64,000 bases of DNA from Caldilineaceae bacterium (GTDB taxonomy: Bacteria > Chloroflexota > Anaerolineae > Caldilineales > Caldilineaceae), in the NCBI GenBank assembly GCA_965204025.1, contig OZ241972.1, positions 4,762,006 to 4,826,005 on the forward strand. The letters are read 5' to 3'. A program made the translations under genes and the position numbers. The notes below the pieces were generated by a model. The model searched no databases. It had not been told where the DNA came from and saw nothing but the letters and a program-made list of their open reading frames with translations. Shown in pieces: positions 1-64,000 of the stretch. Numbering within the stretch: position 1 is the stretch's first letter; the number at the start of each line of letters is the position of its first letter.

Positions 1-1
1 C

Positions 2-628
2 CCTGAGGCGTCTGCCACAGCTCTTGCTCTTGCAAACGCAGCAGTGAACGTCACAGACAACGACCACACTCACACGCTGAAAACGGTACTTCCCATTCTC
101 CTTTCCAAGTTTTCGGGAGTCGTCTGGCCACTCATCGGCTCGGCCATCGTTGGGGATGACCCGCGTCAGTGTTTCCTCTTCGAGACGATGTTGCGCGCAC
201 CGTCTTGGTTAGACCGTGGCGAGACCTGCGCGCCCATCCTGAAACTCCCGGAAGACACCTTGTTTGCATGGTGCCGTAACCATCCGGAACGCGCTCCCGT
301 CTTCGTGGCAAAGACGGTGCCTTTCCTTCTCTCGGATGGCAATACCGACGATGGCTTCCGTGTGCATCCGGTCATGATCCAGCTGATCGAAGAGTTTGGA
401 AGCCGTGAGGACTTGGTTGATGCAGTTGTTACAGCCATGTGGGCTAAGGTTCGACCAGTGCCGGAGGAACATCTGTGGATAACCTACCGCGAGCAGGTCA
501 CCAAGCTGCTACCGCACCCATGCCTCAACGTTCGGCGGTGGGCAAAGGCCATGCTTCGCAGACTCGGGGATTTGATCGACCACTCCCGCGTTAGGGACGC
601 GGAGATGGAGGCTCGTATAGAAGACTGA
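2..628 (+). CDS. hypothetical protein, C-terminal part (ORF is open to the window edge)
   Basis: The frame of ORF 44..628 has no stop codon back to nt 2. The sequence looks protein-like and helical, with no motif I recognise. GC is visibly lower than the downstream DNA. Confidence 0.45.
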   Translation, partial: PEASATALALANAAVNVTDNDHTHTLKTVLPILLSKFSGVVWPLIGSAIVGDDPRQCFLFETMLRAPSWLDRGETCAPILKLPEDTLFAWCRNHPERAPVFVAKTVPFLLSDGNTDDGFRVHPVMIQLIEEFGSREDLVDAVVTAMWAKVRPVPEEHLWITYREQVTKLLPHPCLNVRRWAKAMLRRLGDLIDHSRVRDAEMEARIED

Positions 629-1016
629 CACCGTGCTGCGATCCGGGCAGGAATGGAGAGTAAACCTTCGAATACACCGTCTGTAGCTGGTACTCCAGCG
701 AGAGAGACGGGTTCGGCCTTCTCCGGCCATCCCGATGCCTTTCGCCTCGAGCTGTAACTCGCCCTGTTCGGTGTGCTTGGCGGAACCGGAACCAAACACC
801 CTGAATCGGTGTCAACTGCTTGCGCGTAGACCGAATGGGCACCGACCAAGTCCCGGTGATCAGGATTGGCGCCAAGTGGCCGAACATCGCCTAGCCATCT
901 GGTGCAATTGGGCCTGCGCCAAGCGCGCTATCGGGGCACCTCAAGACCGAAGCCTAACTCCCTCCTGACGGCGACCGTAGTTCATCTCACCCGCATATGG
1001 CCTGAGGAGCGCCGTG

Positions 1017-1199
1017 AGGCCCGCACACAGCCCCGATCCGGGAAACCACCCGTGGGGCATTGCCCCTAGGCCAGCTCGCGAGCGTCCCAGCAAGTTACCA
1101 GCCTCGCAACTGCGATCGTGGTCTGTCGCCCAGGAATACTGTCCACCGCGCTGCGCCGGACTCAAGGGCCTCCTGAAAACCCCCTTTCCGTTTGGACTT
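1017..1199. repeat. Copy A of a non-coding repeat flanking the degenerate IS
   Basis: The blocks ggcccgcacacagccccgatc and caactgcgatcg..actgtccaccgcgctgcg..aaaaccccctttccgtttggactt recur at 2649-2775. Copy A carries an extra insert of about 55 nt. Confidence 0.7.
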
Positions 1200-1429
1200 C
1201 TATCACTGCAACGAGAGGTCGTGTGATAGGTTGCAGAGGTCCGGTTCAATCCCCGGAGTTCCGCCACGGTCGTCTCCCTTTCCCCGGTGCCTCAGTTGAC
1301 ATGCGACGACCTGCTTTGGCCCAAACCAATCTGGTCGATCGAACGCATGGTCCTGCACCAACTGGAGCGCGACATTCCATTTGGACACAGTCGCCCCAGG
1401 TGGGGCGCGGACCCGTTTGACTCCTCTAC

Positions 1430-2549
1430 TCAGCTCGACTTTGTACAAAGTCCGTGCGGGCACGGAGAGCGCGGGCGCGTGTCAGGCCGAGTAGCAGAGG
1501 GCGGCCAGCAGGGGTGCGGGCGGCGGCTGGGGAAGTTTTTGGATGTCGGGGGTGGCCGGGGACAGGGAAAAAAGGAACAGCCGGGTCCAGAGGGTGTGGC
1601 GGACACCCGCCAGGACGTCGGCGAAGGTGGGCACGGTCTTGGCATACCAGGCGACTCGGCGGGGACGCAGGCGACGCTCCCGCCGCAGGCGGTGGGCGAC
1701 CAGGACGAGCCAGCCGAGAGGCCGAGCAGGGCCGGGGTGGTGCGGGCGATGGCGGCCGGGGTCCATTTAGGGTCGGTGCAGAGCAGGGCCTGGGGCTCCC
1801 GGCATCCGCTCGGGTCGCGCAGGAGCAGCCAGCGCAGGGAGACGGTGGGCTCGCCTGAGTGGTACCAGAGGGCCGTGCCGGTGGCGGCCTGGAGATGTCT
1901 CTGGGTGCCGTCGGGCCAGCGCTGGCACAGGGCGGTCCACTTCGTGTCCGGGTCGGTCAGCAGCGCCTGCAGGGAGGGCTGACGGGGGCCCACGATCCGC
2001 GGTCGCCCCTTCTGGCCCGGCCGGCGGGGCGGAGGCGGATCATGGAGGACGGCATCCAGGCGCAGCCGGGTCAGGAAGGTGATGGGCGGGGTCAGGGCCT
2101 GGCAGGCGGCCAGCAGCTTCAGGGTGGCGTAGGTCCGGTCCGCGACGACCACCAAGTCCCGGTCGGGCAGCCAGCGGCGCAGGAGACACAGCATCTGGCG
2201 AGCTCAGTCCGTGATCGTCTTGTGGCGACGCCCCCGGGTCTCGTGGTAACGCCGGGAGGGGGCCAGCACGGTCAGGAAGGGCAGGGCCCACACCCGGCGC
2301 GCCCAGGACACCTCGGCCAACAGCATCAGGCTGACCCAGCGCAGCCCCTGGGCCTTGACGAAGTGGCCGTGGGACGAGCGGACCGGGTCCCGATAGACCC
2401 CCTGGGCCTCGATCCTGGGTCACCGTGCGCCGCCCGGGGGCCAGAATGACCCCCGTCAGCAGGATCTGCACCTTGCGCCAAGTGCGCACGTCAAAGAGCG
2501 ATGCGAAGGGCGACAGCAGCGATACAATGGGGTCGGGCAGGCTGGGCAT
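1430..2549 (-). pseudogene. IS701-like DDE transposase, frameshifted
   Basis: The N-terminal part MPSLPDPIVSLLSPFASLFDVRTWRKVQILLTGVILAPGRRTVT (ORF 2040..2549) and the C-terminal part (ORF 1430..2194) lie in different frames. The N-terminus resembles the fragment at 44941-45213. Confidence 0.6.
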
Positions 2550-2634
2550 GACGAACCTTTGGTGATGAATTGGTTCATTCTGCCAGCCTGCTTTCCCTGC
2601 CCTGTTTCGACCTCAAGTTGTACAAAGTCGAGCT
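1432..2634 (-). mobile_element. Degenerate IS701-like insertion sequence
   Basis: 17-bp terminal inverted repeats: agctcgactttgtacaa at 1432-1448 and ttgtacaaagtcgagct at 2618-2634. They enclose a frameshifted transposase. I could not find a target-site duplication. Confidence 0.7.
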
Positions 2635-2648
2635 AAAGGGTGCTGCGG

Positions 2649-2775
2649 GGCCCGCACACAGCCCCGATCTAGGCCCGGACCCACAACTGCGATCGCGGTC
2701 CGTCGCCGGGGACACTGTCCACCGCGCTGCGTCGGACGCAATGACCTCCCCAAAACCCCCTTTCCGTTTGGACTT
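2649..2775. repeat. Copy B of the non-coding repeat flanking the degenerate IS
   Basis: Direct-orientation match to 1017-1037 and 1107-1199, with scattered substitutions. Confidence 0.7.
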
Positions 2776-2956
2776 AATCCCTTTGCGCGCGGAAGTCACC
2801 GGGACGGAACAGGCGCGACGAACCCGGAGCAGGCAGTTTGACGGCTGCTTCGACCGGCACACGCCGGCACGGATGGCACGCACCCCGTGACCCAACGAAG
2901 ACTTGGACCTGTACCACGGAGTCCTGCACAGCCGGGCCTGGCCGTCCTGACCACAG

Positions 2957-3319
2957 GTGGTCCATGTCCTGCCGCGCGGTGCCGACTCGACCGCGGTGAA
3001 AGAGGTGCTACTCAACGGCACCGGCACGAATTTGGCACCGAAACGCCTGGTCTGCCTCCACCTGGCACGCCTCCCAATCGAGTTCGTCTTGTGGGACACC
3101 CAGCAGCACCTCGACCTGCACGATGGTCAGGTCCGGGCACAGGCCCAGCTGCCCTTCCACTTCTATCGGATGTTCGCCGCCTATGTTTGGATGTCCCTGC
3201 AGGCTCGGAACCGGCCTCGGGACCGCTTTGCGCTGCACCTCATCCAGCGCCACAACCACGCGCGGGCAATGTACCAACGATTCAGAGGCCTGCTCGGCCG
3301 CGGGTCGAGACCCGCCTAA
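2957..3319 (+). CDS. hypothetical protein
   Basis: By hand count, third-codon-position GC is higher in this frame than in the overlapping minus-strand ORF 3008..3475. No motif recognised. Confidence 0.3.
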   Translation: MVHVLPRGADSTAVKEVLLNGTGTNLAPKRLVCLHLARLPIEFVLWDTQQHLDLHDGQVRAQAQLPFHFYRMFAAYVWMSLQARNRPRDRFALHLIQRHNHARAMYQRFRGLLGRGSRPA

Positions 3320-3562
3320 GCGGAGGCCGTTGACCACGGGATCCCGGCGGATCACCTGTGTCACCGGGCACCCATCTGACAATGAGGCCGCGCGGCCCCT
3401 GAATGCGGTCTCCCAACTGGTGCACCATACTGTTTCCAACCTCAAAAAACTATCCAACCCATAGCCATGCAACACCCAGATTTTGTGTTACCCTCAAGTC
3501 GGTTGAGCTCCTTCATTGGAGCAGACAAGCCTTGGGACATGCACCCACGGCGGGAGGGAACG

Positions 3563-5113
3563 ATGAAAGCGACAGTCAGCGTCAAAAACTTCGGGCCAAT
3601 TGAACACGCGGCTGTGCAATTGCGCCCATTGACCGTGTTTGTTGGACCGAGCAACACTGGCAAAACATATCTTGCAACTTTGTTTTATGCTGCCCATCGC
3701 ATTTTTAACGGATTCCCACAACTGCCGGTCATGACATATTTGTCTGACGGTCCAAATTTCCTAACATTCGGGATCTTTCGATTTGCGAATGTGGACATCA
3801 GCAACGACGATATGGCGTTCTTGACCGAATTGGGAACGGAAGAACAGGAAATACCCTACAAGAAATTGCCCCGATGTGTGCACGAGTTTGTCACCAATTC
3901 AATTAGTGGACCCCTTGCTCCTACCTTGGAGTTCGAGCTGAGCAGGTTGTTCGATGTCGAATCAATGTCGGACCTGGTCAGTGCCTATGGAGAAGCGGAC
4001 ACGGCTACAATCAGTGTGGCAGTCCACCGCGACCAAGAAGGGACGGCTACTCATTCACCACCCATACCCCTATGGATGGTTGAGACGAACATCGGTGGAT
4101 CGGAGCCGGTGACACACTTTTCGCCACCTGATGGACCTATATTCATATCATCCACATCAAGCAATAGTAAGTTCAACGACTTTCAAGCCGGTTCCAATTG
4201 GCCAGATTCAAGATACAAGAGGTACTTATTCGAAAATCTCTTGGAGCGTTTGCTTCCGAAACTCGGCAGAAACTGGGCTACTTTCCTGCCTGCTGAACGA
4301 AGCGGTATTATGCAATCGCACCTGGTAATTTCCAGTGCAATCATCGACATGGCCACGCGGGGCGGCATCCAGCGGCTACCGGATATACTGACGCTGCCGG
4401 GCACAGCTGCAGACTTTTTGTCGAACTTGCTATTGCTAAACGATCGGAAATCAATGGGAAGAGTACGTGGCGGGCGCAAGGGTGACGCTCTAGGCGATGA
4501 CATAGTGAAGCATATAGAACAGGAAGTACTCAAGGGCGATGTGAGTATCCAATATGGCAAGGAGAGTCCTAACTCTAGAATCGAGTACTCGCCGCACGAA
4601 TTGGACCTGGAGTTGCCATTGAATAGATCCTCAGCGATGGTTACGGAACTAGCACCGTTGGTCCTGTACCTCAGGGAAATGGTGCGTCCCGGCGACTTAT
4701 TGGTTATTGAGGAACCAGAATCCCACCTGCATCCTGCCGCGCAAACCCACATGGCCAGTGTGATCGCTCGAATCGTTAGAATGGGTGTACAGGTGGTTGT
4801 TACAACACATAGCGACTGGTTGATCCAGGCTTTTGGAAACTTGGTCCGTCGAGGAGAGTTGGCGGCCGACGGTGTCGATCCGTTCCCAACCGAGTCATCG
4901 AATGACAGGTTGCTGAAAAAGGAGATTGGCGTGTGGGGTTTCAATTCGAATGGCACTCGGGGTTCCATAGTGGAAGAGATCCAATTTGACTGGGATCAAG
5001 GCATTGAACCGCCGGAATACCAAAGGGTGATGGAACAACTTTACAACGACACTACCATGTTGTACAATCGACATGTTGCAGAGTCGGATGGGAGTGTATC
5101 TGATGTGGAATGA
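3563..5113 (+). CDS. ABC-type (AAA_15/AAA_21-like) ATPase
   Basis: Start MKATVSVKNFGPI is preceded by the RBS gggaggga. Walker A is FVGPSNTGKTY. The motif LPAERSG follows a long insert. Walker B/D-loop is LLVIEEPESHLHPAAQ and the H-loop is VVTTHSDWL. The region is AT-rich relative to its flanks. Confidence 0.85.
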   Translation: MKATVSVKNFGPIEHAAVQLRPLTVFVGPSNTGKTYLATLFYAAHRIFNGFPQLPVMTYLSDGPNFLTFGIFRFANVDISNDDMAFLTELGTEEQEIPYKKLPRCVHEFVTNSISGPLAPTLEFELSRLFDVESMSDLVSAYGEADTATISVAVHRDQEGTATHSPPIPLWMVETNIGGSEPVTHFSPPDGPIFISSTSSNSKFNDFQAGSNWPDSRYKRYLFENLLERLLPKLGRNWATFLPAERSGIMQSHLVISSAIIDMATRGGIQRLPDILTLPGTAADFLSNLLLLNDRKSMGRVRGGRKGDALGDDIVKHIEQEVLKGDVSIQYGKESPNSRIEYSPHELDLELPLNRSSAMVTELAPLVLYLREMVRPGDLLVIEEPESHLHPAAQTHMASVIARIVRMGVQVVVTTHSDWLIQAFGNLVRRGELAADGVDPFPTESSNDRLLKKEIGVWGFNSNGTRGSIVEEIQFDWDQGIEPPEYQRVMEQLYNDTTMLYNRHVAESDGSVSDVE

Positions 5114-5612
5114 CATTCGGAGTTCTTTGGTTTCGAAGATTGGGGCCGACAACCTATGCAGTCGGTGTCTGGATAGCGGATGCGAGATTTCCCTCGTAGA
5201 TATCTCCGAAAACAGAATCGTCGTGGATGCGGACAAGGCGATGGAACGTGGTGTCAAAGGAGCCAAGAAGTGCGACTGTGTCTTGTTCGTTCAGGGTGAT
5301 TCTCATAAAGTATTGATGACGCTCCCGATCGAGTTGAAGAGCGGTTCCATGAGTATTAATCCAGTGCTTCAACAACTGGCAGCGGGAGCCAGGTACGCAG
5401 AGGCTGTTGTTCGGTTCATCCCTATGGTAGGCAGCCTTGATGTTCGTTGTCTTCCGGTTTTGGCGCACAACGGTGGACTAACCATGAGGCATACGCAAAG
5501 ATTGCATAGAATGGGTCCGTGCATCCAATTCAGAAAAAAGAAATGGAGAGTGGGAACCGTTAGATGTGAAGTTGAAGGTGATGTCGCTCGTCTGATCGCG
5601 ACTCTGGGGTAA
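5103..5612 (+). CDS. small PD-(D/E)XK-like protein (putative nuclease partner)
   Basis: The start overlaps the ATPase stop by 11 nt; an alternative ATG lies at 5088. Motif: D58 (KKCDCVLFV) followed 18 residues later by E77-L-K79 (PIELKSG). It shares the low GC of the ATPase gene. Confidence 0.6.
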   Translation: MWNDIRSSLVSKIGADNLCSRCLDSGCEISLVDISENRIVVDADKAMERGVKGAKKCDCVLFVQGDSHKVLMTLPIELKSGSMSINPVLQQLAAGARYAEAVVRFIPMVGSLDVRCLPVLAHNGGLTMRHTQRLHRMGPCIQFRKKKWRVGTVRCEVEGDVARLIATLG

Positions 5613-5616
5613 CTGT

Positions 5617-6687
5617 TCAGCAACTGTATTGAAAGTCAAGCGTTGGAGACAACCGGCACAGTGTCCGGTTACCCGTCGGTTTGCAGCGTGCAAGTGTGCC
5701 AATGGCCCGCACTGACGGCAATGAAGGTCCCGGGCGGGGGCGTAGCCTGCCCAAATTCGTTGTAGCCCCAGCAGTAAGCGGTGCCATCGGTCCGCAACGC
5801 GCAGATGTGGAAATCGCCGGTGCTGAGGGTCGGGGACGGGAAACAGGTGCCACGGCTGACAGGATTGGTATCTCCGGATCCTGTATGTCGGCCGGCAGAC
5901 AGAGCTCCGTGCCAGCTGTCAGGGGTGCGTCAGGAGCAATGCCGTTGAGGGCCGCCGTCGCGGCCAGGTCCAGGCCCAACCAGTCGGTGATCTGCTGCAA
6001 ACGCGTCTCGTTGGGGTTGACGGTGTGGCGCTGTACACAGTCGGCGGGAACGGTCGGAGCCGCAACACTCAGGGCTTCGGGTTCCGGCTGCGCAACCGGC
6101 TCCGGCGTGGGAACCGTGACTGCCGGTTGCGCTTCGACCTCAAGCTCGACGGCAACGGCGGCGACTTCGGCCAACGTCTGCACAGTGGTGTCGTCGATGT
6201 CGGTCAGGGAACCGAAGATCCACACGAGTTTGCCGACCGCCACGGGGTGCAGGAGCTGCAGCCAACTGCCGTCCGCATCGCGGCCGGTGATACGCACCTG
6301 ATCGCCTGCATGTACATGGCCGGCCGTCGGATGGTCGGTGCCAGGTCCAACGCGCAGGTTGACGAGCGACCCGGTTACGGTTGCGACCACGTACTCGGAA
6401 GCCGCGGTTTCGGACTCCGGCGTGGGTGCGACGGTCTCCGGAGTGGGCTCCGGCGCAGGCTCGGCCGCGGTCGACTCCGGGAACGCAGCCTCGGGCATCT
6501 CTGCCATCCTCTCCGCCACCGTCGGCTCGGTGTGCACAGGCGCTTCGTCTTCGGCGGCCGACATGATGCAGCTGCCGAGCAGCAGCCCCAAGACGAGGAC
6601 AGGGGCCAGGTGCGCAACAGGACGCAGGGATGGAACATGGCGCTGTGGGTGGACTGGGTGTCGATAATGAACGCGGGTGCACAGCAT
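5617..6687 (-). CDS. secreted or lipoprotein with SH3b and LysM domains
   Basis: Signal sequence with lipobox LLLGSC. SH3b-like segment ATVTGSLVNLRVGPGTDHPTAGHVHAGDQVRITGRDADGSWLQL. LysM-like segment HTVNPNETRLQQITDWLGLDLAATAALNGIAPDAPLTAGTELCLP. The C-terminal tail is of uncertain validity. Confidence 0.65.
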   Translation of the reverse strand: MLCTRVHYRHPVHPQRHVPSLRPVAHLAPVLVLGLLLGSCIMSAAEDEAPVHTEPTVAERMAEMPEAAFPESTAAEPAPEPTPETVAPTPESETAASEYVVATVTGSLVNLRVGPGTDHPTAGHVHAGDQVRITGRDADGSWLQLLHPVAVGKLVWIFGSLTDIDDTTVQTLAEVAAVAVELEVEAQPAVTVPTPEPVAQPEPEALSVAAPTVPADCVQRHTVNPNETRLQQITDWLGLDLAATAALNGIAPDAPLTAGTELCLPADIQDPEIPILSAVAPVSRPRPSAPAISTSARCGPMAPLTAGATTNLGRLRPRPGPSLPSVRAIGTLARCKPTGNRTLCRLSPTLDFQYSC

Positions 6688-6936
6688 GCCATCCGCATCG
6701 AATCACAGCCCAAGGCACGCTTCCAAGCCGGGGGCCCTCTAAAGCTTCAGTGCCGCACAGTATGGACAATACAAAGGCCGCAGAGACGCGCGGTGGCCCC
6801 GGCAATCCAGTTTCCCGCAGTACAGACAGTACCGCGCGCCCGGCACCACGTGGGCTTTCGGCCCTATGCGACAGTGAGGGCAGAGCGAACCGTCACTTGT
6901 GGGTTGACGACCGTGCGGCCCACGCGCGCCACCCAC

Positions 6937-7470
6937 ATGAATCGGATCAAGCCGTCGCATGATTTTCGTGCGCTTGGCTGGATCGTCGCGTGGTCCTATC
7001 CGGAAGGCGTGCCAGTGTGCGCGCCGCCAGTGGGGGCGCGGGCTCTGCCGCGTTGTCCCTGGCAGAGGTTCGTCTACGGGCAGGCCGACGAAGTTCGGGT
7101 GGGGGTGGCAGGGCCTCCGCCCGTCGCCTTGGCGGCCTGCGTCTACCTCGACACCGAGACGACCGGCCTGGAGCCCGGCTACGACGAAATCGTCGATCTG
7201 GCGATCGCCACCGCGGACGGCACCTTTCGGCTGCGGCTGCGCCCGCTCTCGCCGCCGCTCGACCCGGAGACCGAGCTTCTCGCCTCCCGCAGCCAACTGC
7301 GGCGCCTGGGTTGGCGGGACGCGGAGATCGCGTCCCTGAAGCCCGCGTCCGAGGACTACAACCAGGTGCGCCACATCTGGTATCCACTTTACCGGGTGGC
7401 GCGCCGGCATCCACACCGGACCGCAAGTCTGCGGTCCTCACGGCAGGCATTGGCAGTGCCGCCGCGTTGA
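6937..7470 (+). pseudogene. DEDD (DnaQ-like) 3-5 exonuclease fragment
   Basis: A clear Exo I motif is present: ACVYLDTETTGLEPGYDEIVDLAIA. I could not find Exo II or Exo III motifs downstream. Confidence 0.4.
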
Positions 7471-7589
7471 TGTGCGCGCGACCTGCGCTGGGGGGCTTCC
7501 CCTTGTTTCAACTGGCCTGTGATCGTTGACGCACCGTCGTGTATGCTTGGCATCCGATGGGCAAGTGTTCCTGTCGCCGCCAATCGACC

Positions 7590-8696
7590 ATGCGCCTCCG
7601 TCCGCCCCCCCGAACCCTATCGTCCGCGGGTTGAACCGCGCATTGCGGCCGGCCCGCATGCGGGGGAGCGCACGCCGGTCGGGGAACGCCTGTCGGCGAC
7701 GTTGCTCACGGGGACGCGGAAGCTGGTCCACGACGGACTGGACCGGCTGCAGCGGCAATGGGATTCCCTGCCGCGCATCAAGGTCCGGCTTTTGCGCGAG
7801 GGTCGGGACCTGGATCGGGAACTGCAAGCTCCGGATCCCAAAATCATCGGCCGGTTGACGGCGCGCGGTTGCGACTGGTACATCGAGGTCTGCCTGTTGC
7901 GCAGCTCCCGCGCGAACGGGCGCAACCCCAATGCGCGGCAAACGGCCAAGCTTGCGGACATCAGGGAGGAACTTGTGGGCACCGGACACACGCCGCCGCC
8001 CGGTGGTCGGCCGCCAGGGGAGTTGCCTCCCAATGCCGAACCGCCGAACCGCCGGACAATCGGCAATTGGCCAACGTTGTGCTGAAGCTCACCAACGTGA
8101 TGGAAGAGATGGTCGAAAGCCAAAACACGGTGATTGAGCGCCTGGGACGGATCGATGGTCGCATGGGCGACGCCGCGGGGCGCGCCTACGAGGATCAATT
8201 CCGGGCGTATTTCATCGACCAGGCCCACATGGCGATCAGCCAACTCTCCCTGCCCCGGCCCGGGGAGACAAGCCTGCGGTGGTCGGACCGACACCGCGGC
8301 GGCTGGGCGAAAGTGGCAGCCGAATTGGGATTCGAGCCCTGGGAGAACCCCAGGGCGCGGTACTGCGATTTCATTTACCGGCTGCGCTGGCCGGACACGC
8401 GGCTGCCCGACCTGTACATCGTGGGCGAGTCCGGCATCCAAGTGCATGCCGAACTTCTCGACAAGGCTACGGAATTGCACGCGCAAATCGAGGCGAAGGG
8501 CAGAGCGGTGCGGACGCTGCTGGTCGGAGCCGGCTTTAGCGACCGGATGCAGGATCTGGGCGGTGCCGAAGCGGTGGCGGCGCGCGGCCTGGTGTGGGTG
8601 GAGCGGCCCGAGGATCTGGAGTCCGACGGCTGGCAGGACGTGTCGGAAATCGGTCAGGTGCTCAAGGCTTGGCTGACAGAGCAAGGCGCACTCTGA
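7590..8696 (+). pseudogene. coiled-coil plus PD-(D/E)XK-like family, member a (two disruptions)
   Basis: Removing one C from the C7 run at 7605-7611 gives MRLRPPPEPYRPRVEPRI, parallel to MFLKPPREPTIRI of member b. Removing one copy of the 8-bp duplication at 8035-8050 joins ORF 7519..8085 to ORF 7758..8696 in frame. The C-terminal motif is CDFIYRLRW..LYIVGESGIQVHAELLDKA. Confidence 0.6.
8035..8050 (+). repeat. 8-bp tandem duplication gccgaacc x2 that frameshifts member a
   Basis: Read directly from the sequence. Deleting one unit restores NAEPPDNRQLANVVLKLTNVMEEM in frame. Confidence 0.8.
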
Positions 8697-8990
8697 GCCG
8701 GCTCTGCGGGGGCTTCGACAAAGCGTTGGACGACGACCTCAAGATGGTGGCACCCCGCGTCCGAGGATTACAACCGGTATCCGCGCTTTAGGGTTCCGCG
8801 CCGGCCACCTGCCCTTCAGGCGTCCGTTCCGTCCTCCTGAACCCTTGTGCCCTGCCTTTCAATGCTGACCTTCCTTGGCCGCACGGACACCGGGCCTTGA
8901 GATGCGCGGGCCTGTACGCGCCTGCCCGCCTAGCCGGATTCCCGCAGCACGCTGTCGATCCGTTCCAGCTGCGCGCCGGTGACGGTGCCG

Positions 8991-9849
8991 CTACACTCCG
9001 TTGCGCCAGCCGTCCTCCTTGCGGTACACGTAGTCGGGGTCCTCGGGGCCCAAAACCCGCAGCCTTTCCTCCACGGGAAAGTCGGTCATCGCCATCCGGA
9101 TCGACTTGCGCGACATGCCCGCAAAAAAAAATTGACCAGCACCGACAGGCTGCCCGCGTCCGCCTGTTGCATGCCATGCAGGTAGGCGTCGCGGTCCTGC
9201 CGCTGGACCAGGAGCGGCAGCCAGCCGTTGCGGATCAGGTGCCAGTTCAACAACACGCGGCCCGTGCGCCCGTTGCCGTCCGCAAAGGGATGGACCTGGA
9301 TGAAACGATGGTGCATCCAGGCCCCCGTCAGCAACGGATGGCGGTTCGCCTCGTAGTCCGCGTACAACTCCAGCAGGATGTCCAGTTGGGGATCCACCTG
9401 CTCGGGCGGCGCGTAGAGATGCTTCGTGCCATCGGGGCGCGTCGGGTTGTTGGGAAAGTCCTTCCACACCCCGCGCCGCAGCGGACGCTGCACGGGCCGG
9501 CCCAGCATGTCGACCGCGTTGTGGGTCTCCTGGTGGGCGGTGATCTGATGCCCGCCGGCGCACCGTCCCCGCGGGTGGCGTCCGCCGGTTCGAATCCGAT
9601 CTCGTCGCGCAGGCGCTGCGCGGATTCAATAATCGGTTGCGCCTGCCGCAGGGCCGCGGTGACGGCTTCCATGCGCGAACCGCCCCGTCCCAGCACAAGA
9701 TCGTCGGTTGCCATGCCTGCGGGCACGTACAGGCGCGCGTTCTTCAACACGGCCGTCCAGCGGCCGTTGTTGTCCTGCACGACCTCGACGGCCGGTGCGG
9801 CCGCGCCGGGGCTCGGGGGTCTCATCACCGGCTCTCGGATGTACCTCAC
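8991..9849 (-). pseudogene. Fic/DOC family protein, two frameshifts
   Basis: Fic motif HPFADGNGRTGRVLLN lies in ORF 9086..9508. The N-terminal part is in ORF 9328..9849. The C-terminal part (AGMSRKSIRMAMTDFPVEERL...) is in a third frame, beyond the A9 run at 9123-9131. Confidence 0.7.
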
Positions 9850-10342
9850 CGTGGAGGAGGACAGCTACGGCTGCAAGCAGCTCTACGCCCACGAGAAGCA
9901 ACCGAACTGCTACCACCCCGTCCAGTTCGACCACCACGACCTCGTGGTGTTGCTGGACATCATGGAGATGGCGTTGGCCGCCACGCCGGCCGTCCACATG
10001 CTGGGCGATCTCCCGCCGAACACCGAGCACGCGCTGGCCGACGTGGGCCGCCGCGAGCACGAGATTGTCCGCCATGCGCGCAAACTGCTGTCCAACCTTC
10101 GGCAGGAACGCAAGGACACCCTTGCCCGGCAGCGCGAGGCGGAATCGCGCGAACGCGCACGCGAGGTCGAACAGGCGCAGTGGCGGGCGGACCGCGCACT
10201 GTGGCGGACGGAACGCGAAGGATTTGCCGCCGAACGGGCGCAGTGGGAGCGGGACCGCGCCCGTTGGCAGGCCACACCGCAGGAGACGGACCACAAGGAG
10301 GCCGACCATGAAGGTGCGGGAACTGATTGCGCAACTGAGTGA
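9839..10342 (+). CDS. MYLTV-family coiled-coil protein, copy 1
   Basis: MYLTVEEDSYGCKQLYAHE..HPVQFDHHDLVVLLDIMEMALAATPAV parallels MYLTVKEDIYGRKRLYTYN..HPIELEHNHLRLLVSVMDMALAANPLV at 32417-33016. The tail is highly charged and rich in R, E, Q and W. Confidence 0.7.
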   Translation: MYLTVEEDSYGCKQLYAHEKQPNCYHPVQFDHHDLVVLLDIMEMALAATPAVHMLGDLPPNTEHALADVGRREHEIVRHARKLLSNLRQERKDTLARQREAESRERAREVEQAQWRADRALWRTEREGFAAERAQWERDRARWQATPQETDHKEADHEGAGTDCATE

Positions 10343-10568
10343 GTGCGATCCCGACGCGCCGGTGTGGACGATCGACACCTGCGAGTGCTGCACGACCTTC
10401 AGCGAGCTCGAAGCCGCACACATCGGCGAGCAGCACCTGTCGAAACTGCGGCTGACGACCCCCAGCGCACCGTTCGCGCCCGAGGTGTCGGACGCATCCG
10501 CAGCCTGGCCCAAGCCCTTGGTGGTGATCGCCGGCGGCAGATGGAGCCGGTTCCCGGACTGGCCCTGA
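10305..10568 (+). CDS. MKVxELI small cysteine-motif protein, copy 1
   Basis: RBS aaggagg. Sequence MKVRELIAQLSECDPDAPVWTIDTCECCT...PLVVIAGGRWSRFPDWP. It overlaps the end of the upstream gene. Close paralogue at 31986-32246. Confidence 0.75.
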   Translation, partial: TMKVRELIAQLSECDPDAPVWTIDTCECCTTFSELEAAHIGEQHLSKLRLTTPSAPFAPEVSDASAAWPKPLVVIAGGRWSRFPDWP

Positions 10569-10594
10569 CGGCCCGCCCGGCTTGTCCCGAATGG

Positions 10595-12093
10595 GTTTGG
10601 TATCCTAGTAGTGCAACGAAACTTCATAGTGCCGGAACAGGTACGCGCAGTACCGTCGCCGGCGTTGGGCATGGGCGCGGCGCGCGGCCGCGTTGCGGGC
10701 CCGGCGGTAGTCCACGATGGCGCAGGCGCGGTCGGTCGGGGAGCCGGTGCGGGGCAGGGCCGCATCCACCAGCAGGCAGGTCTGGGGCACGGTCAGGCCG
10801 GGGGCTTTTTTTTGAGCCGCAGCATCTCCCGCACCACGAAGAAATGGGCCAGCATGACGAGCGTGGCGTGGCGGTGCCAGCCCTGCCAGCTGCGGCCCTC
10901 GTAGTCGCCCAGCCCGAAGAGCTGCTTGCCGTCGCGGAAGCACTGCTCGATGGGCCAGCGCAGGCCGGCCAGCCACACCAGCCGCTCCGCGGGCATGTCC
11001 GCGGGGCCGTTGCAGAGGTAGCACTTGAGTTCGTCGGTGGCGGGGTTGCGGCGCAGCAGCAGCCAGACGTCGGGACCGGGTTCGGGGCCGCGCCGGGCCA
11101 CCACGCGCAGGACCGCGCCGAGGATGGCCTGGGGCCCCTTGGACCCGTCCCGCAGGACGAAGGGCCGCCAGGCCGCGGGCGGCAGTTGGTCGGCCACGGC
11201 GCCGACCTCCTGCGAGGGGGCCGAGAAGAGCGGGCGCGAGGGGGAGCCGCCCGTCTCCGGACGCGCGGTCCAGACCTGGGTGTTGCGGGGCACCTCGGCC
11301 AGGTAGCCCAGTCCCAGGGCGGCCACGCCGTCGAGGAAGGCGTGGCTGCAGCCGAAGCCCTCGTCGCAGGTCACCCAGCGCACCGGCAGCGAACCCTCCG
11401 CCACCAGGGCGGTCAGCATGTCCAGGGCCAGCTGCGGCTTGGTGCGGAAGGGCAGGTCCGCCGGCACCCCGGTGCGCCGCCGCCGCTGCGCATGGCTCTC
11501 GCCCGAGACCCAGGCCTGGGACAGATACAGCCGCCGGTCCACCAGGGCCGCCGCCCCGCGCCCCAGGTAGGCCGCGAAGACCGCCGCCTGGCAGTTGGCC
11601 CGCTTGCCCAGCTGGCCGCAGTACTGCCGCGCCACCCCCACCGACTCGGTCCCGTCCTTGGGCATGTCGGTGCCGTCCACCGCCAGCACCCCCTCGTCCT
11701 CGCCCAGGGTCGCCGCCACCAGCTCCCGGTGCGCGGCCAGGAGGGGGGCGTCGTCCCAGCGTGCCTTGCGCAGGAACAGCTGCTGCGTGCGCACCGCATT
11801 GGGGTCGGCCCCGCGCAGGCGCAGGACCATGCGCTCGATCGACTTGCGCGGCTCGTCGCTGAGCAGCCCCTGCAGGTAGGCGTGCAGGTGGCCCTGCAGT
11901 TCGCGGCGCCCGAAGAAGGGCGCATAGCGCGCCTGGTAGGCCCGCAGCCGCCGGCGCACCGACGCGATGTCGGCGCGGCGCAGGGACACGTCGGGCAGGG
12001 AGACGGAGGCGGCGGCCGGGGACATGGCAGGGCCTGGGCTGAGGGAATCCGAACACCGCGATTCTACCTTTCAAAGGTTCGTTGCACTACTAG
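10595..12093 (-). mobile_element. IS701-family insertion sequence
   Basis: 16-bp terminal inverted repeats: ctagtagtgcaacgaa at 10595-10610 and ttcgttgcactactag at 12078-12093. They enclose a DDE transposase gene. Confidence 0.8.
10605..12025 (-). CDS. IS701-family DDE transposase (frame change at the T8 run 10806-10813)
   Basis: 410 aa are in one frame, ending ...WHRHATLVMLAHFFVVREMLRLKKK. The expected tail APGLTVPQ...IVDYRRARNAAARRAH continues in the frame of ORF 10605..12074. Confidence 0.8.
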
Positions 12094-12132
12094 CCCCATC
12101 CCGCGGCCCGTCATATCGCAGGAAGGAATGAT

Positions 12133-12579
12133 GTGAGCGCGCAGGCGACGTATCCCGCACCAACGCTGAAGGAACGCGTAACCGCCACCCTGAAGGTGAT
12201 GGGCCTGCGGCCCGTAATCGCCGCAGAGGCCGCGCCCTTCCTGAACGAAAGCAATCTGCGCGATCCCCAGGGCAACCCCTGGACGCCCGCCACCCTGCGC
12301 GCCTACCTAGACGAGCACGACATTCGCCCGGAGGTGTTGCCCGACATGGCGGGCTTTGTGTTCGGCACGTTCGACGGCTGGAACGCCCGTTCGATCCTGC
12401 GCGCCATTGACCGCGGCCCCGACGAGACCGAGGACGCGCTGCGCCAGGCGATCATCGACGATCCCGCAGTGCGCCGGGACGTGATTGAGGTGTGCGCGGC
12501 CGTCAACGACGATCCCTACCGACCCGGCCTGTACCGGAGGTGGCTCAACTTTGCCCGCCAACACGAACGCCCAGGCTGA
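12133..12579 (+). CDS. hypothetical protein
   Basis: GTG start with RBS ggaagga. It lies immediately upstream of an AbiEii-like gene. No motif recognised. Confidence 0.5.
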   Translation: MSAQATYPAPTLKERVTATLKVMGLRPVIAAEAAPFLNESNLRDPQGNPWTPATLRAYLDEHDIRPEVLPDMAGFVFGTFDGWNARSILRAIDRGPDETEDALRQAIIDDPAVRRDVIEVCAAVNDDPYRPGLYRRWLNFARQHERPG

Positions 12580-13338
12580 CTGGCACGCCCTGCTGCTGTC
12601 GGCTGCCCGCCTGCAACGCGAAGTGCGGGGCGCGGTCCTGGTGGGCGGCACGGCCGTTGCGCTGCAGGTCGGCCATCGGTATTCGACCGACGCCGATCAT
12701 GTGGTGGCCGATCTGACGAGTCGCTATGCGCAGGTGCGCCAACACCTGGAAAGCCTTGAAGGCTGGACGACGGCCCGCGCATCGCAGGCGCCGGTGGTCA
12801 TTCTCGGTTCGCTGGACGGACAGGCCGCGGGGGTGCGCCAGCTCAGGCGCACAGTGCGGCTGGAAACACAAACAATCTCCTACGCGGGGCAGCCTCTGTG
12901 CGTGCCCACGTACGACGAACTGCTGCGCATCAAGGCGTTCCTGGTGCTGGATCGCAACTACACGCGCGACCATGTGGACTTCCTGGCCCTGGCCGCCACC
13001 TGGAACCGGAACGCATTGAGGCCGCACTGGCACCTCTGGACAACCTGTACGGGCAGTTGGCCGTGGCGTGGAGTGCGGGCAAGGGGTTGTTGTACGACCT
13101 GGGCACGGCCTTGGGCAAAGCCGAACCCCGGGCCGCGCCCAAGCGGGAGTGGAATTATTTTGAAGCAATGGGCCCGGACCGGCAGCCGTGGGATCTGGAG
13201 CGTATCCGGCACGCAGGTCCGCCGATGGGCGACCGCATACTCGCCCTCTGGGCGCAACTGGCCGGCGACCGCCGGGAGCCGGACGCACCGGAAGCCAAGC
13301 CGCCGCAGGAGCGGCCCCCGTATTCGGGCACGTTCTAG
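12551..13338 (+). pseudogene. AbiEii-like nucleotidyltransferase, frameshifted near 13000
   Basis: The NTase-like segment AVLVGGTAVALQVGHRYSTDADHVV is in ORF 12485..13459. The continuation LEPERIEAALAPLDNLYG is in ORF 12898..13338. The start is unresolved (TTG 12551 or ATG 12485). Confidence 0.5.
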
Positions 13339-13406
13339 CCGAAGCACTAACGCGATTCCGACACAGCCGCCCAACAGCCGCCTGTCCGAACGCCTACACT
13401 CCGGGC

Positions 13407-13847
13407 ATGGACACAACACGCGCAAACGACATGCCTGCAGCCCCCAGCCGCCGCCTTGAGGAACTCAAGCAGGTGCGCGCCGGCTGGGCGGACGGCATGC
13501 AGCTTGCATCCAAATGGGGCAACGGCTACGGTGCGGCGCCCAGCCACGCGGGCCTTGACTGGCTGGCCGGTCAATTCGAAGCCCACTACCCCGCCGCCGC
13601 CCCCGTGCCGCGGCTCTACCCCACACCCGAGGGCGGTGTTGAGGCCGAGTGGTCGATCGGCCGCAATGCTCCAAGCCTGGAGATCGACCTGACGGGCCAC
13701 ACGGCCGAGTGGCACTGTACGAATCTCGACACCCAGGCCTGGACCGCACGCAAGCTGGACCTGGACAATCCCGACCACTGGCGCTGGATCGCGGATGCGA
13801 TCCATAAAATGAGGGCACACGCGGACCCGTTAACGGGATTCCGTTAA
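13407..13847 (+). CDS. hypothetical protein
   Basis: ATG at 13407 within ORF 13188..13847. Ordinary protein-like composition. No motif recognised. Confidence 0.5.
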   Translation: MDTTRANDMPAAPSRRLEELKQVRAGWADGMQLASKWGNGYGAAPSHAGLDWLAGQFEAHYPAAAPVPRLYPTPEGGVEAEWSIGRNAPSLEIDLTGHTAEWHCTNLDTQAWTARKLDLDNPDHWRWIADAIHKMRAHADPLTGFR

Positions 13848-13855
13848 CGGGGGGC

Positions 13856-14356
13856 TTGGGGAAGGTGGGGAGCCGACCGATGGAACCAAAGATGTTTGTC
13901 GTTTTCGACCTGGACGGCACGATTGCCAACGACGCGCACCGCTCCCATCACCTGGACAAGGAAGAACCCACCGACGACGACTATGCGGCCTACTTCGCCC
14001 TGTGCGGCGACGATCCGGTGTTCGAGCCGACGGCCGAGTTCCTGCGCCAGTTGTGGATGCAGAACCACCGGGTCGAGATTTGGACCGGCCGCCCGGAGCA
14101 TACGCGCGCCGTCACCGAAGCGTGGCTCAACGAGCACGTGTACGGACCGATGGCCAAGTGGATCCCGCCCCTCAGCGCCATCCCGCTGCGCATGCGCGCC
14201 GACGGCGACACCAATCCGGTGCGGACCGTCAAGGGCGCGTGGCTGGCCGCCTGCGGGACAAAGCCCGACCTGGTGCTCGACGACCGCACGTCGTCGGTCC
14301 ACTGGTGGCGCGACCACGGCATCCTGTGCTGGCAGGTACAGGAGAACAACTACTAG
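13856..14356 (+). CDS. HAD-superfamily phosphatase (phage-like small HAD)
   Basis: Motif I FVVFDLDGTIAND is present, and later acidic motifs (LVLDDR) fit a HAD fold. Confidence 0.65.
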   Translation: MGKVGSRPMEPKMFVVFDLDGTIANDAHRSHHLDKEEPTDDDYAAYFALCGDDPVFEPTAEFLRQLWMQNHRVEIWTGRPEHTRAVTEAWLNEHVYGPMAKWIPPLSAIPLRMRADGDTNPVRTVKGAWLAACGTKPDLVLDDRTSSVHWWRDHGILCWQVQENNY

Positions 14357-14542
14357 CCGCCCCCTACGGTTCCCGCGGCTGCCAGGGTTTGGCCGGGACG
14401 CCACCAGCGGACCGACTTGCGGCCGATCTTCAGGGGGGGGGGAATACCCGGTCCGCACGAGGCGGTAGAGGGTTGATTTCGACAACGCGCAGGCATGTTC
14501 GACCTCCTGGCGCTTAAGTAGAAGGGTCATGGAGTCCGACAC
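14353..14542 (-). pseudogene. AlpA-like HTH regulator, broken in a G10/C10 run
   Basis: MTLLLKRQEVEHACALSKSTLYRLVRTGYSPP precedes the homopolymer at 14423-14432. Removing one base gives LKIGRKSVRWWRPGQ..., which is the canonical AlpA continuation. Confidence 0.65.
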
Positions 14543-14648
14543 TGTGCCTCCCGGAACAAGCGAGTGCCACAGTGTGGGGGATCCGCAAGCAGAGTGGAAG
14601 ATGCGAAATTAGCCCCCTTTTCCTACATCAACCACGGGGGAGGACCCC

Positions 14649-14840
14649 ATGCCGAGCAACCTGGCCGAACTGATCCGCAGCCACGCACAGGCCGAAAAGC
14701 GGTCCCCGTCGCCGGCCCTCATGCGGGCGATCCGCAAGCTGCAGCAGAAACAGAAACCAGATCCTGCGCCGGGCCTCCTGCGCGCCATCCGCAACGCACA
14801 GGCACGGGCCAAACAAACGGGGCGCAACTCGTTGCGTTGA
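14649..14840 (+). CDS. small hypothetical protein with an internal repeat
   Basis: Strong RBS gggggagga. The internal duplication is PALMRAIRKLQ and PGLLRAIRNAQ. Confidence 0.5.
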   Translation: MPSNLAELIRSHAQAEKRSPSPALMRAIRKLQQKQKPDPAPGLLRAIRNAQARAKQTGRNSLR

Positions 14841-14864
14841 CAACCGCCGCGCCGCCAGGCAGGC

Positions 14865-16493
14865 ATGCGTCCCTGCGGGTACAATCCCGCCATGCGCGTT
14901 GAGTCCCCCGCACACCACCCGGTGATCGCAGACCCTGCCGCACTGTCCGCACGCGTGCTGGCCTTCATGCGCGCGCCGGAGCCCGTCGACCAGCTTTTCC
15001 GCCTGCAGGACCTGGCGGACCTGGGCGCGCCCGACCGCGTGCGGTCGGCGCTCCGAACCCTGCAACGCGCGCATCTGGTCGGCTCCCCCGCGCCCGATCT
15101 CTGGTTCCCGCTGGTCCGCCAGGTCCGCGACCACGCCGCGGACCGCTTTGTGCCGCCCGCCTACATGCGCCACATGGCCGTGCGGCTGCTGGCGCGCATG
15201 GGCGTGCGCGAGGTGCGGAGCATGGCGGATCGCGAAACGGCCAAGGCCGCACAGTGGCTGGCAGAGCACGGCGGCCAGGCCCACCCGGAGACCGACACGC
15301 CCGACAGTGCGCCGCCGGTCGGCGTGTGGGGCGTGGCGGAGGATCGCGTGATCGGGGTGGACCGCCCCGTGGCCCTGCACCTGCGCTGGGCCAACCGCGA
15401 ATACTTTACGGAATACAAGGATGTGTTCCTGGACCGGCCCCTGGGCGACGTTGCAACTCCGTTCTCAGTCCTGGACGCGGCGGCGTTCCGCACCGCCGCC
15501 CATGCGGCGCAGATCAACCCGATTCGGCTGGAGAAGGATCTCAAGGTCAACCATGTCCTGCATCTACTGCAGGACTGGCGGCCGCCGGGGTGCGACACGG
15601 CCCTGACGGGCGGCACCGCCCTGGCCAAGGGCTACCGGGCCATTACGCGCTTTTCGGAGGACGTCGACCTGCACATATACCCCGAGGAGCCGGGCCCCGT
15701 GTCGCTGGCAACCAAGCAGGCCGTGTGGGACAGTTTCCTGGCCTGTCTGGAGACTCGGGTCGTACCCGTCGTGGACGGCGGTGCCGTCGACCTGCGGGAG
15801 ACCCGCTTCCTCTTCGGGCGCGACGGTCAGGGCCGGTTCGTCCAGCACGCATCCCTGGCGTACGCGTCCCGCTTCGCGGAGGATCTGGGCGATGCGGATC
15901 GCCCCCTGACGGCCCCGGACCGGCGCCATGCCGACCGGCCGTGGGCCGTGCGCTTCGACCTGACCTTCCGCCCACCCCACGAACGCCCGCCGCTCCGGAC
16001 CCAACCCCTGCTGGCCCTGCCGAACGTGCTGGAGTTCCCCGAGGCGGTGGTGGCCGATGCCTGGCCCTGCGTCGCACCCGAGCACATCGCCATTGGCAAG
16101 CTCGACAACCTGCACGGCTTCCTGCATGGCCGCCGCATCAGCGGCAACCTGCGCGGCGGCCCGCCCGTATCGGTCATGCGTCACGTGCAGGACCTGGCGG
16201 AACTGCGCATTCTCCTGTTGGTCCCCGCCCTGGCGGACACGATTGCGCGGGCCATGCCCGCCGCCAAGCGGTCCGAACTGCGGACCGGCTTGGCCGCGTG
16301 GGAAGCGGACTCCGAAAAGCGGGGCTGTTTCGCCGAGTACAGCAAGCTGATGCGCCCCCACCAGGATCCGGCCATGGTGCCGATGTTCGACCAGACACTG
16401 CGCGACCTGCAAGATATGTTGTCCGCATGGAGCGTGGTGGACGGGCGGGAGCCCGCGCCCGTGGACCGGGGCCGCAGGGGAGGCCAGTTCTAG
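14865..16493 (+). CDS. AbiEi-like N-terminal domain fused to an AbiEii-type nucleotidyltransferase
   Basis: The N-terminus (FRLQDLADLGAPDRVRSALRTLQRAHLV) resembles the AbiEi antitoxin wHTH. The NTase core is ALTGGTALAKGYRAITRFSEDVDLHI. Paralogue at 24435-25340. Confidence 0.7.
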   Translation: MRPCGYNPAMRVESPAHHPVIADPAALSARVLAFMRAPEPVDQLFRLQDLADLGAPDRVRSALRTLQRAHLVGSPAPDLWFPLVRQVRDHAADRFVPPAYMRHMAVRLLARMGVREVRSMADRETAKAAQWLAEHGGQAHPETDTPDSAPPVGVWGVAEDRVIGVDRPVALHLRWANREYFTEYKDVFLDRPLGDVATPFSVLDAAAFRTAAHAAQINPIRLEKDLKVNHVLHLLQDWRPPGCDTALTGGTALAKGYRAITRFSEDVDLHIYPEEPGPVSLATKQAVWDSFLACLETRVVPVVDGGAVDLRETRFLFGRDGQGRFVQHASLAYASRFAEDLGDADRPLTAPDRRHADRPWAVRFDLTFRPPHERPPLRTQPLLALPNVLEFPEAVVADAWPCVAPEHIAIGKLDNLHGFLHGRRISGNLRGGPPVSVMRHVQDLAELRILLLVPALADTIARAMPAAKRSELRTGLAAWEADSEKRGCFAEYSKLMRPHQDPAMVPMFDQTLRDLQDMLSAWSVVDGREPAPVDRGRRGGQF

Positions 16494-16609
16494 ACCGGTC
16501 GGCGGCCCCGCGGCGGCGGGCGCCAAACGATCGAACCCCGTACGAGAAACGGAGAAGGAACCGCAGGTGTGCGCAGCCTGCGGGGCTGCGCCGTGGTGTC
16601 CGGCGCGCC

Positions 16610-17883
16610 TCAGTCCGGCTTCAGGGACTTGCGCGACAGGCGGTACCAGAGGATGTCGCCGTCGTCCACCAGTTTCTGGACCGCGCGGTCGTTCTGCACG
16701 CTGGACACCACGGCGTGCGCCTTGACCCCCGTACTCTGCGTCAGCAGATCGGCATTGCGCAGGGCCCGGTTCGAGTCCCCCTCGTTGCGGTGAAGGAGGC
16801 TTCGACGGCCACATAGGCGCGCGTGCCGTCGGTTCGGTGTACACAATCCATGACCAAATCCGCTACGCAGAAGCTCTCCGGGGTCCCGGGCGCCAACGTC
16901 GGGAGCAAGGGTTCGATCAGGTCGTTCAGGTCCGCGCGTTCCAATACCTTGACCACTTTCAGGCCCAGGAGGGCCTGCGCCAGGATGAAGCACCGGGTAC
17001 GCGTGACCCGGCCCGCAACATCGCCCTTGAGGTCGCCCATGTCATCCGTGAGGGTTTTCAGACTCTTGTCTATCCCATCCAGGCGACCCTCTATCCGTGC
17101 CTGGCCTTCGGTGAGGGGTTTCTGGCCCTCCTGTGGTTCGCCCACAATATCGGTGAGGGTTTTCACCTCGTCGGTGAGGGCTTGCACCCCCTCGGTGAGG
17201 GGTTTCTGGCCCTCCTGTGGTTCGCCCACAATGTCCGTGAGGGTATCCACCCTCTCGGTGAGGGTTGCCTGCCCCTCCGTGAGGGTTTTCTGGCCTTCGG
17301 TGAGGGTTTTCAGACTCTCGTCTACCCCATCCAGGCGACCGTCTACCCCATCCAGGCGACCGTCCATCCGGTCCATGCGGCCCGCCAGCCGGACCTGTCC
17401 CTCGGACAGGGTTCGGAAACCTGCGCCCGTCTGCTCGGCGAGGCGCAGGATCGCATCGGCAACGACGCGGTTGTCCGGGGGCCGGTCCTCGGGCTGGTTG
17501 TCCAACACGTTTTTTAGATCCATGAGGAAAGGGTCCCAATCCAACAATTCGGGGTTGGTGTCGGCGTCGGTCTCCATGCGCAACAGGCGTACCTCCACCG
17601 TCCAGCGCCCGCAACGCAACAGGAAAGAACCCAGTTCGTTGTCGGTGCCGTAGTGCGTTGAAAGCAAGCGCTTGAGATCGGCCTCCAGATCCTGTCCCCG
17701 GTGCCAGAGATCCACCTTGACCTGCGGCAGGCGTTCCCACGCATCCGACAGAACCGCCGCGCCGGATTTCAGCAGGTCGCCCGCCTTCACGAGCACCGGC
17801 CGCAGGCGGACGAAGTCCGTCTCCGGATGAGTGGTCGCATCCTTGATTCGGATGGTGGGTTCACGCGGGGGTTTCAGGAACAC
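16610..17883 (-). pseudogene. coiled-coil plus PD-(D/E)XK-like family, member b (frameshift near 16800)
   Basis: ORF 16741..17883 ends FCVADLVMDCVHRTDGTRAYVAVEASFT. The expected tail NEGDSNRALRNADLLTQSTGVKAHAVV...DILWYRL is in ORF 16610..16993. Confidence 0.6.
17040..17400 (-). repeat. In-frame tandem repeats encoding the coiled coil of member b
   Basis: A 39-nt exact repeat, ggtgaggggtttctggccctcctgtggttcgcccacaat, occurs at 17110-17148 and 17194-17232, a period of 84 nt. Many ggtgagggtttt-type 12-mers are also present. The encoded peptide reads TLTEGQ / IVGEPQEGQKPLTEG / GRLDGVD. Confidence 0.8.
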
Positions 17884-17954
17884 GGAGACCGTTCCGCTCA
17901 GGTGACAGCCGGGATTATAGTCTCGATCGAGAGTCGAAGGGACGAAAGGACAAG

Positions 17955-19532
17955 TCAGCCGACGGTTCCGTCGTCATACCGGTCAGGGGTTGTGATTGTA
18001 CCGCCGGGACCCGCGGCCGCAGTGTAGGCGGGCAACGGGTTTAAAGGAAGGAGTGAAGGATCAGCAACACCAAAGCGAAGGCACCGATCATCAGCAACGT
18101 TTGCAACAACCCGGTACCCTGTTCGGCAGGAAAAGGTGTGGGCGTGTCGGCCTCCTGGGACTGCCAGCGACGAATCGTGCGCGGCTTCCTCGCCGAGCCA
18201 CTTCGTTGCGCATGAAGCCCTCGACCGTGGACGCCCCGAGGTTGTCCACGAACGGGAGCGGGGACTGTCCGTTGGCCATTGCTTCAGACCGTGAGCGGAA
18301 GGGCAGCGGCGGATTTCAGGTCTCGATCGAGCTTGGGGCCGGGGCCGGGCGTTCAACGCTGGCGGCGTGCGCGCCATGCGGCCCGCGCACGCGACACCAG
18401 ATGCACCACCGTCACCCACACCAACCCCACGTACAGGCCGGCCACCACCAGGCCGCCAATCAGCGCCGCCGACAGCAGGGTCCAGAAAAGGACATGCTGC
18501 ACGGACGGCGCGAGGAGGAACGCAGGCTGCACCCTGGCGGCAAGGATTGCGCCCCCCCACCACCAGCAACGCCCACAAACCCGTGTAGTTGACCAGACCC
18601 ATAGCGACCCCTTGGCTGTCCGAGGTGTCTTCCTGCACGAGCAGGCCGTACAGGGTGACGGGTTGCGCATGGCGGTCCGCACGGTTTCGGGGTGGCGGCA
18701 CGGTCAGGGGCCGCCAACGCAGGCCGACACGCGCCTGACGCGCCGCGCGGGCTTTGCGCGCGGACTGCCGGCGGGTGCTGGCCCGGGCCGACTGGCGGGG
18801 CACGGTCAGGGTCCGCCGGGCCTGCGCCGCCCCCCGGGCCAAGGTGGCCCAGAGCCGGGGCTGGGCCGGGCCCAGCGACCGGTCGTGTTGGGAACGCACC
18901 AGCAGGTCGTAGGTCCCCTGGTCCTGCTGGTGCCGAAACAGCGTGAAGATGTCCCCTTCCCGATCCATGACGGCGACCAGCCGCACTCCCTCCAGCTCCG
19001 CGGCCAAGGCCGCACAGGCCTTCAGGCCCTCCTGCCAACGGGCCGTCCGGCTCCCGGAGTGCGTGTCGTACTGGATGTGGGGCACGCCCAGCGGCACCCC
19101 CTGGGCATCCAGCACCAGCAGGGAGTGCATGTGCAGGCCCAGTGTGCCTTCCGACGCCCGATTCCGACCGATCAAGCCCAGGCCCGCACAGCCGGGATGA
19201 TCCGCGAAGTTGAGGGCGGTCCCGTCCTGTACGCAGAGCACCCGTCCGGCCTGCTGCATGCGCTGCAGGGTGCGCGCCCGGTGGGGGGGCAGGATCCGGT
19301 CGGGCGTCACCTGCGTGTCGTCCGGCCGGTCCATCAGGCGGTAGTAGCCCTTGACCAGGGCCCGGTCGGACTGCGCCGCACCGGGAAAGGAGGCCTGGGG
19401 CGCCTGGACCCGGGCACAGCGCACCAGCCGCCGGCTCAGACGCACATCCCCCAACGGGGCGTCCCCCAGTTCCTGCTCCGCCCAGCGCGCGCTATCCAGA
19501 CCCGCACCGGAGGCCAGAGGTCGGGGTGCCAT
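17955..19532 (-). pseudogene. IS4-family (Tn5-like) transposase, C-terminal half disrupted
   Basis: The N-terminus WAEQELGDAPLGDVRLSRRLVRCA is Tn5-type. The DDE region runs through VAVMDREGDIF. After about residue 300 the sequence stops looking like a transposase. The IS ends were not identified. Confidence 0.6.
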
Positions 19533-20403
19533 GGTCCGCTAACACCCCGCCGACGGCATCCATGAGGCCCCGGCGGCGCCCCGGCCCCCGCACCCGACGG
19601 TCATCATACGGATCATGAGGCAAGCTCCCGGTCATCGGTGGCATGTAGCCTCATCTTATCGCCGCACCCGGCCGGCTCCCAATACGGCCGGCGAACAGGG
19701 CAGAACGAAAAAAAAGATGTGGGGCATGGGCAGGGCGCAGCCGCGCCAGACCAGATCGCGCACGCCGGCCACGGGCGTTTCGATCAGTTTGTGCCGCAGC
19801 TGGCGGCCCACCTGCGTCAGGCGCCGGTACAACTCCGCGGGAAACAGCCGTACATTGTGCCGCAGTGTGTGCAGGCCGTCCCGGACCAGCAGCAGTCCGC
19901 CCTTCTTGAAGTACATCATCAGACCCAGGTGGGCTTCCCGCGGCGGGGTTTCCCCGGGCGCGGGGGCCCGTTCCGCCGTGGCCCGGCGCAGATCGCTTTC
20001 CGTGAAGGTGGCTGTCTTGGTGGGCGGTGTTTCCCCCCTGGGGATCGGCAGGCGCATAACGGCGGAAGTCTACACGGTTTCACGGCTGCCGGCAGGGTTG
20101 CACTGTCGCCCTTCATCCCGTTTTTGGGTCGCGTTTTCTCGGTCTGGCGGTGCCGCGCCCGGCACGCTGCCCGGCAGCTGTTCGATCCGGATCACCGGCT
20201 CGGTCGGGTATTCGCTTAGACTTGCGGGTGCCACAGGACTTGACCTCCTGTTGGCTGGAAGCATGGGGTGCGCTAACACCGACATGACCAGGGGAGCCTC
20301 GGCAGTCTGCAACGCCGGGGCTTCTCGCTAATGTAGGGGATTCCCTACAATAGCAAGGTGCCGGGCGGGGGCTGCGCGCGAAGGGGTCCTGCGGACAATC
20401 CGG

Positions 20404-20646
20404 CTACTCGTCGAAGCCGAACGCCATCGTCAGCCAGCTGTCGATCCCAGCCAGTGCGTCGGCGTCGGCAACCGTCTCCGCAATCGCAGCGGCCGGCGCG
20501 TCGGCATCGATCTCCACCTGCACGACGGCCGGCGGCCATAAGACCCCATCGGCCGGCTCCAGCCGCGTCGGTGCGAACCGCAAGGGCAGGGTGATGTGAT
20601 TGTCGGGGGCGTGCGCCCAATCAAGGGCGTTCCACAAATCGCCCAC
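20404..20646 (-). CDS. small acidic hypothetical protein
   Basis: Codon usage is typical of this genome (high GC3) and the composition is plausible. No motif recognised. Confidence 0.4.
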   Translation of the reverse strand: MGDLWNALDWAHAPDNHITLPLRFAPTRLEPADGVLWPPAVVQVEIDADAPAAAIAETVADADALAGIDSWLTMAFGFDE

Positions 20647-20719
20647 CCGCGCCCGCGCGTCGGGGCTGGTCGCGACCTCGCCGACGAACAGGATCGTGGA
20701 CGGCAGCCAATCATCGCCG

Positions 20720-21010
20720 ATGGGGGAACCGGGGGCGTTGGGATCGACCGACCAGCAGGACCAGTTGTGGAGACACCAGCAGCTACAGGAACAGCAGGAC
20801 CAGTTGTGGAGACACCAGCAGCAGCATTGGCAACAACAGGACCACCAGCACGCACAGACTGAACATCAAAGGTTCGTCGACAACCAGATCGCACGGGAAC
20901 TCATGGACCACTCCGGCCGGAGTGCCCTCAAGCCCATTGTCCCGCGCTGGCCGTTCGTGGTCGGCGGTTTGGTGGCCGCCGGCCTGATGTACATATTCGT
21001 ATGGTCGTGA
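20720..21010 (+). CDS. Gln-rich repeat protein with a C-terminal TM helix
   Basis: High GC3 in this frame. Contains QQDQLWRHQQ twice and a C-terminal WPFVVGGLVAAGLMYIFVW. The start is uncertain. Confidence 0.3.
   Translation: MGEPGALGSTDQQDQLWRHQQLQEQQDQLWRHQQQHWQQQDHQHAQTEHQRFVDNQIARELMDHSGRSALKPIVPRWPFVVGGLVAAGLMYIFVWS
20753..20822 (+). repeat. 31-nt direct repeat, period 39 nt
   Basis: cagcaggaccagttgtggagacaccagcagc occurs at 20753-20783 and 20792-20822. Confidence 0.85.
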
Positions 21011-21028
21011 CGGCCGCCCCGTGGAGTG

Positions 21029-22342
21029 CTACTTCAGCACCGTGAAGGCCGTCAGGACGAACCCCGACACCGCGGCGTTCTTGCCTTCGTTGGGGCCGCC
21101 GACAATCTCCTCGAGCGACACGTAGTCCTGGACGACGTTGATCGCGTCGCCGTACGCCCGGTCCTGCGGCCGCACCCGCAATGTGGCCACCGGGCTGATG
21201 GTCTCGCCGTCCCCGTTGACCGCCCAGGCGGAAAGCGTGTACGTCACATCGCTGGCCAGCACGTCGATCGGGAAGTCCCGGTGCGCGTCGGGCGGCAGGG
21301 CGTAGAGAAACGTGTTCGCATCGGCGGAGTCCTCGATCAGCCGATTGGGCGTGACGGCCGCCGTGATCGACACCGGCACGCCGGCCACCGGCGTAATCGC
21401 ATCCTGCAAGATCACTTCCTTGAACGGCACGGCCTGGCTGACCGGATCGAGCACGAAGGCCGGCGACGACCAGAACATCGAGGCCCGGATGTCGCCGTCG
21501 TCGACAATCCGCAGATTCGAGAACCGCTCGGTGTTGCCGCTCAGGTCCTGCATGATGCACCAGGTAACGAGGCGCTTGGCTCCGTACATGGACATCATGG
21601 CCGACACATCGTCGCCCTCGGGCACCACGTCGCCGTCCTCGTCGACGATGCGGATTACATAGGTGTCGAAGTCCACCGTGTCGCGCTGGGCCAGGGTCTC
21701 GCCGCCATGCGCGAGGCCGATCCGCAGGCGCGGGGTCTGCGGGCGCGTCAACAGCCCGGACGCGGCCCGGTAGTTGCCGAACGCCTCGTTGTAGCCCACG
21801 TAGTAGAACGTGCCGCCGGCAATCGGCGTCTGGACCAGATGGGGCGCAACGCCCTGCTTCCAGTCGGTGGTGAAGAACGTCGGCGGCGAGATGCTCTGGT
21901 CGATCGTCGCACCCACTACATCGCTGACCAGGTAGGCGTCGCCGTCGGTCTCAACCACCACGCCCAACTCGACCCGCACCTCCGTGCCGGTGCGCACGCC
22001 GTCGAACGCGGCCGTGCGCGTGCCCAGGGCCAGGGCCTGCGCGGTCGGCGGGCCGTCGCCGTCGTCGAGCAGCAGCACCAGCCGGGCGTCGAAGCTGCGC
22101 GGTCCCATGCGCCAGGTGTGCGGCCGGGTGGCCTCCCAGGTGACGTTGACCGTGTGCTCGTCGTCCGCGTCGCGGGTCACGGACAGCTGGGAGATCTGGC
22201 CGTCGCGCAACCGGCCCCAGGGCGGGCAGTCCGTGTAGGCGGTCTCGAACAGGCCGTCGCGGGCCAAGCCCGGACCGGCCAGGCAGGCAACGAACAGGAC
22301 GGACCACAGAAAAATCTTGAACGCGGGGGCAATCCGGGACAT
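21029..22342 (-). CDS. secreted hypothetical protein
   Basis: N-terminal signal peptide MSRIAPAFKIFLWSVLFVACLAGPGLA. A 437-aa sequence that looks beta-rich. No motif recognised. Confidence 0.7.
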   Translation of the reverse strand: MSRIAPAFKIFLWSVLFVACLAGPGLARDGLFETAYTDCPPWGRLRDGQISQLSVTRDADDEHTVNVTWEATRPHTWRMGPRSFDARLVLLLDDGDGPPTAQALALGTRTAAFDGVRTGTEVRVELGVVVETDGDAYLVSDVVGATIDQSISPPTFFTTDWKQGVAPHLVQTPIAGGTFYYVGYNEAFGNYRAASGLLTRPQTPRLRIGLAHGGETLAQRDTVDFDTYVIRIVDEDGDVVPEGDDVSAMMSMYGAKRLVTWCIMQDLSGNTERFSNLRIVDDGDIRASMFWSSPAFVLDPVSQAVPFKEVILQDAITPVAGVPVSITAAVTPNRLIEDSADANTFLYALPPDAHRDFPIDVLASDVTYTLSAWAVNGDGETISPVATLRVRPQDRAYGDAINVVQDYVSLEEIVGGPNEGKNAAVSGFVLTAFTVLK

Positions 22343-22577
22343 GGCACAAGCCTCGGAGTTCGGCGGTGGGTGGCAGCGTGCGTTCTCTTAATTTAACCAC
22401 CCGCAGGCACGCCGCGCAAGCAAGCGCATGCTCCCGTCCGCGCGGGGTTTTCTGTTTGGCCCGGATGCGTCCGCGCCCGGAACATTGCGCAGTTGCGCAC
22501 TGCGCCCAAACGCCTGCCTTTCGCCTAGGCGGCCCATATACAATCCCATAGGTTCGTCGATTTGAAACACACCCCCC

Positions 22578-24332
22578 ATGCGCACACTGCCGGCCCTGCA
22601 CTCCACCGATGCGGACTTTGCGGCCATTCGCCGCTGGGAGGGCTTCTACGTGGACAAGACCGGTTTGTTCCGCCATCTTCTGGAGACGGATCCAAGCCCC
22701 CTGTCCAATCCACCGCTGACCACGCGCCACCAGTTCCTGGCGCGTCCGCGGCGGTTTGGCAAGACGCTGCTGGTCAACACGCTGGAGGCCTGGTTCCAGG
22801 GGTTGCCGCCGGGCCATCACACCAATCCCGAAGGCGACACCGCGCAACTGGTCGGCCTGCCCGCGGGCTGGACTTCGCCGCCGTGGCTGTGGGCGGGTCT
22901 GGATGCCGAGGACTGGCACGGAACGCATGGGTGGCACCCCGTGATCCGGCTCAATTTGGCCCGGGCCTCGGCTCCCACCCCCGCCGAAACCCGCAACGCC
23001 CTGCAAGCCTACCTGTGGGATGTGATCGGGGAGTGGTATGACCGCGGCGCGCCTTGGACCGTGTCCGATCTCTTCGGTCCATTCCCCGACCAGCCCCCGG
23101 GCATCATGCTGACAGCCCTGATCGACGGCCTGGAGCAAGCCTACGGCCGCCAGCCCGTGGTGCTGGTCGACGAGTACGACACACCCCTTGTCAACCACAT
23201 CGGGACCGACCGCCCTCTCGAACCCGCCGTTGACGAACTCCGCGAATTCATCCGCGTGCTGAAGGACGACGAGGGCCTGCTCTACGGCGTGTTCGTGACC
23301 GGCATCACGCGCTTTGCGCGCCGCCACCTTTTCTCCGGCGCCAACAACTTCGTCGACATCTCCGACGACCCCCGCTACGGCGCGCTGTGCGGCTTCACCG
23401 AAGAGGAGGTGAACCGGGATCTGGCCCCCTACCGGACGGCCCTGGCGGATAGGGAACCGCGCTTGGATCCCCTTGCCATTCAGACCGCGTGGCGGGAGCA
23501 GTACAGCGGCTACCGCTTCTCGGAGATGCCCTCGACGCCCCGCGTCTACAACCCCTTTACCCTGATCCGCGGCTTGGAACAAACACTTAACAATGAACAT
23601 CTCCGCGATTTGGCCGTCCAGGGACGTTGGCCCTCCGCCTGGAGTGAGTCCGGTCACCCGGGTCTCATTGCACGCCTGGCCGCGGACGGGCGCAGGGCGC
23701 CGCCGTCCCCGGGTCTCACAGACCTGAACCGCCCCGATCCCATCCTCCTCATGCTGGAGACCGGCTATTACACATGGCGCGGTGCGGCCGGCGAGCCCGC
23801 CCATCTCGACTTTCCCAACCGCGAAGTCGCCGAATCATGGACCTACGACATCCTGGGGCTGGGCGAACTCGCCCCCGAACGGGACGGCCGCGTGTTCACC
23901 GAACTGCACACGCACTTGGAGCGGGGCGACGTGCCGGGTTTTGCCGCGCGCCTGGAAACCTGCGTGTTCGGTTTCGCCCACGAAAACCTGCAGACCGAGT
24001 CCAACTTTCGCGTGCTGATGCAGGCCCTGTTCCGGCAGATGGCCGTGCCCACACAGTCGGAGCCGTCGAACTGGGGCGGGCGCGCCGACCACGAGGTCCG
24101 AATCGGAGACCGGGTGTACGTCTTCGAAGTCAAGTACAACCGGCCCGCCGACGCGGCCCTGCGCCAAATCGGGGACCGGGGCTACGGTCGCCAACACCTG
24201 GACACCGGCCGCACGGTGACGGCCGTTGGTCTGGCCTTCCGCCGCGACCTGTCGACGGGCCCGTGCGTGCAGGTCGCACAGGCCGACCTGGCCCGGTTGC
24301 TGGCTGTCGACACAGAATCCGTCCCGCGCTAA
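22578..24332 (+). CDS. AAA-ATPase-like / PDDEXK_9 family protein, paralogue 1 (intact)
   Basis: N-terminus FYVDKTGLF...ARPRRFGKTLLVNTLEAWF. Central VVLVDEYDTPL. C-terminus ADHEVRIGDRVYVFEVKYN, a PD-(D/E)XK motif. Confidence 0.85.
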   Translation: MRTLPALHSTDADFAAIRRWEGFYVDKTGLFRHLLETDPSPLSNPPLTTRHQFLARPRRFGKTLLVNTLEAWFQGLPPGHHTNPEGDTAQLVGLPAGWTSPPWLWAGLDAEDWHGTHGWHPVIRLNLARASAPTPAETRNALQAYLWDVIGEWYDRGAPWTVSDLFGPFPDQPPGIMLTALIDGLEQAYGRQPVVLVDEYDTPLVNHIGTDRPLEPAVDELREFIRVLKDDEGLLYGVFVTGITRFARRHLFSGANNFVDISDDPRYGALCGFTEEEVNRDLAPYRTALADREPRLDPLAIQTAWREQYSGYRFSEMPSTPRVYNPFTLIRGLEQTLNNEHLRDLAVQGRWPSAWSESGHPGLIARLAADGRRAPPSPGLTDLNRPDPILLMLETGYYTWRGAAGEPAHLDFPNREVAESWTYDILGLGELAPERDGRVFTELHTHLERGDVPGFAARLETCVFGFAHENLQTESNFRVLMQALFRQMAVPTQSEPSNWGGRADHEVRIGDRVYVFEVKYNRPADAALRQIGDRGYGRQHLDTGRTVTAVGLAFRRDLSTGPCVQVAQADLARLLAVDTESVPR

Positions 24333-24434
24333 CGCCGACGGCCGTACCCGCCAGGTTGAGGGTGCCGGCTGGGCGGCGGACCGGTGGGACCGCACCCGCC
24401 CAGCGTATCGCACCAAGGTCCGCGCGGCGGCGCG

Positions 24435-25340
24435 TCAGAAGCTCTTGAACGGGCGCCTGGGTTCACGCCTGTCGGCCGTGTCGCGGCCATCGGACGCATC
24501 CCGGTAGGCCGTCCAGGTGTCGACCATGCCGGCCAGCAGGCGCAGGGCCGGTCCGAACCGGGGTACCATCGAGGGATCGACGTGCGGCCGCATCAGCTTG
24601 CTGTAGGCGGCAAAGCAGGCTTCCTTCTCCGGATCCGTGCGCCAGCGCGCAAACGCCTCGCCCAAGTTGGACAGGGTGGCGGCCGACAATTCTCCGGAAA
24701 TGATCGGAGCAGTGGTCGGCGCGGTCAGCAGTGCGCCCATCTCGAACAAATCCTGAACGTGGCGCATGACCGAAACCGGCGGCGCACCCTCCTTGTTGCC
24801 GCTGGGTTTCCGGCCCTGGTCGAACCCCTCCAAATTCAGGATCTTGCCTATGGCGATGTGTACGAAATCCACACACTCCCAGGTCCCCACGGCAATGTCG
24901 TCGAACTCCAGTACATCGGGATTGGCCAGGACTGTTTGGCGCACCGTGGGCGGCCGTTCGGCCTGCGGCACGAAGGTCAGGTCGTAGCGCAGGGTCCACG
25001 GCCGCCGCCGGCCCCGGATGTCCGGTGCGGTCACGGGACGCAGCGGATCCCGCAGGTGGTCGGCAAACTGCGATGCGTACCGCATCGCCACATGCTGCGT
25101 CGACCGGCCTTCGCCGTCGGGCGTGCGCCCAAAGCCGGTTTGGCGCTTGTCGATGCGCACACCGGCCATGTGCGGAAACACCTTGGCTTCCAGATAGGCC
25201 TGGAAATCCTCCCACACCCGCAGCTTGGCGTCCATGGCGACCGGGCCGGGCCGCTGCGCGGACAGGAGCAGGTCGATGTCCTCGGAGAAGCGGGACGTGA
25301 CCCGATAGACTTTGGCTTTAGAACCCGGTGCGGCTCCGAC
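24435..25340 (-). pseudogene. AbiEii-type nucleotidyltransferase paralogue, N-terminus degenerate or unresolved
   Basis: KVYRVTSRFSEDIDLLL is followed by long collinear similarity to 14865-16493 (PPVSVMRHVQDL, AYSKLMRPH). The upstream 130 codons of ORF 24435..25748 are Arg/Gly-rich and not protein-like. Confidence 0.55.
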
Positions 25341-25906
25341 CGCAAACCCGATCCGAAACCCCTGTTCGGAGCCAACGCACGGCCCTGGCCGAGGTCCGCC
25401 GCGCGAATGTGCGCCGGCCCGTCGACTTCGGCGACCTGGCCAAACCCGTTCACAGCCCCCCACGCACGCCCGATCCACCCATCGATCCAGCCGAACTCGA
25501 TGCCCTGGCCGCAAACGCGCCGAGGTGACGTTCAGCGACGAACCCAAACCGCGGGAATCGCCCGATTCGGCGGGATCGGGGTCCGATCCCCCGCAAACAC
25601 CACCCCTGAAAGTTCCCAGGAGGAGCCGAGCCAACGTCCTGCAACCTGCAGGCCCCCTGACATCCGGGTCGTCGAGCCGACCACGGAGCCCCCCATGACG
25701 GCAGACAACTTGGCCGCCGAGGACCGACCTGGGAACGGACCCCCACATCGCCGCGGTGTGGGTCCGGAGTTTGCGCTCCGCGAAGAACTTATGTCAACAT
25801 GCGGGGATTGACAACGAGGCCCTGATCATAACCGGCAATGACGAACGAACACCGACGGAAGCGGAACTGGCCGCGAAGCGGAAGCTGTGGCAGGAGGAGG
25901 CCGACG

Positions 25907-26206
25907 ATGAAGGTGCGCGAACTGATTGACCAACTGGGCGAGTTCGATCCCGACGCGCCGGTGTTCACCGTCGACCCCATGCACAACTGGGTGGCGTACT
26001 GCGAAGTCACCGACCGGTGCGTGGGCCAACAGCGGATTGAGGATCTCGACAATGAGAACGATCGCCATGTGATCGAACTCGACAAGTTGGCCATCGCAAA
26101 CCGGAACCTGCACCCGCGCTCGCCCGGCACCAACGAGTGGACCGCCCCCGCGATCGTGATCGCAGGGCCGAGTTGCAGCTTCCACGACCGGAAGGATGAA
26201 TGGTGA
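25907..26206 (+). CDS. MKVxELI small protein, copy 2 (divergent, lacks the Cys cluster)
   Basis: RBS aggaggagg. Sequence MKVRELIDQLGEFDPDAPVFTVDP... Confidence 0.65.
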   Translation: MKVRELIDQLGEFDPDAPVFTVDPMHNWVAYCEVTDRCVGQQRIEDLDNENDRHVIELDKLAIANRNLHPRSPGTNEWTAPAIVIAGPSCSFHDRKDEW

Positions 26207-26366
26207 AGGTCAAGGAACTGATCAAGGCCCTGCAGGACCTCGATCCCAACGCGCCGGTCTGGACGATCGACACCTGCGAGTGCTGCACCGCGCACGAAGC
26301 ACTCGACACCACCCGGCGGCCCATGGGACTCCCGTTTTTGGCCCGTATCACAGGAGGCAACCCATG
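26200..26366 (+). CDS. MKVxELI small cysteine-motif protein, copy 3 (55 aa, below the ORF-track cutoff)
   Basis: My own translation: MVKVKELIKALQDLDPNAPVWTIDTCECCTAHEALD... It overlaps the stop of the upstream gene and shares an ATGA overlap with the downstream start. Confidence 0.6.
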
Positions 26367-27308
26367 AAGACGGACGACATCGGCGAGCGGTGGGCAAACG
26401 CCATGCGCACACTGCATGGTCTGGTGGAGGACCTGTACGCGGACAGGATGCGGCGGGAATTGCAGGACGTGATCCGCCAGGCGTGCCGCATGGGCGACGT
26501 GCCGCCACCGGAGGCCGTCGACCTGGTGTGGGAGTTTTTCGGGACGGGCATCGACAACTCCCGGTGGCGGAAACAGTGCCGTCACCTGGGCGTGGCCCCC
26601 GACGCCCAGATGCAGTTCTGCCATTTCATCTACGAGGTGCGGTGGCCGCAGGACGCCGGTCGCCCACCGGTGCTGCCGCCGCTGCTGTTCGTGGGCGAGG
26701 TTGCCCTCGAGGTCGACGACCGCGTGTTGGCCCTGGCGGCCGGCCATCGCCAGGACCTCGATGCCGGCACACGGGACGGCTACGTGCTGGTCGTCGGAGA
26801 CCGTTTCAGCGAGGAGCTGGCCGCACGAGACGGCGGCGGCGCAGTGGCCAGCTCCGGCGCGCACTTCCTGCACCGGCCGAAGGATCGGGATGATGTCCCA
26901 TTCCTGAGCGACGTCTCGACGGTGACGGCCCTCATGCAGGACTGGGCTGCGCAGCACGCGGACGACGGGCACACCGAGACATGTTCGGACCAGGCCCAGG
27001 ACGGGGTTCCCGGAGCCAGCGGGCGGGCAACGGCACCCATGATCAACCCCAGTACACGGAAGCAGGGCCTGGCCCTGCGGCTGACGGTCGGCCACAGCGG
27101 CCGCTCCCCCGATTGCGGCTGCTTTCACCGAATCGGGAGGCGCTGTGCTTCGCTTCCCGGGCGTTTTGCGGGGTCCCGAGGGTTAGGGGTCGGGGACGTT
27201 CGCCCCATTTGCAGGGGTTCGCGTCGCGGCCGCCGCCCGGAACAGCAGGCGCGCACCGGGCCCATCCGGCCAGGTAGGCCCCGGCAGCGGTCAACGGAAA
27301 CCCCATGA
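26364..27308 (+). CDS. coiled-coil plus PD-(D/E)XK-like family, member c (short N-terminus, suspicious C-terminal tail)
   Basis: FCHFIYEVRWPQD..LLFVGEVALEVDDRVLALAAGH...YVLVVGDRFSEE...HFLHRPKDRDDVPF is collinear with the C-terminus of member a. The last roughly 100 aa are low complexity and may be read-through. Confidence 0.55.
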   Translation: MKTDDIGERWANAMRTLHGLVEDLYADRMRRELQDVIRQACRMGDVPPPEAVDLVWEFFGTGIDNSRWRKQCRHLGVAPDAQMQFCHFIYEVRWPQDAGRPPVLPPLLFVGEVALEVDDRVLALAAGHRQDLDAGTRDGYVLVVGDRFSEELAARDGGGAVASSGAHFLHRPKDRDDVPFLSDVSTVTALMQDWAAQHADDGHTETCSDQAQDGVPGASGRATAPMINPSTRKQGLALRLTVGHSGRSPDCGCFHRIGRRCASLPGRFAGSRGLGVGDVRPICRGSRRGRRPEQQARTGPIRPGRPRQRSTETP

Positions 27309-27324
27309 CGGCAGGGAGGACGGA

Positions 27325-28419
27325 ATGGCCACACGACACGATCCGCGTGCCCTGACGGTCGCACAGCACCTGCAGGCGCGCGTGGCTCCGGCCGAGGTGA
27401 TCCTGTTCGGGTCGCGCGCCCGCGGCGATTGGCACGCCGCATCCGACATCGACCTGATGGTCGTGGCCGATCGGCTGACGGACGCACAGCGCCTTGAATA
27501 CTCGCAGCTGGGCTGGCGCGTACTGAAACCGGAGACCGCCCATCTGTACCCGGAGCCGGTCGACGTGCAGGTGTTTGCCATGGAAGCCGAGGAATTCAAT
27601 TGGGCCCGCCGGGCGCGCATGCATCTGGCCGGTGCGGCGCAGCACGACGGGCTGACCGCCCGGGGGGAACGGGTGCGGCCGATCGAACAGAACGACCCCT
27701 GGCCGTCCGTTCAGAACCTGTTGCAAAGGTGCCACAAGGCCTTGTTCCACGCCCTGCGCGCCGAGGGCGACGGCAATGGCGCAACCAGTGTCCTGCAGGC
27801 CCACGACGCACTGCAAAAGGTCCTCAAAGCCCATGTGAGCGCGTTGGGCCGCACCTTTCGCAAGACCCACGACCTGAAGAGGCTGATCACGACTGTGGAG
27901 GGAGTTGAGCAGTGCGTGGACTTCTCGCATTTGACCGACGCGTGGTGCGACGCGCTGGGCGAATATCGCCGCTACGGCCCCTACGAATTCGGCCGGCCCC
28001 TGTTTGAACCCAGTGCGCACACGGTCAACCTCGTGCAAGCCACCTGCGGGGCCGTCGCGGCGCGCGTGCTTGCCATCGTGGAACGCAAACCCGGCGACGT
28101 GGAGTACCACTATTCGGAGCGCGAGAGGTACCCGCCGTTTGATCCCGACCGGCCGCTCGGCGGCCTGGAGGACCTGCGGCCGGCCGCTGTCTCGACCGAC
28201 AGCGTCCTCGCCGCAGAGAGGCGCAGGGCATTGCTGGGGGTGGCTCGCCGACTGTTCGAACATCCCCGGCAGGTGGACGATCTGCGCGACCATCTGGACC
28301 GGAATCCGCGCGCCGCCTGGCCGTCGGTCGTGGACCTTATCGACGGGCGCCGCCCGCCGTTCGGCGGGAACGGCGATCGGCGGGACGCCGACCAACTCAA
28401 GCCGCCGCGCGGTTGGTGA
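27325..28419 (+). CDS. MNT-type nucleotidyltransferase fused to a HEPN domain
   Basis: NTase motif VILFGSRARGDWHAASDIDLMVV. HEPN-type R-x5-H in LGRTFRKTHDLKRL. A C-terminal extension of about 100 aa follows. Confidence 0.75.
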   Translation: MATRHDPRALTVAQHLQARVAPAEVILFGSRARGDWHAASDIDLMVVADRLTDAQRLEYSQLGWRVLKPETAHLYPEPVDVQVFAMEAEEFNWARRARMHLAGAAQHDGLTARGERVRPIEQNDPWPSVQNLLQRCHKALFHALRAEGDGNGATSVLQAHDALQKVLKAHVSALGRTFRKTHDLKRLITTVEGVEQCVDFSHLTDAWCDALGEYRRYGPYEFGRPLFEPSAHTVNLVQATCGAVAARVLAIVERKPGDVEYHYSERERYPPFDPDRPLGGLEDLRPAAVSTDSVLAAERRRALLGVARRLFEHPRQVDDLRDHLDRNPRAAWPSVVDLIDGRRPPFGGNGDRRDADQLKPPRGW

Positions 28420-28751
28420 GCCCGACCCAAACTGTCCAAATCGGTGCTGGACACTGGCGTCTAGCGCAAGTCGCAACGCTCGGAGGCCAGTTCCTGTTCG
28501 CACGACACGCAGGGGTTGTGCCGTACGGCTGTGGACACAATGGTACCTACCAGTCCCCGGGCGACGGGCGATCGGCGCGGTCGTCGGGCAGGCATCCTGC
28601 GGGGTCGGGTTCGAGCAGATCCGGCCAGGCGGACGGCGCGGCGCGCACGCCCTGCCGGGCGTCACGGTTGTCCCTGGTCTGGACCTTAAGCGTTGGATGG
28701 TGTATGTTGACATAACCCCTTCGATCGTTGAAGCATGCAAGGAGATTGCCC

Positions 28752-29174
28752 ATGGACACACCGACCCGCCCCAACTGGTCGACCAACCTCCCGCCGGAGC
28801 CGATCGACGACGACCAGGAACTGAGTCCGACGGAGAGCCTGGCCTACGCGTATCTGGAGACCGCGCTGACGAGCCAGCCGGACGCGATCGCGTTCAGCGA
28901 GGAGATCCGGGAGCAGCTGCTCCCGGCCTGCCGGCGGGCCGCGCAGACCGACCTGAGTCTGAGGGAGACGTCCCTGCCGAACGACCAGAGGAAGGAGATC
29001 GTGATGGCGCAGCTGTGGGAGGAAGTGCTGCCGCTGCTGCCGAACGACGACCCCGACCTGCTCAACGCGGAACATCCGACGGGCTGGGATCCGTCGCTGG
29101 AGGAGGATGATGAATTGGAGTACGCGCGGACACACACGGAGGCGATTGCATCATGCGCCACCACGTCGAGTTGA
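28752..29174 (+). CDS. acidic hypothetical protein
   Basis: RBS aaggag 8 nt upstream of ATG 28752. It overlaps the next gene by 22 nt. Confidence 0.55.
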   Translation: MDTPTRPNWSTNLPPEPIDDDQELSPTESLAYAYLETALTSQPDAIAFSEEIREQLLPACRRAAQTDLSLRETSLPNDQRKEIVMAQLWEEVLPLLPNDDPDLLNAEHPTGWDPSLEEDDELEYARTHTEAIASCATTSS

Positions 29175-29881
29175 TCGTGCCGCCCACTATCATGCCGCCC
29201 ACGCCTTTGGCCAAAATCAAGGAGCGCGTGCTTGATGTCATGTATCCCCTGAGCGGATGGGCCAGGGAGGAAAACCTCTACGACTGCCTCTACGACTGGC
29301 TCTACTTCGGCGGAAACTTTGCCGGCACCAAGCTCTACCTGCGGCTCGATCCCGAACGGCGCCGCCAATTCTGGGATGAGCTTGACCGCGAGTCGTTCAG
29401 CACCGACAACCGTATCAGCCAGGGCAATGTTGAAGAGCGCAGCAGTTTCGACCTGGACAGATTCTGGAGTGAGAATTCCCTCTTGTGGGGCATCGAGGGC
29501 GATATCGAAGACCACGAGAGCAGTATCGACCCGGGCAGAATTTGGAGTAAGAGGGACCTTCCGAAAGTGGACGCCCTGTGGCGCAAGTGGTTTCCCGAGG
29601 AGGAGGTCGGTAAATTCCCCCTGTCCCCCTACTACCCGGAAGGGGAGCAGGATATCTGCCGGGTTGACCAGATCCCCGAAAAGCTCACAGCCTACGCGGT
29701 GGTCGTGGCCAACGAAGACAAGGAACTTTTCCAGTTCAGGGTCGAGCTTTGGGGCGAACCCGTAAGGCGAAGCACGGTCTTTAACGGTTTCGTGCTCGAC
29801 GCCTTGCGCCAGTGCCGCGCCTGCGGTGTCGAGCCCGCGCCGGACTGGCTGGCGGTAACGCTGGATTGCCGCCACGGTTGA
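29153..29881 (+). CDS. hypothetical protein (Trp/Asp-rich)
   Basis: Lower GC than the surroundings and good protein-like composition. No motif recognised. Confidence 0.6.
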   Translation: MRHHVELIVPPTIMPPTPLAKIKERVLDVMYPLSGWAREENLYDCLYDWLYFGGNFAGTKLYLRLDPERRRQFWDELDRESFSTDNRISQGNVEERSSFDLDRFWSENSLLWGIEGDIEDHESSIDPGRIWSKRDLPKVDALWRKWFPEEEVGKFPLSPYYPEGEQDICRVDQIPEKLTAYAVVVANEDKELFQFRVELWGEPVRRSTVFNGFVLDALRQCRACGVEPAPDWLAVTLDCRHG

Positions 29882-29990
29882 TCCCCACGCGCCCAATCAA
29901 TCCCCGCATCCCGGCCCTGCCGTCGTTGGATCCGCCATGGACCCCGTCGATCCGGATTGCGGCCTTGCACGGTCGGCATCCGCTCCGCCC

Positions 29991-30974
29991 TCAACCCGCG
30001 AACTCCGTGTCGCCGTGCCAGTCCCGCGCGCGCAGCCACGGCACGGTGGCGTCCACGGGGACCACGCCCGATTCCCGGTAGGGCCGGTTTGGATCCCCCT
30101 CCGCGTTGTCCCAGGTGGGATCGGTGCGGCCTTCGGCCACGGCCGTCGCAAAGGCCAGGGCCTCGTCCAGGCGGGCGGCCAGAAAGTCCCGCAGCGGACG
30201 GACCGCGGCTTCACGGGCCGGCACGTCCAGCGGTTCCATGCCGGCCAGGGTTGCGAAGTAGTCGGTCCGCTGGTCGAGCGTGACGACCAGCGGCGGGTAA
30301 CCTGCGTTCATCGCCATCCAGTTGACCAGCCAGCGCGCCATGCGGCCGTTGCCGTCGTCGTAGGGATGGATGGCGATGAAGTCCCAGTGCAGGGAGGCGA
30401 TCGCCCAGGCGGGGTCCAACGCCTGCGGATCATGGGCCAGGATGTCAATACGCTGGTGCATGCGGTCCAGCAGTTGATCCATGAGGTGCGGCACCGCGTC
30501 CGGCGGCTGGAACACCACCAGCCGACGCGCGGAGCGGAGGGCGTTGGGCATGTTCTTGAATCTACCCAGCGCCACCTGGCCCGACGGCTGTCCGGCCGTG
30601 TTGTGGGCCGCATACGACCGCACCAGCATGTGTCTGTGCGTGGTGTGCAGGTCCTCGATGTCCAGGCGGTGCCTGCGGTTGACCATCCGCGTCAACAGGT
30701 GTACGGCCTCGTTGTGGCCGCGCATCTGGTCGACATCGAGGAGTTTCGTCCATCCGCCGGCGGGCGTGCGCCCGTGTGCGAGGACGGCCAGCGTGTCCGC
30801 ATACGACAGGCTGCCACCCTCGATGGCGTTGGAATGGCAACTCCAGCGCAGGCGCACGTTGCCCCACCACTGGCGCAGCACGCGATCGGTCATCGACGGG
30901 GCCTCGTGCCAGCGGCGGCGGCCCTCCCGCAGCCGCCCGGCGCCGACCGTTGATGCGGGTGATCGCCTTCTCAA
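29991..30974 (-). CDS. Fic/DOC family protein (intact)
   Basis: Fic motif HPYDDGNGRMARWLVN. An alternative start lies at 30893. It begins 12 nt after the stop of the upstream gene. Confidence 0.85.
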   Translation of the reverse strand: MRRRSPASTVGAGRLREGRRRWHEAPSMTDRVLRQWWGNVRLRWSCHSNAIEGGSLSYADTLAVLAHGRTPAGGWTKLLDVDQMRGHNEAVHLLTRMVNRRHRLDIEDLHTTHRHMLVRSYAAHNTAGQPSGQVALGRFKNMPNALRSARRLVVFQPPDAVPHLMDQLLDRMHQRIDILAHDPQALDPAWAIASLHWDFIAIHPYDDGNGRMARWLVNWMAMNAGYPPLVVTLDQRTDYFATLAGMEPLDVPAREAAVRPLRDFLAARLDEALAFATAVAEGRTDPTWDNAEGDPNRPYRESGVVPVDATVPWLRARDWHGDTEFAG

Positions 30975-30986
30975 GGTCCTGTCAAA

Positions 30987-31589
30987 TTAGAAGGCGAGTG
31001 CACCGGGGAATTCCGAGTGCTGCCACAACAGGGCCTGCGCGAGCATGTAGCGCGCCCCAGTCTGGGCGCGCGGCATGGCGAAATCCAGCCAGCAGCCGCA
31101 GCCGGGCGGCAACAGGCTGCCGGCCTCCAGGAACCAGCGCCGCACCTCGATGTCCCACACCAGTTCGCCCACACGGTGGCCGTCGACCAGGATCCGATAG
31201 GCGTCGGCGTCGGTGTCGTCCCGGCGGTCGGGCGGCGACGAGGGCTGGAACTCGATTGTCGGCACGGTCTCCAACGCGCGCTCGAAGCGGCTCCAGCGCG
31301 CCTTCCACCAAATCCACCAGCGCTGCACGAGTTCGGCCCCGTCGCGGGTTTCGAGATGCACGAGCGGCCGCAGCAGCGAGCGGCCGGTGTTCCAGACGCG
31401 GACCACCGAACCGTCGGGGAACGTCCAGCCCGCGGTCTGCGAAGGGTAGGGTTCGCTCTGCGCGCCGCGGCGTTCCAGCACGCGCTCAAGGTCGTGGGGC
31501 GGAATGTCCTCGCGCCCGCAGTCGCCGATGAACGCGTGGGCCTGCGACCGGCACGCGGCGGGTATTGTCGATTGGGTGTCCATGGTCAC
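30987..31589 (-). CDS. hypothetical protein upstream of Fic
   Basis: The start abuts the stop of the preceding ORF (gtgaccatgg). Trp-rich. No motif recognised. Confidence 0.6.
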   Translation of the reverse strand: MTMDTQSTIPAACRSQAHAFIGDCGREDIPPHDLERVLERRGAQSEPYPSQTAGWTFPDGSVVRVWNTGRSLLRPLVHLETRDGAELVQRWWIWWKARWSRFERALETVPTIEFQPSSPPDRRDDTDADAYRILVDGHRVGELVWDIEVRRWFLEAGSLLPPGCGCWLDFAMPRAQTGARYMLAQALLWQHSEFPGALAF

Positions 31590-31974
31590 GTCCTCCGATC
31601 AGCTGTGTCTGTGCATTGTGTGCGGATGCTCGATGGCGTTGGAGTGCCAGCGGCGGCGGCCAGGGCCGCGGCCAAGCCGGCCTTGAGGGCGTTGTGGGCG
31701 ACCTCGAAGTTGTAGTCGTCGCGGTCCGCTTTGCCGTCCTCGTTGCCGGCAAAGTTGAACAGCAGCCGGGACACGAGGGCCTGGCAGGTCTTGAGCGAGG
31801 CTTCGAGGTCAAGGAGTTGAGGATTTTTCTCAGGTCCTCGTGTTTCAGGATGCGGACCACTTCCAAACCCAGGAGATCCTCCGGCAGGGAGAAGCGCCGG
31901 TCGTACGTCAACCGGGCCGTGGCATTGTCCTTGAGGGTTTTCAGATCCACGAGGAAAGGGTCCCATTCCAACAA
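31586..31974 (-). pseudogene. coiled-coil plus PD-(D/E)XK-like family, member d (coiled coil deleted, frame change near an A5 run)
   Basis: LLEWDPFLVDLKTLKDN and LLGLEVVRILKHEDLRKILNS match member b (LLDWDPFLMDLKNVLDN and LLGLKVVKVLERADLNDLIE). The tail LLFNFAGNEDGKADRDDYNFEVAHNALKAG is in the frame of ORF 31586..31966. Confidence 0.45.
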
Positions 31975-31985
31975 TTCGGGGTCGG

Positions 31986-32246
31986 TCAGTCGAAGTCCGG
32001 GTAGCGGCTCCACCGGCCGCCGGCGATCACGACCAGCGGCTTCGCCCAGGCGGCCGTCGCGTCGGACACATCGTAGATCTCTGCCTCGCGCTCGGCCCAC
32101 AGCTTGAGTTTCTCGAGTTGCTGCGCGCCGATGTGCGGGGCCTCCAGTTCGACGAAGTGGGTGTGGCAGTCGCACGTGTCGATCGTCATCACCGGCGCGT
32201 CGGGATCGAGGTCCTGCAGGGCCTCAATCAATTCCCTAACCTTCAT
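31986..32246 (-). CDS. MKVxELI small cysteine-motif protein, copy 4
   Basis: MKVRELIEALQDLDPDAPVMTIDTCDCHTHF...PLVVIAGGRWSRYPDFD. It overlaps the upstream gene by 11 nt. Confidence 0.75.
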   Translation of the reverse strand: MKVRELIEALQDLDPDAPVMTIDTCDCHTHFVELEAPHIGAQQLEKLKLWAEREAEIYDVSDATAAWAKPLVVIAGGRWSRYPDFD

Positions 32247-32430
32247 CGTCGGCCTTCTCGTCGGGGTCGTCTGCTGGTGCGAGTGCGTCCGCCGTGGCGG
32301 TCCGCACGGGTTCGTTCCGACACCCGGGCGGGATCTCATAGAACTCGCAGCATCCGCACTCATTGAGAATGGACACTTCAGTGTCGGGATCCATCCTGCT
32401 TAGTTTGTCAATCAAGTCACTGACCTTCAC
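32236..32430 (-). CDS. MKVxELI small cysteine-motif protein, copy 5
   Basis: MKVSDLIDKLSRMDPDTEVSILNECGCCEFYEI... It overlaps the upstream gene by 14 nt. Confidence 0.65.
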   Translation of the reverse strand: MKVSDLIDKLSRMDPDTEVSILNECGCCEFYEIPPGCRNEPVRTATADALAPADDPDEKADDEG

Positions 32431-33016
32431 CGTCGGCCTCCTGCTGCGCGGCCTGCCACTGCTCCCGTTCGCGCTCCCACTGTTCGCGTTCCCGCTGCCA
32501 CTGTGCCCGTTCCTGCTGCCTTTTGCGTTCGCGCCGTTCTTCCTGGAGCCGCTGCTCGCGTTGCGCTTCCTCCGCCTGCCTCAGGCGCGCATAGGTGTCC
32601 TTGCGTTCCCGGTCGAGGGTCTCCAGCTGGCGGCTGGTCTCGCGGATGACCGCGTGCTCTCGCTGGAGCACGCTGGCCAGCAACCCCTGCTCATCGTCCA
32701 CATAGTCGTCCATCAGCGGATTCACCAGCGGATTGGCCGCCAGCGCCATGTCCATGACGGAGACTAGTAGCCGGAGATGATTGTGCTCCAACTCGATCGG
32801 ATGGAAATCATTGCCGTAGCTGTTGTAGGTATAGAGACGCTTGCGGCCGTAGATGTCCTCCTTGACGGTGAGGTACATCTCGTTGCCGACGTTGAAATCC
32901 CTGGTCATGTGTCGGGGTCCTCCGTTGTTCGCATAACCAATGTTGACATAACGCGTCGCGGATCGCAAAACAACGGAGCCGTACCCGTCTGCGGTGGGCG
33001 GTCCGGGATTGGCCAA
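32417..33016 (-). CDS. MYLTV-family coiled-coil protein, copy 2
   Basis: Paralogue of 9839-10342. The C-terminus is a charged repeat: QREQRLQEERRERKRQQERAQWQREREQWEREREQW. The true start may be internal. Confidence 0.7.
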   Translation of the reverse strand: MANPGPPTADGYGSVVLRSATRYVNIGYANNGGPRHMTRDFNVGNEMYLTVKEDIYGRKRLYTYNSYGNDFHPIELEHNHLRLLVSVMDMALAANPLVNPLMDDYVDDEQGLLASVLQREHAVIRETSRQLETLDRERKDTYARLRQAEEAQREQRLQEERRERKRQQERAQWQREREQWEREREQWQAAQQEADGEGQ

Positions 33017-33183
33017 CTCCCTGCGCGCATCGTTGAATCGCCGACATCCGGCCCAGGGCGGGTTCCGGCTCCGCGACGTCCTCGGCGGCCGCCGTCACAA
33101 AACCCGTTCCCGAATTCCATGTACCGCTTCCGGGGTGACTTTGCGTTTGCGATACACTGCGAGCCGGCCACCGGTCGGCAATC

Positions 33184-33282
33184 ATGAAGATCGGCTACGC
33201 GCGCGTCTCCACTCCAGAACAGCAGCTCGACGCCCTCCGGACCGCGGGATTGCCCGCCCAAGGGGCAGGATCGGGGGGCTGA
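33184..33282 (+). pseudogene. serine recombinase (resolvase/invertase) N-terminal stub
   Basis: MKIGYARVSTPEQQLDALRTAGLP is followed by a stop after 32 codons. Confidence 0.6.
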
Positions 33283-33284
33283 CG

Positions 33285-33893
33285 ATGGCCACCGCGGGGA
33301 AGCGCGACCAGGACCTGTGGGCGCGAAGGCCCGTCCTATGGACTTTCAAGCAGGATTGGCCCCTCTATCTGGCGCTGATGCTGCTGGTCGTCGTCGTGCT
33401 GTTCCAATTCAACGAGGTCCTCGACGCGCGGGACGCACAGCGCGCCCGGGCGGCGCTTGTGGCCCGGTGCGACCTGGCGGCCGGCGGTGGCGTCGATCCC
33501 GCCTTCGGTGGGCAAGTGGCCCGCCCGGAGGAGCGGTGGGACGACCGCACGGTCGCCCACTATGCCGGCATCGTGGTCGGGGGCCCGTCGGCCGCCGGTT
33601 TTTGGGGCACGTACAGCAGCCCGGATCGGGAGCTCGGCGAAGTTGTATTCGTGCAGGTCGAAGGCCGGGCCAAACCCCTGGCCGTGCGGGGGCGGGACGG
33701 GGCCCTCGCCCCGGTCGGCAGTGAGCTGCGCTTCTGCGCGGCCAGCGACGGGCCCGGCTTCTGGTGGCCGATCGTCGGCTACGCGGCCGGGCGGGGCGGC
33801 GGCCGGCGCTACGGCGAACCGTCCGGACCGTTCGACACCGTGGTGTGGCTTGCCGAACTGCCCGCCGGTGGCGGGCTCGATCTGGAGGGCTGA
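33285..33893 (+). CDS. membrane-anchored hypothetical protein
   Basis: ATG at 33285. TM helix WPLYLALMLLVVVVLFQF. No motif recognised. Confidence 0.5.
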   Translation: MATAGKRDQDLWARRPVLWTFKQDWPLYLALMLLVVVVLFQFNEVLDARDAQRARAALVARCDLAAGGGVDPAFGGQVARPEERWDDRTVAHYAGIVVGGPSAAGFWGTYSSPDRELGEVVFVQVEGRAKPLAVRGRDGALAPVGSELRFCAASDGPGFWWPIVGYAAGRGGGRRYGEPSGPFDTVVWLAELPAGGGLDLEG

Positions 33894-34353
33894 CGTGGAC
33901 GAGTGCGACGCGCTGAGGGAGGACCTGCGCGGGGAGGGGCGATCCGACAGGGGACCCCAACGACCCGTGAACAAGGGTGGACGCCGGGCCAAAGCCTGGA
34001 TCTGCTGAGTGCCATGGGGACAGGACGTGAACCGCAAGCTCCGCGCCGACATGCACCAAGGGTTCGACCAGCTGCACCTCCGCTTCGACCGGTTCGAGGC
34101 GCGCATGCACCGCGGCTTCGACAACGTGGGGTTCAGCGACTGCTGTCCGTAGTCGCGGTCACTCCGGACATTCCCGATGTAGTGCGAGAACCGCTCAACC
34201 GTAGCTTGCGCTTAAGGCTGCCGCGCCTGTACGGTGCCGCTTGTCGCCGTTCGAGCGAACTGTCATGTGACACCGATTTCCGAGGGGGGCTGGGAAATCC
34301 TCCTGGACAGCGGTAACACGCCTCCCGGCTGCTGGATTCAGGGGGCCGGCGAC

Positions 34354-34880
34354 CTACGGGGCATCGGGAATCTGCCCATTTGGGGGCCGGTGCTTGCCCA
34401 GGAACTCTTCGGGGGCCGTGACAACCAAATCCAGGCGCTGGCGCAGTTCGGATGCCAGCCTCAGCACGGGCTTGTCCCACGTCAGGAACACGTCCCTGTT
34501 GGCCAGATGGTGGCCGTGGAGATGATCCCAGTCGCGCGCATCGGGCAGCCCGGGATCTTTCGGCGTGCGCCGGTCGCAGATTGAGTCCTCGACTGCAAGG
34601 AACCGCTTAGAGGGTGGCTTGTCCGCTCCCAGGATCCAGTAGCCCAACCTGGTGACCGAGGGGATTTCCAGGACATCCAGTTTGTCGAGTTCCTCCTTGA
34701 GGCGGCCGGCCCAGGGTTCGGCGGGAATGTCGGCATGGACACGGCTTGTGACCACCAACTCGACTTGTCCGTGCCGTTGCAACTCCAGCAGTTTGCGTAC
34801 GCAGGACGCCTTGGCCCGGTCTTTCCAAAGCGCCCAAAGGAGGTTGGTGTCGGGGATGGGATCCGGGCGGTGGCCGTCAT
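34354..34880 (-). CDS. PIN-like domain protein (tentative), N-terminus frameshifted or unresolved
   Basis: In frame upstream of ORF 34354..34782 I read DPIPDTNLLWALWKDR. Later acidic motifs are DARDWDHL and FLTWD. The only ATG (34880) lies in another frame. Confidence 0.35.
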
Positions 34881-35068
34881 CTTTCTGGCAATCCTGCTGC
34901 TGGGCCTATCGACCCCAAGAGATTAAGCCCATTAGGGTGAATCGTTGTGACGTTCCCCATCGGTAAGAGTTGAACGCGGCGCGCCTTGTGCGGCCCCGCG
35001 GCAGCACCCTTCGGCCCAGATGGCCGGTAAGATTCCAACCGTCGAAACCAGAGAGACAACTGTTGCCC

Positions 35069-35326
35069 ATGTCATCCAATGAACTTCTCTGTCCGATTTG
35101 GGAAACCGCACCCTTCCCGCGGGAAATCGGGCATCACGGACGACTCTGTGACTCCCCGCGGGCCGGCGGCCGCTTCAAACTCGAATATTCGGGCACCGTT
35201 GAACTCAGGCCGAATTATCGCTCTCTGACCGACGCGCAGAAGGCCAACCTGAGCTACTGGATCTACCGGCACAACCACCCCTCCTATCTCGACCGAGGGG
35301 CGTGGCGGTGTCCGGTGACCGCATGA
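35069..35326 (+). CDS. small hypothetical protein
   Basis: MSSNELLCPIWET...SPRAGGRFKLEYSGTVEL...LTDAQKANLSYWIYRHN. No motif recognised. Confidence 0.4.
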   Translation: MSSNELLCPIWETAPFPREIGHHGRLCDSPRAGGRFKLEYSGTVELRPNYRSLTDAQKANLSYWIYRHNHPSYLDRGAWRCPVTA

Positions 35327-35420
35327 GCCAGACCACAGTCTGTTGGTCGCGGCTGGCATTTTGGCCCGGGCGGCTCCTGTACAATCCCGCAGGTTCCCGC
35401 CGCGGCCCGGACACACCGCC

Positions 35421-36532
35421 ATGCGCATACTTCCGCCCCTGCATCCCACCGACGCCGACTTTGCGGCCATTCGCCGCCGGGATGGCTTCTACGTGGACAA
35501 GACCGGTTTGTTCCGGGATCTGCTTGAGGCGGATCCAAGCCCCCTGTCCAGTTCACCGCTGACCACGCGCCACCAGTTCCTGGCGCGTCCGCGGCGGTTT
35601 GGCAAGACGCTGCTAATCAACACGCTGGAAGCTTGGTTCCAGGGTTGCCGCCGGGTCACAGGGCCAATCCCGAAGGCGACACCAAGCCCCTGGAGGGCCT
35701 GCCCGCGGGCTGGACTTCGCCGCCGTGGCTGTGGGAGGGCCTGGATGCCGAGGACTGGCATGGAACGCATGGCTGGCATCCCGTGATTCGACTGGATTTG
35801 TCCCGTGCGGCGGCTTCATCGCCCGCCGGTACACTCACATACCTGCAGAACTACCTGCACAGCGTGATCCGGTTGTGGAGGCGACGCAGTGGCAGCAGTT
35901 GGATCGGTACCGAGGTTCCGCCCACTGCGTCGCCGGCGGAACTCCTGACCACCCTCGTTGAAGACCTTGCGGAAATTTACGAACCGGAACCCGTGGTCCT
36001 GGTCGACGAGTACGACGCGCCCGTTGTCAACCACATCGGGACCGACCGTTCCCTGGAACCCGCGGTCGCCGAACTCCGCGAATTCATCCGTGTGCTGAAG
36101 GACGACGAGGGCCTGCTCTACGGGGTGTTCGTGACGGGCATCACGCGCTTGGCCAAGCCGCACCTGTTCACCGCGGCCAACAACTTCGTCGACATCTCCG
36201 ACGAGCCCAGGTACGGGGCGCTGTGCGGTTTCACGGAGGACGAAGTGGACCGGCACTTCGCCCCCTACCGGGCGCGCCTCGCGGAACTGGAGCCGGGACT
36301 GGACGATGCGGCCATTCGGGCCGCGTGGCGGGATCTCTACAACGGCTACCGCTTCTCGGAACTGCCCTCGACCCCGCGCGTCTACAACCCCTTCACGCTG
36401 ACCAACGGGGTGTTCCGCGTGCTCGCGGAGCCGGATCGCCGCCGCGTGGCGGCGGACGGCACCTGGCCGTCGGCCTGGGGCGAGTCCGGTCACTCGGGTC
36501 TCATCGCGCGTCTGGCCGCAGACCCGCGCTAG
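35421..36532 (+). pseudogene. AAA-ATPase-like / PDDEXK_9 family, paralogue 2 (frameshifted, 3-prime truncated, abutted by IS630)
   Basis: About 80% similar to paralogue 1. It has caggg-ttgcc at about 35640 where paralogue 1 has cagggg-ttgcc, so one G is missing. The reading frame ends at the IS630 junction and the PD-(D/E)XK C-terminal domain is absent. Confidence 0.75.
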
Positions 36533-37677
36533 TGCACGCTTGCGTAAGTACTGTGTCTAAAATAGGGGCTGCATGGACCCCCACAGACATCAGCAGGCGA
36601 TCATGGCACGCACCCGCGGTTTGACCTTGCAGGCGACGGACCAACCGACCCTGGAGCAGTGGGCGCGGTCGCAGAGCCTGCCCCACCACCAGGTGCAGCG
36701 CGCCCGCATGCTGCTGGGCCTGGCGGCCGGGCAGACCCTGGCCGCCGTCGCGGCCACCGTGGGCACCAGCGACGAAACGGTCGCGCGCTGGCGCAACCGG
36801 TACCTGGCCGAGGGCTTGGCGGGACTGGCGGACCGCCCCCGCAGCGGTCGTCCGCCGACCTACACGGACGCGGACCGGGAGGCCATGTGGAAGAAGCTGC
36901 AGGCGGACCCGCCCGACGGCCACACCTGCTGGAGTCTGAGCCTGATGGCCCGGGAGACCGGCATCTCGACCGCCCAGCTGAGCCGCTGGTGGTCGGCGGC
37001 CGGGATCCAGCCCCACCGCGTGCGCACCTTCAAGCTGTCCAACGACCCCCGGTTCGAGGCCAAGCTGCGCGACGTGATCGCAGTCTACGAAAAAAAAGCG
37101 CGCCCGACGTTGTGAGACTGTGCTTCGACGAGAAGCCCCAGATGCAGGCCCTGGCCCGTACCCAGGCCGGCCTGCCCGCGAGTGCCGGGCGCCCCGCCAC
37201 CCGTACCCACGACTACGTCCGCCACGGCACCCTCTCCCTGAGGGCCGCCCTGGACCTGGACACCGGTCGCATCTACTATGCCTGTGCCGCCCGCAACCGG
37301 CATCAGGAGTTCCTGGCCTTCCTGCGCCAGCTGACACGGCGCTTCCCCACCCAGCAGGTGCATCTGGTCCTGGACAACTACTCCCCCCACAAGCACCACA
37401 AGGTGAAGGCCTGGCGGGAGGCCCATCCCCGCTTCCACTTCCACTTCATCCCCACCTATTCCTCCTGGTTGAACCGGGTCGAGTCTTGGTTCAGCACCCT
37501 GCAGCGTCAGGTCATGGACCGCGGCTCCTTCGACGATGTGGCCGACCTGCAGGCGACCCTGGGCCGCTACGTGCGGGGCCACAACCGCCGGGCCACGCCT
37601 CCCCGGTGGAAGGTCAAGGCCGATGCCATCCTGGCCCAACTCGCTCAGATCCGCAGAACTTACGAAATGGTGCACTA
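36530..37677 (+). mobile_element. IS630-family insertion sequence
   Basis: Imperfect terminal inverted repeats: tagtgcacgcttgcgtaagt and acttacgaaatggtgcacta. A TA dinucleotide sits at both junctions (36530-31 and 37676-77). Confidence 0.8.
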
Positions 37678-37678
37678 G
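36573..37678 (+). CDS. IS630-family transposase (two frames joined at the A8 run 37090-37097)
   Basis: The HTH N-terminal part is ORF 36573..37115. The DDE part (CFDEKPQMQAL...LVLDNYSPHKH...IPTYSSWLNRVESWF) is in the frame of ORF 36659..37678. Confidence 0.8.
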
Positions 37679-37900
37679 GCTGCAGACGAGCTTTGGGAGG
37701 TCGAGCCCGTAACAGCACCCAATCGGGCCCCGCGGGATCCACCGATTATGTATGGCTTGTCATGGCTTGGTATGCAAATGGGGCTCGCACCGCCTTTCCC
37801 GGCGCGTCACCCAGCCACAATGGAGCGGAACACGCTGGAACCACCCTCCAAGTGTTGAGTAACAGTCGCTTGCCAAACCGGTAGGGATGCTTGTTCGCAA

Positions 37901-39742
37901 TCAATACGGCCACGAAGTTCCTCCAGGCAACGGACTTCCCTCAGCCAGAATTGGTTCCCACACTTCCTTGGATGCATCCCTGTCGGCGCGCAACTCCTTA
38001 CGTGCGGCTGCGATGTGCAACGCTCCTCCCTCATTTTTTCGCCAGAGATACAACGCAAGCCGAGTGACCCGGTCGTGGGTGGACACAAAACGGCGCCCGT
38101 AGTCCCGGGCGTCGGCCTGTTGGTGTGCTGCCCCCGTTCGCACATGATCCTCGCCATACTTCATCTCGACGGCGCAAGCATGATCCGGATTCAAGATGGC
38201 AAAGTCCGGCCGCCCTCCGCCCTCATGCAACTCGACGGTGTAGTTCAAACCCAGAAAACTGCACAGGGCCTGAAACAGGAGATGCAGGCTTGTCTCGCTG
38301 CGCAGCTTCTCGCTCGGGAATTCGTGAAACCATGGGACCAAGGGCACGAGCAGTCCTTGGAAGTCCATGGAGATCATGGACTCCTTGAGGCGTCGGAAGG
38401 CAACGGGATGCCCGGCTTCCCCATACTCCCGCTCCAACTCCTGCAGAAAGGCCTGCTCCACCTCTCGGGTGGGATAGGTCGCGTACGGCGACTCGCCGTT
38501 GCCGGCCGGCTTGACGGTCAGGTAACCGGTTTGCAACAGCAGATGGCCCAGCTCCGTCTCCTCACTGATGGCATCGTGACTCAGCCGGCGTTCCCGTTCC
38601 AGAACCCCCACCAGTGAAGCGGGACTCCTGCGCAGGCTTGTGGCCAGGCGACGGGCCGAACCGGATTCGACCCAGGGGCTGGGCCATCCATCTGCCTTGA
38701 CATCCTCGGCACCTGTTTCGGTCTCCAGCAGTTTCAGCGCCGTGACCAGGGACCAAGGGTTGTAGACGGCCGGTCCGCGCCCCCGCAAGTCAAAGTGATA
38801 GCCGTTGTAGTACTCCCGCAACTGTCGGCGCAGTTCGACCTCGGATATCCCCAGCACGCGCGCGCCAGCCGCCGCGTGGCGTCCCAGGCCACGCTCCCGG
38901 CTCTCGAGATCCAAGTCGCTAAAGCCACACACCAACGCGAACCTGGAATCCCACGTCAGATCCTCGGCGTTGTTGAGACCGGACAGAAGATGGTTGTAGG
39001 CCTTGCGGGTGATGCCGGTCATGATGACCTTGTGCAGGCTGCCGGATTCGCGCTTGAAGCGACGCAGGAAACCGCGCAAGGGCCCCAGATTGACATCGGT
39101 CAATGCCCCGGCGTCGCGCAGGGCCATCAGCGGAGTGTCGAACTCGTCCACCAGGATCACCGGCGCGGATTTCGAGCCCTCGTTCAGGGCCGCAATCAGG
39201 CGGCTCAGCAGGTCACCGGGACTTTCGGGACATTCCGCTTCCCCGTCAAGCCAGGCATGGGGCATCCCCGTGGCCTTGCCCCGAGCGCGCCAGAGGCGCC
39301 CCTGTGCCAACACCATGCTCACCAGTTGCACGGTCAACTCGTCCCGACTGGCCGCCTCGATGTCGCCCATATCCAACCGCAGCACCGGATGCCAATCGTT
39401 GTCCGTGGGATCGCGCTCGCCCCAAGCGGTGCCCTCAAATAGCACGTCGTAATCCACCTGTGCTTGACCTGGTGCCGGCAGATGTCCCTGATACATGCAC
39501 TCGATGGTCGATAGCATGAGGGTCTTGCCGAACCGACGGGGGCGGCCCACAAAGAGGTAGTGTGCCGGGTGGGCAAGCAGACGTGCTATCTCGGCCGTCT
39601 TGTCAACATAGGCTTCCCCTTGGCTCCGCAACTGCGCGAATTCCGAAGTCCCTGTCGCCAACGCAGACAAGGCTCCGTGGCACGAACCCGATTCTGGTTG
39701 GCACTGACTCGCCACTGCCTCACACTTCCCGATCATCGGCAT
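37901..39742 (-). CDS. AAA-ATPase-like / PDDEXK_9 family protein, paralogue 3 (intact)
   Basis: AYVDKTAEIARLL...GRPRRFGKTLMLSTIECMY. Central VILVDEFDTPL. C-terminus GGRPDFAILNPDHACAVEMKYG. Confidence 0.85.
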   Translation of the reverse strand: MPMIGKCEAVASQCQPESGSCHGALSALATGTSEFAQLRSQGEAYVDKTAEIARLLAHPAHYLFVGRPRRFGKTLMLSTIECMYQGHLPAPGQAQVDYDVLFEGTAWGERDPTDNDWHPVLRLDMGDIEAASRDELTVQLVSMVLAQGRLWRARGKATGMPHAWLDGEAECPESPGDLLSRLIAALNEGSKSAPVILVDEFDTPLMALRDAGALTDVNLGPLRGFLRRFKRESGSLHKVIMTGITRKAYNHLLSGLNNAEDLTWDSRFALVCGFSDLDLESRERGLGRHAAAGARVLGISEVELRRQLREYYNGYHFDLRGRGPAVYNPWSLVTALKLLETETGAEDVKADGWPSPWVESGSARRLATSLRRSPASLVGVLERERRLSHDAISEETELGHLLLQTGYLTVKPAGNGESPYATYPTREVEQAFLQELEREYGEAGHPVAFRRLKESMISMDFQGLLVPLVPWFHEFPSEKLRSETSLHLLFQALCSFLGLNYTVELHEGGGRPDFAILNPDHACAVEMKYGEDHVRTGAAHQQADARDYGRRFVSTHDRVTRLALYLWRKNEGGALHIAAARKELRADRDASKEVWEPILAEGSPLPGGTSWPY

Positions 39743-39818
39743 CGTTGTTGGCCATTGTAGAAGACAGCACAGTTGCTATCAGGTCGTCGTCGATCACCCC
39801 CCAAATGGGACGAGTTGG

Positions 39819-40124
39819 TTGAATGAATTGAATGTCATCATTGACTGTTCTCGCTTTTGGGCTGACGTGGTTGACTGTCTGCTGACCGGACCCCTGCCGG
39901 ACGCACTGGGACAGCTCCGAAACATCCAGTCGCTGTATTTGAGCAACAATTATTTCTCCGGACCACTCCCGTCCGGATGGGGTCAACTCCGGCAGTTGAA
40001 GGAATTGTTGTTGCAACGGCACAAAGCGTGCGGCTCCACGGGCTGTATTGGCAAGGGGCGCGACACGGCGAACCGGTTCAACGGACACGGGCTTGCAGTC
40101 TCCGCGGCGGACTGCGTCGTATGA
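39819..40124 (+). pseudogene. leucine-rich-repeat fragment
   Basis: LTGPLPDALGQLRNIQSLYLSNNYFSGPLPSGWGQLRQLKELLL gives two plant-specific-type LRR units. It is a short, AT-richer segment with no N- or C-terminal context. Confidence 0.35.
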
Positions 40125-40154
40125 CGGACGGCCACCGACGCGTGAGGCGTCTCT

Positions 40155-42827
40155 TCAGGTAGGGTGCGTCCAAAGGCACTGAAGCGGGGCATCGGCCGTC
40201 ACCTCAATGTCCCTCGCCAATCGGATTTCCCCGTTTGCCTGCGACTGCCAGGCCACCGGCTCGTTGCCCAACCGCATGTCCCGCACCTCTGCCTTCGCCA
40301 ATCCCGGCAGTCTCACAATCCGCACTGGCAGCGAACCCTGCACGACCTCAAGGCGGAATGCGCCCGGCTCCATGACAACCTGTCCCCAGGCCGGGTCCAG
40401 CGACCAAAGGCAACGGAAACCGGAGCCAAACCCTGGCACGGGATTGAAGCCCACCAAACCCAAGCGCATGTCGAACTCGAACCCGGCGAACGTGTTCAGC
40501 AAGGCGAAGGCCGCCATGGAACGCGCGTAGTTGCTGCCGCACTCGATCTCGTTCCACGGGTTGCGCTTGGCCCCGTCGTAGCGATCCCTGATCGCGGCTA
40601 CGACTTCAACCCCTTCGGCCACCAGACCGGTGCCGATCATGTGCAGGGCCGCCGCATATTCGTAGCCGTTCTGGGTCTCTTGGGAATAGGGCAGCGGAAT
40701 CACCGGCTGGCGACGCCCTTCGGGCCAGGTCGCGATCTGCAGGCCGGCTTCGTCGTTGAGCGTGTAGACGCGGCAGGGGTTGTAGTCCTCGCGGCTGTTC
40801 CGCTTGAAGTTGTAGGCGTACAGGTGGGTCAGGGCCGATTGCACCTTCTCCGGATCCAGCAAATCCCCCAAGCCGTACAGGTTCGCATGCCACTGGGCCA
40901 GTACCTGATCGATTTCACACCCTTCGCCAATCTGGTACTTGATCTCCCCGTACTCCTCCGTCCAGTAGGACTCGAGCACGGAGGCGCGGTCGGATGTGTG
41001 TACGGATTCGACGAACGGCTCCAGAACCGACCGGTCCGTCAGGTCGATGCGCTGGTGGTAGTACTCGCCGTCAAACAGGTTCCCGTCGACCCAGGTCCGG
41101 CCCCGCTCGAAGATCGTCCGGAACTCCCGGGCGCACGCCTGCTCGCCGAGGGCCTCCGCCATCTCGGCCCCCGCCTTCAGGGCACCTAGGTAGAAACCGG
41201 TCATCCAGGCGTTGGGACCGAACAACTCCACATCCAGGGTGTGGTGCTGGCGGCCCTGCAGCACGCCGGTCCTGTCCGGATCCCAGCGATCGGGATTCTC
41301 CGGATGCCAGGCGTACTCGATGGACCGGCGCACGCCTGGCCACAGCTCGCGCAGCCAGTCCGTGTCCCCGCAGATCTTCCAGTCCCGGTAAATCTTCATC
41401 ACACCGCCAAACTGACCGTCGCAGCAGGGCCGTTGCATGCCCGTCAAGTGCCGGGGGGTTCCCAGGGGCAGTTGCAGGCGGAACGGCATGGCGCCGTTGG
41501 GCAGCAGGTTGTACTTGTAGTCGGCCGTGCGCATTGAACGCTCCAGCCGCGGAAACAGGAAGGGCACGGTCTGCTGGTAGTTCCATACGTGCGTGCAGCT
41601 GCCTTCACAGCACCCGGCATCGACATGCGCCCCCTCAAAGCCATACAGGGTCCCGTCCTCCAGCCGCTTCACGACCGGCGTCTTCAAGGTGGACAAATTC
41701 GCCGACACGGCCTCCAGGGCAACCGGTGGCAGGTCGGAAGCAAACAAGGTGTCGTGGAACAGGGCCGTGCCGTCATGCAGCCGGTCCCACTCCTGCAACG
41801 CAAACGTTGCACTGTCGCGTGAATCGGCCCAACGGGTGGCGTACCAGTTCCGCCATTGGTTGGGCATCCCCGCGGCCGCGGCCTCACGCTTGGCGTCCTC
41901 GCTCCAGTCGTTCACGCAGTTGGGAAAGTTCCAGGCAATCACAAACCGCACCCGGCGCGTTTCGCCGGGATTGACGGGAACATGGACGGCCAGCAAGGCT
42001 TCGTTGCCGGCACCGGCCGCCTCCCCTTCATAGCGGCGGTTCGCGAATGGTCCCGGCCGGGTCAAGTCCTGCCAATACACTTCCAGGTTGTCGAACCACG
42101 CCCCGCGAAACCAGTATTCCTGCCAGCTGACCGTCTGGCCGGGATCGTGTCCGGTGTCGGCACCCAAGGTAAGGTCGCCGTACGCAGGGGAGGCCGGACC
42201 GGGCTCGGTACTGGAGAGATGCATCAAGTGCAAGCCCTTGTCGGCCATCGCTTCATCCATCCGGTTCAGGTTCGCGGCCGGTTGCGGATTGGCCAGGACG
42301 CCCACCAGCGTGTAGGTCAACCGGCGGTCGTCCGGAGCACTCATCTCGAACTCGAAGAAGGCCGCCGGCAGGCTGCAATCGTCCTCTTCCAGGGGCATCA
42401 AGGGCGAAAAGGCCCGCAAACAGATCTCGCCCGGGAAGGTCTCGTCGACGAACCGCAGCGTGGCCAAGGGAAACTCGCCCCTGAATTCCACATCGCGGAA
42501 GTGCGGCAGACCGCTCATGTATTCCCGTCGCGGCCCGAACCCGAACCCCTGAAACATGCCTTGGCTTATTTCGCCCATGAAGGGCGGGGTCAAGTCGCCT
42601 TGCAATATGCGGGCATCCACCGTGGCTCCGGCTTCCTCCGCCCTGATCGCGAAGTGGGAAAAGCCGTTGACGCTGCCCTTGTTGGGCTTGTTGAAAATCT
42701 CCCAGTCGATCAGGTGGCCGTTGCCGGCCAGCCCGATCCCGCCGGCCCCAATCCCGCCCAGGGGAAAGCTGAGGTGGCGGGTGCGTTCACCGGTGTAGAG
42801 GAAACGATCCATGGGTGTCTCTTCCAT
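40155..42827 (-). CDS. GH116-family glycoside hydrolase (GBA2-type beta-glucosidase / glucosylceramidase-like)
   Basis: N-terminus [31 protein letters not shown] and a large (alpha/alpha)6-type C-terminal half. Start taken at MEETPMDRF (42827). The 120 upstream codons of the ORF belong to a TnpB remnant. Confidence 0.8.
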
Positions 42828-42899
42828 AAACCTTGTAGTTTTTGGGTAATTCGCTCTCGGTTGATAGGGACAGTTGCCCCGCCCCTGCAACCCGAGTCC

Positions 42900-43190
42900 G
42901 GGTGGAGCAGTCCCACCGACAGCTTGTTGTCTCCACGAGCAGGGCCTCGACCTCCCGGAAGGGCCTCCACAATGAGATCCCGTCATCGTGGAGGCGGTCG
43001 TGGATGTTGCAGGCGGCATTGGCGTCCGCGTCCAACACAACCCCCGTCCACGCAGTAAGACCGGCTCCCTTGACGCCGGCACTGCAATAGGCTCGTCCGG
43101 GATTCGATTTGTGATGTATGGATCGGGTTGCCCAATGCTAGCGCAGAACTTCCGCACCGAAATATCGATAGTGAGTGTGTCCACCATTCA
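42900..43190 (-). pseudogene. TnpB (IS605/IS607-type OrfB) C-terminal remnant, multiple frames
   Basis: [15 protein letters not shown] (ORF 42787..43038) is the typical TnpB tail. Upstream frames show PIHTSQ and Cys-containing pieces like the Zn ribbon. No TnpB N-terminal part is present. Confidence 0.4.
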
Positions 43191-43233
43191 ACTGCCAAGC
43201 GGGGACCTTCCTGGCTTACGCCGGCCCGCGGGG

Positions 43234-43261
43234 CCAAGCCGGAGTGCGTTCAACTTGATTT
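43234..43261 (+). repeat. 28-bp direct repeat, copy 1
   Basis: ccaagccggagtgcgttcaacttgattt matches 45353-45380 at 26 of 28 positions. Confidence 0.8.
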
Positions 43262-43711
43262 GAGGCTGTTACCGGGGAGTTGTGCAGCAGAATCTGTCAG
43301 TCCCGTAGACGCCCGGATTCAGTCCTTCCGGTCCAGTCGATGTCGGGGCACAAGTTCCGCCTTCGAGAACTCGCGGTTCTTGCTGCGCACTTGGCCGCGC
43401 GCCGCCAACAGTACTCCGCGGGGCGCGGCCGGAAGGCCCTGCCGGGGCATCTCCTGTCGTTCCGTCTTGTCGAATTGATTGCAGTTCATGGCGGCCTCCT
43501 CGCGTCCCGCGGGTGCGTGGGGTCGAGCGCCAAGGCTCGGGACTCCGTCCCGGGATCATGCCGGGCGGGGTCGAGTAGGGGCGGCGGGCAGTGCCGGTGC
43601 GTCGTGGGGATGCCGATCCAAGTGGGACCGTGCGGCCAACCCCTTTCAGTCTGCTGGTTACAATGCGCCCGTGTCTCGTTGCACGGTGCCAAGTCAACAG
43701 GGGAGACTGCC

Positions 43712-44815
43712 ATGACCGTTGCTCCGTCAACACCTGCCTCGTCTGAAGTTGATATCCAAACGGGACGCGGCCAGTCCGTTCCCGACAGCCCCTCCCCATC
43801 GCGCTGGGCGGACTGGATTCACACGCCTCCCAGCCTCGGGGAAACAGACCCCGCCACGGCGCGCGAGTCGCGGGAAGTGCGCCTCCAGATCCGCTTGGCC
43901 TTCCCCTCCGTGTGGCGCGCCCACTTGGAGGCCTTGCCGCACTACAACCCCGCCTACGCGTACGACGAACGTTACGACTATGAGAATGACTGGACCTCCG
44001 ATTCCGACTATCGCGGGTCCGTCAAGCATTTCCGGGCCTACGACCGGGAGGGGTTTGTCGTGCCGCAAGGGCGACACAACAACTTCATCGGATGGTTGGT
44101 CCGCACACTTCAGGCGGCTTTCGGCCTACGTGTCCTTCGGGAACCCAATCTGCATTTCCTACCCCGGACCAGTGAAGATGTGGCTTTCCTCACCGCAGGC
44201 GGGAAGCCCAAGATCAAGGTACAACCCGATGCCGTGGTGTTGCCCCAGGCCCTTGACACGGACAGGGAGCGCAGCCAAAGGGAGCACAACATCCACTTGG
44301 ACAACGGCGATGCCCTTCCTGAACTGGTGGTGGAAGTGTTGTCGTACAGCACCGAGGACAACGACCTGGGGGAGAAATGGCACTTATATGCTGCGCTGGG
44401 CATCCGGGAGTACCTGCTGATTGACATTGGCGAGCCGAACGATCCCGAGGCTCCCGAAGAGTCCGGGTCTCCCGCCAGCATGTGGCTATACCGCCTTGAT
44501 GCCAACGGTGTTTATCAATTGGTGGAGGATGAGCTGCCTTTGCGCGTCTGCGGCACCCCAATCCGGCTGCAACCAGCCGAAGGCTCCGAAATGCCATACA
44601 TGCAGTGGATGGACAGCACAAGCAGACAATGGCGGGATTTTCGGGACGACATCAAACAAGAAGGACAAATCGAAATCCTGGGGCAGGCTTTGGACGCGTG
44701 CCTGCCCAACTTGGACGTTGCGGATCGGGAATGCATTGTGGCTTTATGGGCTCACGACCGGCATACCGGACAAAATGCTTCACCGGATCATGGAGGCCAG
44801 CCAGGCACCGGATGA
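43712..44815 (+). CDS. Uma2-family (DUF820) PD-(D/E)XK endonuclease with extended termini
   Basis: RBS ggagac. Core motifs VQPDAVVLP...PELVVEVLSYSTEDNDLGEKWHLYAALGIREYLLID. Confidence 0.75.
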   Translation: MTVAPSTPASSEVDIQTGRGQSVPDSPSPSRWADWIHTPPSLGETDPATARESREVRLQIRLAFPSVWRAHLEALPHYNPAYAYDERYDYENDWTSDSDYRGSVKHFRAYDREGFVVPQGRHNNFIGWLVRTLQAAFGLRVLREPNLHFLPRTSEDVAFLTAGGKPKIKVQPDAVVLPQALDTDRERSQREHNIHLDNGDALPELVVEVLSYSTEDNDLGEKWHLYAALGIREYLLIDIGEPNDPEAPEESGSPASMWLYRLDANGVYQLVEDELPLRVCGTPIRLQPAEGSEMPYMQWMDSTSRQWRDFRDDIKQEGQIEILGQALDACLPNLDVADRECIVALWAHDRHTGQNASPDHGGQPGTG

Positions 44816-44921
44816 ATGGGAAGCCATTCTGGATGTGACGGAGCCCAACCTCCCATCCTGACGGGAACCTCTCTAGTTCCCTGACAATTCGGGCAGGGCC
44901 GGAAACCGCGGGGGCGGCCTG

Positions 44922-45298
44922 AGCCGGACTTTGTAGAACTTTAAACGGGGCTGTCGCAGGGGTGGTCCCGGTTATGCTCAGCCAGTGTAGCTGCGGAACT
45001 CCCAAGCCGGGCCGGGGAAGAGCGGTGGCGGTTTCTCCATGTCGGGGGCGGCCGGAACCGTGAAAAAGGAGGCCTTCCGGTCCAGAGGGTGATACGCAGG
45101 GAAGCCGGCCCGGCGCCAATCAGCAACCGCTGGACCTTGCGCCAGGTGCGCGCGTCAAACAGCAATGCAAAGGGGACCAGCCATGGTACAAGGGCTCCGG
45201 GCAGGCTGGGCATGATGAGCCTTTGGTGGTGCTTTGATTCATTGTGCCAGCCTGCTTGCCCTGTCCCGGCACGACATCAAGTTGTACAAAGTCCAGCC
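44922..45298 (-). mobile_element. 377-bp internally deleted derivative of the IS at 1432-2634
   Basis: Ends agccggactttgtagaa and ttgtacaaagtccagcc. About 60 nt of the subterminal sequence aligns with 2575-2634. It keeps only the first 90 codons of the transposase (ORF 44941..45213, MPSLPGALVPWLVPFALLFDARTWRKVQ). Confidence 0.7.
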
Positions 45299-45352
45299 AA
45301 GAAAGTAGGACCCGACACTACCTGTCGATACGGGTTCCCGGCCTGGCCCCAG

Positions 45353-45380
45353 CCAAGCCGGAGTGCGTTCAGCTTAATTT
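45353..45380 (+). repeat. 28-bp direct repeat, copy 2
   Basis: ccaagccggagtgcgttcagcttaattt. Confidence 0.8.
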
Positions 45381-45389
45381 CCTACAGAC

Positions 45390-47255
45390 TCACTCCACCT
45401 TGATGTTCATCGACGTCGAGCCTCGAACGGCAGCTACACTGATAGTCGTACTCGTACCTGTTGCTGTTGTCTCGCAACCAACTATGTAGTACTTGCCAGT
45501 AGATTGACTGAAGAAGTCGGCATAAGCACCTGATGAGCTGGAGCACGGGTCTGTAGGAACACTTCCATCGGCGGTGGCAGGCATAATCACAACCTTGGCC
45601 CTATTGCTTGAGAAGATGGTTGCCGTGTCACCCACATCGCCTTCGTGCCTCAGGGTGACTGGTACCGGCGTTCCCACCTTTATCGTATTCGTTGTAAGGC
45701 CCTCCAGCCAAACCCTGGGCTGGGGCTGGGGCGTGGGCTCCGGCTGACTGTTCCTGTTGCGTCGTGATCGGCTGCGCGGTGTAGGCGTCGGCTGGGCCTC
45801 GGTGACCGTTGTCGACGCTCCGCCGACGGTGGGGCCCGAGGCGGGCTGCGGAGGCGCGCCGTCATCTCCGGGCGACTCGGTCGAGGGCGTGCCCGTGCCG
45901 GTGGTACCTCCGCCGGGCGTGGTGGTCTGCACGGTGACCCCGGGACGGCTGGTCTGCCTGGTAAGCGCAAACACCTCGGACCAGTCGGACGGCAAGCTGT
46001 TTTCCTTCGTGGCGCGGACCTGAAGGAAGTAGGACCCATAGTAGGGCAACTGCTCCAGCCTGGCCCCGGAACCTTCGAAGGACACCTCAATCCCTGCCGC
46101 CGGCAAGGTTACCCATTGCGATTCGGATGCCCCCCCGTCCAGCAGGAAGCGCACCTCGTAGGCATCCACAACCGGCACGTCGGGCCAGTTCAGTGAAATG
46201 GCGCCGCTCTCCAGCAAGCGCCCGGTCAGTGCCGCCGGCACCTGCAGGATGGGCCCGACCGCCACAACAGTCGACCATGGGGATTCACTCAGATCGTTGA
46301 TGGCCCGGACGGCGAAATTGAGCAGCCTTTCGGGATAGTTCGAGCCCAAATCCACCAGGGCCTGTGACCCGACCAGGGACACTTTAATTCCGTCCGTGGG
46401 CAGAACCACCCACTCTTCGGAGACGGTCTCCAAGTCGTACCAGAAGAGAATCTCGTACGTATTGGCTGTGGAAACTTCCTGCCATGCCAGAACTACCTGG
46501 CCCGGTGCCTGATACCAGCCGATCAGATCCTGCGGCCTCTGCAAAAAGGCTGGCGCCTGCACCACCGCGGACCAGTCGGAGACCCCTTCCGCATTGACAG
46601 CCCGCACCGCAAAGTCATGCATGCGAGCCGGCTGCTCCGGCAACCGACTCACCACGGCGCCGGTGCCATCAAGCGTGTCGATTGACACCTGGATGCCCTC
46701 GTCAGGCAGGATGACCCAATCCTCACTCTCTTCGGATGTGCGCCAATAGGCCACCTGATAGGAATCGGCGGAACTGACCGCCTGCCACTCCAGGGTGACC
46801 GAATCCCGTTCCCGCTTGGCCACTTTGAGGTTTAAGGGCGTTGCCGGCAACACCCTGGTAGGCAACTCCGTGGTAGGCGCCACCCGGGCCGGCAACGGGT
46901 CGGGGTACACCGGATCCGACCAGTTCGATCGGTAACCGGCAGCGGCGCGCGTACGCACGGCAAAGGCAAACTCGGAGTCGCCGGGCAGGGAACGGACGAC
47001 GGCGCTGGAACCCTCCATGGTGACGCTGACATCACCATGAGGCAGGACATTCCACTCGGAGTCCCCATACCGCAACTCATATCCAGAGGCCCCGGCAACA
47101 TCATCCCAGTCTAGGGACACCGTGCCCGGGTCGAGCACCTTGGCAATCGGCCTACTAGGTGCAAGGGTTGCACTAGCCGACTGATGGAGACCAAGGACCC
47201 CACCGATGACGGCAACGGCGAATGCTACGAAGCCCCAATTACGAAAATGCTGCAT
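45390..47255 (-). CDS. secreted protein with about five FN3-like repeats
   Basis: Signal peptide present. A recurring module reads L.W..V..A..YE..Y........W..LP......V, for example VSLDWDDVAGASGYELRY and VTLEWQAVSSADSYQVAYW. A Pro/Thr/Gly linker is followed by a C-terminal domain. Confidence 0.75.
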   Translation of the reverse strand: MQHFRNWGFVAFAVAVIGGVLGLHQSASATLAPSRPIAKVLDPGTVSLDWDDVAGASGYELRYGDSEWNVLPHGDVSVTMEGSSAVVRSLPGDSEFAFAVRTRAAAGYRSNWSDPVYPDPLPARVAPTTELPTRVLPATPLNLKVAKRERDSVTLEWQAVSSADSYQVAYWRTSEESEDWVILPDEGIQVSIDTLDGTGAVVSRLPEQPARMHDFAVRAVNAEGVSDWSAVVQAPAFLQRPQDLIGWYQAPGQVVLAWQEVSTANTYEILFWYDLETVSEEWVVLPTDGIKVSLVGSQALVDLGSNYPERLLNFAVRAINDLSESPWSTVVAVGPILQVPAALTGRLLESGAISLNWPDVPVVDAYEVRFLLDGGASESQWVTLPAAGIEVSFEGSGARLEQLPYYGSYFLQVRATKENSLPSDWSEVFALTRQTSRPGVTVQTTTPGGGTTGTGTPSTESPGDDGAPPQPASGPTVGGASTTVTEAQPTPTPRSRSRRNRNSQPEPTPQPQPRVWLEGLTTNTIKVGTPVPVTLRHEGDVGDTATIFSSNRAKVVIMPATADGSVPTDPCSSSSGAYADFFSQSTGKYYIVGCETTATGTSTTISVAAVRGSTSMNIKVE

Positions 47256-48009
47256 CGTATTCCACGTAAAGGTGTAATCAGGTCAACTCGCAGAATAATA
47301 ACTCATTGTGATTGTTAAAGAAACAAAAACATCGCGTTAGGCGCGTTTCACTTGCGTGGACAGGCTCCGGGCAGGACCTCGATCCCTCCTCCGGTGCAGG
47401 CCGTGTCGTGCGCCATCAGTCCATGGAGTTGAGGGCTCCCGCCTCCGTCCGGCATCCCCGCGCCTGCCGTGCCCGCCGGTTGATGCCGGCTCACCGCTTC
47501 CCGGAGTACCGCCGGCGGCCGATACCGCAGCAGAGCAGGCGGCGGAAGGACCGGGCCGGGCAAATGGGTGGTGGGGATAGGCAGGGGTTGGAACTGAAGC
47601 CCACTCCGGAACCCTGTTTGTTCTCGTGACAAGACCATGGTGGGAATCCCTCATTGTTTGTGTGCCTGGGGCCAAAATCAATGAAAGGGAGACAATGTCC
47701 ATAATGATGCGGCCGTTGACGGGAATGCGTTCCGTGGCGACCGGGGGCTGTGCGCAGGCATGGCCGGACCACTTCCTGCGAAACGCAAACATCCCTGCGG
47801 AAACCAACCGGCCGGGAATGGATTAAGACGCATCAAGCCCCAGGCGCACCGGAGACGGGAACACTCTTTTTCTGCACCTGATGGCCACCGCCATGGGCCA
47901 ACGCACACGAACGAGGCTTCTTCTCACGTGAGAGCCAATGATCGCCCCGGCCCCATGGCAACGAAATATTAACAAGACCCGGTAAATCCGCCGGCACAAA
48001 TGCATCTGG

Positions 48010-48900
48010 TCATCCGGAATTGCCTTCGGACAACCCGCCGTCCTCCGCCTCCAGACGCTGCCCTCGAAGGCACAGCAGCAGGGTGGCCGTGACCGCAAAC
48101 GGCTGCAACAAGGCCGGTATCAGCAACCAGGTTGCGCCCCCGGCCAGGCGCGCACCCAAGGTCAAGAGCCACGTCAGGGCCAGGAGACCGAACGCAACGG
48201 TGGGCCAGCGCAGGGTCAGGGCCAGGCCGTATTGCAAGGAGCGTCGCACAGACAGGTCAAAGAGGACCTGCATGGTCAATGCATGCAACGTCGCCACCGC
48301 CAGGACCAATGTCACGCCCAGGTTGGCGACCACCCCGGCCGTCACGAACCAGGGCGGGTTTGAACCTTGCAGGTTCGCGGCGGCCGCCCAGAGGTTGAAG
48401 GCCAGCAACAACGGAAGACTCGTCAACAGGGCTCGCGGATATCGGGTGCGGAATGTGCGCAGGACATCCGGCCAAGGAGTCGATCGGCCTGTGGCCGCGC
48501 GCCCCACCGGATAACTGAAAGCCATCCACAGGGGGACCGGGAGCAGCCAGGTCCACAACGCTGCGACCGGCACGTGACCCGCATTCATCATCACCCACCA
48601 GGCCGGCAGTACGGACGTGATCAGGAGCAGTCCCTGGGCGGCCAGGCGCAGGGCTTCGGACCAGATCAGTTCGGCGGTGAATCGGACATACGTCCGTTCA
48701 TCGATGCGGACATCCTCCAGGCGTATGGACACGGGTTGCAACCCCCTAGGTCGCCAATGGCAACGGCAATCCGTGTGCGGGGAGAGTGCCGTCGACCACA
48801 CACCCGTGGCCTCGCCGTTGACAACCGGTTTCGGATCTTCCTTCGCCCGCTCCCTGCCGCCTCCCGCCAAGGGGATCTCCCCTCGGTACCGGATGGGCAT
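48010..48900 (-). CDS. YesL-like (DUF624) integral membrane protein
   Basis: Multi-TM sequence downstream of two sugar ABC permease genes. The start is uncertain (ATG 48900 or a later GTG). Confidence 0.5.
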   Translation of the reverse strand: MPIRYRGEIPLAGGGRERAKEDPKPVVNGEATGVWSTALSPHTDCRCHWRPRGLQPVSIRLEDVRIDERTYVRFTAELIWSEALRLAAQGLLLITSVLPAWWVMMNAGHVPVAALWTWLLPVPLWMAFSYPVGRAATGRSTPWPDVLRTFRTRYPRALLTSLPLLLAFNLWAAAANLQGSNPPWFVTAGVVANLGVTLVLAVATLHALTMQVLFDLSVRRSLQYGLALTLRWPTVAFGLLALTWLLTLGARLAGGATWLLIPALLQPFAVTATLLLCLRGQRLEAEDGGLSEGNSG

Positions 48901-48971
48901 GGGACGGATGGCGCGGGAACGAACCGCCAATGCCATCCGACCAGGGGAACCCTCCGGCATGCGGAACTTTC

Positions 48972-49865
48972 CTATTTGATGCCGCCGGTAAAGCCGATGC
49001 TTTCGATCATGCGCCTTTGCAGGACCAGAAAGGCCAACAGGACCGGCGCCACGCCCAAGGTAATCCCGGCCATGATCACCGTCACGCTGTTCTGGGAGTA
49101 TTGGCCGCGCAACATGGTCACGCCCAGGGGCCAGGTGAACTTCTGCCAGTCGTTGAGGAAGATCAACGGGAAGAAGAAGGCGTTCCAGGTGCCCGTGAAC
49201 ACCACGATCGCCAACGTGGTCAGGGCCGGGCCAATCAACGGCAACATGATTTGAAGCAGGATCCGCACCGGACCGGCGCCGTCCATGCGCGCGGCGTCCT
49301 CCAGTTCGTCCGGGATCGTCAGCAGATACTGCCGCAACAGAAAGACACCGAAGATGTTGGTCAAGGCCGGCAGGATTAGGGCGGCATGCGTATCGATCAG
49401 CTTGAAGAAACGCATTTCGATGTACAGCGGCACAATGGTGACCTGCGCCGGCACCATGAGCGCCGTCAACAGGACCACAAACAGCACTTCGCGGCCGCGA
49501 AACCGCAATCGGGCAAACGCATAGGCGGCGGCGGTGCAGGTGACAAGCTGGCCCAGCGTCACCAGGACGGCGATGTTCAGGCTGTTGAGGAAGAAGCGCG
49601 GGATCGGCACCGTGGGGTGAAACAGGACCTGCTGATAGTTTTCCCATCGCCATTCATGCGGCCAAAGTTGCGGGGGAATGCTGAAGGCCGTTTTGGGCAC
49701 CTTGAGCGAAGCGCTCAACATCCAGACAAAGGGAAAGGCCATGAAGATCGACAGCAACAGAAGCGCGCCCACGGTCAACACCGTGGAGGTGCGCAGATAA
49801 CCTCGATTCCAGCGCAACCTGGACGGTACCAGCGGCTTGGACGTCACGACTTCGGCCTCTTGCAC
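48972..49865 (-). CDS. carbohydrate ABC transporter permease (MalG-like)
   Basis: EAA loop IPDELEDAARMDGAGPVRILLQIMLP. Six TM segments. Confidence 0.85.
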   Translation of the reverse strand: MQEAEVVTSKPLVPSRLRWNRGYLRTSTVLTVGALLLLSIFMAFPFVWMLSASLKVPKTAFSIPPQLWPHEWRWENYQQVLFHPTVPIPRFFLNSLNIAVLVTLGQLVTCTAAAYAFARLRFRGREVLFVVLLTALMVPAQVTIVPLYIEMRFFKLIDTHAALILPALTNIFGVFLLRQYLLTIPDELEDAARMDGAGPVRILLQIMLPLIGPALTTLAIVVFTGTWNAFFFPLIFLNDWQKFTWPLGVTMLRGQYSQNSVTVIMAGITLGVAPVLLAFLVLQRRMIESIGFTGGIK

Positions 49866-49983
49866 CGGTGCCTTTTCCGCAACGCCCGGGACATGCCCGG
49901 GCGGCGGCGTTCAAGCTTGACCTGCACCGCCATCCCCTGGTCCGAACACATGCGGCAATCGGGCACACCCATCCGGTGCCGGA

Positions 49984-50934
49984 CTACCGATAGAACACCC
50001 AGCGATCGCTGGTCGCGAACTGCACCGCCGTCACCGCCAGAATGGCCAGGAACAGGACCAGACCGATGGCGGCGGCGTAGCCGAAGTCGAGAACCTGGAA
50101 GCCTTTCTCCCAGATGTACATCAACACGGTGCGACTGGCATCCCCGGGTCCGCCCTTGGTCAGCACAAACGGCGAATCGAACAGCTGGAACACGCCGATG
50201 GCCCCCTTCACCAAAATAAAGAAGATGACGGGCGTCAGCATGGGCAAGGTGATGCGGCCAAAACTGGCCCAGCGGCCGGCTCCGTCGATGCGGCCGGCTT
50301 CATAAAGCTCGGCCGGGATGTTCTGCAGCCCGGCCAGCAACAACAGCATGTTGAAGCCAACCCCGTTCCAAACCGTCATGATGATGACGCTGTTGCGCAC
50401 CCAGTCGGAGGAGATCAGCCACGGGACCCGGTCGAGACCCAGCTTGACCAGATACCAGTTGATGATGCCCAGGTCCATGTTGAACAGATAGAGCCAGACG
50501 ATCGAAATGACGGCGCCGGACACCAGGATCGGGAAGAAGAAGACGGCCCGGAAGAAGACCTTGAAGAACCGTGGGATGAAGCTGTTGAGGGCCACGGCCA
50601 GGATCAGGGCCCACACCAGATCCAGTGCAATCATGCCCACCACGTAGTAGATGGTGTTGCCGAAGATCTGCAGGATGCGCTGATCCTCAACCATCTTGAC
50701 GAAATTCTCGCCCCCCACGAACGAGGGCGGCGTCAGCAGGTCGTAGCGCATGAACCCCAACGCCAGGCCCCCGACGATTGGGCCTATGACGAAGGCGAGG
50801 AAACCCACCACGGTGGGCAGGATGAACAACCAGGCGGTCAGTGCGTCGCGCCGCCGCAACGACCGGCCTCCGACACCGTCGCCGCCTCTTCGAAGTACCT
50901 GTCCCGCTGCACCCATCGCGCGGCTGCCCTGCAA
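49984..50934 (-). CDS. carbohydrate ABC transporter permease (MalF-like)
   Basis: EAA loop IPAELYEAGRIDGAGRWASFGRITLP. Multiple TM segments. Confidence 0.85.
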   Translation of the reverse strand: MQGSRAMGAAGQVLRRGGDGVGGRSLRRRDALTAWLFILPTVVGFLAFVIGPIVGGLALGFMRYDLLTPPSFVGGENFVKMVEDQRILQIFGNTIYYVVGMIALDLVWALILAVALNSFIPRFFKVFFRAVFFFPILVSGAVISIVWLYLFNMDLGIINWYLVKLGLDRVPWLISSDWVRNSVIIMTVWNGVGFNMLLLLAGLQNIPAELYEAGRIDGAGRWASFGRITLPMLTPVIFFILVKGAIGVFQLFDSPFVLTKGGPGDASRTVLMYIWEKGFQVLDFGYAAAIGLVLFLAILAVTAVQFATSDRWVFYR

Positions 50935-51005
50935 CTAGGGGAGGGTTCTGCCGGGGCAAGAACGCAGGCGGACAGCGAACACCGCCCGCCTGCGATCCGG
51001 AACCG

Positions 51006-52355
51006 CTAGGCGAACTTGGCCGCCCAGTCCTCGGGGCGACGCGCAACCATGTCGTTCAATTCCTGTTCGGTGCTGGCCAGGGCCTCGGCGATGCCCAGCT
51101 CGTTGGCGAACACCTGCGACAGATACCGGTTGCTGATCTGCTCCATCTCCGAGAACTCGGGCGGCGAGGTGACGGACATCACGGGAATGTCGTCCCTGTC
51201 AATCGACTCGTACCAAAGCCGGCCGCTGCGATCGTGCAACGCCAGGAATTCCTCGGAATACCCAACGGACCGCAGCGAGGGAATGTTGGCTCCGGTGGAC
51301 ACGAAGTAGGCGATCGAATCCCGCTGCAGGAGCTTGGTTTCGAACTTCCACGCCGCTTCGGGATGCTTGGACGCCAGGAAAATCGGCCAGGAACCGCAAC
51401 CCACCTCGGTGACTCTGCGCGTTCCCTGGGGCCAATACTGGACATCCCAGTCCCTGAAATCGTTTTGCAGGAAGCCACTGAGCGGCCACCGGCCGGCCAT
51501 CATCATGGCCTGTGTGCCGGCCTCGAAGTTGCCTGTGTTCTGGGCGTCGGGCTTCGGTACCGTTTCGTCCACGTACATCATGTCGTAGAGCAATTGGATC
51601 ACCTCGGCGTAGGCCGGATCGCCTTGCAGCGGGACCGACAGGTCGTCGCCTCCCATGATCCCTTCCAGGCCGTTGTTGAACAGCCAGGGACACAGCCCGA
51701 AGGGGGCAGTCCAGAAGGAGAATCCGTAGTGGGTGGTGTTGGCACCGTCCTTTCGGGTCAACGCCGTGGCATATTCGCGGAAATCGCTGAACGTCCAATC
51801 CTCCGGCGGCATCTCCAGCCCTTCCTCGGCCAGCCGGGTGATGTTGAACCAAATCATCATGTTGTTGTAGTCGTACGGCAACCCGTAGGTCTTGCCGCCA
51901 TACACGAACACGCTGGCCAGCTCGGCGGACACATCGTTGAAGTAGTCGTCCAGTTCCGGGGTGGCCTGGATGTACTCGTCCAGCGGTCGGATCAGGTTGC
52001 GGGCCACGGCCAGCCGGCCGCCCTCCGTCGGGATCTTGCCCATGTCCACGGTTTCGCCGCCGGCGATGATCACGCTCAGCTTGTCGAAGTAGCCGCCCCA
52101 GCCACCGGCTCCCACAACCCCCAGGAATTCGATCTCGATTTCGGGATTCTCTTCTTGGAATTCCGTCTTGATCGGGTCGTACAGCACCGCGCTGGAGTCG
52201 GAGGATTCGGTCGTCACGAAGACGATCTTGATGCTCTCGGCGGCCGCTTCGCCATCCGCCGCAGGAGCGGCCGGCACACAAGCCGCCAACACGCCGGCGG
52301 CCGAAGCCGTTGCCGCGGTCTTCAAAAAACTGCGTCTGCTGATGGACAAGGACAT
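51006..52355 (-). CDS. extracellular solute-binding protein of a sugar ABC transporter
   Basis: RBS aggagg. Tat/lipoprotein-type leader MSLSISRRSFLKTAATASAAGVLAAC. Family-1 SBP-like body. Confidence 0.85.
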   Translation of the reverse strand: MSLSISRRSFLKTAATASAAGVLAACVPAAPAADGEAAAESIKIVFVTTESSDSSAVLYDPIKTEFQEENPEIEIEFLGVVGAGGWGGYFDKLSVIIAGGETVDMGKIPTEGGRLAVARNLIRPLDEYIQATPELDDYFNDVSAELASVFVYGGKTYGLPYDYNNMMIWFNITRLAEEGLEMPPEDWTFSDFREYATALTRKDGANTTHYGFSFWTAPFGLCPWLFNNGLEGIMGGDDLSVPLQGDPAYAEVIQLLYDMMYVDETVPKPDAQNTGNFEAGTQAMMMAGRWPLSGFLQNDFRDWDVQYWPQGTRRVTEVGCGSWPIFLASKHPEAAWKFETKLLQRDSIAYFVSTGANIPSLRSVGYSEEFLALHDRSGRLWYESIDRDDIPVMSVTSPPEFSEMEQISNRYLSQVFANELGIAEALASTEQELNDMVARRPEDWAAKFA

Positions 52356-52772
52356 CCGGTCCTCCTGAGGCGACAGCCTCCATGGTTGGAAAGGTACACG
52401 CCCAACGATCATCGCCACTCGAGTTGCTACGGGTAAGGTCACACAACCCAAGTCCCACCGTCGATAGGGCCGTTGCTTGATGGCACTGATAGTAGCAAAG
52501 CGGAATCCGCGTCCGACTCCAGTCCCTGCCGAGCGTTGTCATGGACTTCAAGGCCTGAACAATGCGCTCAAACAAGGTGGACACCAGAGGCCCACCTAGC
52601 CTCTTCGCACCGCAACCCTGAGTTGTTGAACGGGCATCCCCTGCCCAGTATCGTCCGGGGCTGACAGCTCGCACAGCGCTATACGCATACCGGGACTTGG
52701 GAAACATCCCGGGGCCAAGACCCGGACGGACGCTTGACCCCACCGTCGCCAGGCAACCAGTCAGCCAAGCGG

Positions 52773-55523
52773 CTACACCCGGACTGAACCGAATGGATCC
52801 CCTTCCGCTCTCTGCACATTGATGGTATCCAGCACATCGGAAGCAACTTCCAGTACTTCAGGGGGAGCGCTTACCTGCTCACGGTTCAGCCATCGCAGCG
52901 CGACTATCACGGGCAACATGCTCGCTCGCACCTTGGGACTTGCTTCCAACACCGAAGGAATCCGATCCAAAAACTTGCCCGATGCACCGGCCCCCATCAA
53001 CGCCTTCGTCATCCCCTGTACGCAATATTCAACATCCGGTTCGAAATCCTCCACCATCGAACCAAGCATGTCGATTGCCTCCATGCTTTCCCTGAAGGTA
53101 TAACACTGAAACAACACACACTCGGCCCACCACCACAGGAATTTGCCTCTGTCGCCTTCAATCTCAGCAATGCCAGGCGACCACTCGTGCACAAGAGCCT
53201 CAGCTGCCTCAAAATTACCAAGCTGCACCAGGCACTCAGCCCGAGGAACGGACCCCGTGGCAGCCCACTCCAAGCCGAAATCGGTCGCAGTTGAAACCCA
53301 ACGTTCCATCCCAAGGCGAAGACAAAGTTCCGCAGAACCAAAGTCGCTCTCGTTCACATGCCTGCCAAACTTCCACGCGACGGCACTCGCGGCCACCTTG
53401 CACAGATCTTCGGACTGGCTGCCCCCAAAACGTGCCAGGGCCAAATCGGCCACTTCCTCTGCCACTGCCACCAATGCCTTGTCCCCATAGTCGGAAGCAT
53501 GATGAAGTATCCACAACATTGCTTGGGCAACCGTCAGTTGCAAGCTTCGCTCTCGACTGTTGCCAAATCTGCGATCCAGGTCGCGGACCGCTCGTCCAAC
53601 ACACGCTTGTCTGCCTAACTGCCATTCGGCTTGAACCAGAAACAACAGTGCTCGGGCCTGGAAGAAACCTAGTTCCTCATCTTCGGATTGACCATAGTCC
53701 TTCAAGTAATCCCGACTCTCACTGACGGCCCTTTCGTAAGCCTCAGTGTCCACCAACACCCGCTGCTTCACTAAAATGGCGCCGGAATACAGATACGTTC
53801 GGTCCGGCTCAGGAAGCCCGGTACAAGCCTCTACGACTTGGTTGCAGCAATGCAATGCCGACTCGTAGTCTTCAACGGAAACATGCGCACGTGCTTTCAT
53901 CACCTTGGTTCGAGCAACCCAAGATCGGAATCTTGCATCCTGAGCAACGAGTTCGGTGTCCACCAATTCCAAGCAGGTTTGGCACAATGCAACAACCGCC
54001 AGCGGCGGGATTTTGCTTTCGTTCTCTATCGCGAAATTAGATAATTGAACGCACTCAAGCGGTCTCGATTCAGTGGCCGGCACGCGTCTCAACCGATGAA
54101 CCAAGTCAACAAGCCGGTTTTCGTCTGCAAACTCCTCATCTCCGCATTGATCCACCATGCACTGCATCTTGCTTAATACTTCCCCCCAAAGATGATGCAG
54201 TGACACTGCCTTGAATTCTTCATCCCACTGTTCCACCCAGCGGTACGCTGCATCCTGGTCGACAAGGACTTGAAGCAGCTGTTCCCGGATGACCTGCCCC
54301 ACGTCGGAACCGTCGCTCAGATCGGCAAAGACTCTCGTTGCGGCCGACGGGTCGTAGAACACCACCATGAACGCGATGAACCTTCGAATGACCGCAGGTT
54401 GGTTGCGCTCCCTCCGCAGGCTGTAGTAGAAACAGAACATCCTTTCGGTCACGGAGTACCTGCGCGACCGGCGGGTTGCCGAGGCACTGACCGCACCTCG
54501 GTCCGTGAGTCTTCCCAGCATCACGGATGTGGTGCGTATGTCCATCCGGGCGCGGTCGGCTATCGCTGACGCGAGCGCAGGCTCCCACAAGTCGGCCAGG
54601 GCCAGAAACACGCGCCGTTCACCGGACGGCAGCGACTCCAAACACTGGCGGAAGTACTCGGTGTGCTCGTCAATGAGACCGACCATGTCCGCCAACAACT
54701 GTTTCAATGTGAACTGGTGACCGACACCGGCTAGGAGCATCAACAGGCGCGGGCTGCCACCGGTCAATATCTCGAAGGGCCTGATTTCCCATGCCGTCAG
54801 GTTTTGACGGGTTGCCATGTTCCAGAGCGCGGCGCACTCCTTGGTCGTCATCGGCCCCAGTTCGATCAAGCGAAACAGATCGAAGAACGCATGGTTCGCG
54901 TCTTGCAGGCTTTTGAACCTGGTGGTAGCGGTGCCAATCAGCATGATCATCGGCTCCGTCTGCAGGACCCTTCTCAAACCCCACTCGTCGTCGTCAGGCC
55001 AGGTTTCCGAGAGCGCCTGGAGGTTTTCCACCATCAATACCATGCGCCTGCCGATGGACGCCAAGCCGCGTTCGATCGCTGCCAGCACGTCAAGGCGTAG
55101 ATGTGTATCCCTCCACCGTGCACAAAACGATGCATGAGCCGCTTCAAGCTCCACTCCTGCGTCCAGGCCCTGCCTGCTGCATTCGCGCCCGAGTTGGAAG
55201 AGCACCTCCAGCCAAAAGCTGGTGAGGTCGGCAACTTCGTAGCTCTCTTCCATGAACCGGACTGGAAGCAGATCGGATGCCAAGCTGCCGTCCAACCTCA
55301 GTTCCGCCTCCAAGCGAGCCAACAGCATGGTCTTGCCCATCCCGCGCGGTGCGACGATTAGTGCATGTTGGCACGATTCGGACGCAAGATTGCGATTGAC
55401 CACCCCCAAGAGGGTTTCCAATGGCCTGTGCCGGACTACAAACTGGTCCACGACCTCCTGATCGGACTGGAACACGCCCGGATTGAACTTGCGGATGGTC
55501 GGGGCCGACGTTTGTTGGGACAT
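52773..55523 (-). CDS. STAND-like P-loop ATPase with wHTH and a C-terminal helical-repeat (TPR-like) region of about 480 aa
   Basis: RBS gaggag sits just after the stop of the upstream gene. Walker A is IVAPRGMGKTMLLARL and Walker B is MVLMVENL. A wHTH-like segment is SGERRVFLALADLW...YSVTERMFCFYYSLR. I saw no effector domain. Confidence 0.75.
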   Translation of the reverse strand: MSQQTSAPTIRKFNPGVFQSDQEVVDQFVVRHRPLETLLGVVNRNLASESCQHALIVAPRGMGKTMLLARLEAELRLDGSLASDLLPVRFMEESYEVADLTSFWLEVLFQLGRECSRQGLDAGVELEAAHASFCARWRDTHLRLDVLAAIERGLASIGRRMVLMVENLQALSETWPDDDEWGLRRVLQTEPMIMLIGTATTRFKSLQDANHAFFDLFRLIELGPMTTKECAALWNMATRQNLTAWEIRPFEILTGGSPRLLMLLAGVGHQFTLKQLLADMVGLIDEHTEYFRQCLESLPSGERRVFLALADLWEPALASAIADRARMDIRTTSVMLGRLTDRGAVSASATRRSRRYSVTERMFCFYYSLRRERNQPAVIRRFIAFMVVFYDPSAATRVFADLSDGSDVGQVIREQLLQVLVDQDAAYRWVEQWDEEFKAVSLHHLWGEVLSKMQCMVDQCGDEEFADENRLVDLVHRLRRVPATESRPLECVQLSNFAIENESKIPPLAVVALCQTCLELVDTELVAQDARFRSWVARTKVMKARAHVSVEDYESALHCCNQVVEACTGLPEPDRTYLYSGAILVKQRVLVDTEAYERAVSESRDYLKDYGQSEDEELGFFQARALLFLVQAEWQLGRQACVGRAVRDLDRRFGNSRERSLQLTVAQAMLWILHHASDYGDKALVAVAEEVADLALARFGGSQSEDLCKVAASAVAWKFGRHVNESDFGSAELCLRLGMERWVSTATDFGLEWAATGSVPRAECLVQLGNFEAAEALVHEWSPGIAEIEGDRGKFLWWWAECVLFQCYTFRESMEAIDMLGSMVEDFEPDVEYCVQGMTKALMGAGASGKFLDRIPSVLEASPKVRASMLPVIVALRWLNREQVSAPPEVLEVASDVLDTINVQRAEGDPFGSVRV

Positions 55524-55542
55524 TCCGTACTCCTCGGCCACT

Positions 55543-56799
55543 TCAGCCTGTATGCAGTGATCGGGTCGCGCCGTACCTGATGCGCCAATAGTCCCCGAGC
55601 CAACGGGACGGGAAGAAGAACAACCGCCGGTCCACATCGTGTTCCAGGTACCCGTCATGTTCCAGGATGTTCAGGATCGTATCGACCCGTTCGCTTGCGT
55701 CGGATACCAGCTTGGAGAACCTTGCGACCACCTGACGCCTTGCCTCACCGGTGAACTCATCCCGCCTCGCCGTTTCGGCCAGAATCGTCATGGCGATCGC
55801 GTAATCGGCATCTTCGTCCAGGACTTGGCGGAGCCGCGTTTCGTAGTGCAACAGTCCGGACTGCCCCTCGGGGCCCAACAGCTGCTGCCGGTATACGGTC
55901 TCCACATCGGCCACTGTCACCACATGCCTGTCTTGGACCCTTGCGTGGTCGGCGATGCGGGCGAAGAAGAGCTGTACATGGTAGGGAATTCCAATCCCCA
56001 GCCTGTCGTAGACAGCCTGCGCGACGCCAGGCTCCACGTGGATTGATTCGCTCCGGGCCAAAGAATCGAAGCATTCGATGCTGGTGGCCCGGTCCCACGG
56101 ACCCAACCGATAGGGGTACAGGTAGTTCACGCGGTCCGGCATGCCAAGCCTTGACACCAGCGGCATCAAACCTATGCTGCCGGTGACCATCAGCGAGAGC
56201 GAGTCCCTGGAAACCTGCTGTACCGTGCTCCGGAGCCAACTGAGGAACCCGTCCACCTGTTCGATTCCGTCGTGATCCCGCAGAAGGCGTTGCAGGAAGA
56301 CGGGCACTTCGTCGATTACCAACAGCACAGGTTGGTCGTGTTGGGCGCCAAATCCGATCAATTCCTGTCCGACGGTTTTCCAATTTCCGCTGTGCACCTG
56401 CGCTCTGAACCGCACTGAGAAGTCGTACAGTTCCACCTCTTCGATGTACGTGGTCCAGGCCTGTCCGAAGAGCTTCTTCCAGCGTGCTCCCAATGGAACC
56501 ACGTTGCGCATCCCGGAGGCGAGCAACGCGATCACGTCTTCCACCGTCGCGGCCTCCTCCACGTCGATGAAGATGAATTGCCAGTCCTCGCCACACAAAC
56601 GACGCCCAAGCTCGCGGGCGATGCTTGTCTTTCCCATTCGCCGCTGCCCGGTCAGCAGTATGTGATTGAAGCTTCGGACCAGCGGACCAAGCACCGCGAG
56701 CTCTCTCCCTGCCCACGAAGTCATCTCCGGTAACCCACGCACCTGTCGAACTGCGCATACCACCTCCTTCCCAATGCTGCTCATCGCCACACTGCACAT
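55543..56799 (-). CDS. archaeal-type (ATPase_2/ORC-like) P-loop ATPase with a C-terminal wHTH
   Basis: Walker A LLTGQRRMGKTSIAREL. Walker B VLLVIDEVPVF. C-terminus ILEHDGYLEHD..FFFPSRWLGDYW, which is DUF234-like. An alternative start lies at 56784. Confidence 0.75.
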   Translation of the reverse strand: MCSVAMSSIGKEVVCAVRQVRGLPEMTSWAGRELAVLGPLVRSFNHILLTGQRRMGKTSIARELGRRLCGEDWQFIFIDVEEAATVEDVIALLASGMRNVVPLGARWKKLFGQAWTTYIEEVELYDFSVRFRAQVHSGNWKTVGQELIGFGAQHDQPVLLVIDEVPVFLQRLLRDHDGIEQVDGFLSWLRSTVQQVSRDSLSLMVTGSIGLMPLVSRLGMPDRVNYLYPYRLGPWDRATSIECFDSLARSESIHVEPGVAQAVYDRLGIGIPYHVQLFFARIADHARVQDRHVVTVADVETVYRQQLLGPEGQSGLLHYETRLRQVLDEDADYAIAMTILAETARRDEFTGEARRQVVARFSKLVSDASERVDTILNILEHDGYLEHDVDRRLFFFPSRWLGDYWRIRYGATRSLHTG

Positions 56800-56803
56800 G
56801 ACA

Positions 56804-56841
56804 CCAACATGTTGTCAACAAAATAGTTGACAACATGTTGG
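56804..56841. promoter_or_regulatory. nested palindrome (putative operator) at the head of the two-ATPase operon
   Basis: ccaacatgttgtcaac-aaaata-gttgacaacatgttgg has perfect 16-bp arms. Each arm holds the self-complementary 10-mer caacatgttg. A TTGACA hexamer reads in both directions. Confidence 0.6.
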
Positions 56842-57630
56842 TTGAAAAGTCGGTTCGGTTTCATCGTGGTCCCATGCGCGAGCAGTCCACCGCCAATGCC
56901 ACGAGAATTGTCGGACCGGCGGGCGCACCAAGCCAACCGCCGGCCAACCCCAGGAAACGCGCCTGTCTCCAACATCCAACGGTCTCTCCTAAGATGTTTG
57001 ACGCTGACAACACGCAGGACTTGCCAGGGACTCTGATCGGCCGGCGATTGCGTGGGCCTATGCAATGCGGATCGCAGTGATAGTCCAACCACCTTGGCGG
57101 AGGCGTGCTCTTCCTATCCCTTCGAAGACTGAGGGTAACCAGCACCATAGGCCATGCCACCATCCATGACCCAGATGGAACAGACGAGATCGAGGACATG
57201 GGGAACAGACTCGTCTCCGCGAACGACGACCATACCGACCTTCGTATGCGTGAGCCCGGGACCGCCATCCCCGACGTCTCTGGGGTAGCCACGCGGCTGA
57301 GCCCCTCGGAATCTTCGACCCTAGCCAATAGACTCGCCCTGCCACCGTACCCGAACCCCAAAGAGCCGAGTGAGCCTGTATTAGAATCGGCTGGCCCTTG
57401 GCGGATGGGTGCCTGCCGGATCCGTGGGCTGGCAACGACATCGGCGTCCCGGTGACGAAGCCGACACCATTGCCGATCCCACGTGGCAACTTGGCAAGTG
57501 CCACCGCCCCGCAGAAGTATTGGTCCCGGGACCAGTTGCAGGTCGCCAGCCACGACCGGGCATTCATCGAAACAACAGGCACATCCGGATGCTGCACCGG
57601 CACGACCCATCCAACAATAAAGAACGGCCG

Positions 57631-58779
57631 ATGTTCAAGCCACGCACCGGAATGCGGTACGCAAGCCTCCTTCTGGTGTTGCTCATCGCGCTCAGCCTGA
57701 CGATGGCGGGCTGCTGGAACCGCCGCAACCAGCCGGAGGAAACAACCCCGGCGCCGCCCACGCCGGTGGTGGAGGACTCCGCACCGGTCCCGACCTTCAC
57801 TCCAACCCCGGACATGCCCCCTGAACCCACGGACACCCCCGTGCCGGCGGAGCCGACGGCGACGGACACGCCGGCACCGCCAAAAACCGTCACCATTGTC
57901 CAGGCAAATCTGCGTCAGGGTCCCAGCACCTTCTATCCCATCGTGGGACTGGTGGAGAAGAACGACCCGGTCGAGGTGGTGGCCCAGTCCCCCGACCTCC
58001 AATGGCTGAAGTTGGCCAACGATGCCTGGATTTACAAGCCCCTGGTGGCCGGTGTCCCTGCGGACCTTCCGATTGCCACCGGCGTGGTGGCGACACCGCA
58101 GCCGACTGCCGTCCCGCAGCCAACCGCCACGCCGACTCCGCCCCCGACCCCTACACGCACACCCACTCCCACCCCGACCCCCGAACGCGGCGACTGGGGC
58201 AAGGAAGTTCCGCTTGGAACGGCGTTTGATGCAGACCACGATCCCAGAACGAGCCCGCCCCAGACGGTGGACGGTCTGTCCCTCAAGGTGGTGGAAGGGA
58301 TTGACGACCCAGGCGACCTGGACCATCTCTTCGGCATCCCCGGCACCAATACATGCACCCAGTGCTTCGCCATCAAGATTGCCCTGGAGAATGTCGGCGG
58401 CAACCCCATTGAATACGTGGTCATGGAGGACTTTTATCTTGTCAAGCGCGTGGCATCCCACCAGGCTCCGGTCAAGGTGGCTTCCCCCCAGGAATGTGCC
58501 GAGGATGCCGTGCCCAGCCAAGCCAACCCCAAGAATCTGGTCAAGCTGTCCAGGGGCGTGGGACAGGTCATCGAGGAAAATCTTTGCTTCCGCCCAGTGC
58601 CGGATGACCTAGCAACCATCCGAGAGACGTATTACCTGGTCTACGAACCGCAGTTCACCTACGTTCCCACGGGAACCGCAACGCCTACACCAGAGAATCG
58701 TGACGTTGTCGTCACGGATACTTCTGAATCCGGCCAAGACTATCGAACAGGCTGGAGGGTGTACTACGCCCTGCGGTAG
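57631..58779 (+). CDS. lipoprotein with an SH3b domain and Pro/Thr linkers
   Basis: Leader with lipobox LTMAGC. SH3b-like segment VTIVQANLRQGPSTFYPIVGLVEKNDPVEVVAQSPDLQWLKL. The C-terminal domain is unrecognised. Confidence 0.7.
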   Translation: MFKPRTGMRYASLLLVLLIALSLTMAGCWNRRNQPEETTPAPPTPVVEDSAPVPTFTPTPDMPPEPTDTPVPAEPTATDTPAPPKTVTIVQANLRQGPSTFYPIVGLVEKNDPVEVVAQSPDLQWLKLANDAWIYKPLVAGVPADLPIATGVVATPQPTAVPQPTATPTPPPTPTRTPTPTPTPERGDWGKEVPLGTAFDADHDPRTSPPQTVDGLSLKVVEGIDDPGDLDHLFGIPGTNTCTQCFAIKIALENVGGNPIEYVVMEDFYLVKRVASHQAPVKVASPQECAEDAVPSQANPKNLVKLSRGVGQVIEENLCFRPVPDDLATIRETYYLVYEPQFTYVPTGTATPTPENRDVVVTDTSESGQDYRTGWRVYYALR

Positions 58780-59664
58780 TCCACGCGTTGCATGGGACAT
58801 GGAGCCATCCGCAGGGTGAGGGCGTTCCTTGCCGTGGTTGGAGTTGTCCGGCCACGCCTTGGGTGACGGTGTCCGGTCCATGGCGAAGGACATCGTGGGA
58901 GCCGGTGACAATGGTCGCCCGGAGGTTCGCCGGCTCCAAGCTGGACACCATTGCTGCTGTAAAACCGGCGCGCCAAAGTGACGCCCTTCTAACAAGGAAG
59001 GTGACAGGCGCGCCGCACCATGTCGGGCGCGCTACATGGCTTCCCGCCCCGGGCCGATCCGGAGGAGTTGAAGGGAGCCCCGACGTGGCACATGGTCACG
59101 CGTGCGGCGTTGCCCATGACCTGCTTGGTCATCGCCATCATCCCGGGTTTCCTGCAGCGTTGAGCCGCTCATGGAACCGGCAGCCGATGGCCCATGCTTC
59201 GGTCGGCTGCCGGGCACGCACGTTCGGTTGGACGCGGTTGGCAGCCATGGACGGGAGGGCCGCGGGCTTCGTCCCGGGTCCGGGACGGACGGAACGCCCT
59301 GCCGCCGGCCCCCGAGCCTGCTGCGGTGCGTGGGTGTTCCAAGGCTAGCCGGCACGGGGTTGGCCGGCACCACGCACTCCGTTCACGGCACCCGTCGTTG
59401 GGTTTGCGGCCCGCGGGCCTGCCGATGGTCGCAGCGCGACGGCGGACGGACCGACCGGGGAGCGAAGCACAGGAGGGCACTTCCCCACTCGTCCCATCGA
59501 GTCCCAGGCACGCCGGCGATTTTGGCATTCCCCACCATGCGAACGTATGCTTGCACTTTCAGGTCGCCGATCCAGGCATCGAGGCCCCGGGATGGACCGG
59601 CCACCGCACCACCGAACCGTCCCGGCCATCGGAAGTCGGGGAAGCCACCTTCAGCGAGGTCACC

Positions 59665-60801
59665 GTGTCGCAGCCGTCGGAACCCACGCCGCCCCCCTTC
59701 TCCCACGACCTGACGGCCAAGTCCATCTTCGCCGAACCGGAGGCAGCCCGGGACCTGGTGGCCCTGCTGGCGGCACGCGAGTGCCCCGAGCTGCAAGGCT
59801 GGACACCCGTGCGCCTGGTGGCCGGCTCGACCGTCACGGCCGACCCGGAACGCCGTCCACCCCAGACCGAGGGACACCGCGACCTGGTCTGGGAACTGGC
59901 GCGCGGCGACCACGACGCGGCGCGGATGCTGCTGCATCTGGAGTTCCAGTCGCAGCGCGATGCCGACATGTCGGAGCGCATGTTCCTGTACGCCCTGCGA
60001 ATGAGCCCCGGCCTGCGCGGGCTGGAGGTCTGCGGGGTGGTGGTCAACACCGGCATCGACCGCTTCGGGGAGTGGTGGAGTCCGGTGCAGGCGGTGGCCG
60101 GTGTGCGCCGGTACGGCTTTCGGGCGGGGGCGCTGCTGGAGATCCACGACCATGCGGTGCCGGGCCTGGAGGGCGGCGCCCATGCGCTGCCGCCGGACAA
60201 CCTGGCCGCGGGCTTCGTGGCGTTGGCGCGGGTGCAGGCGGAGATGACGCGGGGGCGGCGGGCGGCGGCGGCCCTGGTGCTGCCGGTGCTGCGGGAGCTG
60301 ATCCTGCCGCGGGCGTTGGGGACCGCGCCGTCGCTGCGTCGGGCTCTGGGAGCCTGGTTCAAGACGCGTTTCGACGGGCTGTTGGTGGATCGCCCCGACC
60401 TGCGCGCGTTGTTGCGTAGAATCACCTACATTGAGGAGGCGGAGGCAGTCATGTACACATTCGGGCAATACGTGGAAGACGAGAAGAAGGATGCCAAGGC
60501 CGAAGGCGAGGCATTGGGCGAGGCCCGGGGCGAGGCCCGGGGCGAGGCCCGGGGCAAGGCCGAGGGCAAGGCCGAGGGCAAGGCCGAGGGCGAAGCGTTG
60601 GGTGAAACGCGCGGCAGGAAGGAGATCCTCCTTGCGTTCATCCGGCAGGTGTGGGGCGAGGCGGAGGCGGACCGGTGTGCCCGGGAATTGGACACGGCCG
60701 CACTCGACGATCTGCCCGACATCGCGGGTCTGCTGGCGGATCAGGCGGCCGGACGCCGCCCGCGTCTGGGTACCAATGGCCGCACCGAATCCTCGGCGTG
60801 A
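59665..60801 (+). CDS. Rpn-family (PDDEXK_2/YhgA-like) nuclease with a DUF4351-like C-terminus
   Basis: HDLTAKSIFAEPE...DLVWEL...MLLHLEFQSQRDADMSERMFLYAL. The C-terminus is KEILLAFIRQVWGE. The GTG start at 59665 is inferred. Confidence 0.65.
   Translation: MSQPSEPTPPPFSHDLTAKSIFAEPEAARDLVALLAARECPELQGWTPVRLVAGSTVTADPERRPPQTEGHRDLVWELARGDHDAARMLLHLEFQSQRDADMSERMFLYALRMSPGLRGLEVCGVVVNTGIDRFGEWWSPVQAVAGVRRYGFRAGALLEIHDHAVPGLEGGAHALPPDNLAAGFVALARVQAEMTRGRRAAAALVLPVLRELILPRALGTAPSLRRALGAWFKTRFDGLLVDRPDLRALLRRITYIEEAEAVMYTFGQYVEDEKKDAKAEGEALGEARGEARGEARGKAEGKAEGKAEGEALGETRGRKEILLAFIRQVWGEAEADRCARELDTAALDDLPDIAGLLADQAAGRRPRLGTNGRTESSA
60429..60792 (+). repeat. segmental duplication, copy 1 (3-prime end of the Rpn gene)
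   Basis: Near-identical to 61347-61662 apart from the tandem-repeat number and a few substitutions. Confidence 0.85.
60503..60600 (+). repeat. in-frame short tandem repeats (GEAR/GKAE units)
   Basis: ggcgaggcccgg occurs 3 times, then ggcaaggccgag 3 times. The duplicated copy at 61420-61470 carries fewer units. Confidence 0.85.
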
Positions 60802-61346
60802 GCCGCACGACCACAACTCAACCGGTCGCCATCCAACTCACCATAATGCCGGCGGGATCCCTCCTGGATCTCCGGCACTTTTGGACCCATCTGTTGCAAA
60901 GCCGTATATCGGGCTGTTCCTGTGCTGCTGCGTGGTGTTTCAGACAGGGGCACAAACTGTGGACTTGCCGGGAGATGGGGGACGCAATGCGACACCATTG
61001 GTGAATTTCGCAATCAGTGACGTTCCGTGTGGACAGTGGCTGGTGGCCGATGTTCCGGCTTCGGCCCCGGTCCCGTTTTATGCATCCGAGAGTTCCGGAC
61101 CACCCTTGTTCCCGACCAAGTCCACTTCCGCCTTCCCCGAAGTCCAGAGGCAAACCACATTGCACCGGTTTCCACAATTGCCGACACGGAGTGGGATTGG
61201 ACTCCACTAGGTACCGCTGGCCCGGAAGCACTCGGAAGTCCGGAGGCTACAGGAGCACTGCCGTGATTCGGGGTTGCCTCGAACCAGTGGCGGCGAGCCA
61301 CTGAAGAACCGACCATCCTGCAGGCGGAAGCGACCCACCACCCATC

Positions 61347-61662
61347 CATTGAGCAGGCGGAGGCAGTCATGTACACATTCGGGCAATACGTGGAAGACGA
61401 GAAGAAGGATGCCAAGGCCGAAGGCGAGGCCCGAGGCGAGGCCCGGGGCAAGGCCGAGGGCGAAGCGTTGGGTGAAACGCGCGGCAGGAAGGAGATCCTC
61501 CTTGCGTTCATCCGGCAGGTGTGGGGCGAGGCGGAGGCGGACCGGTGTGCCCGGGAATTGGACACGGCCGCACTCGACGATCTACCCGACATCGCGGGCC
61601 TGCTGGCGGATCAGGCAGCCGGACGCCGCCCGCGCCTGGGGCCCAACGGCCGCACCGAATCT
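61347..61662 (+). repeat. segmental duplication, copy 2
   Basis: See copy 1. Confidence 0.85.
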
Positions 61663-61671
61663 CCGACTTGA
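61369..61671 (+). CDS. stand-alone DUF4351-like protein (duplicate of the Rpn C-terminus)
   Basis: MYTFGQYVEDEKKDAKAEGEARGEARGKAEGEALGETRGRKEILLAFIRQVWGE. It has its own ATG, preceded by ggaggcagtc. A stop lies 34 codons upstream in frame. Confidence 0.55.
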   Translation: MYTFGQYVEDEKKDAKAEGEARGEARGKAEGEALGETRGRKEILLAFIRQVWGEAEADRCARELDTAALDDLPDIAGLLADQAAGRRPRLGPNGRTESPT

Positions 61672-61828
61672 ACCGCGACGCGGCCCAATGCAACCGGACA
61701 GTCCCCACGGGCAGTTTCCGCCATTCCAGTTTGCACATGGGCACTGACTGAACTCTCGATCCCTTGCCTGACTGGCGCTGCAACGGGAAGTTGTGGGGGC
61801 TGTTTCGCCAAGCGCCGCCGTTCCGCAG

Positions 61829-62020
61829 TCAATGGCACAACAGAACCGGCACGAACTCCAGCATCCCCGCCACCTGGCACAGGGTCGGACCAGGCTGTTT
61901 TTTGCGTGCCAGCTGGCCCTGCAGCAGACAAAAAGGCAGAAGTAGGCACAAGGTCATGTGGCGATGCCGGCCCTGCCGCCGGCGGCCTTCGTAGGCGCCC
62001 GGCGCGTGCCGGTCAGGCGC
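61829..62020 (-). pseudogene. IS701-like transposase C-terminal remnant
   Basis: YEGRRRQGRHRHMTLCLLLPFCLLQGQLARKKQPGPTL parallels YEGRSWQGWHRHATLVMLAHFFVVREMLRLKKKAPGLT of the IS at 10595-12093. Confidence 0.5.
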
Positions 62021-62468
62021 GCCTGGCAGGCCTGCCCTGCCGGGTCGGATGCAACGCACCCGGGTTCTCGGAACCGCCGTTGAGGCCGGCGTCCCCATCC
62101 GGGATGAATTCGACATCCCTGTCATTCCCAACTTTCGCTCCCGGCACGCCAGATCCCGGACTGTCGGGCCGGGTTGCTGCCGACCCTGTCTGAACAAGGC
62201 CCACAGCCTGGGCCACCCGGTGCTGTTGGACCCGGCCGTGCCGGCCACGCGCTTCGGCATCCGCGCACGGCCCGACCCGTCTCCCCGACCCTGCCCCTCG
62301 GCCCCTGCCATCCTGCCGCCAAGGTATTCCGGCAGGGCATGGGACCTGCCTTGACAGGCCTCCGCGCCCATCCGCACTCCGGATGCGGCCCCCATCATCG
62401 CAAGCAAACTGCCTTGGCTTGCGATCGTCCCTTCCATCACAGGTTACAGAACATTTCATCTGATTTCC

Positions 62469-63113
62469 TTGACAAACAGGGCCCGACCCGTACAATACGA
62501 ACATATGTTCTCTTTTGTACGGGGTGGACGCGTGGTGAATCTGGCCGGACGCCGACTGGTGTTCAAGAACGGCAAGGCGTGGTTGTGGGTCGGGGCCGCC
62601 CTGCTCACGGTTCTGATCCTGGCGGCGGCCCTGACCCTGTTCCGGCTCGCGCCGGTCCCGGACCCGGACACCATCCGGGTCCTCTCGCAGCCCATCCCCG
62701 CCGATCTTCTGGAACCGCCCCCGCCGGTGCCCGCGGCCACGCCCGCCATCAACTCCTCGTACCGCAGGGCCGTCGATGCCCAGATCGCCGCGATGGACGC
62801 GGAAACCGCCCCGCCCGAGCCCGCATTGGAGCTGCCAATCCCAACCTCGGCCACGATCCGGGTGCGCGTGGCCACGGTCAATGCCAGCCTTAACATCCGA
62901 CAGGAACCGTCCCTGCAGGGCCGCATCGTCGGTTCCGCCGCGCCCGGCTCGGTTCTGCAGGCGTCCGGACGCAACGGCGATGCCACTTGGCTGCGCATCG
63001 CATCCCCCAACGGCAACACCAGGGGCTGGGTCTTCGCCGATCTGACCGAAACCCTGTCCGGTGCGGTGGCCAGTCTGCCGGCCGTGTCCGCACAGGCCGG
63101 TGACCGACCCTGA
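62469..63113 (+). CDS. membrane-anchored SH3b-domain protein
   Basis: TM helix WLWVGAALLTVLILAAALTLF. SH3b-like segment VATVNASLNIRQEPSLQGRIVGSAAPGSVLQASGRNGDATWLRI. The start may be at 62505. Confidence 0.65.
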   Translation: MTNRARPVQYEHMFSFVRGGRVVNLAGRRLVFKNGKAWLWVGAALLTVLILAAALTLFRLAPVPDPDTIRVLSQPIPADLLEPPPPVPAATPAINSSYRRAVDAQIAAMDAETAPPEPALELPIPTSATIRVRVATVNASLNIRQEPSLQGRIVGSAAPGSVLQASGRNGDATWLRIASPNGNTRGWVFADLTETLSGAVASLPAVSAQAGDRP

Positions 63114-63115
63114 CC

Positions 63116-63775
63116 ATGCGGGACCACCAACACCGCGGCCGCCGCGCGGCGGCCGCGGTCACATGCCTGTTGCTGACCGTGCTCGCGGCCTGGCACCTCG
63201 AACTGGACCGGTTCCTGCCTGACCGCCTGGCCCTCCGGGACGAGCGGCCCCAGTCCCGCGTCGTCGCGTCCGTGGGCACCGCGGAGGCGCGGATCACGAT
63301 TGCCCTGTCGGACCGGTCCCGCAACTGGAGCTGGACCTGGACGGAACCCGACTGCCTTGAGGCGCTCGCGGCCTGGGCCCGAACCCGGAACGTCCACCGC
63401 CTGGAATTGGACCTTGCCGATCCGGACCGGCATCCCTCGGGCCTGCCGGTCCGCTCAATCTACCCGGAGCAGCATCCCGAGTCGGCCGCCGCCGGCGCCT
63501 GGTGCGAACCACAGCGCTCCGGCAACCCTTCCGCCGCCCTGGCCTGCACCGTCGGTGTGCTGGCCGGCCGGCATCCCCTGCACGTCACCGTGGCTGTCGC
63601 CGGGGCCCTCTACCAGGGCCTGGCCCTGGCCCGGGATCCGGGCGCGTTCACCAGACCCACCATGCAAAGCTGGAATTGGGCGCGCCTGGATCCCGTGGTG
63701 ATCCCCGCCGACATCCCGCACGGCTGGGATACCGCCTGCCCCCATCTGACCCCGGCTCGGGGAGCAGCCTCATGA
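63116..63775 (+). CDS. membrane-anchored hypothetical protein
   Basis: It starts 3 nt after the upstream stop and has an N-terminal TM helix. No motif recognised. Confidence 0.5.
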   Translation: MRDHQHRGRRAAAAVTCLLLTVLAAWHLELDRFLPDRLALRDERPQSRVVASVGTAEARITIALSDRSRNWSWTWTEPDCLEALAAWARTRNVHRLELDLADPDRHPSGLPVRSIYPEQHPESAAAGAWCEPQRSGNPSAALACTVGVLAGRHPLHVTVAVAGALYQGLALARDPGAFTRPTMQSWNWARLDPVVIPADIPHGWDTACPHLTPARGAAS

Positions 63776-64000
63776 ACGTGGTCCTTGTCCGCGCCGGCTA
63801 TGCCCTCCTGCTCGCGCTCGCAGGCCTTGGTCTCAAGCCTTGGCTTGCGGACCCCCTTCTGTCCGGCTCCGCAGTCCCGCCCGCACTGAAACTCCTCCGG
63901 CCGGAGGCCGGCAGTCTCTGTGCCGGCGACTGCACCTGCAGCTACTGCGACCAGGTTGTCAACGGCCGGTGCTACACCAACGGCAAGCGCGGGTACGGTC
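63772..64000 (+). CDS. hypothetical secreted or Cys-containing protein, 5-prime partial (runs off the window)
   Basis: ATGA overlap with the upstream stop. Sequence MNVVLVRAGYALLLALAGLGL... (my own translation). Confidence 0.4.
   Translation, partial: MNVVLVRAGYALLLALAGLGLKPWLADPLLSGSAVPPALKLLRPEAGSLCAGDCTCSYCDQVVNGRCYTNGKRGYG

Follow-up and report, generated by a model that had tools for sequence, protein, structure and literature searches.

The closest described relatives of the locus analysed here are: i) WonAB, encoded by the WASA-1 prophage of Vibrio cholerae, whose protection against phage was validated by mutants (Adams et al., Nat Microbiol 2025; PMC12137116); ii) the 'OLD-ABC ATPase + Novel REase' operon, which stems from a 2020 survey of ABC-ATPases (as cited in PMC12137116); iii) PD-T4-4 of E. 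coli ECOR58, which protects against phage (Vassallo et al. 2022; PMC9519451) and has been classed as a PD-(D/E)XK nuclease plus a P-loop NTPase (10.1101/2025.07.10.664194); and iv) PDC-M47, apparently an untested phage defence candidate of PADLOC-DB v2 and presumably among the 145 candidates that Payne et al. left untested, the name of which was not found in paper texts in a literature search. Each of the substitutions K34A, R182A, E300A and H333A in WonA abolishes defence, as does K71A in WonB, and the dimerised C-terminal extensions of WonA are predicted to bind WonB (PMC12137116). Septu (PtuAB), PARIS (AriAB), Gabija and OLD share the broader arrangement in which a nuclease is under the control of an OLD/AAA_15/AAA_21-type ABC ATPase.

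The window, i.e. the complete 64-kb stretch of Caldilineaceae DNA that was analysed, holds a two-gene cassette at 3466-5612 that, judged from sequence comparison, belongs to an unannotated sister clade of WonAB and PD-T4-4. By analogy with these systems, the pair is probably a horizontally acquired anti-phage or anti-mobile-element module of the class in which a small nuclease of REase fold is paired with an OLD-type ABC ATPase.

Organisation and composition of the cassette

The two genes are intact and co-oriented and lie in a block of ~2.1 kb with the following features:

3466..3562, + strand: conserved leader with presumed promoter and 5' UTR; similarity to the related locus L001 starts at 3466
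3507-3522, + strand: palindrome GCTCC-N6-GGAGC, kept in 4/4 aligned loci
3552-3558, + strand: Shine-Dalgarno sequence (SD) GGGAGGG; the SD region is kept in 4/4 aligned loci
3563..5113, + strand: gene 1, OLD-type ABC ATPase of 516 aa, proposed sensor and regulator (Pfam, PADLOC models, AF2/Foldseek)
5090..5113, + strand: coupling junction with SD GGGAG (5090-5094), the ATG of gene 2 (5103) and the TGA of gene 1 (5111-5113)
5103..5612, + strand: gene 2, divergent PD-(D/E)xK / REase-fold protein of 169 aa, proposed nuclease effector (AF2, hhalign, motifs)

The open reading frame of gene 1 spans 3467-5113, and its true start is the ATG at 3563, 4 nt downstream of GGGAGGG, where the homologues start too; gene 2 starts at the ATG at 5103, 8 nt downstream of GGGAG. 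The genes overlap by 11 nt, the stop codon of gene 1 included, and the gene coordinates and overlap given by the first-pass annotation were confirmed on the sequence. Stop/start overlaps recur elsewhere in the clade (8 nt in L008-L010, 4 nt in L013 and L019-L021, 1 nt in L006), and in L022 a 2-nt gap separates both genes. No sigma-70 consensus above chance was found in the leader, and neither a promoter nor a terminator of the cassette was detected.

With 50.3% GC vs 65.1 ± 3.3% for segments of the same length from the rest of the 64 kb (z = -4.5), the cassette is the lowest-GC stretch of the window, and its GC3 (0.55 in gene 1, 0.53 in gene 2) compares with 0.70-0.96 in the adjoining genes. 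The GC dip over the two genes that had been noted by eye is therefore real, but it runs from about 47 to 53% and not over the 40-55% given at the time. The DNA common to the window and L001 (84% identity, unrelated genomic context) is limited to 3466-5607, and the dN/dS values of 0.27 and 0.39 for the two genes against the 84%-identical copy in another genome indicate purifying selection. The cassette occurs in differing contexts, adjoining IS elements and resolvases; within the window its neighbours are Fic, an ORF with an AbiEii domain and transposases. Terminal repeats and a transposase or recombinase of its own were not found in the cassette. The two-gene cassette is horizontally acquired.

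The ATPase

Gene 1 has the motif set of the OLD-like branch of the ABC superfamily, in the ABC motif order and on the head fold, with a signature that is present yet diverged:

3644..3667, + strand: Walker A GPSNTGKT with K34 (G28, P29, S30, N31, G33, K34 and T35 100%, T32 95% conserved in 72 homologues)
3700..4507, + strand: clade-specific inserts, ~residues 47-315, split by the LPAERSG strand and outside the PD-T4-4_A / PDC-M47A models
4286..4306, + strand: LPAERSG at the Q-loop position, with R246 (L242, P243, A244, R246 and G248 100% conserved)
4628..4648, + strand: diverged ABC signature SSAMVTE (S357, M359, V360 and E362 100% conserved)
4697..4735, + strand: Walker B and D-loop LLVIEEPESHLHP of the form EEPExHLHP, with E383/E384 (E384, P385, E386, H388, L389, H390 and P391 100% conserved)
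4799..4816, + strand: H-loop VTTHSD with H416 (T414, T415, H416 and S417 100% conserved), aligned with TTHSP of WonA
4820..5110, + strand: C-terminal extension; the hhalign alignment with WonA reaches residue 500

GPSNTGKT, LPAERSG, LLVIEEPESHLHP and VTTHSD were all recovered at the positions first assigned to them, and the two Pfam families that had been expected, AAA_15 (8.6e-25, 88.6 bits, cut-off 32.1) and AAA_21 (6.6e-13, 49.8 bits, cut-off 27), were both found above cut-off. The homologues of gene 1 number more than 3217. Its top PADLOC models are PD-T4-4_A (5.3e-34) and PDC-M47A (7.7e-31), both matched in part; the nearest solved structure by sequence is the OLD nuclease 6p74; and with the AF2 model (pTM 0.80) the best Foldseek matches are PtuA (the top neighbour), Rad50, SMC heads and OLD, all at probability 1.0. 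In the hhalign alignment LLVIEEPESHLHP pairs with IEEPEAHIFP of WonA, and LPAERSG lines up by motif with PASRS of the WonA sequences. The clade consensus of the ABC signature is ASSMVSE, and since this signature is diverged (SSMVSE), ATP-driven dimerisation of gene 1 could differ.

The AF2 secondary structure of insert 1 is that of an alpha/beta domain and that of insert 2 is helical. No match to the ~270-aa insert was found in the PD-T4-4_A / PDC-M47A models or by hhalign to WonA and PD-T4-4_A, where the alignments start at residues 315 and 349, respectively. We propose that the clade-specific inserts form the trigger-sensing region and, by analogy with WonA, that the C-terminal extension may be the docking surface for the gene 2 nuclease.

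The nuclease-like protein

Gene 2 has no match in Pfam and NCBIfam; HSDR_N and NA-iREase3 appear as sub-threshold Pfam matches. Its AF2 model (pLDDT 92.5, pTM 0.90) has the order alpha-beta-beta-beta-alpha-beta, with strands at 38-42, 59-64 (D58 just before), 70-79 (with E77-L-K79) and 113-122 and a helix at 85-103 (with Q91). The conserved core residues are:

5271..5276, + strand: C57-D58 at the start of core strand 2, the predicted first catalytic acidic residue (each 98% in 114 relatives)
5331..5339, + strand: E77-L-K79, the (D/E)xK motif at the end of core strand 3 (E77 100%, K79 98% in 114 relatives)
5373..5375, + strand: Q91 in the helix after the ExK strand (96% in 114 relatives)

D58 and E77-L-K79 are present as annotated in the first pass. 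In the predicted model the core order, the acidic residue of strand 2 and the (D/E)xK of strand 3 agree with the PD-(D/E)xK superfamily. By hhalign E77-L-K79 aligns with ELK of WonB, and CD, together with Q at the aligned position, is invariant in the WonB/Novel REase set too. Cysteines are conserved at positions 22, 27 and 155, and also at C57 beside D58. Foldseek yielded no significant match (best in PDB E 0.024, HamA; best in BFVD E 0.002; TM ~0.3), the weak matches being enriched in PD-(D/E)xK enzymes (REases, HamA, Avs3 and bunyavirus endonucleases), and a PDB sequence profile search gave nothing meaningful. Because a strong structural match is lacking, the REase-fold assignment was based on motifs, strand order and homology; the AF2 strand order, the conservation of D...ExK and the hhalign match to WonB/Novel REase support the nuclease-like fold suggested earlier. 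The gene 2 family comprises 886 clusters at 50% identity.

Comparison with described systems

The locus shares its architecture with WonAB and the 'OLD-ABC ATPase + Novel REase' operons: in the order A then B, an OLD-type ABC ATPase is adjacent to a small protein of REase fold (about 140-170 aa) with a CD...ELK...Q core. By hhalign the gene 1 profile matched WonA (95.9%) over the C-terminal half, including the C-terminal extension, and the gene 2 family matched WonB/Novel REase (93.2%, E 3e-7) over the CD...(V/I)ELK(G)...Q core. WonA K34, R182, E300 and H333 correspond to K34, R246, E384 and H416 of gene 1, all four 100% conserved, and WonB K71 corresponds to K79 of gene 2 (98%). The differences are as follows: the ATPase is about 516-530 aa long, whereas two full-length WonA sequences from the table of PMC12137116 have about 340-400 aa; its inserts are unrelated to WonA, as alignment is absent before residue 315; the ABC signature reads SSMVSE vs SSGQQ and the nuclease motif ELKSG vs ELKG; and, unlike WonB, the clade nuclease has extra N- and C-terminal strands and the conserved cysteines 22, 27 and 155. 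The clade strings ELKSG, QLQAG and GPSNTGKT are absent from the available portion of the homologue lists in Supplementary Tables 4 and 5 of PMC12137116.

PD-T4-4 and PDC-M47 are the best PADLOC systems for both genes, also in five further pairs, and membership was judged from model scores and coverage, in the case of PD-T4-4 against reference proteins. With PD-T4-4 the pair has in common the gene order, the near-abutting genes and the top model for gene 1 (PDLC04033); gene 2 matches PD-T4-4_B (E 0.015, 13 bits) and PDC-M47B (E 0.035) only. The hhalign comparisons gave 99% for the gene 1 profile vs PD-T4-4_A (C-terminal half), and for the gene 2 family 79% (E 1.5e-5, CD...xK...QL core) vs the PD-T4-4_B of a Vibrio phage and 15% probability vs that of E. 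coli. The clade ATPases, however, score 111-130 bits in two partial stretches vs about 300-862 bits over the full length for the PD-T4-4 references, the clade nucleases at most 18 bits vs 63-357 bits, and PD-T4-4_B has 209 aa with D/Q-x-K where the clade nuclease has E-L-K. The pair in the window, with 116 bits in two partial stretches for gene 1 and 13 bits for gene 2, was not assigned to PD-T4-4. PDC-M47B is the best-matching B model for the gene 2 family and PDC-M47A the second-best A model, and both matches are partial, covering ~80/186 positions of the B profile (18-27 bits for the B proteins of the relatives) and only the N- and C-terminal parts of the A profile. That 60 of the 114 gene 2 relatives match PDC-M47B at E ≤ 0.01 (best 4.7e-10) points to homology, yet to no clear membership, and the window pair (gene 1 105 bits, partial; gene 2 E 0.035) was left outside PDC-M47 as well.

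The match of gene 1 to the AriA model of PADLOC is strong (3.5e-26). The effector is nevertheless HNH in PtuB and Toprim in AriB, GajA and OLD vs PD-(D/E)xK here, and the inserts and oligomeric scaffolds of these systems differ from those of the clade. Septu, PARIS and Gabija were rejected on the same ground: searches of Pfam, PADLOC and NCBIfam matched gene 2 to neither HNH nor Toprim, and its core is D...ExK.

Since the window proteins are homologous to the named systems yet score far below their members, they represent a divergent sister clade, which shares with the relatives of characterised function only the ATPase core and C-terminal half and ~67 columns of the nuclease. Neither a Pfam family nor a name for the clade was found in the sources searched. 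The first-pass annotation had taken the pairing itself to be undescribed, which does not hold, as the architecture is known as PD-T4-4, WonAB, 'OLD-ABC ATPase + Novel REase', as well as PDC-M47; its caveat that the pair might be called as a named system applies to homology with PD-T4-4, WonAB and PDC-M47, but not to scores at the level of members.

Linkage and distribution

Genes 1 and 2 were adjacent in 16/16 loci, located from either gene and at identities down to 22-27%, so the anticipated linkage of gene 2 homologues to an ABC ATPase was found throughout. Most members of the clade come from MAGs of marine or sponge-associated origin, and the distribution is patchy, with variable contexts in which further defence genes are frequent: McrBC next to L017; a DUF1156 methyltransferase, an SNF2 helicase and SMODS next to L020; GmrSD and a Schlafen-like gene next to L021; and toxin-antitoxin genes (VapBC-type pairs) next to L019. 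The nuclease gene of the relative L002 is frameshifted. In one genome the nuclease gene had been mis-called on the wrong strand.

Proposed function and alternative explanations

Pfam, PADLOC, structure prediction, profiles and linkage support the original reading of a sensor plus effector, i.e. a coupled ATPase and PD-(D/E)xK-like nuclease. As in other ABC ATPases, gene 1 would form an ATP-dependent head-to-head dimer, its large clade-specific inserts would watch the cell for an infection cue, and the nuclease would be controlled by the composite sites (K34, R246, E384, H416) as they bind and hydrolyse ATP. Translational coupling would keep the nuclease in a fixed ratio to gene 1, and its probable docking site is the C-terminal extension of the ATPase. 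Once licensed, the metal-dependent active site of gene 2 (D58/E77/K79) would cut nucleic acid and halt phage development, by analogy with WonAB probably through late, abortive infection and not through bulk DNA degradation. For the clade we infer complex formation, a trigger, a substrate (DNA or RNA), an abortive outcome and defence activity.

A minimal 2.1-kb cassette that is found in differing contexts beside IS elements and resolvases, that consists of a tight, usually overlapping gene pair, and that in L019 sits among VapBC-type TA pairs, might also be a selfish addiction module, in which the nuclease is a toxin and the ATPase its restrainer and which serves chiefly to stabilise the mobile DNA that carries it, without dedicated phage sensing. 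The loss of WonB upon inactivation of the WonAB ATPase (PMC12137116), which suggests that one partner controls the other's stability, would fit as well. We nevertheless consider such a module unlikely, given that the cassette carries no mobility gene or terminal repeats, that the large conserved clade-specific insert of the ATPase would be needless for a simple antitoxin, and that the homologous WonAB and PD-T4-4 protect against phage (PMC12137116, PMC9519451). Addiction and defence roles of the pair are not mutually exclusive.

It is quite improbable that gene 2 is a non-catalytic adaptor or DNA-binding subunit of REase fold and that the pair acts via ATP-dependent DNA binding or clamping or via recruitment of another effector: the D...ExK triad and the Q are 96-100% conserved among 114 relatives with only 22-50% overall identity, and the equivalent K71A abolishes defence in WonB (PMC12137116), even though neither the structural comparisons nor Pfam matched gene 2 significantly to an active nuclease, inactive REase domains occur in conflict systems (one family member weakly matches NA-iREase3), and bulk DNA degradation is not seen in WonAB-protected cells. 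That Rad50 and SMC heads match in Foldseek just as strongly as PtuA does could be taken to indicate a housekeeping DNA-repair or recombination module like Rad50-Mre11 or SbcCD, but in the AF2 model gene 1 has no coiled-coil insert of SMC/Rad50 length, its nearest relatives by sequence are OLD-family and defence ATPases, and the patchy distribution, the variable contexts, a GC content foreign to the host and the pseudogene in L002 make this explanation highly improbable.

Within the preferred reading of a defence module, the clade may speculatively be seen as a distinct branch that seems to be common among bacteria from the sea and from sponges, in which the ~270-residue insert could be a new sensor for a cue unlike that of WonAB/PD-T4-4, and the activity of the nuclease could be gated or stabilised by a metal site (Zn or Fe-S) of three to four cysteines, including the one beside the catalytic Asp.

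The clade adds no new defence principle. It shows that present detection models miss part of the breadth of the WonAB/PD-T4-4 class, and with profiles built from it defence systems would be better annotated in metagenomes of marine and symbiont origin. The conserved cysteines pose a concrete biochemical question on the metal dependence of small nucleases, and the insert, set against WonA and PD-T4-4_A, offers a comparison of the ways in which a single ATPase scaffold is adapted to different phage cues.

Genes and base composition of the cassette

The first-pass annotation described two co-oriented genes, an ABC-type ATPase and a small PD-(D/E)xK-like protein, and the ORF listing and a reading of the sequence bear out both (together called the cassette here):

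3563-5113, + strand: gene 1, 516 aa
5103-5612, + strand: gene 2, 169 aa

The longest ORF of gene 1 begins at 3467; its homologues start at the position of MKATVSV (ATG at 3563), and GGGAGGG is located 4 nt before this ATG. The ATG of gene 2 lies within the final codons of gene 1 (...GAT GTG GAA TGA), hence the 11-nt overlap that had been reported, and is preceded by GGGAG 8 nt upstream. The motifs that had been read by eye (GPSNTGKT, LPAERSG, LLVIEEPESHLHP, VTTHSD, C57-D58 and E77-L-K79) were all found in place. The sharp drop in GC content was also recovered: block 3466-5612 has a GC content of 50.3%, whereas windows of the same length elsewhere have 65.1 ± 3.3% (z = -4.5), and is the lowest-GC stretch of the 64 kb, and the GC3 of the two genes is 0.53-0.55, versus 0.70-0.96 in neighbouring genes. 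The dip is genuine and no sampling effect. Purifying selection acts on both genes, with dN/dS values of 0.27 (gene 1) and 0.39 (gene 2) in comparison with a copy from another genome that is 84% identical.

The leader contains a small, perfect palindrome, GCTCC-N6-GGAGC (3507-3522, around 40 nt upstream of gene 1), that is kept in four of four aligned copies, including the 84%-identical copy from an unrelated context. It could act as an operator or form a hairpin in the 5' UTR, and is too short to judge. An Rfam scan of the window gave no match, and scans for promoters and terminators gave nothing above chance level.

Gene 1 encodes an OLD-like ABC ATPase

Gene 1 belongs to the OLD-like branch of the ABC ATPases, because it scores above the Pfam thresholds for both AAA_15 and AAA_21 (the two families that had been expected), the solved sequence closest to it is that of the OLD-family nuclease 6p74, and the AlphaFold2 model (built from 72 homologues; pTM 0.80) matches PtuA (Septu and retron complexes), Rad50/SMC heads and OLD in Foldseek, all with probability 1.0. 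More than 3,200 homologues were recovered at E ≤ 1e-10, with hundreds of full-length sequences at 37-41% identity. Chain B of PDB entry 22bu ('AAA family ATPase', 551 aa) matches residues 359-507 (E 0.003), a stretch that takes in the C-terminal extension, and may be a newly solved relative.

Gene 2 encodes a putative PD-(D/E)xK nuclease

Gene 2 has no match in Pfam or NCBIfam and carries no source-given name; Pfam models run over 114 members of its family gave nothing above threshold, and a PDB sequence search with the family profile returned chance matches only (e.g. myosin heavy chain kinase). When gene 2 alone served as the query of a word-seeded protein search, only three relatives were recovered, but the rarity that this implied was overturned by HMMER: run exhaustively with a small gene 2 profile, it recovered 886 representative clusters at the 50% identity level with E ≤ 1e-3, of which 351 remained at E ≤ 1e-10; nearly all are proteins of 150-170 aa. 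Within the 114-sequence alignment E77 is invariant (100%), D58 and K79 are each conserved in 98% and Q91 in 96% of the sequences.

The AlphaFold2 model is of very high confidence (pLDDT 92.5, pTM 0.90) and contains, in order, strands 38-42, 59-64 and 70-79, helix 85-103 and strands 113-122, in which D58 is found at the start of strand 59-64, E77-x-K79 at the end of strand 70-79 and Q91 on the helix. As modelled, this is the alpha-beta-beta-beta-alpha-beta arrangement of PD-(D/E)xK enzymes. Foldseek returned no significant neighbour (best E 0.024 for PDB and 0.002 for BFVD, TM about 0.3); the weak matches were mostly PD-(D/E)xK enzymes (HamA, the Avs3 nuclease, Bse634I, SgrAI, EcoO109I, bunyavirus cap-snatching endonucleases and herpesvirus UL24/UL76). 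The restriction-endonuclease-like fold that had been proposed agrees with the strand order, the D...ExK motif and the homology to WonB (below).

Several cysteines of gene 2 are also very strongly conserved among the 114 relatives:

5166-5183: C22 (72%) and C27 (99%)
5271-5273: C57 (98%)
5565-5567: C155 (96%)

Position 17 is a Cys in 56% of the relatives and an Asn in the window protein. The pattern suggests a structural metal site (Zn or Fe-S) that would include the Cys beside the catalytic Asp; such a site is not mentioned in the accessible part of the WonAB paper (PMC12137116).

Linkage and mobility

The genes that encode the ATPase and the nuclease were paired in the same order in 16 of 16 loci. 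These loci comprised three found via gene 1 relatives (80%, 50% and 41% identity), nine in GTDB genomes that were scanned with a 15-sequence gene 2 alignment, and four with gene 2 relatives at only 22-27% identity. The stop/start overlap varies from 11 nt in the window to 8 nt (L008-L010), 4 nt (L013, L019-L021) and 1 nt (L006), and in L022 the two genes are separated by a 2-nt gap. Hosts named in the records include Poribacteria, Latescibacterota, Roseovarius and Candidatus Synechococcus spongiarum, together with Alpha- and Gammaproteobacteria MAGs.

The DNA of locus L001, which has an unrelated context, matches window 3466-5607 only, that of L018 (a second context) 3218-5625, and that of L017 (a syntenic strain variant) 2775-7128. 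Judged from these shared extents, the mobile unit consists of both genes and some 100 bp of leader. The cassette encodes no recombinase, and no boundary or terminal repeats were found flanking it; the cassette and its relatives adjoin IS elements and resolvases. Several transposase genes or fragments, DDE transposases among them, surround the cassette in the window, and movement mediated by IS elements is plausible. In L018, the sequence shared immediately upstream of the cassette coincides in part with a weak DDE_Tnp_1_6 gene.

Three further observations concern individual copies. Window 3218-5625 and L018 6169-8538 are 96% identical overall, with 99.2% for gene 1 and only 95.3% for gene 2 (dN/dS 0.7), and differences rise towards the 3' end (per 200 nt, 0-2 in gene 1 and 7-12 in gene 2); this gradient points to a recombination mosaic or to faster evolution of the nuclease. 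In L001, where the ATPase is 80% identical, the gene caller took an antisense ORF of 213 aa (7379-8020, - strand) instead of the true gene 2 homologue (7541-8053, + strand); protein databases are therefore likely to under-count the family. Next to the 50%-identical ATPase of L002, the gene 2 homologue (6415-7043) is frameshifted into ORFs 6415-6780 and 6753-7043. The split means either that the gene is a pseudogene or that the assembly is wrong here.

Genomic neighbourhoods

The neighbourhoods of the clade (the gene 1/gene 2 pair and its relatives) are of a defence type, and contain McrBC (L017), GmrSD and a Schlafen-like gene (L021) or toxin-antitoxin pairs (L019). In L020 (1-8474) a distant pair lies directly between a DUF1156/N6_N4 methyltransferase and a SNF2-family helicase, with an adjoining SMODS/DncV-like cyclase, and because of these flanks it looks embedded in a locus of the DISARM or BREX type, with a CBASS system next to it. 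The window itself contains:

1430-2549, - strand: split transposase ORF pair
2957-3319, + strand: transposase gene or fragment
9086-9508, - strand: Fic/DOC-family ORF (Pfam Fic 1.8e-16, HPFADGNGR motif), about 3.5 kb downstream of the cassette
10793-12025, - strand: intact DDE_5 transposase (GC3 0.96)
14865-16493, + strand: ORF of 542 aa with an AbiEii nucleotidyltransferase toxin domain (9.5e-10)
17955-19532, - strand: ORF with a transposase DNA-binding domain
22578-24332, + strand: AAA-ATPase_like gene with a PDDEXK_9 domain
37901-39742, - strand: AAA-ATPase_like gene

The AbiEii-domain ORF may belong to a type IV TA or Abi system of this accessory region. At least two AAA-ATPase_like genes are present in the window, blastn identified stretches of paralogous DNA near 22.5-24.4 kb and 35.4-36.5 kb, and another copy of the family adjoins the cassette relative in L001. 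The AAA-ATPase_like/PDDEXK_9 genes are a repeated gene family that is possibly mobile.

Relation to WonAB, PD-T4-4 and PDC-M47

The accessible part of the WonAB paper (PMC12137116) describes an OLD-type ABC ATPase (WonA) and a variant PD-(D/E)xK nuclease (WonB), both needed for defence, which is abolished by K34A, R182A, E300A and H333A in WonA and by K71A in WonB. Docking of WonB on the dimerised C-terminal extensions of WonA is a prediction of that work, which groups WonAB with an 'OLD-ABC ATPase + novel REase' operon present in 0.96% of bacterial genomes and notes a resemblance to PD-T4-4. The PD-T4-4 class combines a PD-(D/E)XK nuclease with a P-loop NTPase and forms higher-order complexes (10.1101/2025.07.10.664194).

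The best PADLOC models for gene 1 were PD-T4-4_A (5.3e-34) and PDC-M47A (7.7e-31), and the only ones matched by gene 2, both weakly, were PD-T4-4_B (0.015) and PDC-M47B (0.035); over the 114 family members, PDC-M47B was matched by 60 (best 4.7e-10) and PD-T4-4_B by 7. Searching phage and plasmid collections with gene 1 (tblastn) yielded no close relatives but recovered reference pairs of PD-T4-4 on an E. coli plasmid and in a Vibrio phage (L004, L005). Their A proteins score 301-862 bits and their B proteins 63-357 bits, whereas five complete clade pairs reach 111-130 bits (A, over two partial stretches) and 18-27 bits (PDC-M47B), and at the level of the models the clade falls outside PD-T4-4 and PDC-M47. 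In profile alignments the gene 2 family matched phage PD-T4-4_B with 79% probability and WonB/'Novel REase' (six sequences from Supplementary Tables 4 and 5 of PMC12137116) with 93.2% (E 3e-7) over the CD...ELK...Q core. The ATPase family matched WonA with 95.9% (residues 315 to 500, C-terminal extension included) and PD-T4-4_A with 99% (residues 349-463); residues ~45-315 had no match in either alignment. Matches H4 and H5 in Vibrio phages, considered as WonAB comparators, proved to be Menshen (NsnABC).

The counterparts of the five residues mutated in WonAB are all kept in the clade: K34, R246, E384 and H416 of the ATPase are 100% conserved, and K79 of the nuclease 98%. The clade differs from WonAB in a longer ATPase with unmatched inserts, in the signature motif (SSMVSE versus SSGQQ in WonA), in the nuclease motif (ELKSG versus ELKG in WonB), and in the extra terminal strands and conserved cysteines of the nuclease. 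None of the clade signature strings occurs in the accessible part of the WonAB homologue tables (PMC12137116), nor were accession OOV36003 and the clade taxa found in the accessible supplementary tables; 'PDC-M47' is mentioned in none of the accessible papers. From these sequence comparisons we rate the clade as a large, unannotated sister clade of WonAB, PD-T4-4 and PDC-M47. The PADLOC concordance, the profile alignments and the WonAB and PD-T4-4 literature together mean that the pairing, which had been put forward as an unnamed and undescribed system, is already named and partly characterised. What stands of the earlier interpretation is its ATPase-plus-nuclease reading; its novelty does not.

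Proposed function

On the parts, motifs, folds, homology, linkage, mobility and context shown here, the best-supported reading of the cassette is a defence module with a nuclease under ATP control. A dimer of the ABC ATPase would sense an infection cue via its clade-specific inserts and would then license a docked PD-(D/E)xK nuclease; by analogy to WonAB, infected cells may undergo a late abortive infection that is independent of lysis, and not bulk DNA degradation. For the clade pair we infer complex formation, trigger, substrate (DNA or RNA) and phenotype. It is less likely that the pair is an addiction or TA-like stabilisation module, or a housekeeping repair module, and the same holds for gene 2 as a non-catalytic adaptor with a REase fold.

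The combination of an ATPase and a nuclease will in itself be no surprise to the specialist; what the clade offers is a basis for wider detection models, an unmatched insert that may act as the sensor, and a nuclease with a possible metal site.

What the first reader, a model, noticed from the sequence alone, without database searches (positions are those of the whole stretch)
29991..33016. Six-gene, tightly overlapping minus-strand operon ending in an intact Fic protein
Seen in the sequence, gene order on the minus strand:
1. MYLTV coiled-coil protein (33016-32417).
2. MKVSDLI small protein (32430-32236; overlaps the previous gene by 14 nt).
3. MKVRELI small protein (32246-31986; overlaps by 11 nt).
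4. A shortened member of the coiled-coil plus PD-(D/E)XK-like family (31974-31586; starts 12 nt after the previous stop).
5. A 200-aa Trp-rich protein (31589-30987; its start abuts the previous stop).
6. Fic with HPYDDGNGRMARW (30974-29991; 12-nt gap).

Parts of the same set recur with the other Fic gene (8991-9849 next to 9839-10568) and at 25907-27308.

Established knowledge: Fic proteins are AMPylating toxins or regulators, usually controlled by a single small antitoxin or an inhibitory helix. A five-gene upstream train is not the textbook arrangement.

Inference: this is a composite Fic-associated module, or a phage- or island-borne cassette, of unknown function.
Basis: partly seen in the sequence, partly recalled or inferred. 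Interest (0 to 1): 0.72.

Follow-up and report, generated by a model that had tools for sequence, protein, structure and literature searches.

The report
Mosaic island gene train ending in Fic
The supposed six-gene Fic operon is a patchwork in a variable genomic island: a rare two-gene cassette with a duplicated small gene, gene debris that includes a dead Fic fragment, one orphan gene, and an ordinary self-inhibited Fic enzyme that needs no partner.

Summary
The co-directional minus-strand train exists, but it is five genes plus debris, not six genes. 'Gene 4' (31974-31586) is 389 nt and changes frame twice. It is built from two blocks of a longer paralogue (16741-17883) and a 5' remnant of the Fic gene.

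The Fic (29991-30974) is intact. It has the catalytic motif HPYDDGNGRMAR and an in-cis inhibitory motif SNAIEG, and its best solved relative is BtFic (3CUC). It is therefore a class II, self-inhibited Fic, and none of the upstream proteins carries an antitoxin-type motif.

The recurrent unit is g1 followed by a translationally coupled small acidic 'MKV' gene (g3; g2 is a degenerate tandem copy). Both families are extremely rare: 5 clusters among 5.8 billion proteins, and 18 representatives among 1.84 billion. They have no Pfam, PDB, phage or plasmid relatives.

g5 homologues elsewhere are never adjacent to Fic. However, g1/MKV cassettes lie within 6 kb of a Fic gene or Fic remnant in five of about nine informative loci, involving three Fic subtypes. 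All of these loci come from what looks like one narrow clade of shared mobile or defence islands, with variable order and orientation.

Verdict: this is mosaic island cargo and probably not a dedicated multi-component Fic system. A loose MKV-Fic association remains unexplained.

The parts
32417..32907 (-). g1: 163-aa protein. It has a conserved N-terminal domain of about 65 aa (MYLTVEEDxYG...HPIxF..MDMALAA) followed by a charged coiled coil. The maximal ORF runs to TTG 33016, but homologues start at MTRDF.
32236..32430 (-). g2: 64-aa degenerate, truncated tandem copy of the MKV gene. It keeps MKVSDLI...CGCC but lacks the VVIAGGxW C-terminus. GTG start, overlapping the g1 stop by 14 nt. It is absent between g1 and g3 in L007.
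31986..32246 (-). g3: 86-aa acidic MKV-family protein (MKVRELI..DPDAPV..TCDCHT..VVIAGGRW). It overlaps the g2 stop by 11 nt.
31800..31985 (-). g4a: relic of the coiled-coil/PD-(D/E)XK-like family. It retains only blocks aa 109-129 and aa 281-326 of the paralogue 16741-17883. It has no start codon, no coiled coil and no C-terminal core.
31586..31774 (-). g4b: a second-frame stretch, called as a 62-aa ORF in the sister strain. It has no homologues anywhere and is of doubtful status.
31604..31661 (-). Fic 5' remnant made of three collinear blocks: 18/18 nt = Fic 30923-30906, 15/15 nt = Fic 30833-30819, then a block of about 22 nt resembling Fic around 30650-30629. In its own frame it reads GRRRWHSNAIE..HTMHRH.
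30987..31583 (-). g5: 198-aa Trp-rich orphan protein (5 clusters worldwide), preceded by a GGAGGA SD. The maximal ORF starts at GTG 31589.
29991..30974 (-). Intact class II Fic protein of 327 aa from TTG 30974. An alternative start at ATG 30893 gives 300 aa.
30816..30833 (-). Codons for the in-cis inhibitory motif S-N-A-I-E-G (aa 48-53).
30333..30368 (-). Codons for the Fic catalytic motif HPYDDGNGRMAR (aa 203-214).
9839..10342 (+). g1' paralogue, 41% identical to g1.
10308..10568 (+). g3' MKV paralogue, 66% identical to g3. It overlaps the 3' end of g1'.
9048..9544 (-). Fic-B pseudogene. The core is 65% identical to aa 166-312 of the intact L018 Fic. The N-terminal 165 aa are missing and there is a C-terminal frameshift.
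25756..26367 (+). Third cassette: a g1 C-terminal remnant (25756-25929), an MKV copy (25907-26206) and a truncated MKV copy (26200-26367).
16741..17883 (-). Full-length member of the coiled-coil/PD-(D/E)XK-like family. It is the source type of the g4a relic: 42/45 nt identical between 17555-17511 and 31982-31938.

Best explanation
The 3-kb train is an accretion of independent units inside a fast-changing mobile or defence island. It is not a six-component Fic system.

Unit 1 is the cassette that actually recurs: g1 followed by a translationally coupled, small, acidic MKV gene. The MKV gene, with its own Shine-Dalgarno site and start codon, duplicates in tandem, which produced g2. This also explains why each upstream ORF ends in the same '...ADxEG' tail.

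Unit 2 is a recombination scar. It holds an internally deleted piece of a nuclease-like paralogue and a dead 5' piece of a Fic gene.

Unit 3 is an orphan gene, g5.

Unit 4 is a stand-alone class II Fic AMP-transferase. Its active site is blocked by its own N-terminal inhibitory Glu (SNAIEG). It would act on a target only when that block is relieved, plausibly as an abortive-infection or addiction-type function like other island-borne Fic proteins.

Shown: gene structures, relics, motifs, rarity and genomic contexts. Inferred: read-through co-transcription (there are no terminators and only short gaps), functional independence of the units, and any defence role for Fic.
For: Gene 4 is debris:
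- It is 389 nt with two frame switches, and it matches paralogue and Fic fragments.
- The frameshifts are identical in a sister strain.

Fic needs no partner:
- Pfam Fic scores 52.9 bits against a cut-off of 24.
- The best PDB relative is 3CUC/BtFic, E=1e-28 over residues 11-283, with SNAIEG aligned to SNHLEG.
- Both the catalytic and inhibitory motifs are present.
- No (S/T)xxxE(G/N) motif occurs in g1, g2, g3, g4b or g5.
- PADLOC PDC-S04 (single-gene candidate) hits at 9e-26 and SoFic at 5e-17.

g5 is not a Fic partner:
- Its homologues are followed by a convergent 800-aa gene (L010/L011) or by SSB (L012).

The g1-to-MKV coupling is conserved without the rest of the train:
- L001-L006, L007, L016 and L018.

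The gene content between MKV and Fic varies:
- Relic plus g5 here, ParA plus RHH in L018, and a divergent orientation at window locus 2.

Island context:
-.
- There is a strain-level breakpoint at 36532.
Against: - Fic genes or Fic remnants lie within 6 kb or less of g1/MKV cassettes in 5 of about 9 informative loci: window loci 1 and 2, L001, L018 and L019. In L010 an MKV-type gene directly precedes a Fic. Three Fic subtypes are involved. This is more than a random genomic base rate would give.
- The Fic relic inside the train shows that Fic has occupied this position repeatedly.
- No transcript data exist.
- No function could be assigned to g1, MKV or g5. The AF2 models are weak (pLDDT 64 and 51) and there are no PDB or Pfam relatives.
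Confidence: 0.6

Rival explanations
1. This is a genuine multi-component Fic system. The g1/MKV proteins (and perhaps g5) would be regulators, sensors, decoys or targets of the Fic enzyme, co-transcribed with it and co-inherited as a module whose Fic component is exchangeable.
For: - Cassettes co-localise repeatedly with three Fic subtypes: the intact Fic-A (g6) at window locus 1, the Fic-B pseudogene at locus 2, a Fic-B remnant 2.2 kb from the third pair in L001, Fic-B 1.3 kb downstream in L018, an MKV-long gene overlapping a Fic-A-like gene in L010, and a Fic_N-type Fic 5 kb away in L019.
- The L010 Fic lacks its own inhibitory motif.
- The genes are tightly spaced and no terminator is predicted.
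Against: - Order, orientation and intervening genes differ at every locus.
- L008, L015 and L016 have cassettes without Fic.
- The window Fic is class II and self-inhibited. No upstream protein carries an inhibitory motif, including the L010 neighbour.
- All loci share several other clade-specific families, so they are not independent samples.
- Fic is common cargo of mobile elements: 171 plasmid records match.
Confidence: 0.17
2. This is an early or leading-region type operon of an integrated mobile element. It would be a train of small, acidic, overlapping accessory genes (anti-defence or establishment functions), with Fic as one more cargo or effector gene.
For: - Distant MKV relatives sit in long runs of 4-nt-overlapping small genes alongside Phage_P22_Y8K6, DUF488, DUF3150, AAA_25 replication-type ATPases, ParA and integrases.
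- MKV proteins are acidic, with pI 4.3-5.9.
- A g5 homologue sits next to SSB.
- MKV genes occur as tandem arrays of two or three copies.
Against: - No relatives were found in 2.9 million viral contigs, 50,697 phage records or 72,556 plasmid records.
- No conjugation, replication or integrase gene was seen among the window ORFs scanned.
- The anti-defence function is pure inference.
Confidence: 0.15
3. The upstream ORFs are all decaying pseudogenes or non-genes, and only Fic is functional.
For: - g4 is debris and g2 is truncated.
- Many paralogues in the window are frameshifted, including Fic-B, the 7519-8696 gene, and the MKV copy in L001.
Against: - g1, g3 and g5 are intact ORFs with coding GC3.
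- Their intact homologues are 46-76% identical and of the same length in other contigs.
- The start positions and the g1-MKV coupling are conserved.
Confidence: 0.05

Closest known systems
Class II Fic proteins (BtFic, PDB 3CUC; SoFic; FICD)
   Same: - A Fic core with HxFx(D/E)GNGRxxR.
- An N-terminal in-cis inhibitory helix motif (S/T)xxxE(G/N).
- Full-length similarity to BtFic, E=1e-28 over residues 11-283.
   Different: - Only about 30% identical to any solved or plasmid-borne relative.
- Tyr replaces Phe in the core motif.
- A C-terminal tail of about 45 aa is shared only with the L010 Fic.
- It lacks the SoFic-type C-terminal domain: NCBIfam SoFic scores 31 bits against a cut-off of 550.
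Class I Fic toxin-antitoxin modules (VbhT/VbhA, FicT/FicA) and Sofic/AS1
   Same: Small genes sit directly next to a Fic gene in a mobile or defence context. Small-protein control of Fic toxicity is known; for example, AS1 lies downstream of Sofic (PMC12249575).
   Different: - Here Fic has its own inhibitory helix.
- No neighbouring protein has the antitoxin motif.
- The adjacent upstream gene, g5, is not Fic-linked elsewhere.
- No small co-directional gene lies downstream; the next gene is convergent.
PADLOC candidate system PDC-S04 and the SoFic defence system
   Same: These are the best defence-library hits, at 9e-26 and 5e-17. Both are single-gene Fic systems located in defence islands.
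   Different: - PDC-S04 is a candidate system without a curated threshold here.
- Neither defence activity nor a trigger has been tested for this protein.
Type II toxin-antitoxin-like two-gene cassettes (analogy for g1-MKV only)
   Same: - Two small genes coupled by stop/start overlap.
- Several paralogous copies per genome.
- Located in islands next to IS elements and integrases, with frequent pseudogenisation.
   Different: - No sequence or fold relationship to any TA family.
- g1 is a coiled-coil protein.
- Tandem MKV arrays are not typical of TA systems.

Membership tests
Fic/Fido family | Pfam Fic domain above the gathering score | tested here: met
   PF02661 scores 52.9 bits against a cut-off of 24, E=6.7e-14.
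Fic/Fido family | Catalytic motif HxFx(D/E)GNGRxxR | tested here: met
   HPYDDGNGRMAR at aa 203-214, with Y in place of F.
Class II Fic (in-cis inhibition) | (S/T)xxxE(G/N) inhibitory motif on the same polypeptide, N-terminal to the core | tested here: met
   SNAIEG at aa 48-53, aligned to SNHLEG of BtFic 3CUC.
Class II Fic (in-cis inhibition) | AMPylation activity released by mutating the inhibitory Glu | not testable with these tools
   Needs biochemistry.
Class I Fic toxin-antitoxin | A separate small neighbouring protein supplies the (S/T)xxxE(G/N) helix, and Fic lacks its own | tested here: not met
   The motif is absent from g1, g2, g3, g4b and g5, and Fic has its own.
SoFic defence protein | Full-length match to the SoFic model (Fic_N + Fic + C-terminal domain) | tested here: not met
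   - NCBIfam SoFic scores 31 bits against a cut-off of 550.
- The PADLOC SoFic hit covers only positions 61-219 of 361.
- There is no Fic_N hit.
PADLOC PDC-S04 candidate | Match to the PDC-S04 profiles | tested here: inconclusive
   PDLC04840 hits at 9e-26, covering positions 10-197 of 227. There is no curated cut-off, and the family's function is itself untested.
Multi-gene Fic operon conserved as a unit | The same gene set and order with Fic in other genomes | tested here: not met
   The same order occurs only in the 99%-identical sister strain (L009). Every other locus differs.
Type II TA-like cassette (g1-MKV) | Homology to a known toxin or antitoxin family | tested here: not met
   - No Pfam, NCBIfam or PADLOC hits.
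- PHROG hits only to the 20-aa N-terminus, with E>=0.004.
- Foldseek best E is 2.2.

The most novel reading that the evidence does not exclude
The g1-MKV cassette may be a previously undescribed two-gene module that is functionally tied to Fic enzymes. It could act as a modulator, decoy or sensor that works in trans on exchangeable Fic partners. That would explain its co-localisation with three different Fic subtypes, and the Fic relic left inside the train.
Probability: 0.15. Interest if true: 0.6.

Novelty: new member of a known kind. Interest (0 to 1): 0.3.

Why it matters
If the best reading holds, the locus is an ordinary self-inhibited Fic gene sitting behind unrelated island cargo. The practical lesson is that tight, co-directional ORF spacing in a high-GC island is not evidence for an operon-level system.

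What remains of interest is small:
- Three orphan families (g1, MKV, g5) are confined to what looks like one clade and have no fold or family assignment.
- The MKV gene multiplies in tandem through a shared SD/start junction.
- MKV cassettes keep turning up near different Fic genes.

If that last association proved functional, it would add a new kind of trans-acting partner to Fic biology.

Tried and rejected
- Pfam, NCBIfam, PADLOC and PHROGs on g1-g5 gave nothing usable.
- The AF2 model of g3 had pLDDT 64, and Foldseek against PDB gave a best E of 2.2.
- The AF2 model of g5 had pLDDT 50.6, too poor for a fold search.
- Profile searches of the g1, MKV and g5 alignments against PDB sequences found nothing.
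- Scans of IMG/VR viral contigs with all three families found no relatives.
- Two scans of JGI metagenome contigs found none.
- GTDB species representatives returned only the sister-strain contig.
- tblastn of g3 against phage and plasmid collections found no match. Megablast of 24 kb of the window against plasmids found no match.
- tRNA and Rfam scans of the window found nothing.
- The promoter/terminator scan found nothing on the minus strand.
- Programmed frameshifting in g4 was considered and rejected. The frame changes coincide with the junctions between unrelated gene fragments.
- g5 as a Fic antitoxin was considered and rejected. It has no inhibitory motif and is not linked to Fic elsewhere.
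- The organism could not be named. The only titled record is labelled Nitrosopumilaceae, which is implausible at 66% GC.
Full report
**Observation**

The window is about 66% GC and has no tRNA or Rfam features. On the minus strand between 33016 and 29991 there is a run of co-directional ORFs with coding-type GC3.

- The g1 stop and the g2 GTG start overlap by 14 nt (GTGAAGGTCAGTGA).
- The g2 stop and the g3 ATG start overlap by 11 nt (ATGAAGGTTAG).

Three gene starts need comment:
- g1 most likely starts at ATG 32907, with a GGAGG ten bases upstream. All five homologous clusters start MTRDF / MARKF / MQWDF at that position, and 'MYLTV' is residue 11.
- g5 probably starts at ATG 31583, behind a GGAGGA. 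The gene caller chose this start for the sister strain.
- Fic may start at TTG 30974 or at ATG 30893. The alignment to BtFic begins at residue 11 of the long form, and the Fic relic (see below) also covers codons 19-24. Both points favour the long form.

**Gene 4 is not a gene**

- The stated interval 31974-31586 is 389 nt, which is not a multiple of 3.
- The GC3 frame plot changes frame at about 31810 and again at about 31650.
- The first segment aligns to two separated blocks of a full-length 380-aa paralogue at 16741-17883: residues 109-129 (71% identical; 42/45 nt at the DNA level) and residues 281-326 (39% identical). The N-terminal 108 residues, the coiled coil and the C-terminal nuclease-like core are therefore missing.
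- The proposed TTG start is the internal Leu of the PELL(E/D)W motif.
- The last 60 nt contain three collinear pieces of the Fic 5' region: 18/18 nt (31661-31644 = 30923-30906), directly followed by 15/15 nt (31643-31629 = 30833-30819), then a more diverged block. In its own frame this reads GRRRWHSNAIE..HTMHRH.
- A sister strain (L009/L013) is 99.2% identical over 14.5 kb. It has 11 substitutions and no indels across the train, so the frameshifts are real. The gene caller there called only a 62-aa ORF in this interval.

**The Fic protein**

- Pfam Fic scores 52.9 bits against a cut-off of 24.
- The catalytic motif HPYDDGNGRMAR lies at residues 203-214.
- The best solved relative is BtFic (3CUC), E=1e-28 over residues 11-283. 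SNAIEGGSL of this protein aligns to SNHLEGNTL of BtFic.
- The (S/T)xxxE(G/N) motif is therefore present in cis (SNAIEG, residues 48-53). From established knowledge of the Fic classes, this defines a class II, self-inhibited Fic.
- None of g1, g2, g3, the 62-aa ORF or g5 contains that motif.
- PADLOC gives PDC-S04 (9e-26) and SoFic (5e-17). The protein fails the NCBIfam SoFic equivalog by a wide margin, 31 bits against 550.
- Fic relatives at about 30% identity occur on 171 plasmid records.

**The upstream families**

All three are extremely rare.
- g1 has 5 clusters among 5.8 billion proteins.
- g3 has 5 clusters in that search and 18 representatives among 1.84 billion with full HMMER sensitivity.
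- g5 has 5 clusters.
- None has Pfam, NCBIfam, PADLOC or PDB relatives.
- None occurs in viral contigs, phage records, plasmid records or JGI metagenome contigs.

Family descriptions:
- g1 has a conserved N-terminal domain of about 65 aa followed by a charged coiled coil.
- The MKV family (g3) has the consensus MKVRELIExLxxxDPDAPVYTIDTCxCCTxF...VVIAGGxW and is acidic.
- g2 is a truncated, diverged MKV copy and is absent between g1 and g3 in L007.

The identical junctions have a simple cause. The '...QQEADxEG' tails of the upstream ORFs are the MKV gene's own SD (AGGAGG) and start (ATGAAGGT) read in another frame. The MKV cassette therefore duplicates and recombines as a unit.

**Linkage to Fic**

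| Locus | Content | Fic nearby? |
|---|---|---|
| L001-L006 (third paralogous pair, same genome) | g1-MKV pair | No intact Fic; a 39-aa Fic-B N-terminal remnant lies 2.2 kb away |
| L007 | g1, MKV, then an SH3 protein with an MKV-like N-terminus | Nearest Fic is 8.5 kb away (the L018 Fic) |
| L018 (same contig as L007) | Three distant g1-like genes, MKV, a 336-nt gap, ParA, RHH, Fic-B (333 aa, intact, motif TGAIEG) | Yes, 1.3 kb downstream of MKV |
| L008 | g1 only | None |
| L016 | g1, a 152-aa gene, MKV | None |
| L015, L021, L022 | MKV within runs of 4-nt-overlapping small genes, with phage- or plasmid-like neighbours | None |
| L019 | Three tandem MKV genes, then NTase-HEPN | A Fic_N-type Fic 5 kb upstream |
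| L010 | An MKV-long gene | Overlaps a 239-aa Fic-A-like gene that lacks an inhibitory motif |
| Window locus 2 | g1'-g3' pair | Fic-B pseudogene, lying divergently |

g5 homologues are followed by a convergent 800-aa gene (L010/L011) or by SSB (L012).

Taken together:
- The six-gene arrangement exists only in the sister strain.
- The recurrent core is the g1-to-MKV coupling.
- Fic is near the cassette in five of about nine informative loci, but with different subtypes, distances, orientations and intervening genes.
- These loci also share other clade-specific families: the X/Y nuclease-like family, the 152-aa family, the 242-aa family, SH3 proteins and NTase-HEPN. They are therefore not independent samples.

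**Context**

- The window from 1 to about 39 kb holds IS701-like, Tn5-like and IS630-like elements, three AbiEii-type genes, AAA_15/21, three AAA-ATPase_like/PDDEXK_9 paralogues, NTase-HEPN, Uma2 and STAND ATPases.
- Ordinary chromosomal genes follow: GH116 and a sugar ABC transporter.
- Synteny with the sister strain breaks at 36532.

**Interpretation**

- The best-supported reading (0.6) is mosaic island cargo: a g1-MKV cassette, a recombination scar, an orphan gene, and a stand-alone class II Fic. They are possibly co-transcribed by read-through, since no terminator is predicted.
- A true multi-component Fic system (0.17) is kept alive by the repeated MKV-Fic proximity and by the Fic relic.
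- A mobile-element early or leading-region type accessory train (0.15) fits the contexts of the distant MKV relatives. It lacks any phage or plasmid match.
- Pure pseudogene decay (0.05) is contradicted by the intact, conserved homologues.

**Novelty and score**

- The Fic is a new member of a known class.
- The upstream families are orphans of unknown function.
- Interest is 0.3.
- The most novel reading not excluded is an MKV/g1 module acting in trans on exchangeable Fic partners, with probability about 0.15.

Noticed in passing
window 21987-36532; L013/L014 (CBDHDZ010000015.1): The only titled public record that holds this locus (99.2% identical) is labelled 'MAG: Nitrosopumilaceae archaeon'. 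The DNA is about 66% GC with bacterial-type GGAGG ribosome-binding sites, so the contig is probably mis-binned or mislabelled.
   Followed up: partly
window 9048-9849: The second Fic gene is a pseudogene. Its core is 65% identical to an intact 333-aa Fic in L018, but residues 1-165 are missing and the C-terminus is frameshifted. In L018 the intact orthologue sits in a ParA-RHH-Fic arrangement.
   Followed up: yes
window 32417-32436, 32236-32252, 25907-25929; L016 9053-9075: Every ORF that runs into an MKV gene ends with the same '...ADxEG' tail. The tail is the MKV gene's SD and start codon read in another frame, so the MKV cassette moves and duplicates together with its translation-initiation region.
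   Followed up: yes
window 25907-28419; L019 7429-9888: Tandem arrays of two or three MKV genes are followed by a fused NTase-HEPN gene, both in the window and in a distant contig. The two NTase-HEPN proteins are 35% identical.
   Followed up: partly
window 12157-12567; L016 8617-9075; L010 1702-4797; L008 12004-12450: A further clade-specific family of about 152 aa (88% identical between the window and L016) travels with the g1/MKV cassettes. It occurs three times in L010.
   Followed up: partly
window 29153-29881: The 242-aa gene convergent to Fic has homologues 44-50% identical beside the Fic-B/restriction-modification block in L018/L007 and in L008. The flank of the Fic position is therefore conserved while the Fic subtype differs.
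   Followed up: partly
L001 7601-7795: A 64-aa ORF 2.2 kb from the third g1-MKV pair is an N-terminal remnant of a Fic-B-type gene, 54% identical over 39 aa to the L018 Fic.
   Followed up: partly
window 16741-17883: The full-length coiled-coil/nuclease-like paralogue contains internal near-perfect repeats (TLTDIVGEPQEGQKPLTEG twice, plus RLDGVD/TLTEGQ repeats). The g4a relic lacks exactly this repeat region.
   Followed up: no
window 22578-24332, 35633-36532, 37901-39742: There are three AAA-ATPase_like (PF09820) paralogues. The middle one is truncated where synteny with the sister strain breaks (36532), next to an IS630-like HTH ORF at 36573-37115.
   Followed up: no
window 9328-9849 (minus strand): The ORF that replaces the N-terminus of Fic-B (…GRWTAVLKNARLYVPAGMATDDLVLGRGGSRMEAVTAALRQA…) looks by eye like a HicB/UPF0150-type antitoxin domain. 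This was not tested.
   Followed up: no

Follow-up and report, generated by a model that had tools for sequence, protein, structure and literature searches.

A mobile two-ATPase cassette behind a conserved palindromic operator in a Caldilineaceae genome, a candidate sensor without a recognisable effector

Introduction

Several described systems share part of their architecture with the two P-loop ATPases of the locus described here. In Avs/AVAST and bNACHT proteins, as in the second of the two genes (gene B), a STAND nucleotide-binding domain (NBD), a helical domain and a winged helix are joined to a long, diversifying and recombining TPR-like sensor; like those systems, the cassette is horizontally mobile and has relatives in defence islands. 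The order of ATPase, winged helix and TPR-like sensor is also that of the MalT/LAL activators and of P. horikoshii PH0952 (PDB 6mfv), the best structural match of gene B, and the locus has a DNA operator, as MalT/LAL systems do. The first gene (gene A) has the AAA+ core, lid and C-terminal winged helix of the archaeal PF01637 ATPases (SSO1545, 2fna; PABY2304, 2qen) and of Orc1/Cdc6. In plants, STAND-class ATPases are found side by side as paired NLRs, a variable sensor with a conserved helper; the present locus resembles them by analogy only, in having adjacent ATPase genes of which one is variable and one conserved.

The differences are as specific as the similarities. Unlike Avs/AVAST and bNACHT systems, the cassette lacks a nuclease, protease, SIR2 or TIR effector, whether fused or adjacent, and matches no PADLOC Avs or NACHT model, the Walker B motif of gene B reads hhhhEN, and in this clade gene B is obligatorily paired with a second ATPase behind a conserved self-operator. 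In contrast to MalT/LAL proteins, gene B has neither a C-terminal LuxR-type HTH nor conserved adjacent regulated genes, and the cassette’s operator lies over a consensus -35 box, suggesting repression. Gene A lacks the DUF234 module of PF01637 proteins (DUF234 is listed as PD-(D/E)XK; PMC3424549) and has an all-alpha C-terminus plus a wing; unlike PF01637 and Orc1/Cdc6 proteins it is bacterial, coupled to a STAND partner and without a link to replication origins. With the plant pairs there is homology only at the level of the ATPase class, and the conserved partner here carries no executioner domain.

Architecture of the two proteins

In the window (the whole 64-kb stretch of DNA that was analysed), genes A and B follow one another on the minus strand, 19 nt apart, with the palindrome upstream and a sugar ABC transporter and an SH3 protein as genomic context. 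The gap (55524-55542, minus strand) contains a GAGGAG ribosome-binding site (RBS) 7 nt ahead of the gene B ATG, and GC content over the pair is 0.544-0.60 versus 0.61-0.70 in the flanks. The original prediction, made from the letters alone, had described this arrangement of genes, gap and RBS as well as the depressed GC, and all of it is present. Its winged-helix and helical-repeat assignments likewise agree with AF2 models and with the Pfam matches of the pair (AAA_16, AAA_22, a DUF7342 wHTH and weak TPR).

Gene B (52773-55523, minus strand; stop codon 52773-52775) is an intact open reading frame with an RBS, encoding a 916-aa STAND/NACHT-like ATPase that is 100% identical to P0001 and has more than 2300 homologues. 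Its AF2 model (mean pLDDT 79.7) has as top PDB fold matches the STAND-TPR protein 6mfv, ORC1/Cdc6 and Apaf-1, and one distant homologue exceeds the NACHT threshold, in keeping with the ‘STAND-like’ label first given to it. The family is a NACHT-like STAND NTPase of ~900 aa in which an NBD and a helical domain are followed by a winged helix, a TPR-like solenoid and a conserved tail. Both nucleotide-binding motifs named in advance, PRGMGKT and MVLMVEN, were located: the Walker A APRGMGKT at 55329-55352 (minus strand; R60, G61, G63 and K64 invariant) and the Walker B, of the form hhhhEN, at 55023-55043 (minus strand; E166 and N167 invariant). N167 is invariant even in plasmid homologues of 19-28% identity. 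The invariant E166-N167 pair implies that the catalytic glutamate is absent, and from this hhhhEN motif we predict that gene B probably binds ATP and hydrolyses it poorly. A GxP/sensor-2 motif, TGGSPRLL, lies at 54741-54764 (minus strand; G256, P258 and R259 invariant), and the winged helix, TrmB/DUF7342-like, at 54444-54626 (minus strand; Pfam PF24033, E = 1e-4). AF2 gives this region helices at 300-341 and strands at 345-358; PF01978 and PF03965 are annotated on homologues, and there are weak matches to Csa3/CasR wHTH domains.

The helical-repeat, degenerate-TPR sensor region (52974-54326, minus strand) spans about 450 aa and is modelled as an all-alpha solenoid with pLDDT 85-96. It is the variable part of the protein: identity to homologues is 17-22% in the solenoid versus about 50% at the N-terminus. 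Inside it, a recombinant segment (53004-54083, minus strand) has a raised dS against the syntenic locus L083, 0.42-0.82 compared with 0.08-0.28 in its flanks, and the GC minimum of the pair, 0.544, is the solenoid stretch. The C-terminal tail (PL.VALR...APPEVLEVA.DI; 52776-52973, minus strand) is conserved in alignment A2, with P871, L876, P887, E889, V893 and D896 invariant, and it is retained in solo gene B homologues of Agrobacterium and Sphingobium.

For gene A we modelled the orthologue P0122 (AF2, pLDDT 83.9), whose closest folds are 2fna, 2qen and ORC/Cdc6; matches to archaeal ATPases of the 2fna/2qen type and to Orc1/Cdc6 have E = 5e-11 to 1e-9 and TM about 0.6. Many homologues also have PF01637 matches. 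The model thus bears out the earlier ‘archaeal-type ATPase’ label and identifies gene A as a conserved AAA+ ATPase of ~405 aa with a predicted archaeal-ATPase/ORC-Cdc6 fold and C-terminal winged helix. The predicted motifs GQRRMGKT (Walker A, 56626-56649) and LLVIDEV (a canonical Walker B with DE, 56305-56325) were found, as were a GxP motif, GIGIPYHVQ (55972-55998), and the C-terminal winged helix around HDGYLE (55642-55659), all on the minus strand. Weak matches to the MADS mad8 ATPase (PADLOC PDLC04140) came from 19 of 24 gene A homologues (best E = 1e-7); the likeness is to the N-terminal P-loop region and covers only ~60 residues around Walker A, and since the other MADS genes are absent we rejected membership of gene A in that system.

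A frameshift in gene A of this genome

The P-loop frame of gene A is open over 55543-56799 (minus strand), and the original prediction, although right about the motifs within it, overlooked a frameshift at codon 19. All gene A orthologues begin MRSSTGAWVTGDDFVGRERE. In the window this true 5′ end (MRSSTGAWVTGDDFVGRER; 56702-56758, minus strand) is out of frame with what follows in the gene, starting at the ATG at 56758 behind the RBS GGGAAGGAGG (56763-56772, minus strand, read from the sequence). By tblastn against the window, P0122 residues 1-19 match with 100% identity in frame -1 and the remainder in frame -2, residues 19-404 with 90% identity. DNA alignment with L002, L004 and L001 places the lesion in a (GA)5 run that is 2 nt shorter here (56701-56710, minus strand); the deletion shifts the frame at codon 19 and costs the P-loop frame the invariant N-terminal residues T5, G6, V9, F14 and R17. 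Downstream of it, 55543-56706 (minus strand) encodes the AAA+ ATPase from orthologue residue 19 to 404 and the stop codon. The whole sequence from E20 on, with every ATPase motif, can be read in frame from ATGs farther upstream (56784 and 56799), and these alternative starts have no well-spaced RBS.

The frameshift allele also occurs in P0121, P0259 and P0261, beside intact alleles in P0258 and P0262, and there are further truncated gene A alleles within the 90% identity cluster. In L002, a related Caldilineaceae MAG, an IS5 element splits gene A independently of the window lesion; the two disruptions together indicate that gene A is dispensable, at least in Caldilineaceae. Against relatives, dN/dS is 0.11-0.12 for gene A and 0.24-0.28 for gene B, which shows purifying selection on both, and gene B is full length; the gene A lesion is therefore recent. 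Given the frameshift, the cassette in this genome is probably crippled, or has been cut down to a gene B that acts alone, as with solo B homologues elsewhere.

A conserved palindromic operator

Upstream of gene A lies a candidate operator (56803-56842), an inverted repeat with 100% complementary arms (56803-56819 and 56826-56842) and a 6-nt spacer, which reads GTTGTCAAC-TATTTT-GTTGACAAC with CAACATGTTG flanking each side. The perfect repeat and its two copies of CAACATGTTG, the only two in the 64 kb and each within the repeat, had been predicted; the length given then, 16 bp, should be 17 bp. The gene-proximal arm contains the -35-like hexamer TTGACA (56813-56818). In the 10.2 kb upstream of homologous loci the core GTTGNCAAC has 82 matches versus 15 in 1.06 Mb elsewhere, a 568-fold enrichment upstream of gene A, and it is present at 60 of 68 loci; the operator is kept in L002, L004 and L083. 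The family-wide consensus is CAACAAAATTG-TTGACA-ACAAnTTTGTTGAAT..TAnnnT. Judged by sequence conservation, the palindrome is a genuine cis-element, and the window repeat is a clade variant of a site in which CAAC-N6-GTTG palindromes straddle a TTGACA -35 box. Its overlap with a consensus -35 box suggests repression rather than activation.

When metagenomes were scanned blind with the operator motif, 19 of 120 matches were gene A homologues, down to 34% identity, and a DUF234-type PF01637 ATPase was found with the same motif upstream. The second-largest class was ArsR-type wHTH repressor genes, which suggests that such palindromes are winged-helix operators. Operator-like motifs also precede a solo gene B in Agrobacterium and a solo A-like gene in Methylomonas, and a Moraxella pair is laid out alike, with half-sites that differ. 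Elsewhere within ±8 kb of the loci, cores are no more frequent than chance predicts (15 in 1.06 Mb); the four others in the 64-kb window are isolated, inside GC-rich coding sequence.

Distribution and genomic neighbourhood

In 79 of 80 genomes, which span at least 11 phyla, gene B comes directly after gene A; the pair shows an ATGA start-stop overlap in 40 of about 70 loci, and the distance matrices of the two genes are correlated (r = 0.87, Mantel p = 0.001). The two genes are thus co-inherited and usually translationally coupled, as expected if, as first proposed, they form a pair. The 80 closest genomic copies are overwhelmingly MAGs with names suggesting sponge or coral microbiomes, and the wider family extends to soil and other metagenomes and to plasmids of Agrobacterium, Sphingobium and Moraxella. 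Within-phylum distances nearly equal between-phylum distances, and for 18 of 43 loci the nearest neighbour is in another phylum. Four loci have an extra B paralogue, and two divergent cassettes are found together in at least one genome. No third conserved gene was found beside the pair among the 80 loci, and no copy in phage records or viral contigs. The window carries one copy of a two-gene cassette that is self-contained, mobile across bacterial phyla, widespread and apparently undescribed.

PADLOC, NCBIfam, Rfam and phage records gave no match to the cassette, and neither family matched a PADLOC model beyond weak similarity of the P-loop or wHTH type. In neither protein did Pfam, PADLOC, NCBIfam, PDB sequence search or Foldseek reveal an effector domain, and Pfam finds no LuxR HTH or GerE domain in the pair. 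The original prediction had reported no nuclease, protease, TIR, SIR2 or membrane effector and an architecture that it could not name; no canonical effector or Avs model emerged, and profile searches supplied no housekeeping or MalT/LAL family and no NCBIfam name. Together with the co-conservation of the genes, these results support its proposal of a STAND-type two-component sensor or a regulatory ATPase pair.

Genes next to members of the close, sponge-type family have mainly metabolic or regulatory roles (PhyH, sigma-54 activators, enolases); defence genes make up about 5 of 122 immediate neighbours, so defence-island enrichment is absent there. Distant pairs and solo B homologues do occur in plasmid defence islands (Qat, Pycsar, AbiE), in a handful of cases. 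The Moraxella pNP7-2 pair is flanked by QatCD, a PD-T4-6-like kinase plus PRTase, CARF6 and methylase genes, and a Segatella pair adjoins WYL and DUF262 genes; full-length solo B homologues lie beside Pycsar and AbiE genes in Sphingobium and beside two cyclases, ThiF and Tn3 in Agrobacterium.

Possible functions of the cassette

We tentatively favour a self-repressed NLR/Avs-like sensor with a partner ATPase, probably a sensor or immune switch that has no recognisable killing domain. In its favour are the anatomy and folds of the two proteins, their behaviour as a cassette, the operator, the sensor-like evolution of B (a divergent solenoid, the recombinant segment and extra B paralogues) and the relatives in defence islands. 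Against a sensor stand the lack of an effector domain in both proteins and of a conserved neighbour gene, the unmatched PADLOC models, the metabolic context of the close family, the small number of distant plasmid examples behind the defence-island link, the operator-like motifs ahead of both a solo B and a solo A-like gene, and the disruption of A in the window and in L002. The main rival, which we consider unlikely, is a split MalT-like signal-transducing transcription regulator, a regulatory rather than immune accessory, in which B would sense a small molecule or host signal through its TPR solenoid and A and/or B would bind DNA through a winged helix, at the cassette’s own promoter and at an unlinked regulon. 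The absence of an effector and the metabolic or regulatory rather than defence neighbours suit it, as do the transcription-factor-type winged helices of both proteins (TrmB, MarR and Csa3-like matches), the conserved operator overlapping the promoter, and the STAND plus TPR architecture common to MalT/LAL regulators and PH0952 (6mfv). However, the 80 loci have no conserved adjacent target genes, operator cores near them are at chance level with the window’s other four isolated in coding sequence, and a dedicated output DNA-binding domain, LuxR/GerE included, is missing; the regulon would need rebuilding every time horizontal transfer brought the cassette into another of its at least 11 phyla, and a recombining sensor with relatives in defence islands on plasmids better suits conflict systems.

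It is rather improbable that the pair is a decaying remnant in this genome, no longer a working unit once the frameshift inactivated A. The deletion does strip invariant N-terminal residues from the P-loop frame, the alternative starts are poorly served by RBSs, and the IS5-split gene of the related MAG and the other truncated alleles in the 90% identity cluster point the same way. Yet B is full length, both genes are under purifying selection, the ATGs at 56784 and 56799 leave E20 and all that follows, every ATPase motif included, in frame, there are solo B homologues elsewhere, and the frameshift allele recurs in several assemblies beside intact ones, so that it could be a tolerated or switchable variant. 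We give least credence to the idea that the cassette persists through its horizontal mobility rather than for a defence or regulatory role, either as a selfish module for addiction or maintenance or as a symbiosis factor peculiar to host-associated marine bacteria; its TPR protein might, for example, contact proteins of the host or community. Sponge symbionts recurrently carry TPR proteins, the closest 80 copies are overwhelmingly from MAGs whose names point to sponge or coral microbiomes, these copies span at least 11 phyla and transfer between phyla is extensive, and a tightly self-repressed two-gene unit has a toxin-antitoxin-like layout. However, neither a secretion signal nor a membrane segment was apparent when the sequences and models were read, AF2 predicts a soluble, all-alpha solenoid, a toxin-like domain is absent, and A can be lost while B is kept; the wider family lives in soil and other metagenomes and on Agrobacterium, Sphingobium and Moraxella plasmids, and phage records and viral contigs contain no copy of the cassette.

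If the cassette is a self-repressed sensor with a partner ATPase, one of its own winged helices would bind the operator and hold the operon repressed. B would be the NLR/Avs-type sensor switch: its solenoid would bind a trigger, the likeliest being a phage protein or one from another mobile element, and B in its ATP-bound state would then oligomerise, with A as a hydrolysing partner or ‘helper’ subunit. The assembly of ATPases and winged helices would itself produce the output, for example through action on DNA or on the trigger or through consumption of ATP, rather than relying on a fused nuclease, NADase or protease. At the N-terminus of gene B, residues 1-26 have pLDDT below 50 in the monomer model and contain the nearly invariant peptide IRKFNPG (55476-55496, minus strand), in which R11, K12, F13, N14, P15 and G16 are invariant or close to it in alignment A2; this peptide may be a docking motif.

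A two-gene cassette shared across phyla

Both genes lie on the minus strand of the window, with gene B, the STAND NACHT-like partner, forming a 916-aa ORF at 52773-55523 and the P-loop frame of gene A, the ORC-like AAA+ ATPase, forming an ORF at 55543-56799. The 19-nt gap between them carries the GAGGAG described in the original prediction, and all four Walker motifs (A and B) quoted there are found in the window. The GC content of the pair is, as it had appeared by eye, lower than that of the flanks (0.54-0.60 versus 0.61-0.70).

One genome per species was scanned by pattern and by tblastn, which yielded 80 loci with A homologues 49-93% identical. These loci come from Chloroflexota, Latescibacterota, Acidobacteriota, Gemmatimonadota, Binatia, Alpha- and Gammaproteobacteria, Desulfobacterota, Nitrospirota, Nitrospinota and Spirochaetota; nearly all of the genomes are MAGs and, judging from bin names that were partly checked, many of them appear to derive from sponge or coral metagenomes. 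A B homologue immediately follows A in 79 of the 80 loci, the sole exception being a contig that ends inside A, and the two genes are thus co-conserved across genomes. In 40 of about 70 loci the stop codon of A and the start codon of B share an ATGA, a further 7 loci show a 1-nt overlap, and the A and B N-terminal distance matrices are strongly correlated (r = 0.87, Mantel p = 0.001). Gene A is translationally coupled to gene B and co-evolves with it.

Distances within a phylum are similar to those between phyla (0.34 versus 0.38), and the nearest neighbour belongs to a different phylum for 18 of 43 loci, as with a Desulfobacterota and an Alphaproteobacteria locus at 83% identity; together these observations argue for extensive inter-phylum transfer. 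Two divergent cassettes occur within one Caldilineaceae genome, and four Latescibacterota loci (L005, L007, L020 and L042) have a second B paralogue (about 815-819 aa) located 3-4 kb beyond the pair on its downstream side. At 50% identity the A family falls into 576 clusters (E ≤ 1e-30), or 3730 at E ≤ 1e-3. A phage or viral origin was rejected, as tblastn of 50,697 phage records gave no match and none was found in IMG/VR.

Gene B has a STAND architecture and an altered Walker B motif

In the AF2 model of gene B (pLDDT 79.7), the NBD leads into a helical domain and then a winged helix (residues 300-360), and an all-alpha solenoid continues to residue 906. Over residues 400-850 the solenoid is predicted with pLDDT 85-96, and roughly the first 30 residues are disordered. 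Among PDB entries in Foldseek, this model matches the STAND-TPR protein 6mfv best, then ORC1/Cdc6 and Apaf-1, and also a TIR-NLR. At the profile level, gene B matches Pfam AAA_16 and AAA_22, its homologues give strong TPR matches, and the Moraxella B homologue (L082, 24% identical) scores above the Pfam NACHT cut-off (30.2 versus 26.7 bits). Both the Walker A motif APRGxGKT (APRGMGKT in the window) and the GxP motif TGGSPRLL are invariant across the B family. Gene B has each of the STAND NTPase features for which we tested, namely a P-loop, a NOD module (GxP plus winged helix) and a C-terminal repeat sensor; its description as a STAND-like ATPase with a long helical-repeat tail is borne out by invariant motifs, AF2 topology, Foldseek and TPR matches alike.

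The Walker B motif of this family has the form hhhhEN (MVLMVEN in the window), and N167 is invariant even in relatives of 19-28% identity. Because the motif is without the catalytic glutamate, ATP hydrolysis by gene B would be slow or absent.

Homologues that share about 50% identity over the N-terminal 400 residues are about 20% identical in the solenoid. Within it, residues 481-840 (53004-54083) are set apart in comparison with the syntenic strain L083: dS is 0.42-0.82 in this segment and 0.08-0.28 in its flanks, such that synonymous divergence is 3- to 8-fold above that of the gene flanks, while dN/dS is similar. The lowest GC of the region (0.544) also falls in this segment. We interpret it as a recombined sensor segment. 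The C-terminus of gene B is a conserved helical tail.

Gene A has a predicted ORC-like fold and is disrupted in the window

Pfam returns only generic AAA_16 and AAA_22 matches for gene A. We modelled P0122, an intact orthologue that is 90% identical to gene A, with AF2 (pLDDT 83.9). Its top Foldseek matches are SSO1545 (2fna, E = 5.5e-11) and PABY2304 (2qen, E = 3.3e-10), followed by archaeal and eukaryotic ORC/Cdc6, and its residues 223-396 consist of helices and a two-strand wing. The predicted fold is an AAA+ core with a lid and a C-terminal winged helix, and the earlier label ‘archaeal-type ATPase’ is upheld at the level of fold by the SSO1545 and PABY2304 matches. With the PF01637 profile, the window protein gives no match and P0122 reaches 18.3 bits against a cut-off of 33.2; precomputed Pfam lists PF01637 for most homologues. 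Many archaeal ATPases of PF01637 carry a C-terminal DUF234 module (PF03008, PD-(D/E)XK), whereas Pfam finds none in gene A. The likeness to Orc1/Cdc6 initiators is one of fold only; the A-B loci are chromosomal with variable contexts, and their palindromes overlap a promoter. The Walker B motif of gene A is canonical (hhhhDE).

The original prediction overlooked a frameshift in gene A. All A orthologues start with MRSSTGAWVTGDDFVGRERE, and in the window this peptide begins at ATG 56758 on the minus strand, the true 5′ start, with the RBS GGGAAGGAGG ahead of it and in a frame that differs from the P-loop frame. When the DNA is aligned with three related loci, a (GA)5 run at about 56701-56710, around codon 19, proves to have lost 2 nt. 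The frameshift allele is also present in homologues P0121, P0259 and P0261 from other assemblies, and the same 90% identity cluster contains otherwise matching, intact 405-aa alleles (P0258 and P0262); this coexistence makes it probable that the frameshift is a real polymorphism rather than an assembly error. The (GA)5 run could be a recurrent slippage site.

A different lesion is found in L002, a Caldilineaceae chromosome (MAG OY760647.1), where a 936-bp IS5-family element (L002:8895-9830) interrupts the orthologous gene A at codon 297. The element encodes its transposase on the opposite strand, is bounded by the terminal repeats GAGGGTGTTT.../...AAACACCCTC and shows a CTGAG-like target duplication. 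Gene B is intact both in L002 and in the window. Values of dN/dS against relatives (0.11-0.12 for A and 0.24-0.28 for B) denote purifying selection, and the lesions of A at these two loci are therefore recent. Gene A is probably non-functional in the window genome; there, B may act alone, as solo B genes (full-length homologues without gene A) presumably do, or the locus may be decaying.

A palindromic operator accompanies the cassette

Directly upstream of gene A lies the perfect inverted repeat of the original prediction, at 56803-56819 and 56826-56842; its arms are 100% complementary around a 6-nt spacer, and they are 17 bp long rather than the 16 bp claimed. The decamer CAACATGTTG, of which two copies had been noted in the repeat, occurs exactly twice in the 64 kb, both times within it. 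Across the homologous loci, the core GTTGNCAAC is found 82 times in the 10.2 kb that make up the 150 nt upstream of A and 15 times in the other 1.06 Mb of these loci, a 568-fold enrichment. It is present upstream of A in 60 of 68 loci, at positions that cluster 58-66 and 73-79 nt ahead of the start codon. This conservation and enrichment support the proposal that the repeat is a nested palindromic operator, and we treat it as a putative site of that kind.

Anchoring on TTGACA gives the consensus tCAACAAAattG-TTGACA-ACAa.tTTGTTGaaT..Ta...T, which can also be written CAACAAAATTGTTGACAACAAATTTGTTG. It consists of two 14-bp palindromes, CAAC-N6-GTTG, joined via the -35 hexamer, and a TAnnnT -10 box follows about 17 nt downstream. 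The window clade has a rearranged operator, GTTGTCAAC-N6-GTTGACAAC with CAACATGTTG flanks, that is conserved in the related loci L002, L004 and L083. A sigma-70 promoter at the window repeat was rejected, since in the scan no good -10 box follows TTGACA on the gene strand. Four further GTTGNCAAC cores in the window were also rejected as operator sites; they are isolated, lie within GC-rich coding sequence and are without the extended motif.

We also considered the repeat as an RNA element or terminator. It has no Rfam match, no terminator-like site and no T-run after the stem, and the DNA motif persists at most homologous loci even though no hairpin could form there, which together argue for a DNA site rather than an RNA structure. 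Because the operator overlaps the consensus -35 box, we infer that the cassette represses itself through a winged helix of its own; the binder could be either A or B.

A blind scan of metagenome contigs for CAAC-N6-GTTGACAAC-N6-GTTG gave 120 matches. Nineteen lie just upstream of A homologues, some of them 34-38% identical, with B next wherever the contig allowed. Another eight lie 7 nt upstream of ArsR-family winged-helix repressor genes; this placement indicates that palindromes of the CAAC-N6-GTTG type are winged-helix operators. Motif-like sequences also occur upstream of a solo B and of a solo A-like gene, and the region upstream of the Agrobacterium solo B contains GTTGCCAAC and CAACAATTTTGTTG. 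In Moraxella osloensis pNP7-2 (L082:6780-6997), AACTATA-N4-TATAGTT is found twice around TTGACT upstream of an A-like gene, an architecture like that of the CAAC-N6-GTTG operator with different half-sites.

The ArsR-type contigs (L087, L130, L148, L152, L160, L167, L177 and L193) carry a tandem palindrome of the same layout, TATTCAACC-N4-GGTTGACAACC-N4-GGTTGAATA, a few nucleotides upstream of the repressor genes, and in three of them another gene cluster is close by. These ArsR-associated palindromes are a look-alike operator of an unrelated operon type. In three closely related contigs of the same scan (L102, L125 and L203), CAAC-N6-GTTGACAAC-N6-GTTG lies 11-94 nt upstream of the start of a DUF234-type PF01637 ATPase of about 470 aa, these proteins being 86-94% identical mutually. 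This hints that the operator type may be shared more widely among archaeal-type ATPases.

No effector accompanies the pair

No nuclease, protease, TIR, SIR2 or membrane effector had been seen in or beside the pair, and Pfam, PADLOC and fold searches of the proteins and ORF clustering of the 80 loci agree. Specifically, Pfam, PADLOC, NCBIfam, a PDB sequence search and Foldseek detect no effector domain or fold in A or B; the PDB sequence search returns RFC P-loop matches only. A cryptic effector fold was rejected for both proteins, as AF2 and Foldseek give AAA+/winged-helix and solenoid folds only. All-versus-all ORF clustering of the 80 loci recovers A, B and antisense or alternative-frame shadows, and a third conserved gene or effector beside the pair was rejected on this basis. 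The 187-aa gene that was called upstream in L083 has a low-complexity sequence, and in the window it is split over different frames; we treated it as spurious.

Among defence models, PADLOC-DB v2.0.0 assigns no families to the window protein, and neither it nor the family members match curated Avs or bNACHT models. Matches to PADLOC models are weak and partial for 24 A family members (mad8 at the P-loop) and, for 34 B family members, confined to weak Csa3/CARF3 wHTH matches with a single weak PDC-M05A and mad8. NCBIfam has no name for A or B. No description of the A-B pair was found in the literature searched; it is not named in the accessible parts of a STAND census preprint (2026), in whose supplementary clade tables the clade of B may figure, or in the accessible parts of the DefensePredictor paper.

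In the close family, the 122 neighbours of 30 loci are mostly metabolic or regulatory, with PhyH, Reg_prop, sigma-54 activators and enolases as the commonest Pfam families. About 5 of the 122 are defence genes, and enrichment in defence islands was therefore rejected for these loci. Distant cassettes whose homology is nonetheless clear have other surroundings, of the defence type. The Moraxella osloensis pNP7-2 pair (hhalign probability 99.6% for B) is flanked by QatC/QatD and a PD-T4-6-like kinase on one side and by a dUTPase, a PRTase, a CARF6-like protein and a methylase on the other, and a Segatella copri pair comes after WYL and DUF262 genes. Solo B genes have kept both the N-terminal peptide and the C-terminal tail of B as well as its EN Walker B; one on a Sphingobium baderi plasmid (L206:1043-4144) adjoins Pycsar and AbiEi/AbiEii, and one on Agrobacterium pAtCFBP7129a (L205:6959-10195) adjoins two adenylate/guanylate cyclases, ThiF and Tn3.

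Possible functions of the cassette

[quoted passage not shown] Avs/AVAST antiviral STAND proteins follow this pattern with a fused or adjacent effector domain, whereas the A-B cassette has none in or next to it. We give a role as a defence-type sensor nearly an even chance. Solenoid divergence, the recombined segment and the defence contexts of distant cassettes and solo B genes all speak for a sensor or conflict role, and have to be set against a close family that sits outside defence islands, the context of the window copy, the lack of a PADLOC model, the absence from phage and viral collections and the lack of an effector domain in either protein. That the cassette is instead a split MalT-like regulator seems rather unlikely: MalT/LAL regulators have a C-terminal LuxR/GerE-type HTH, whereas gene B has no GerE/LuxR match, and linked target genes would be expected, whereas only A and B are conserved across the 80 loci. 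What weight remains is divided between a decaying remnant, which would apply to this copy only, and addiction or symbiosis roles.

If the cassette is a defence-type sensor, one of its winged helices would sit on the palindromes over the -35 box and keep A-B expression low. B would be an NLR-like switch in which the solenoid binds a trigger and the ATP-bound form oligomerises, staying on for want of a catalytic residue in Walker B. A would be the hydrolysing partner, with the output coming from the ATPase and winged-helix assembly itself. A more specific version, which we regard as improbable when taken as a whole, is that the cassette is a bacterial counterpart of sensor/helper NLR pairs, an effector-less module of two STAND/ORC-class ATPases. 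The variable, hydrolysis-impaired B would detect an invader and hand over to the conserved ORC-like AAA+-winged-helix A, which would act on the DNA itself, for instance to block or remodel the replication of the invader or of the host, and thus respond without a nuclease, NADase or pore; the unit would be silenced by its own palindromic operator and exchanged across phyla in sponge and coral microbiomes.

The superfamilies of the parts (STAND/NACHT-like and PF01637/ORC-like) are already known. What appears to be new is the whole, in which two ATPases, without an effector, come with a portable operator, an EN Walker B and a conserved tail; this combination is not in PADLOC v2, NCBIfam or Pfam. 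The cassette is notable for its large family, its movement between phyla, its two-gene anatomy without an effector, the seemingly hydrolysis-dead Walker B of the sensor, the second, ORC-like ATPase and an operator of its own. Should it prove to be a defence system, it would represent a new output type for NLR-like sensors and add a habitat-linked system to the immunity of sponge and coral symbionts, whose repertoire has been little explored. Should it be a regulator, its split MalT-like design would be new, and one that carries its cis-element along as it moves. Each possibility can be tested directly, with the operator sequence, both proteins and natural loss-of-A alleles in hand. Co-expression toxicity screens against phage gene libraries have been used earlier for Avs families (10.64898/2026.01.04.697583).

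Surroundings of the cassette in the window

The cassette is surrounded in the window by a sugar ABC transporter, an SH3 protein, GH116 and Uma2, and no tRNA or integration landmarks were found in its 40-64 kb portion. Two plus-strand ORFs are unlinked to the cassette: a 511-aa protein with a Uma2 (putative restriction endonuclease) domain at 43280-44815, and a 299-aa ORF at 35633-36532 with a VLVDEYD motif, reminiscent of AAA-ATPase-like/PDDEXK_9 proteins. A 535-aa ORF at 59194-60801 (plus strand), without a Pfam hit, lies in a stretch of 70% GC and has C-terminal KAEG/EARG/EALG repeats; by eye it looked like an Rpn/transposase-like PD-(D/E)XK protein.
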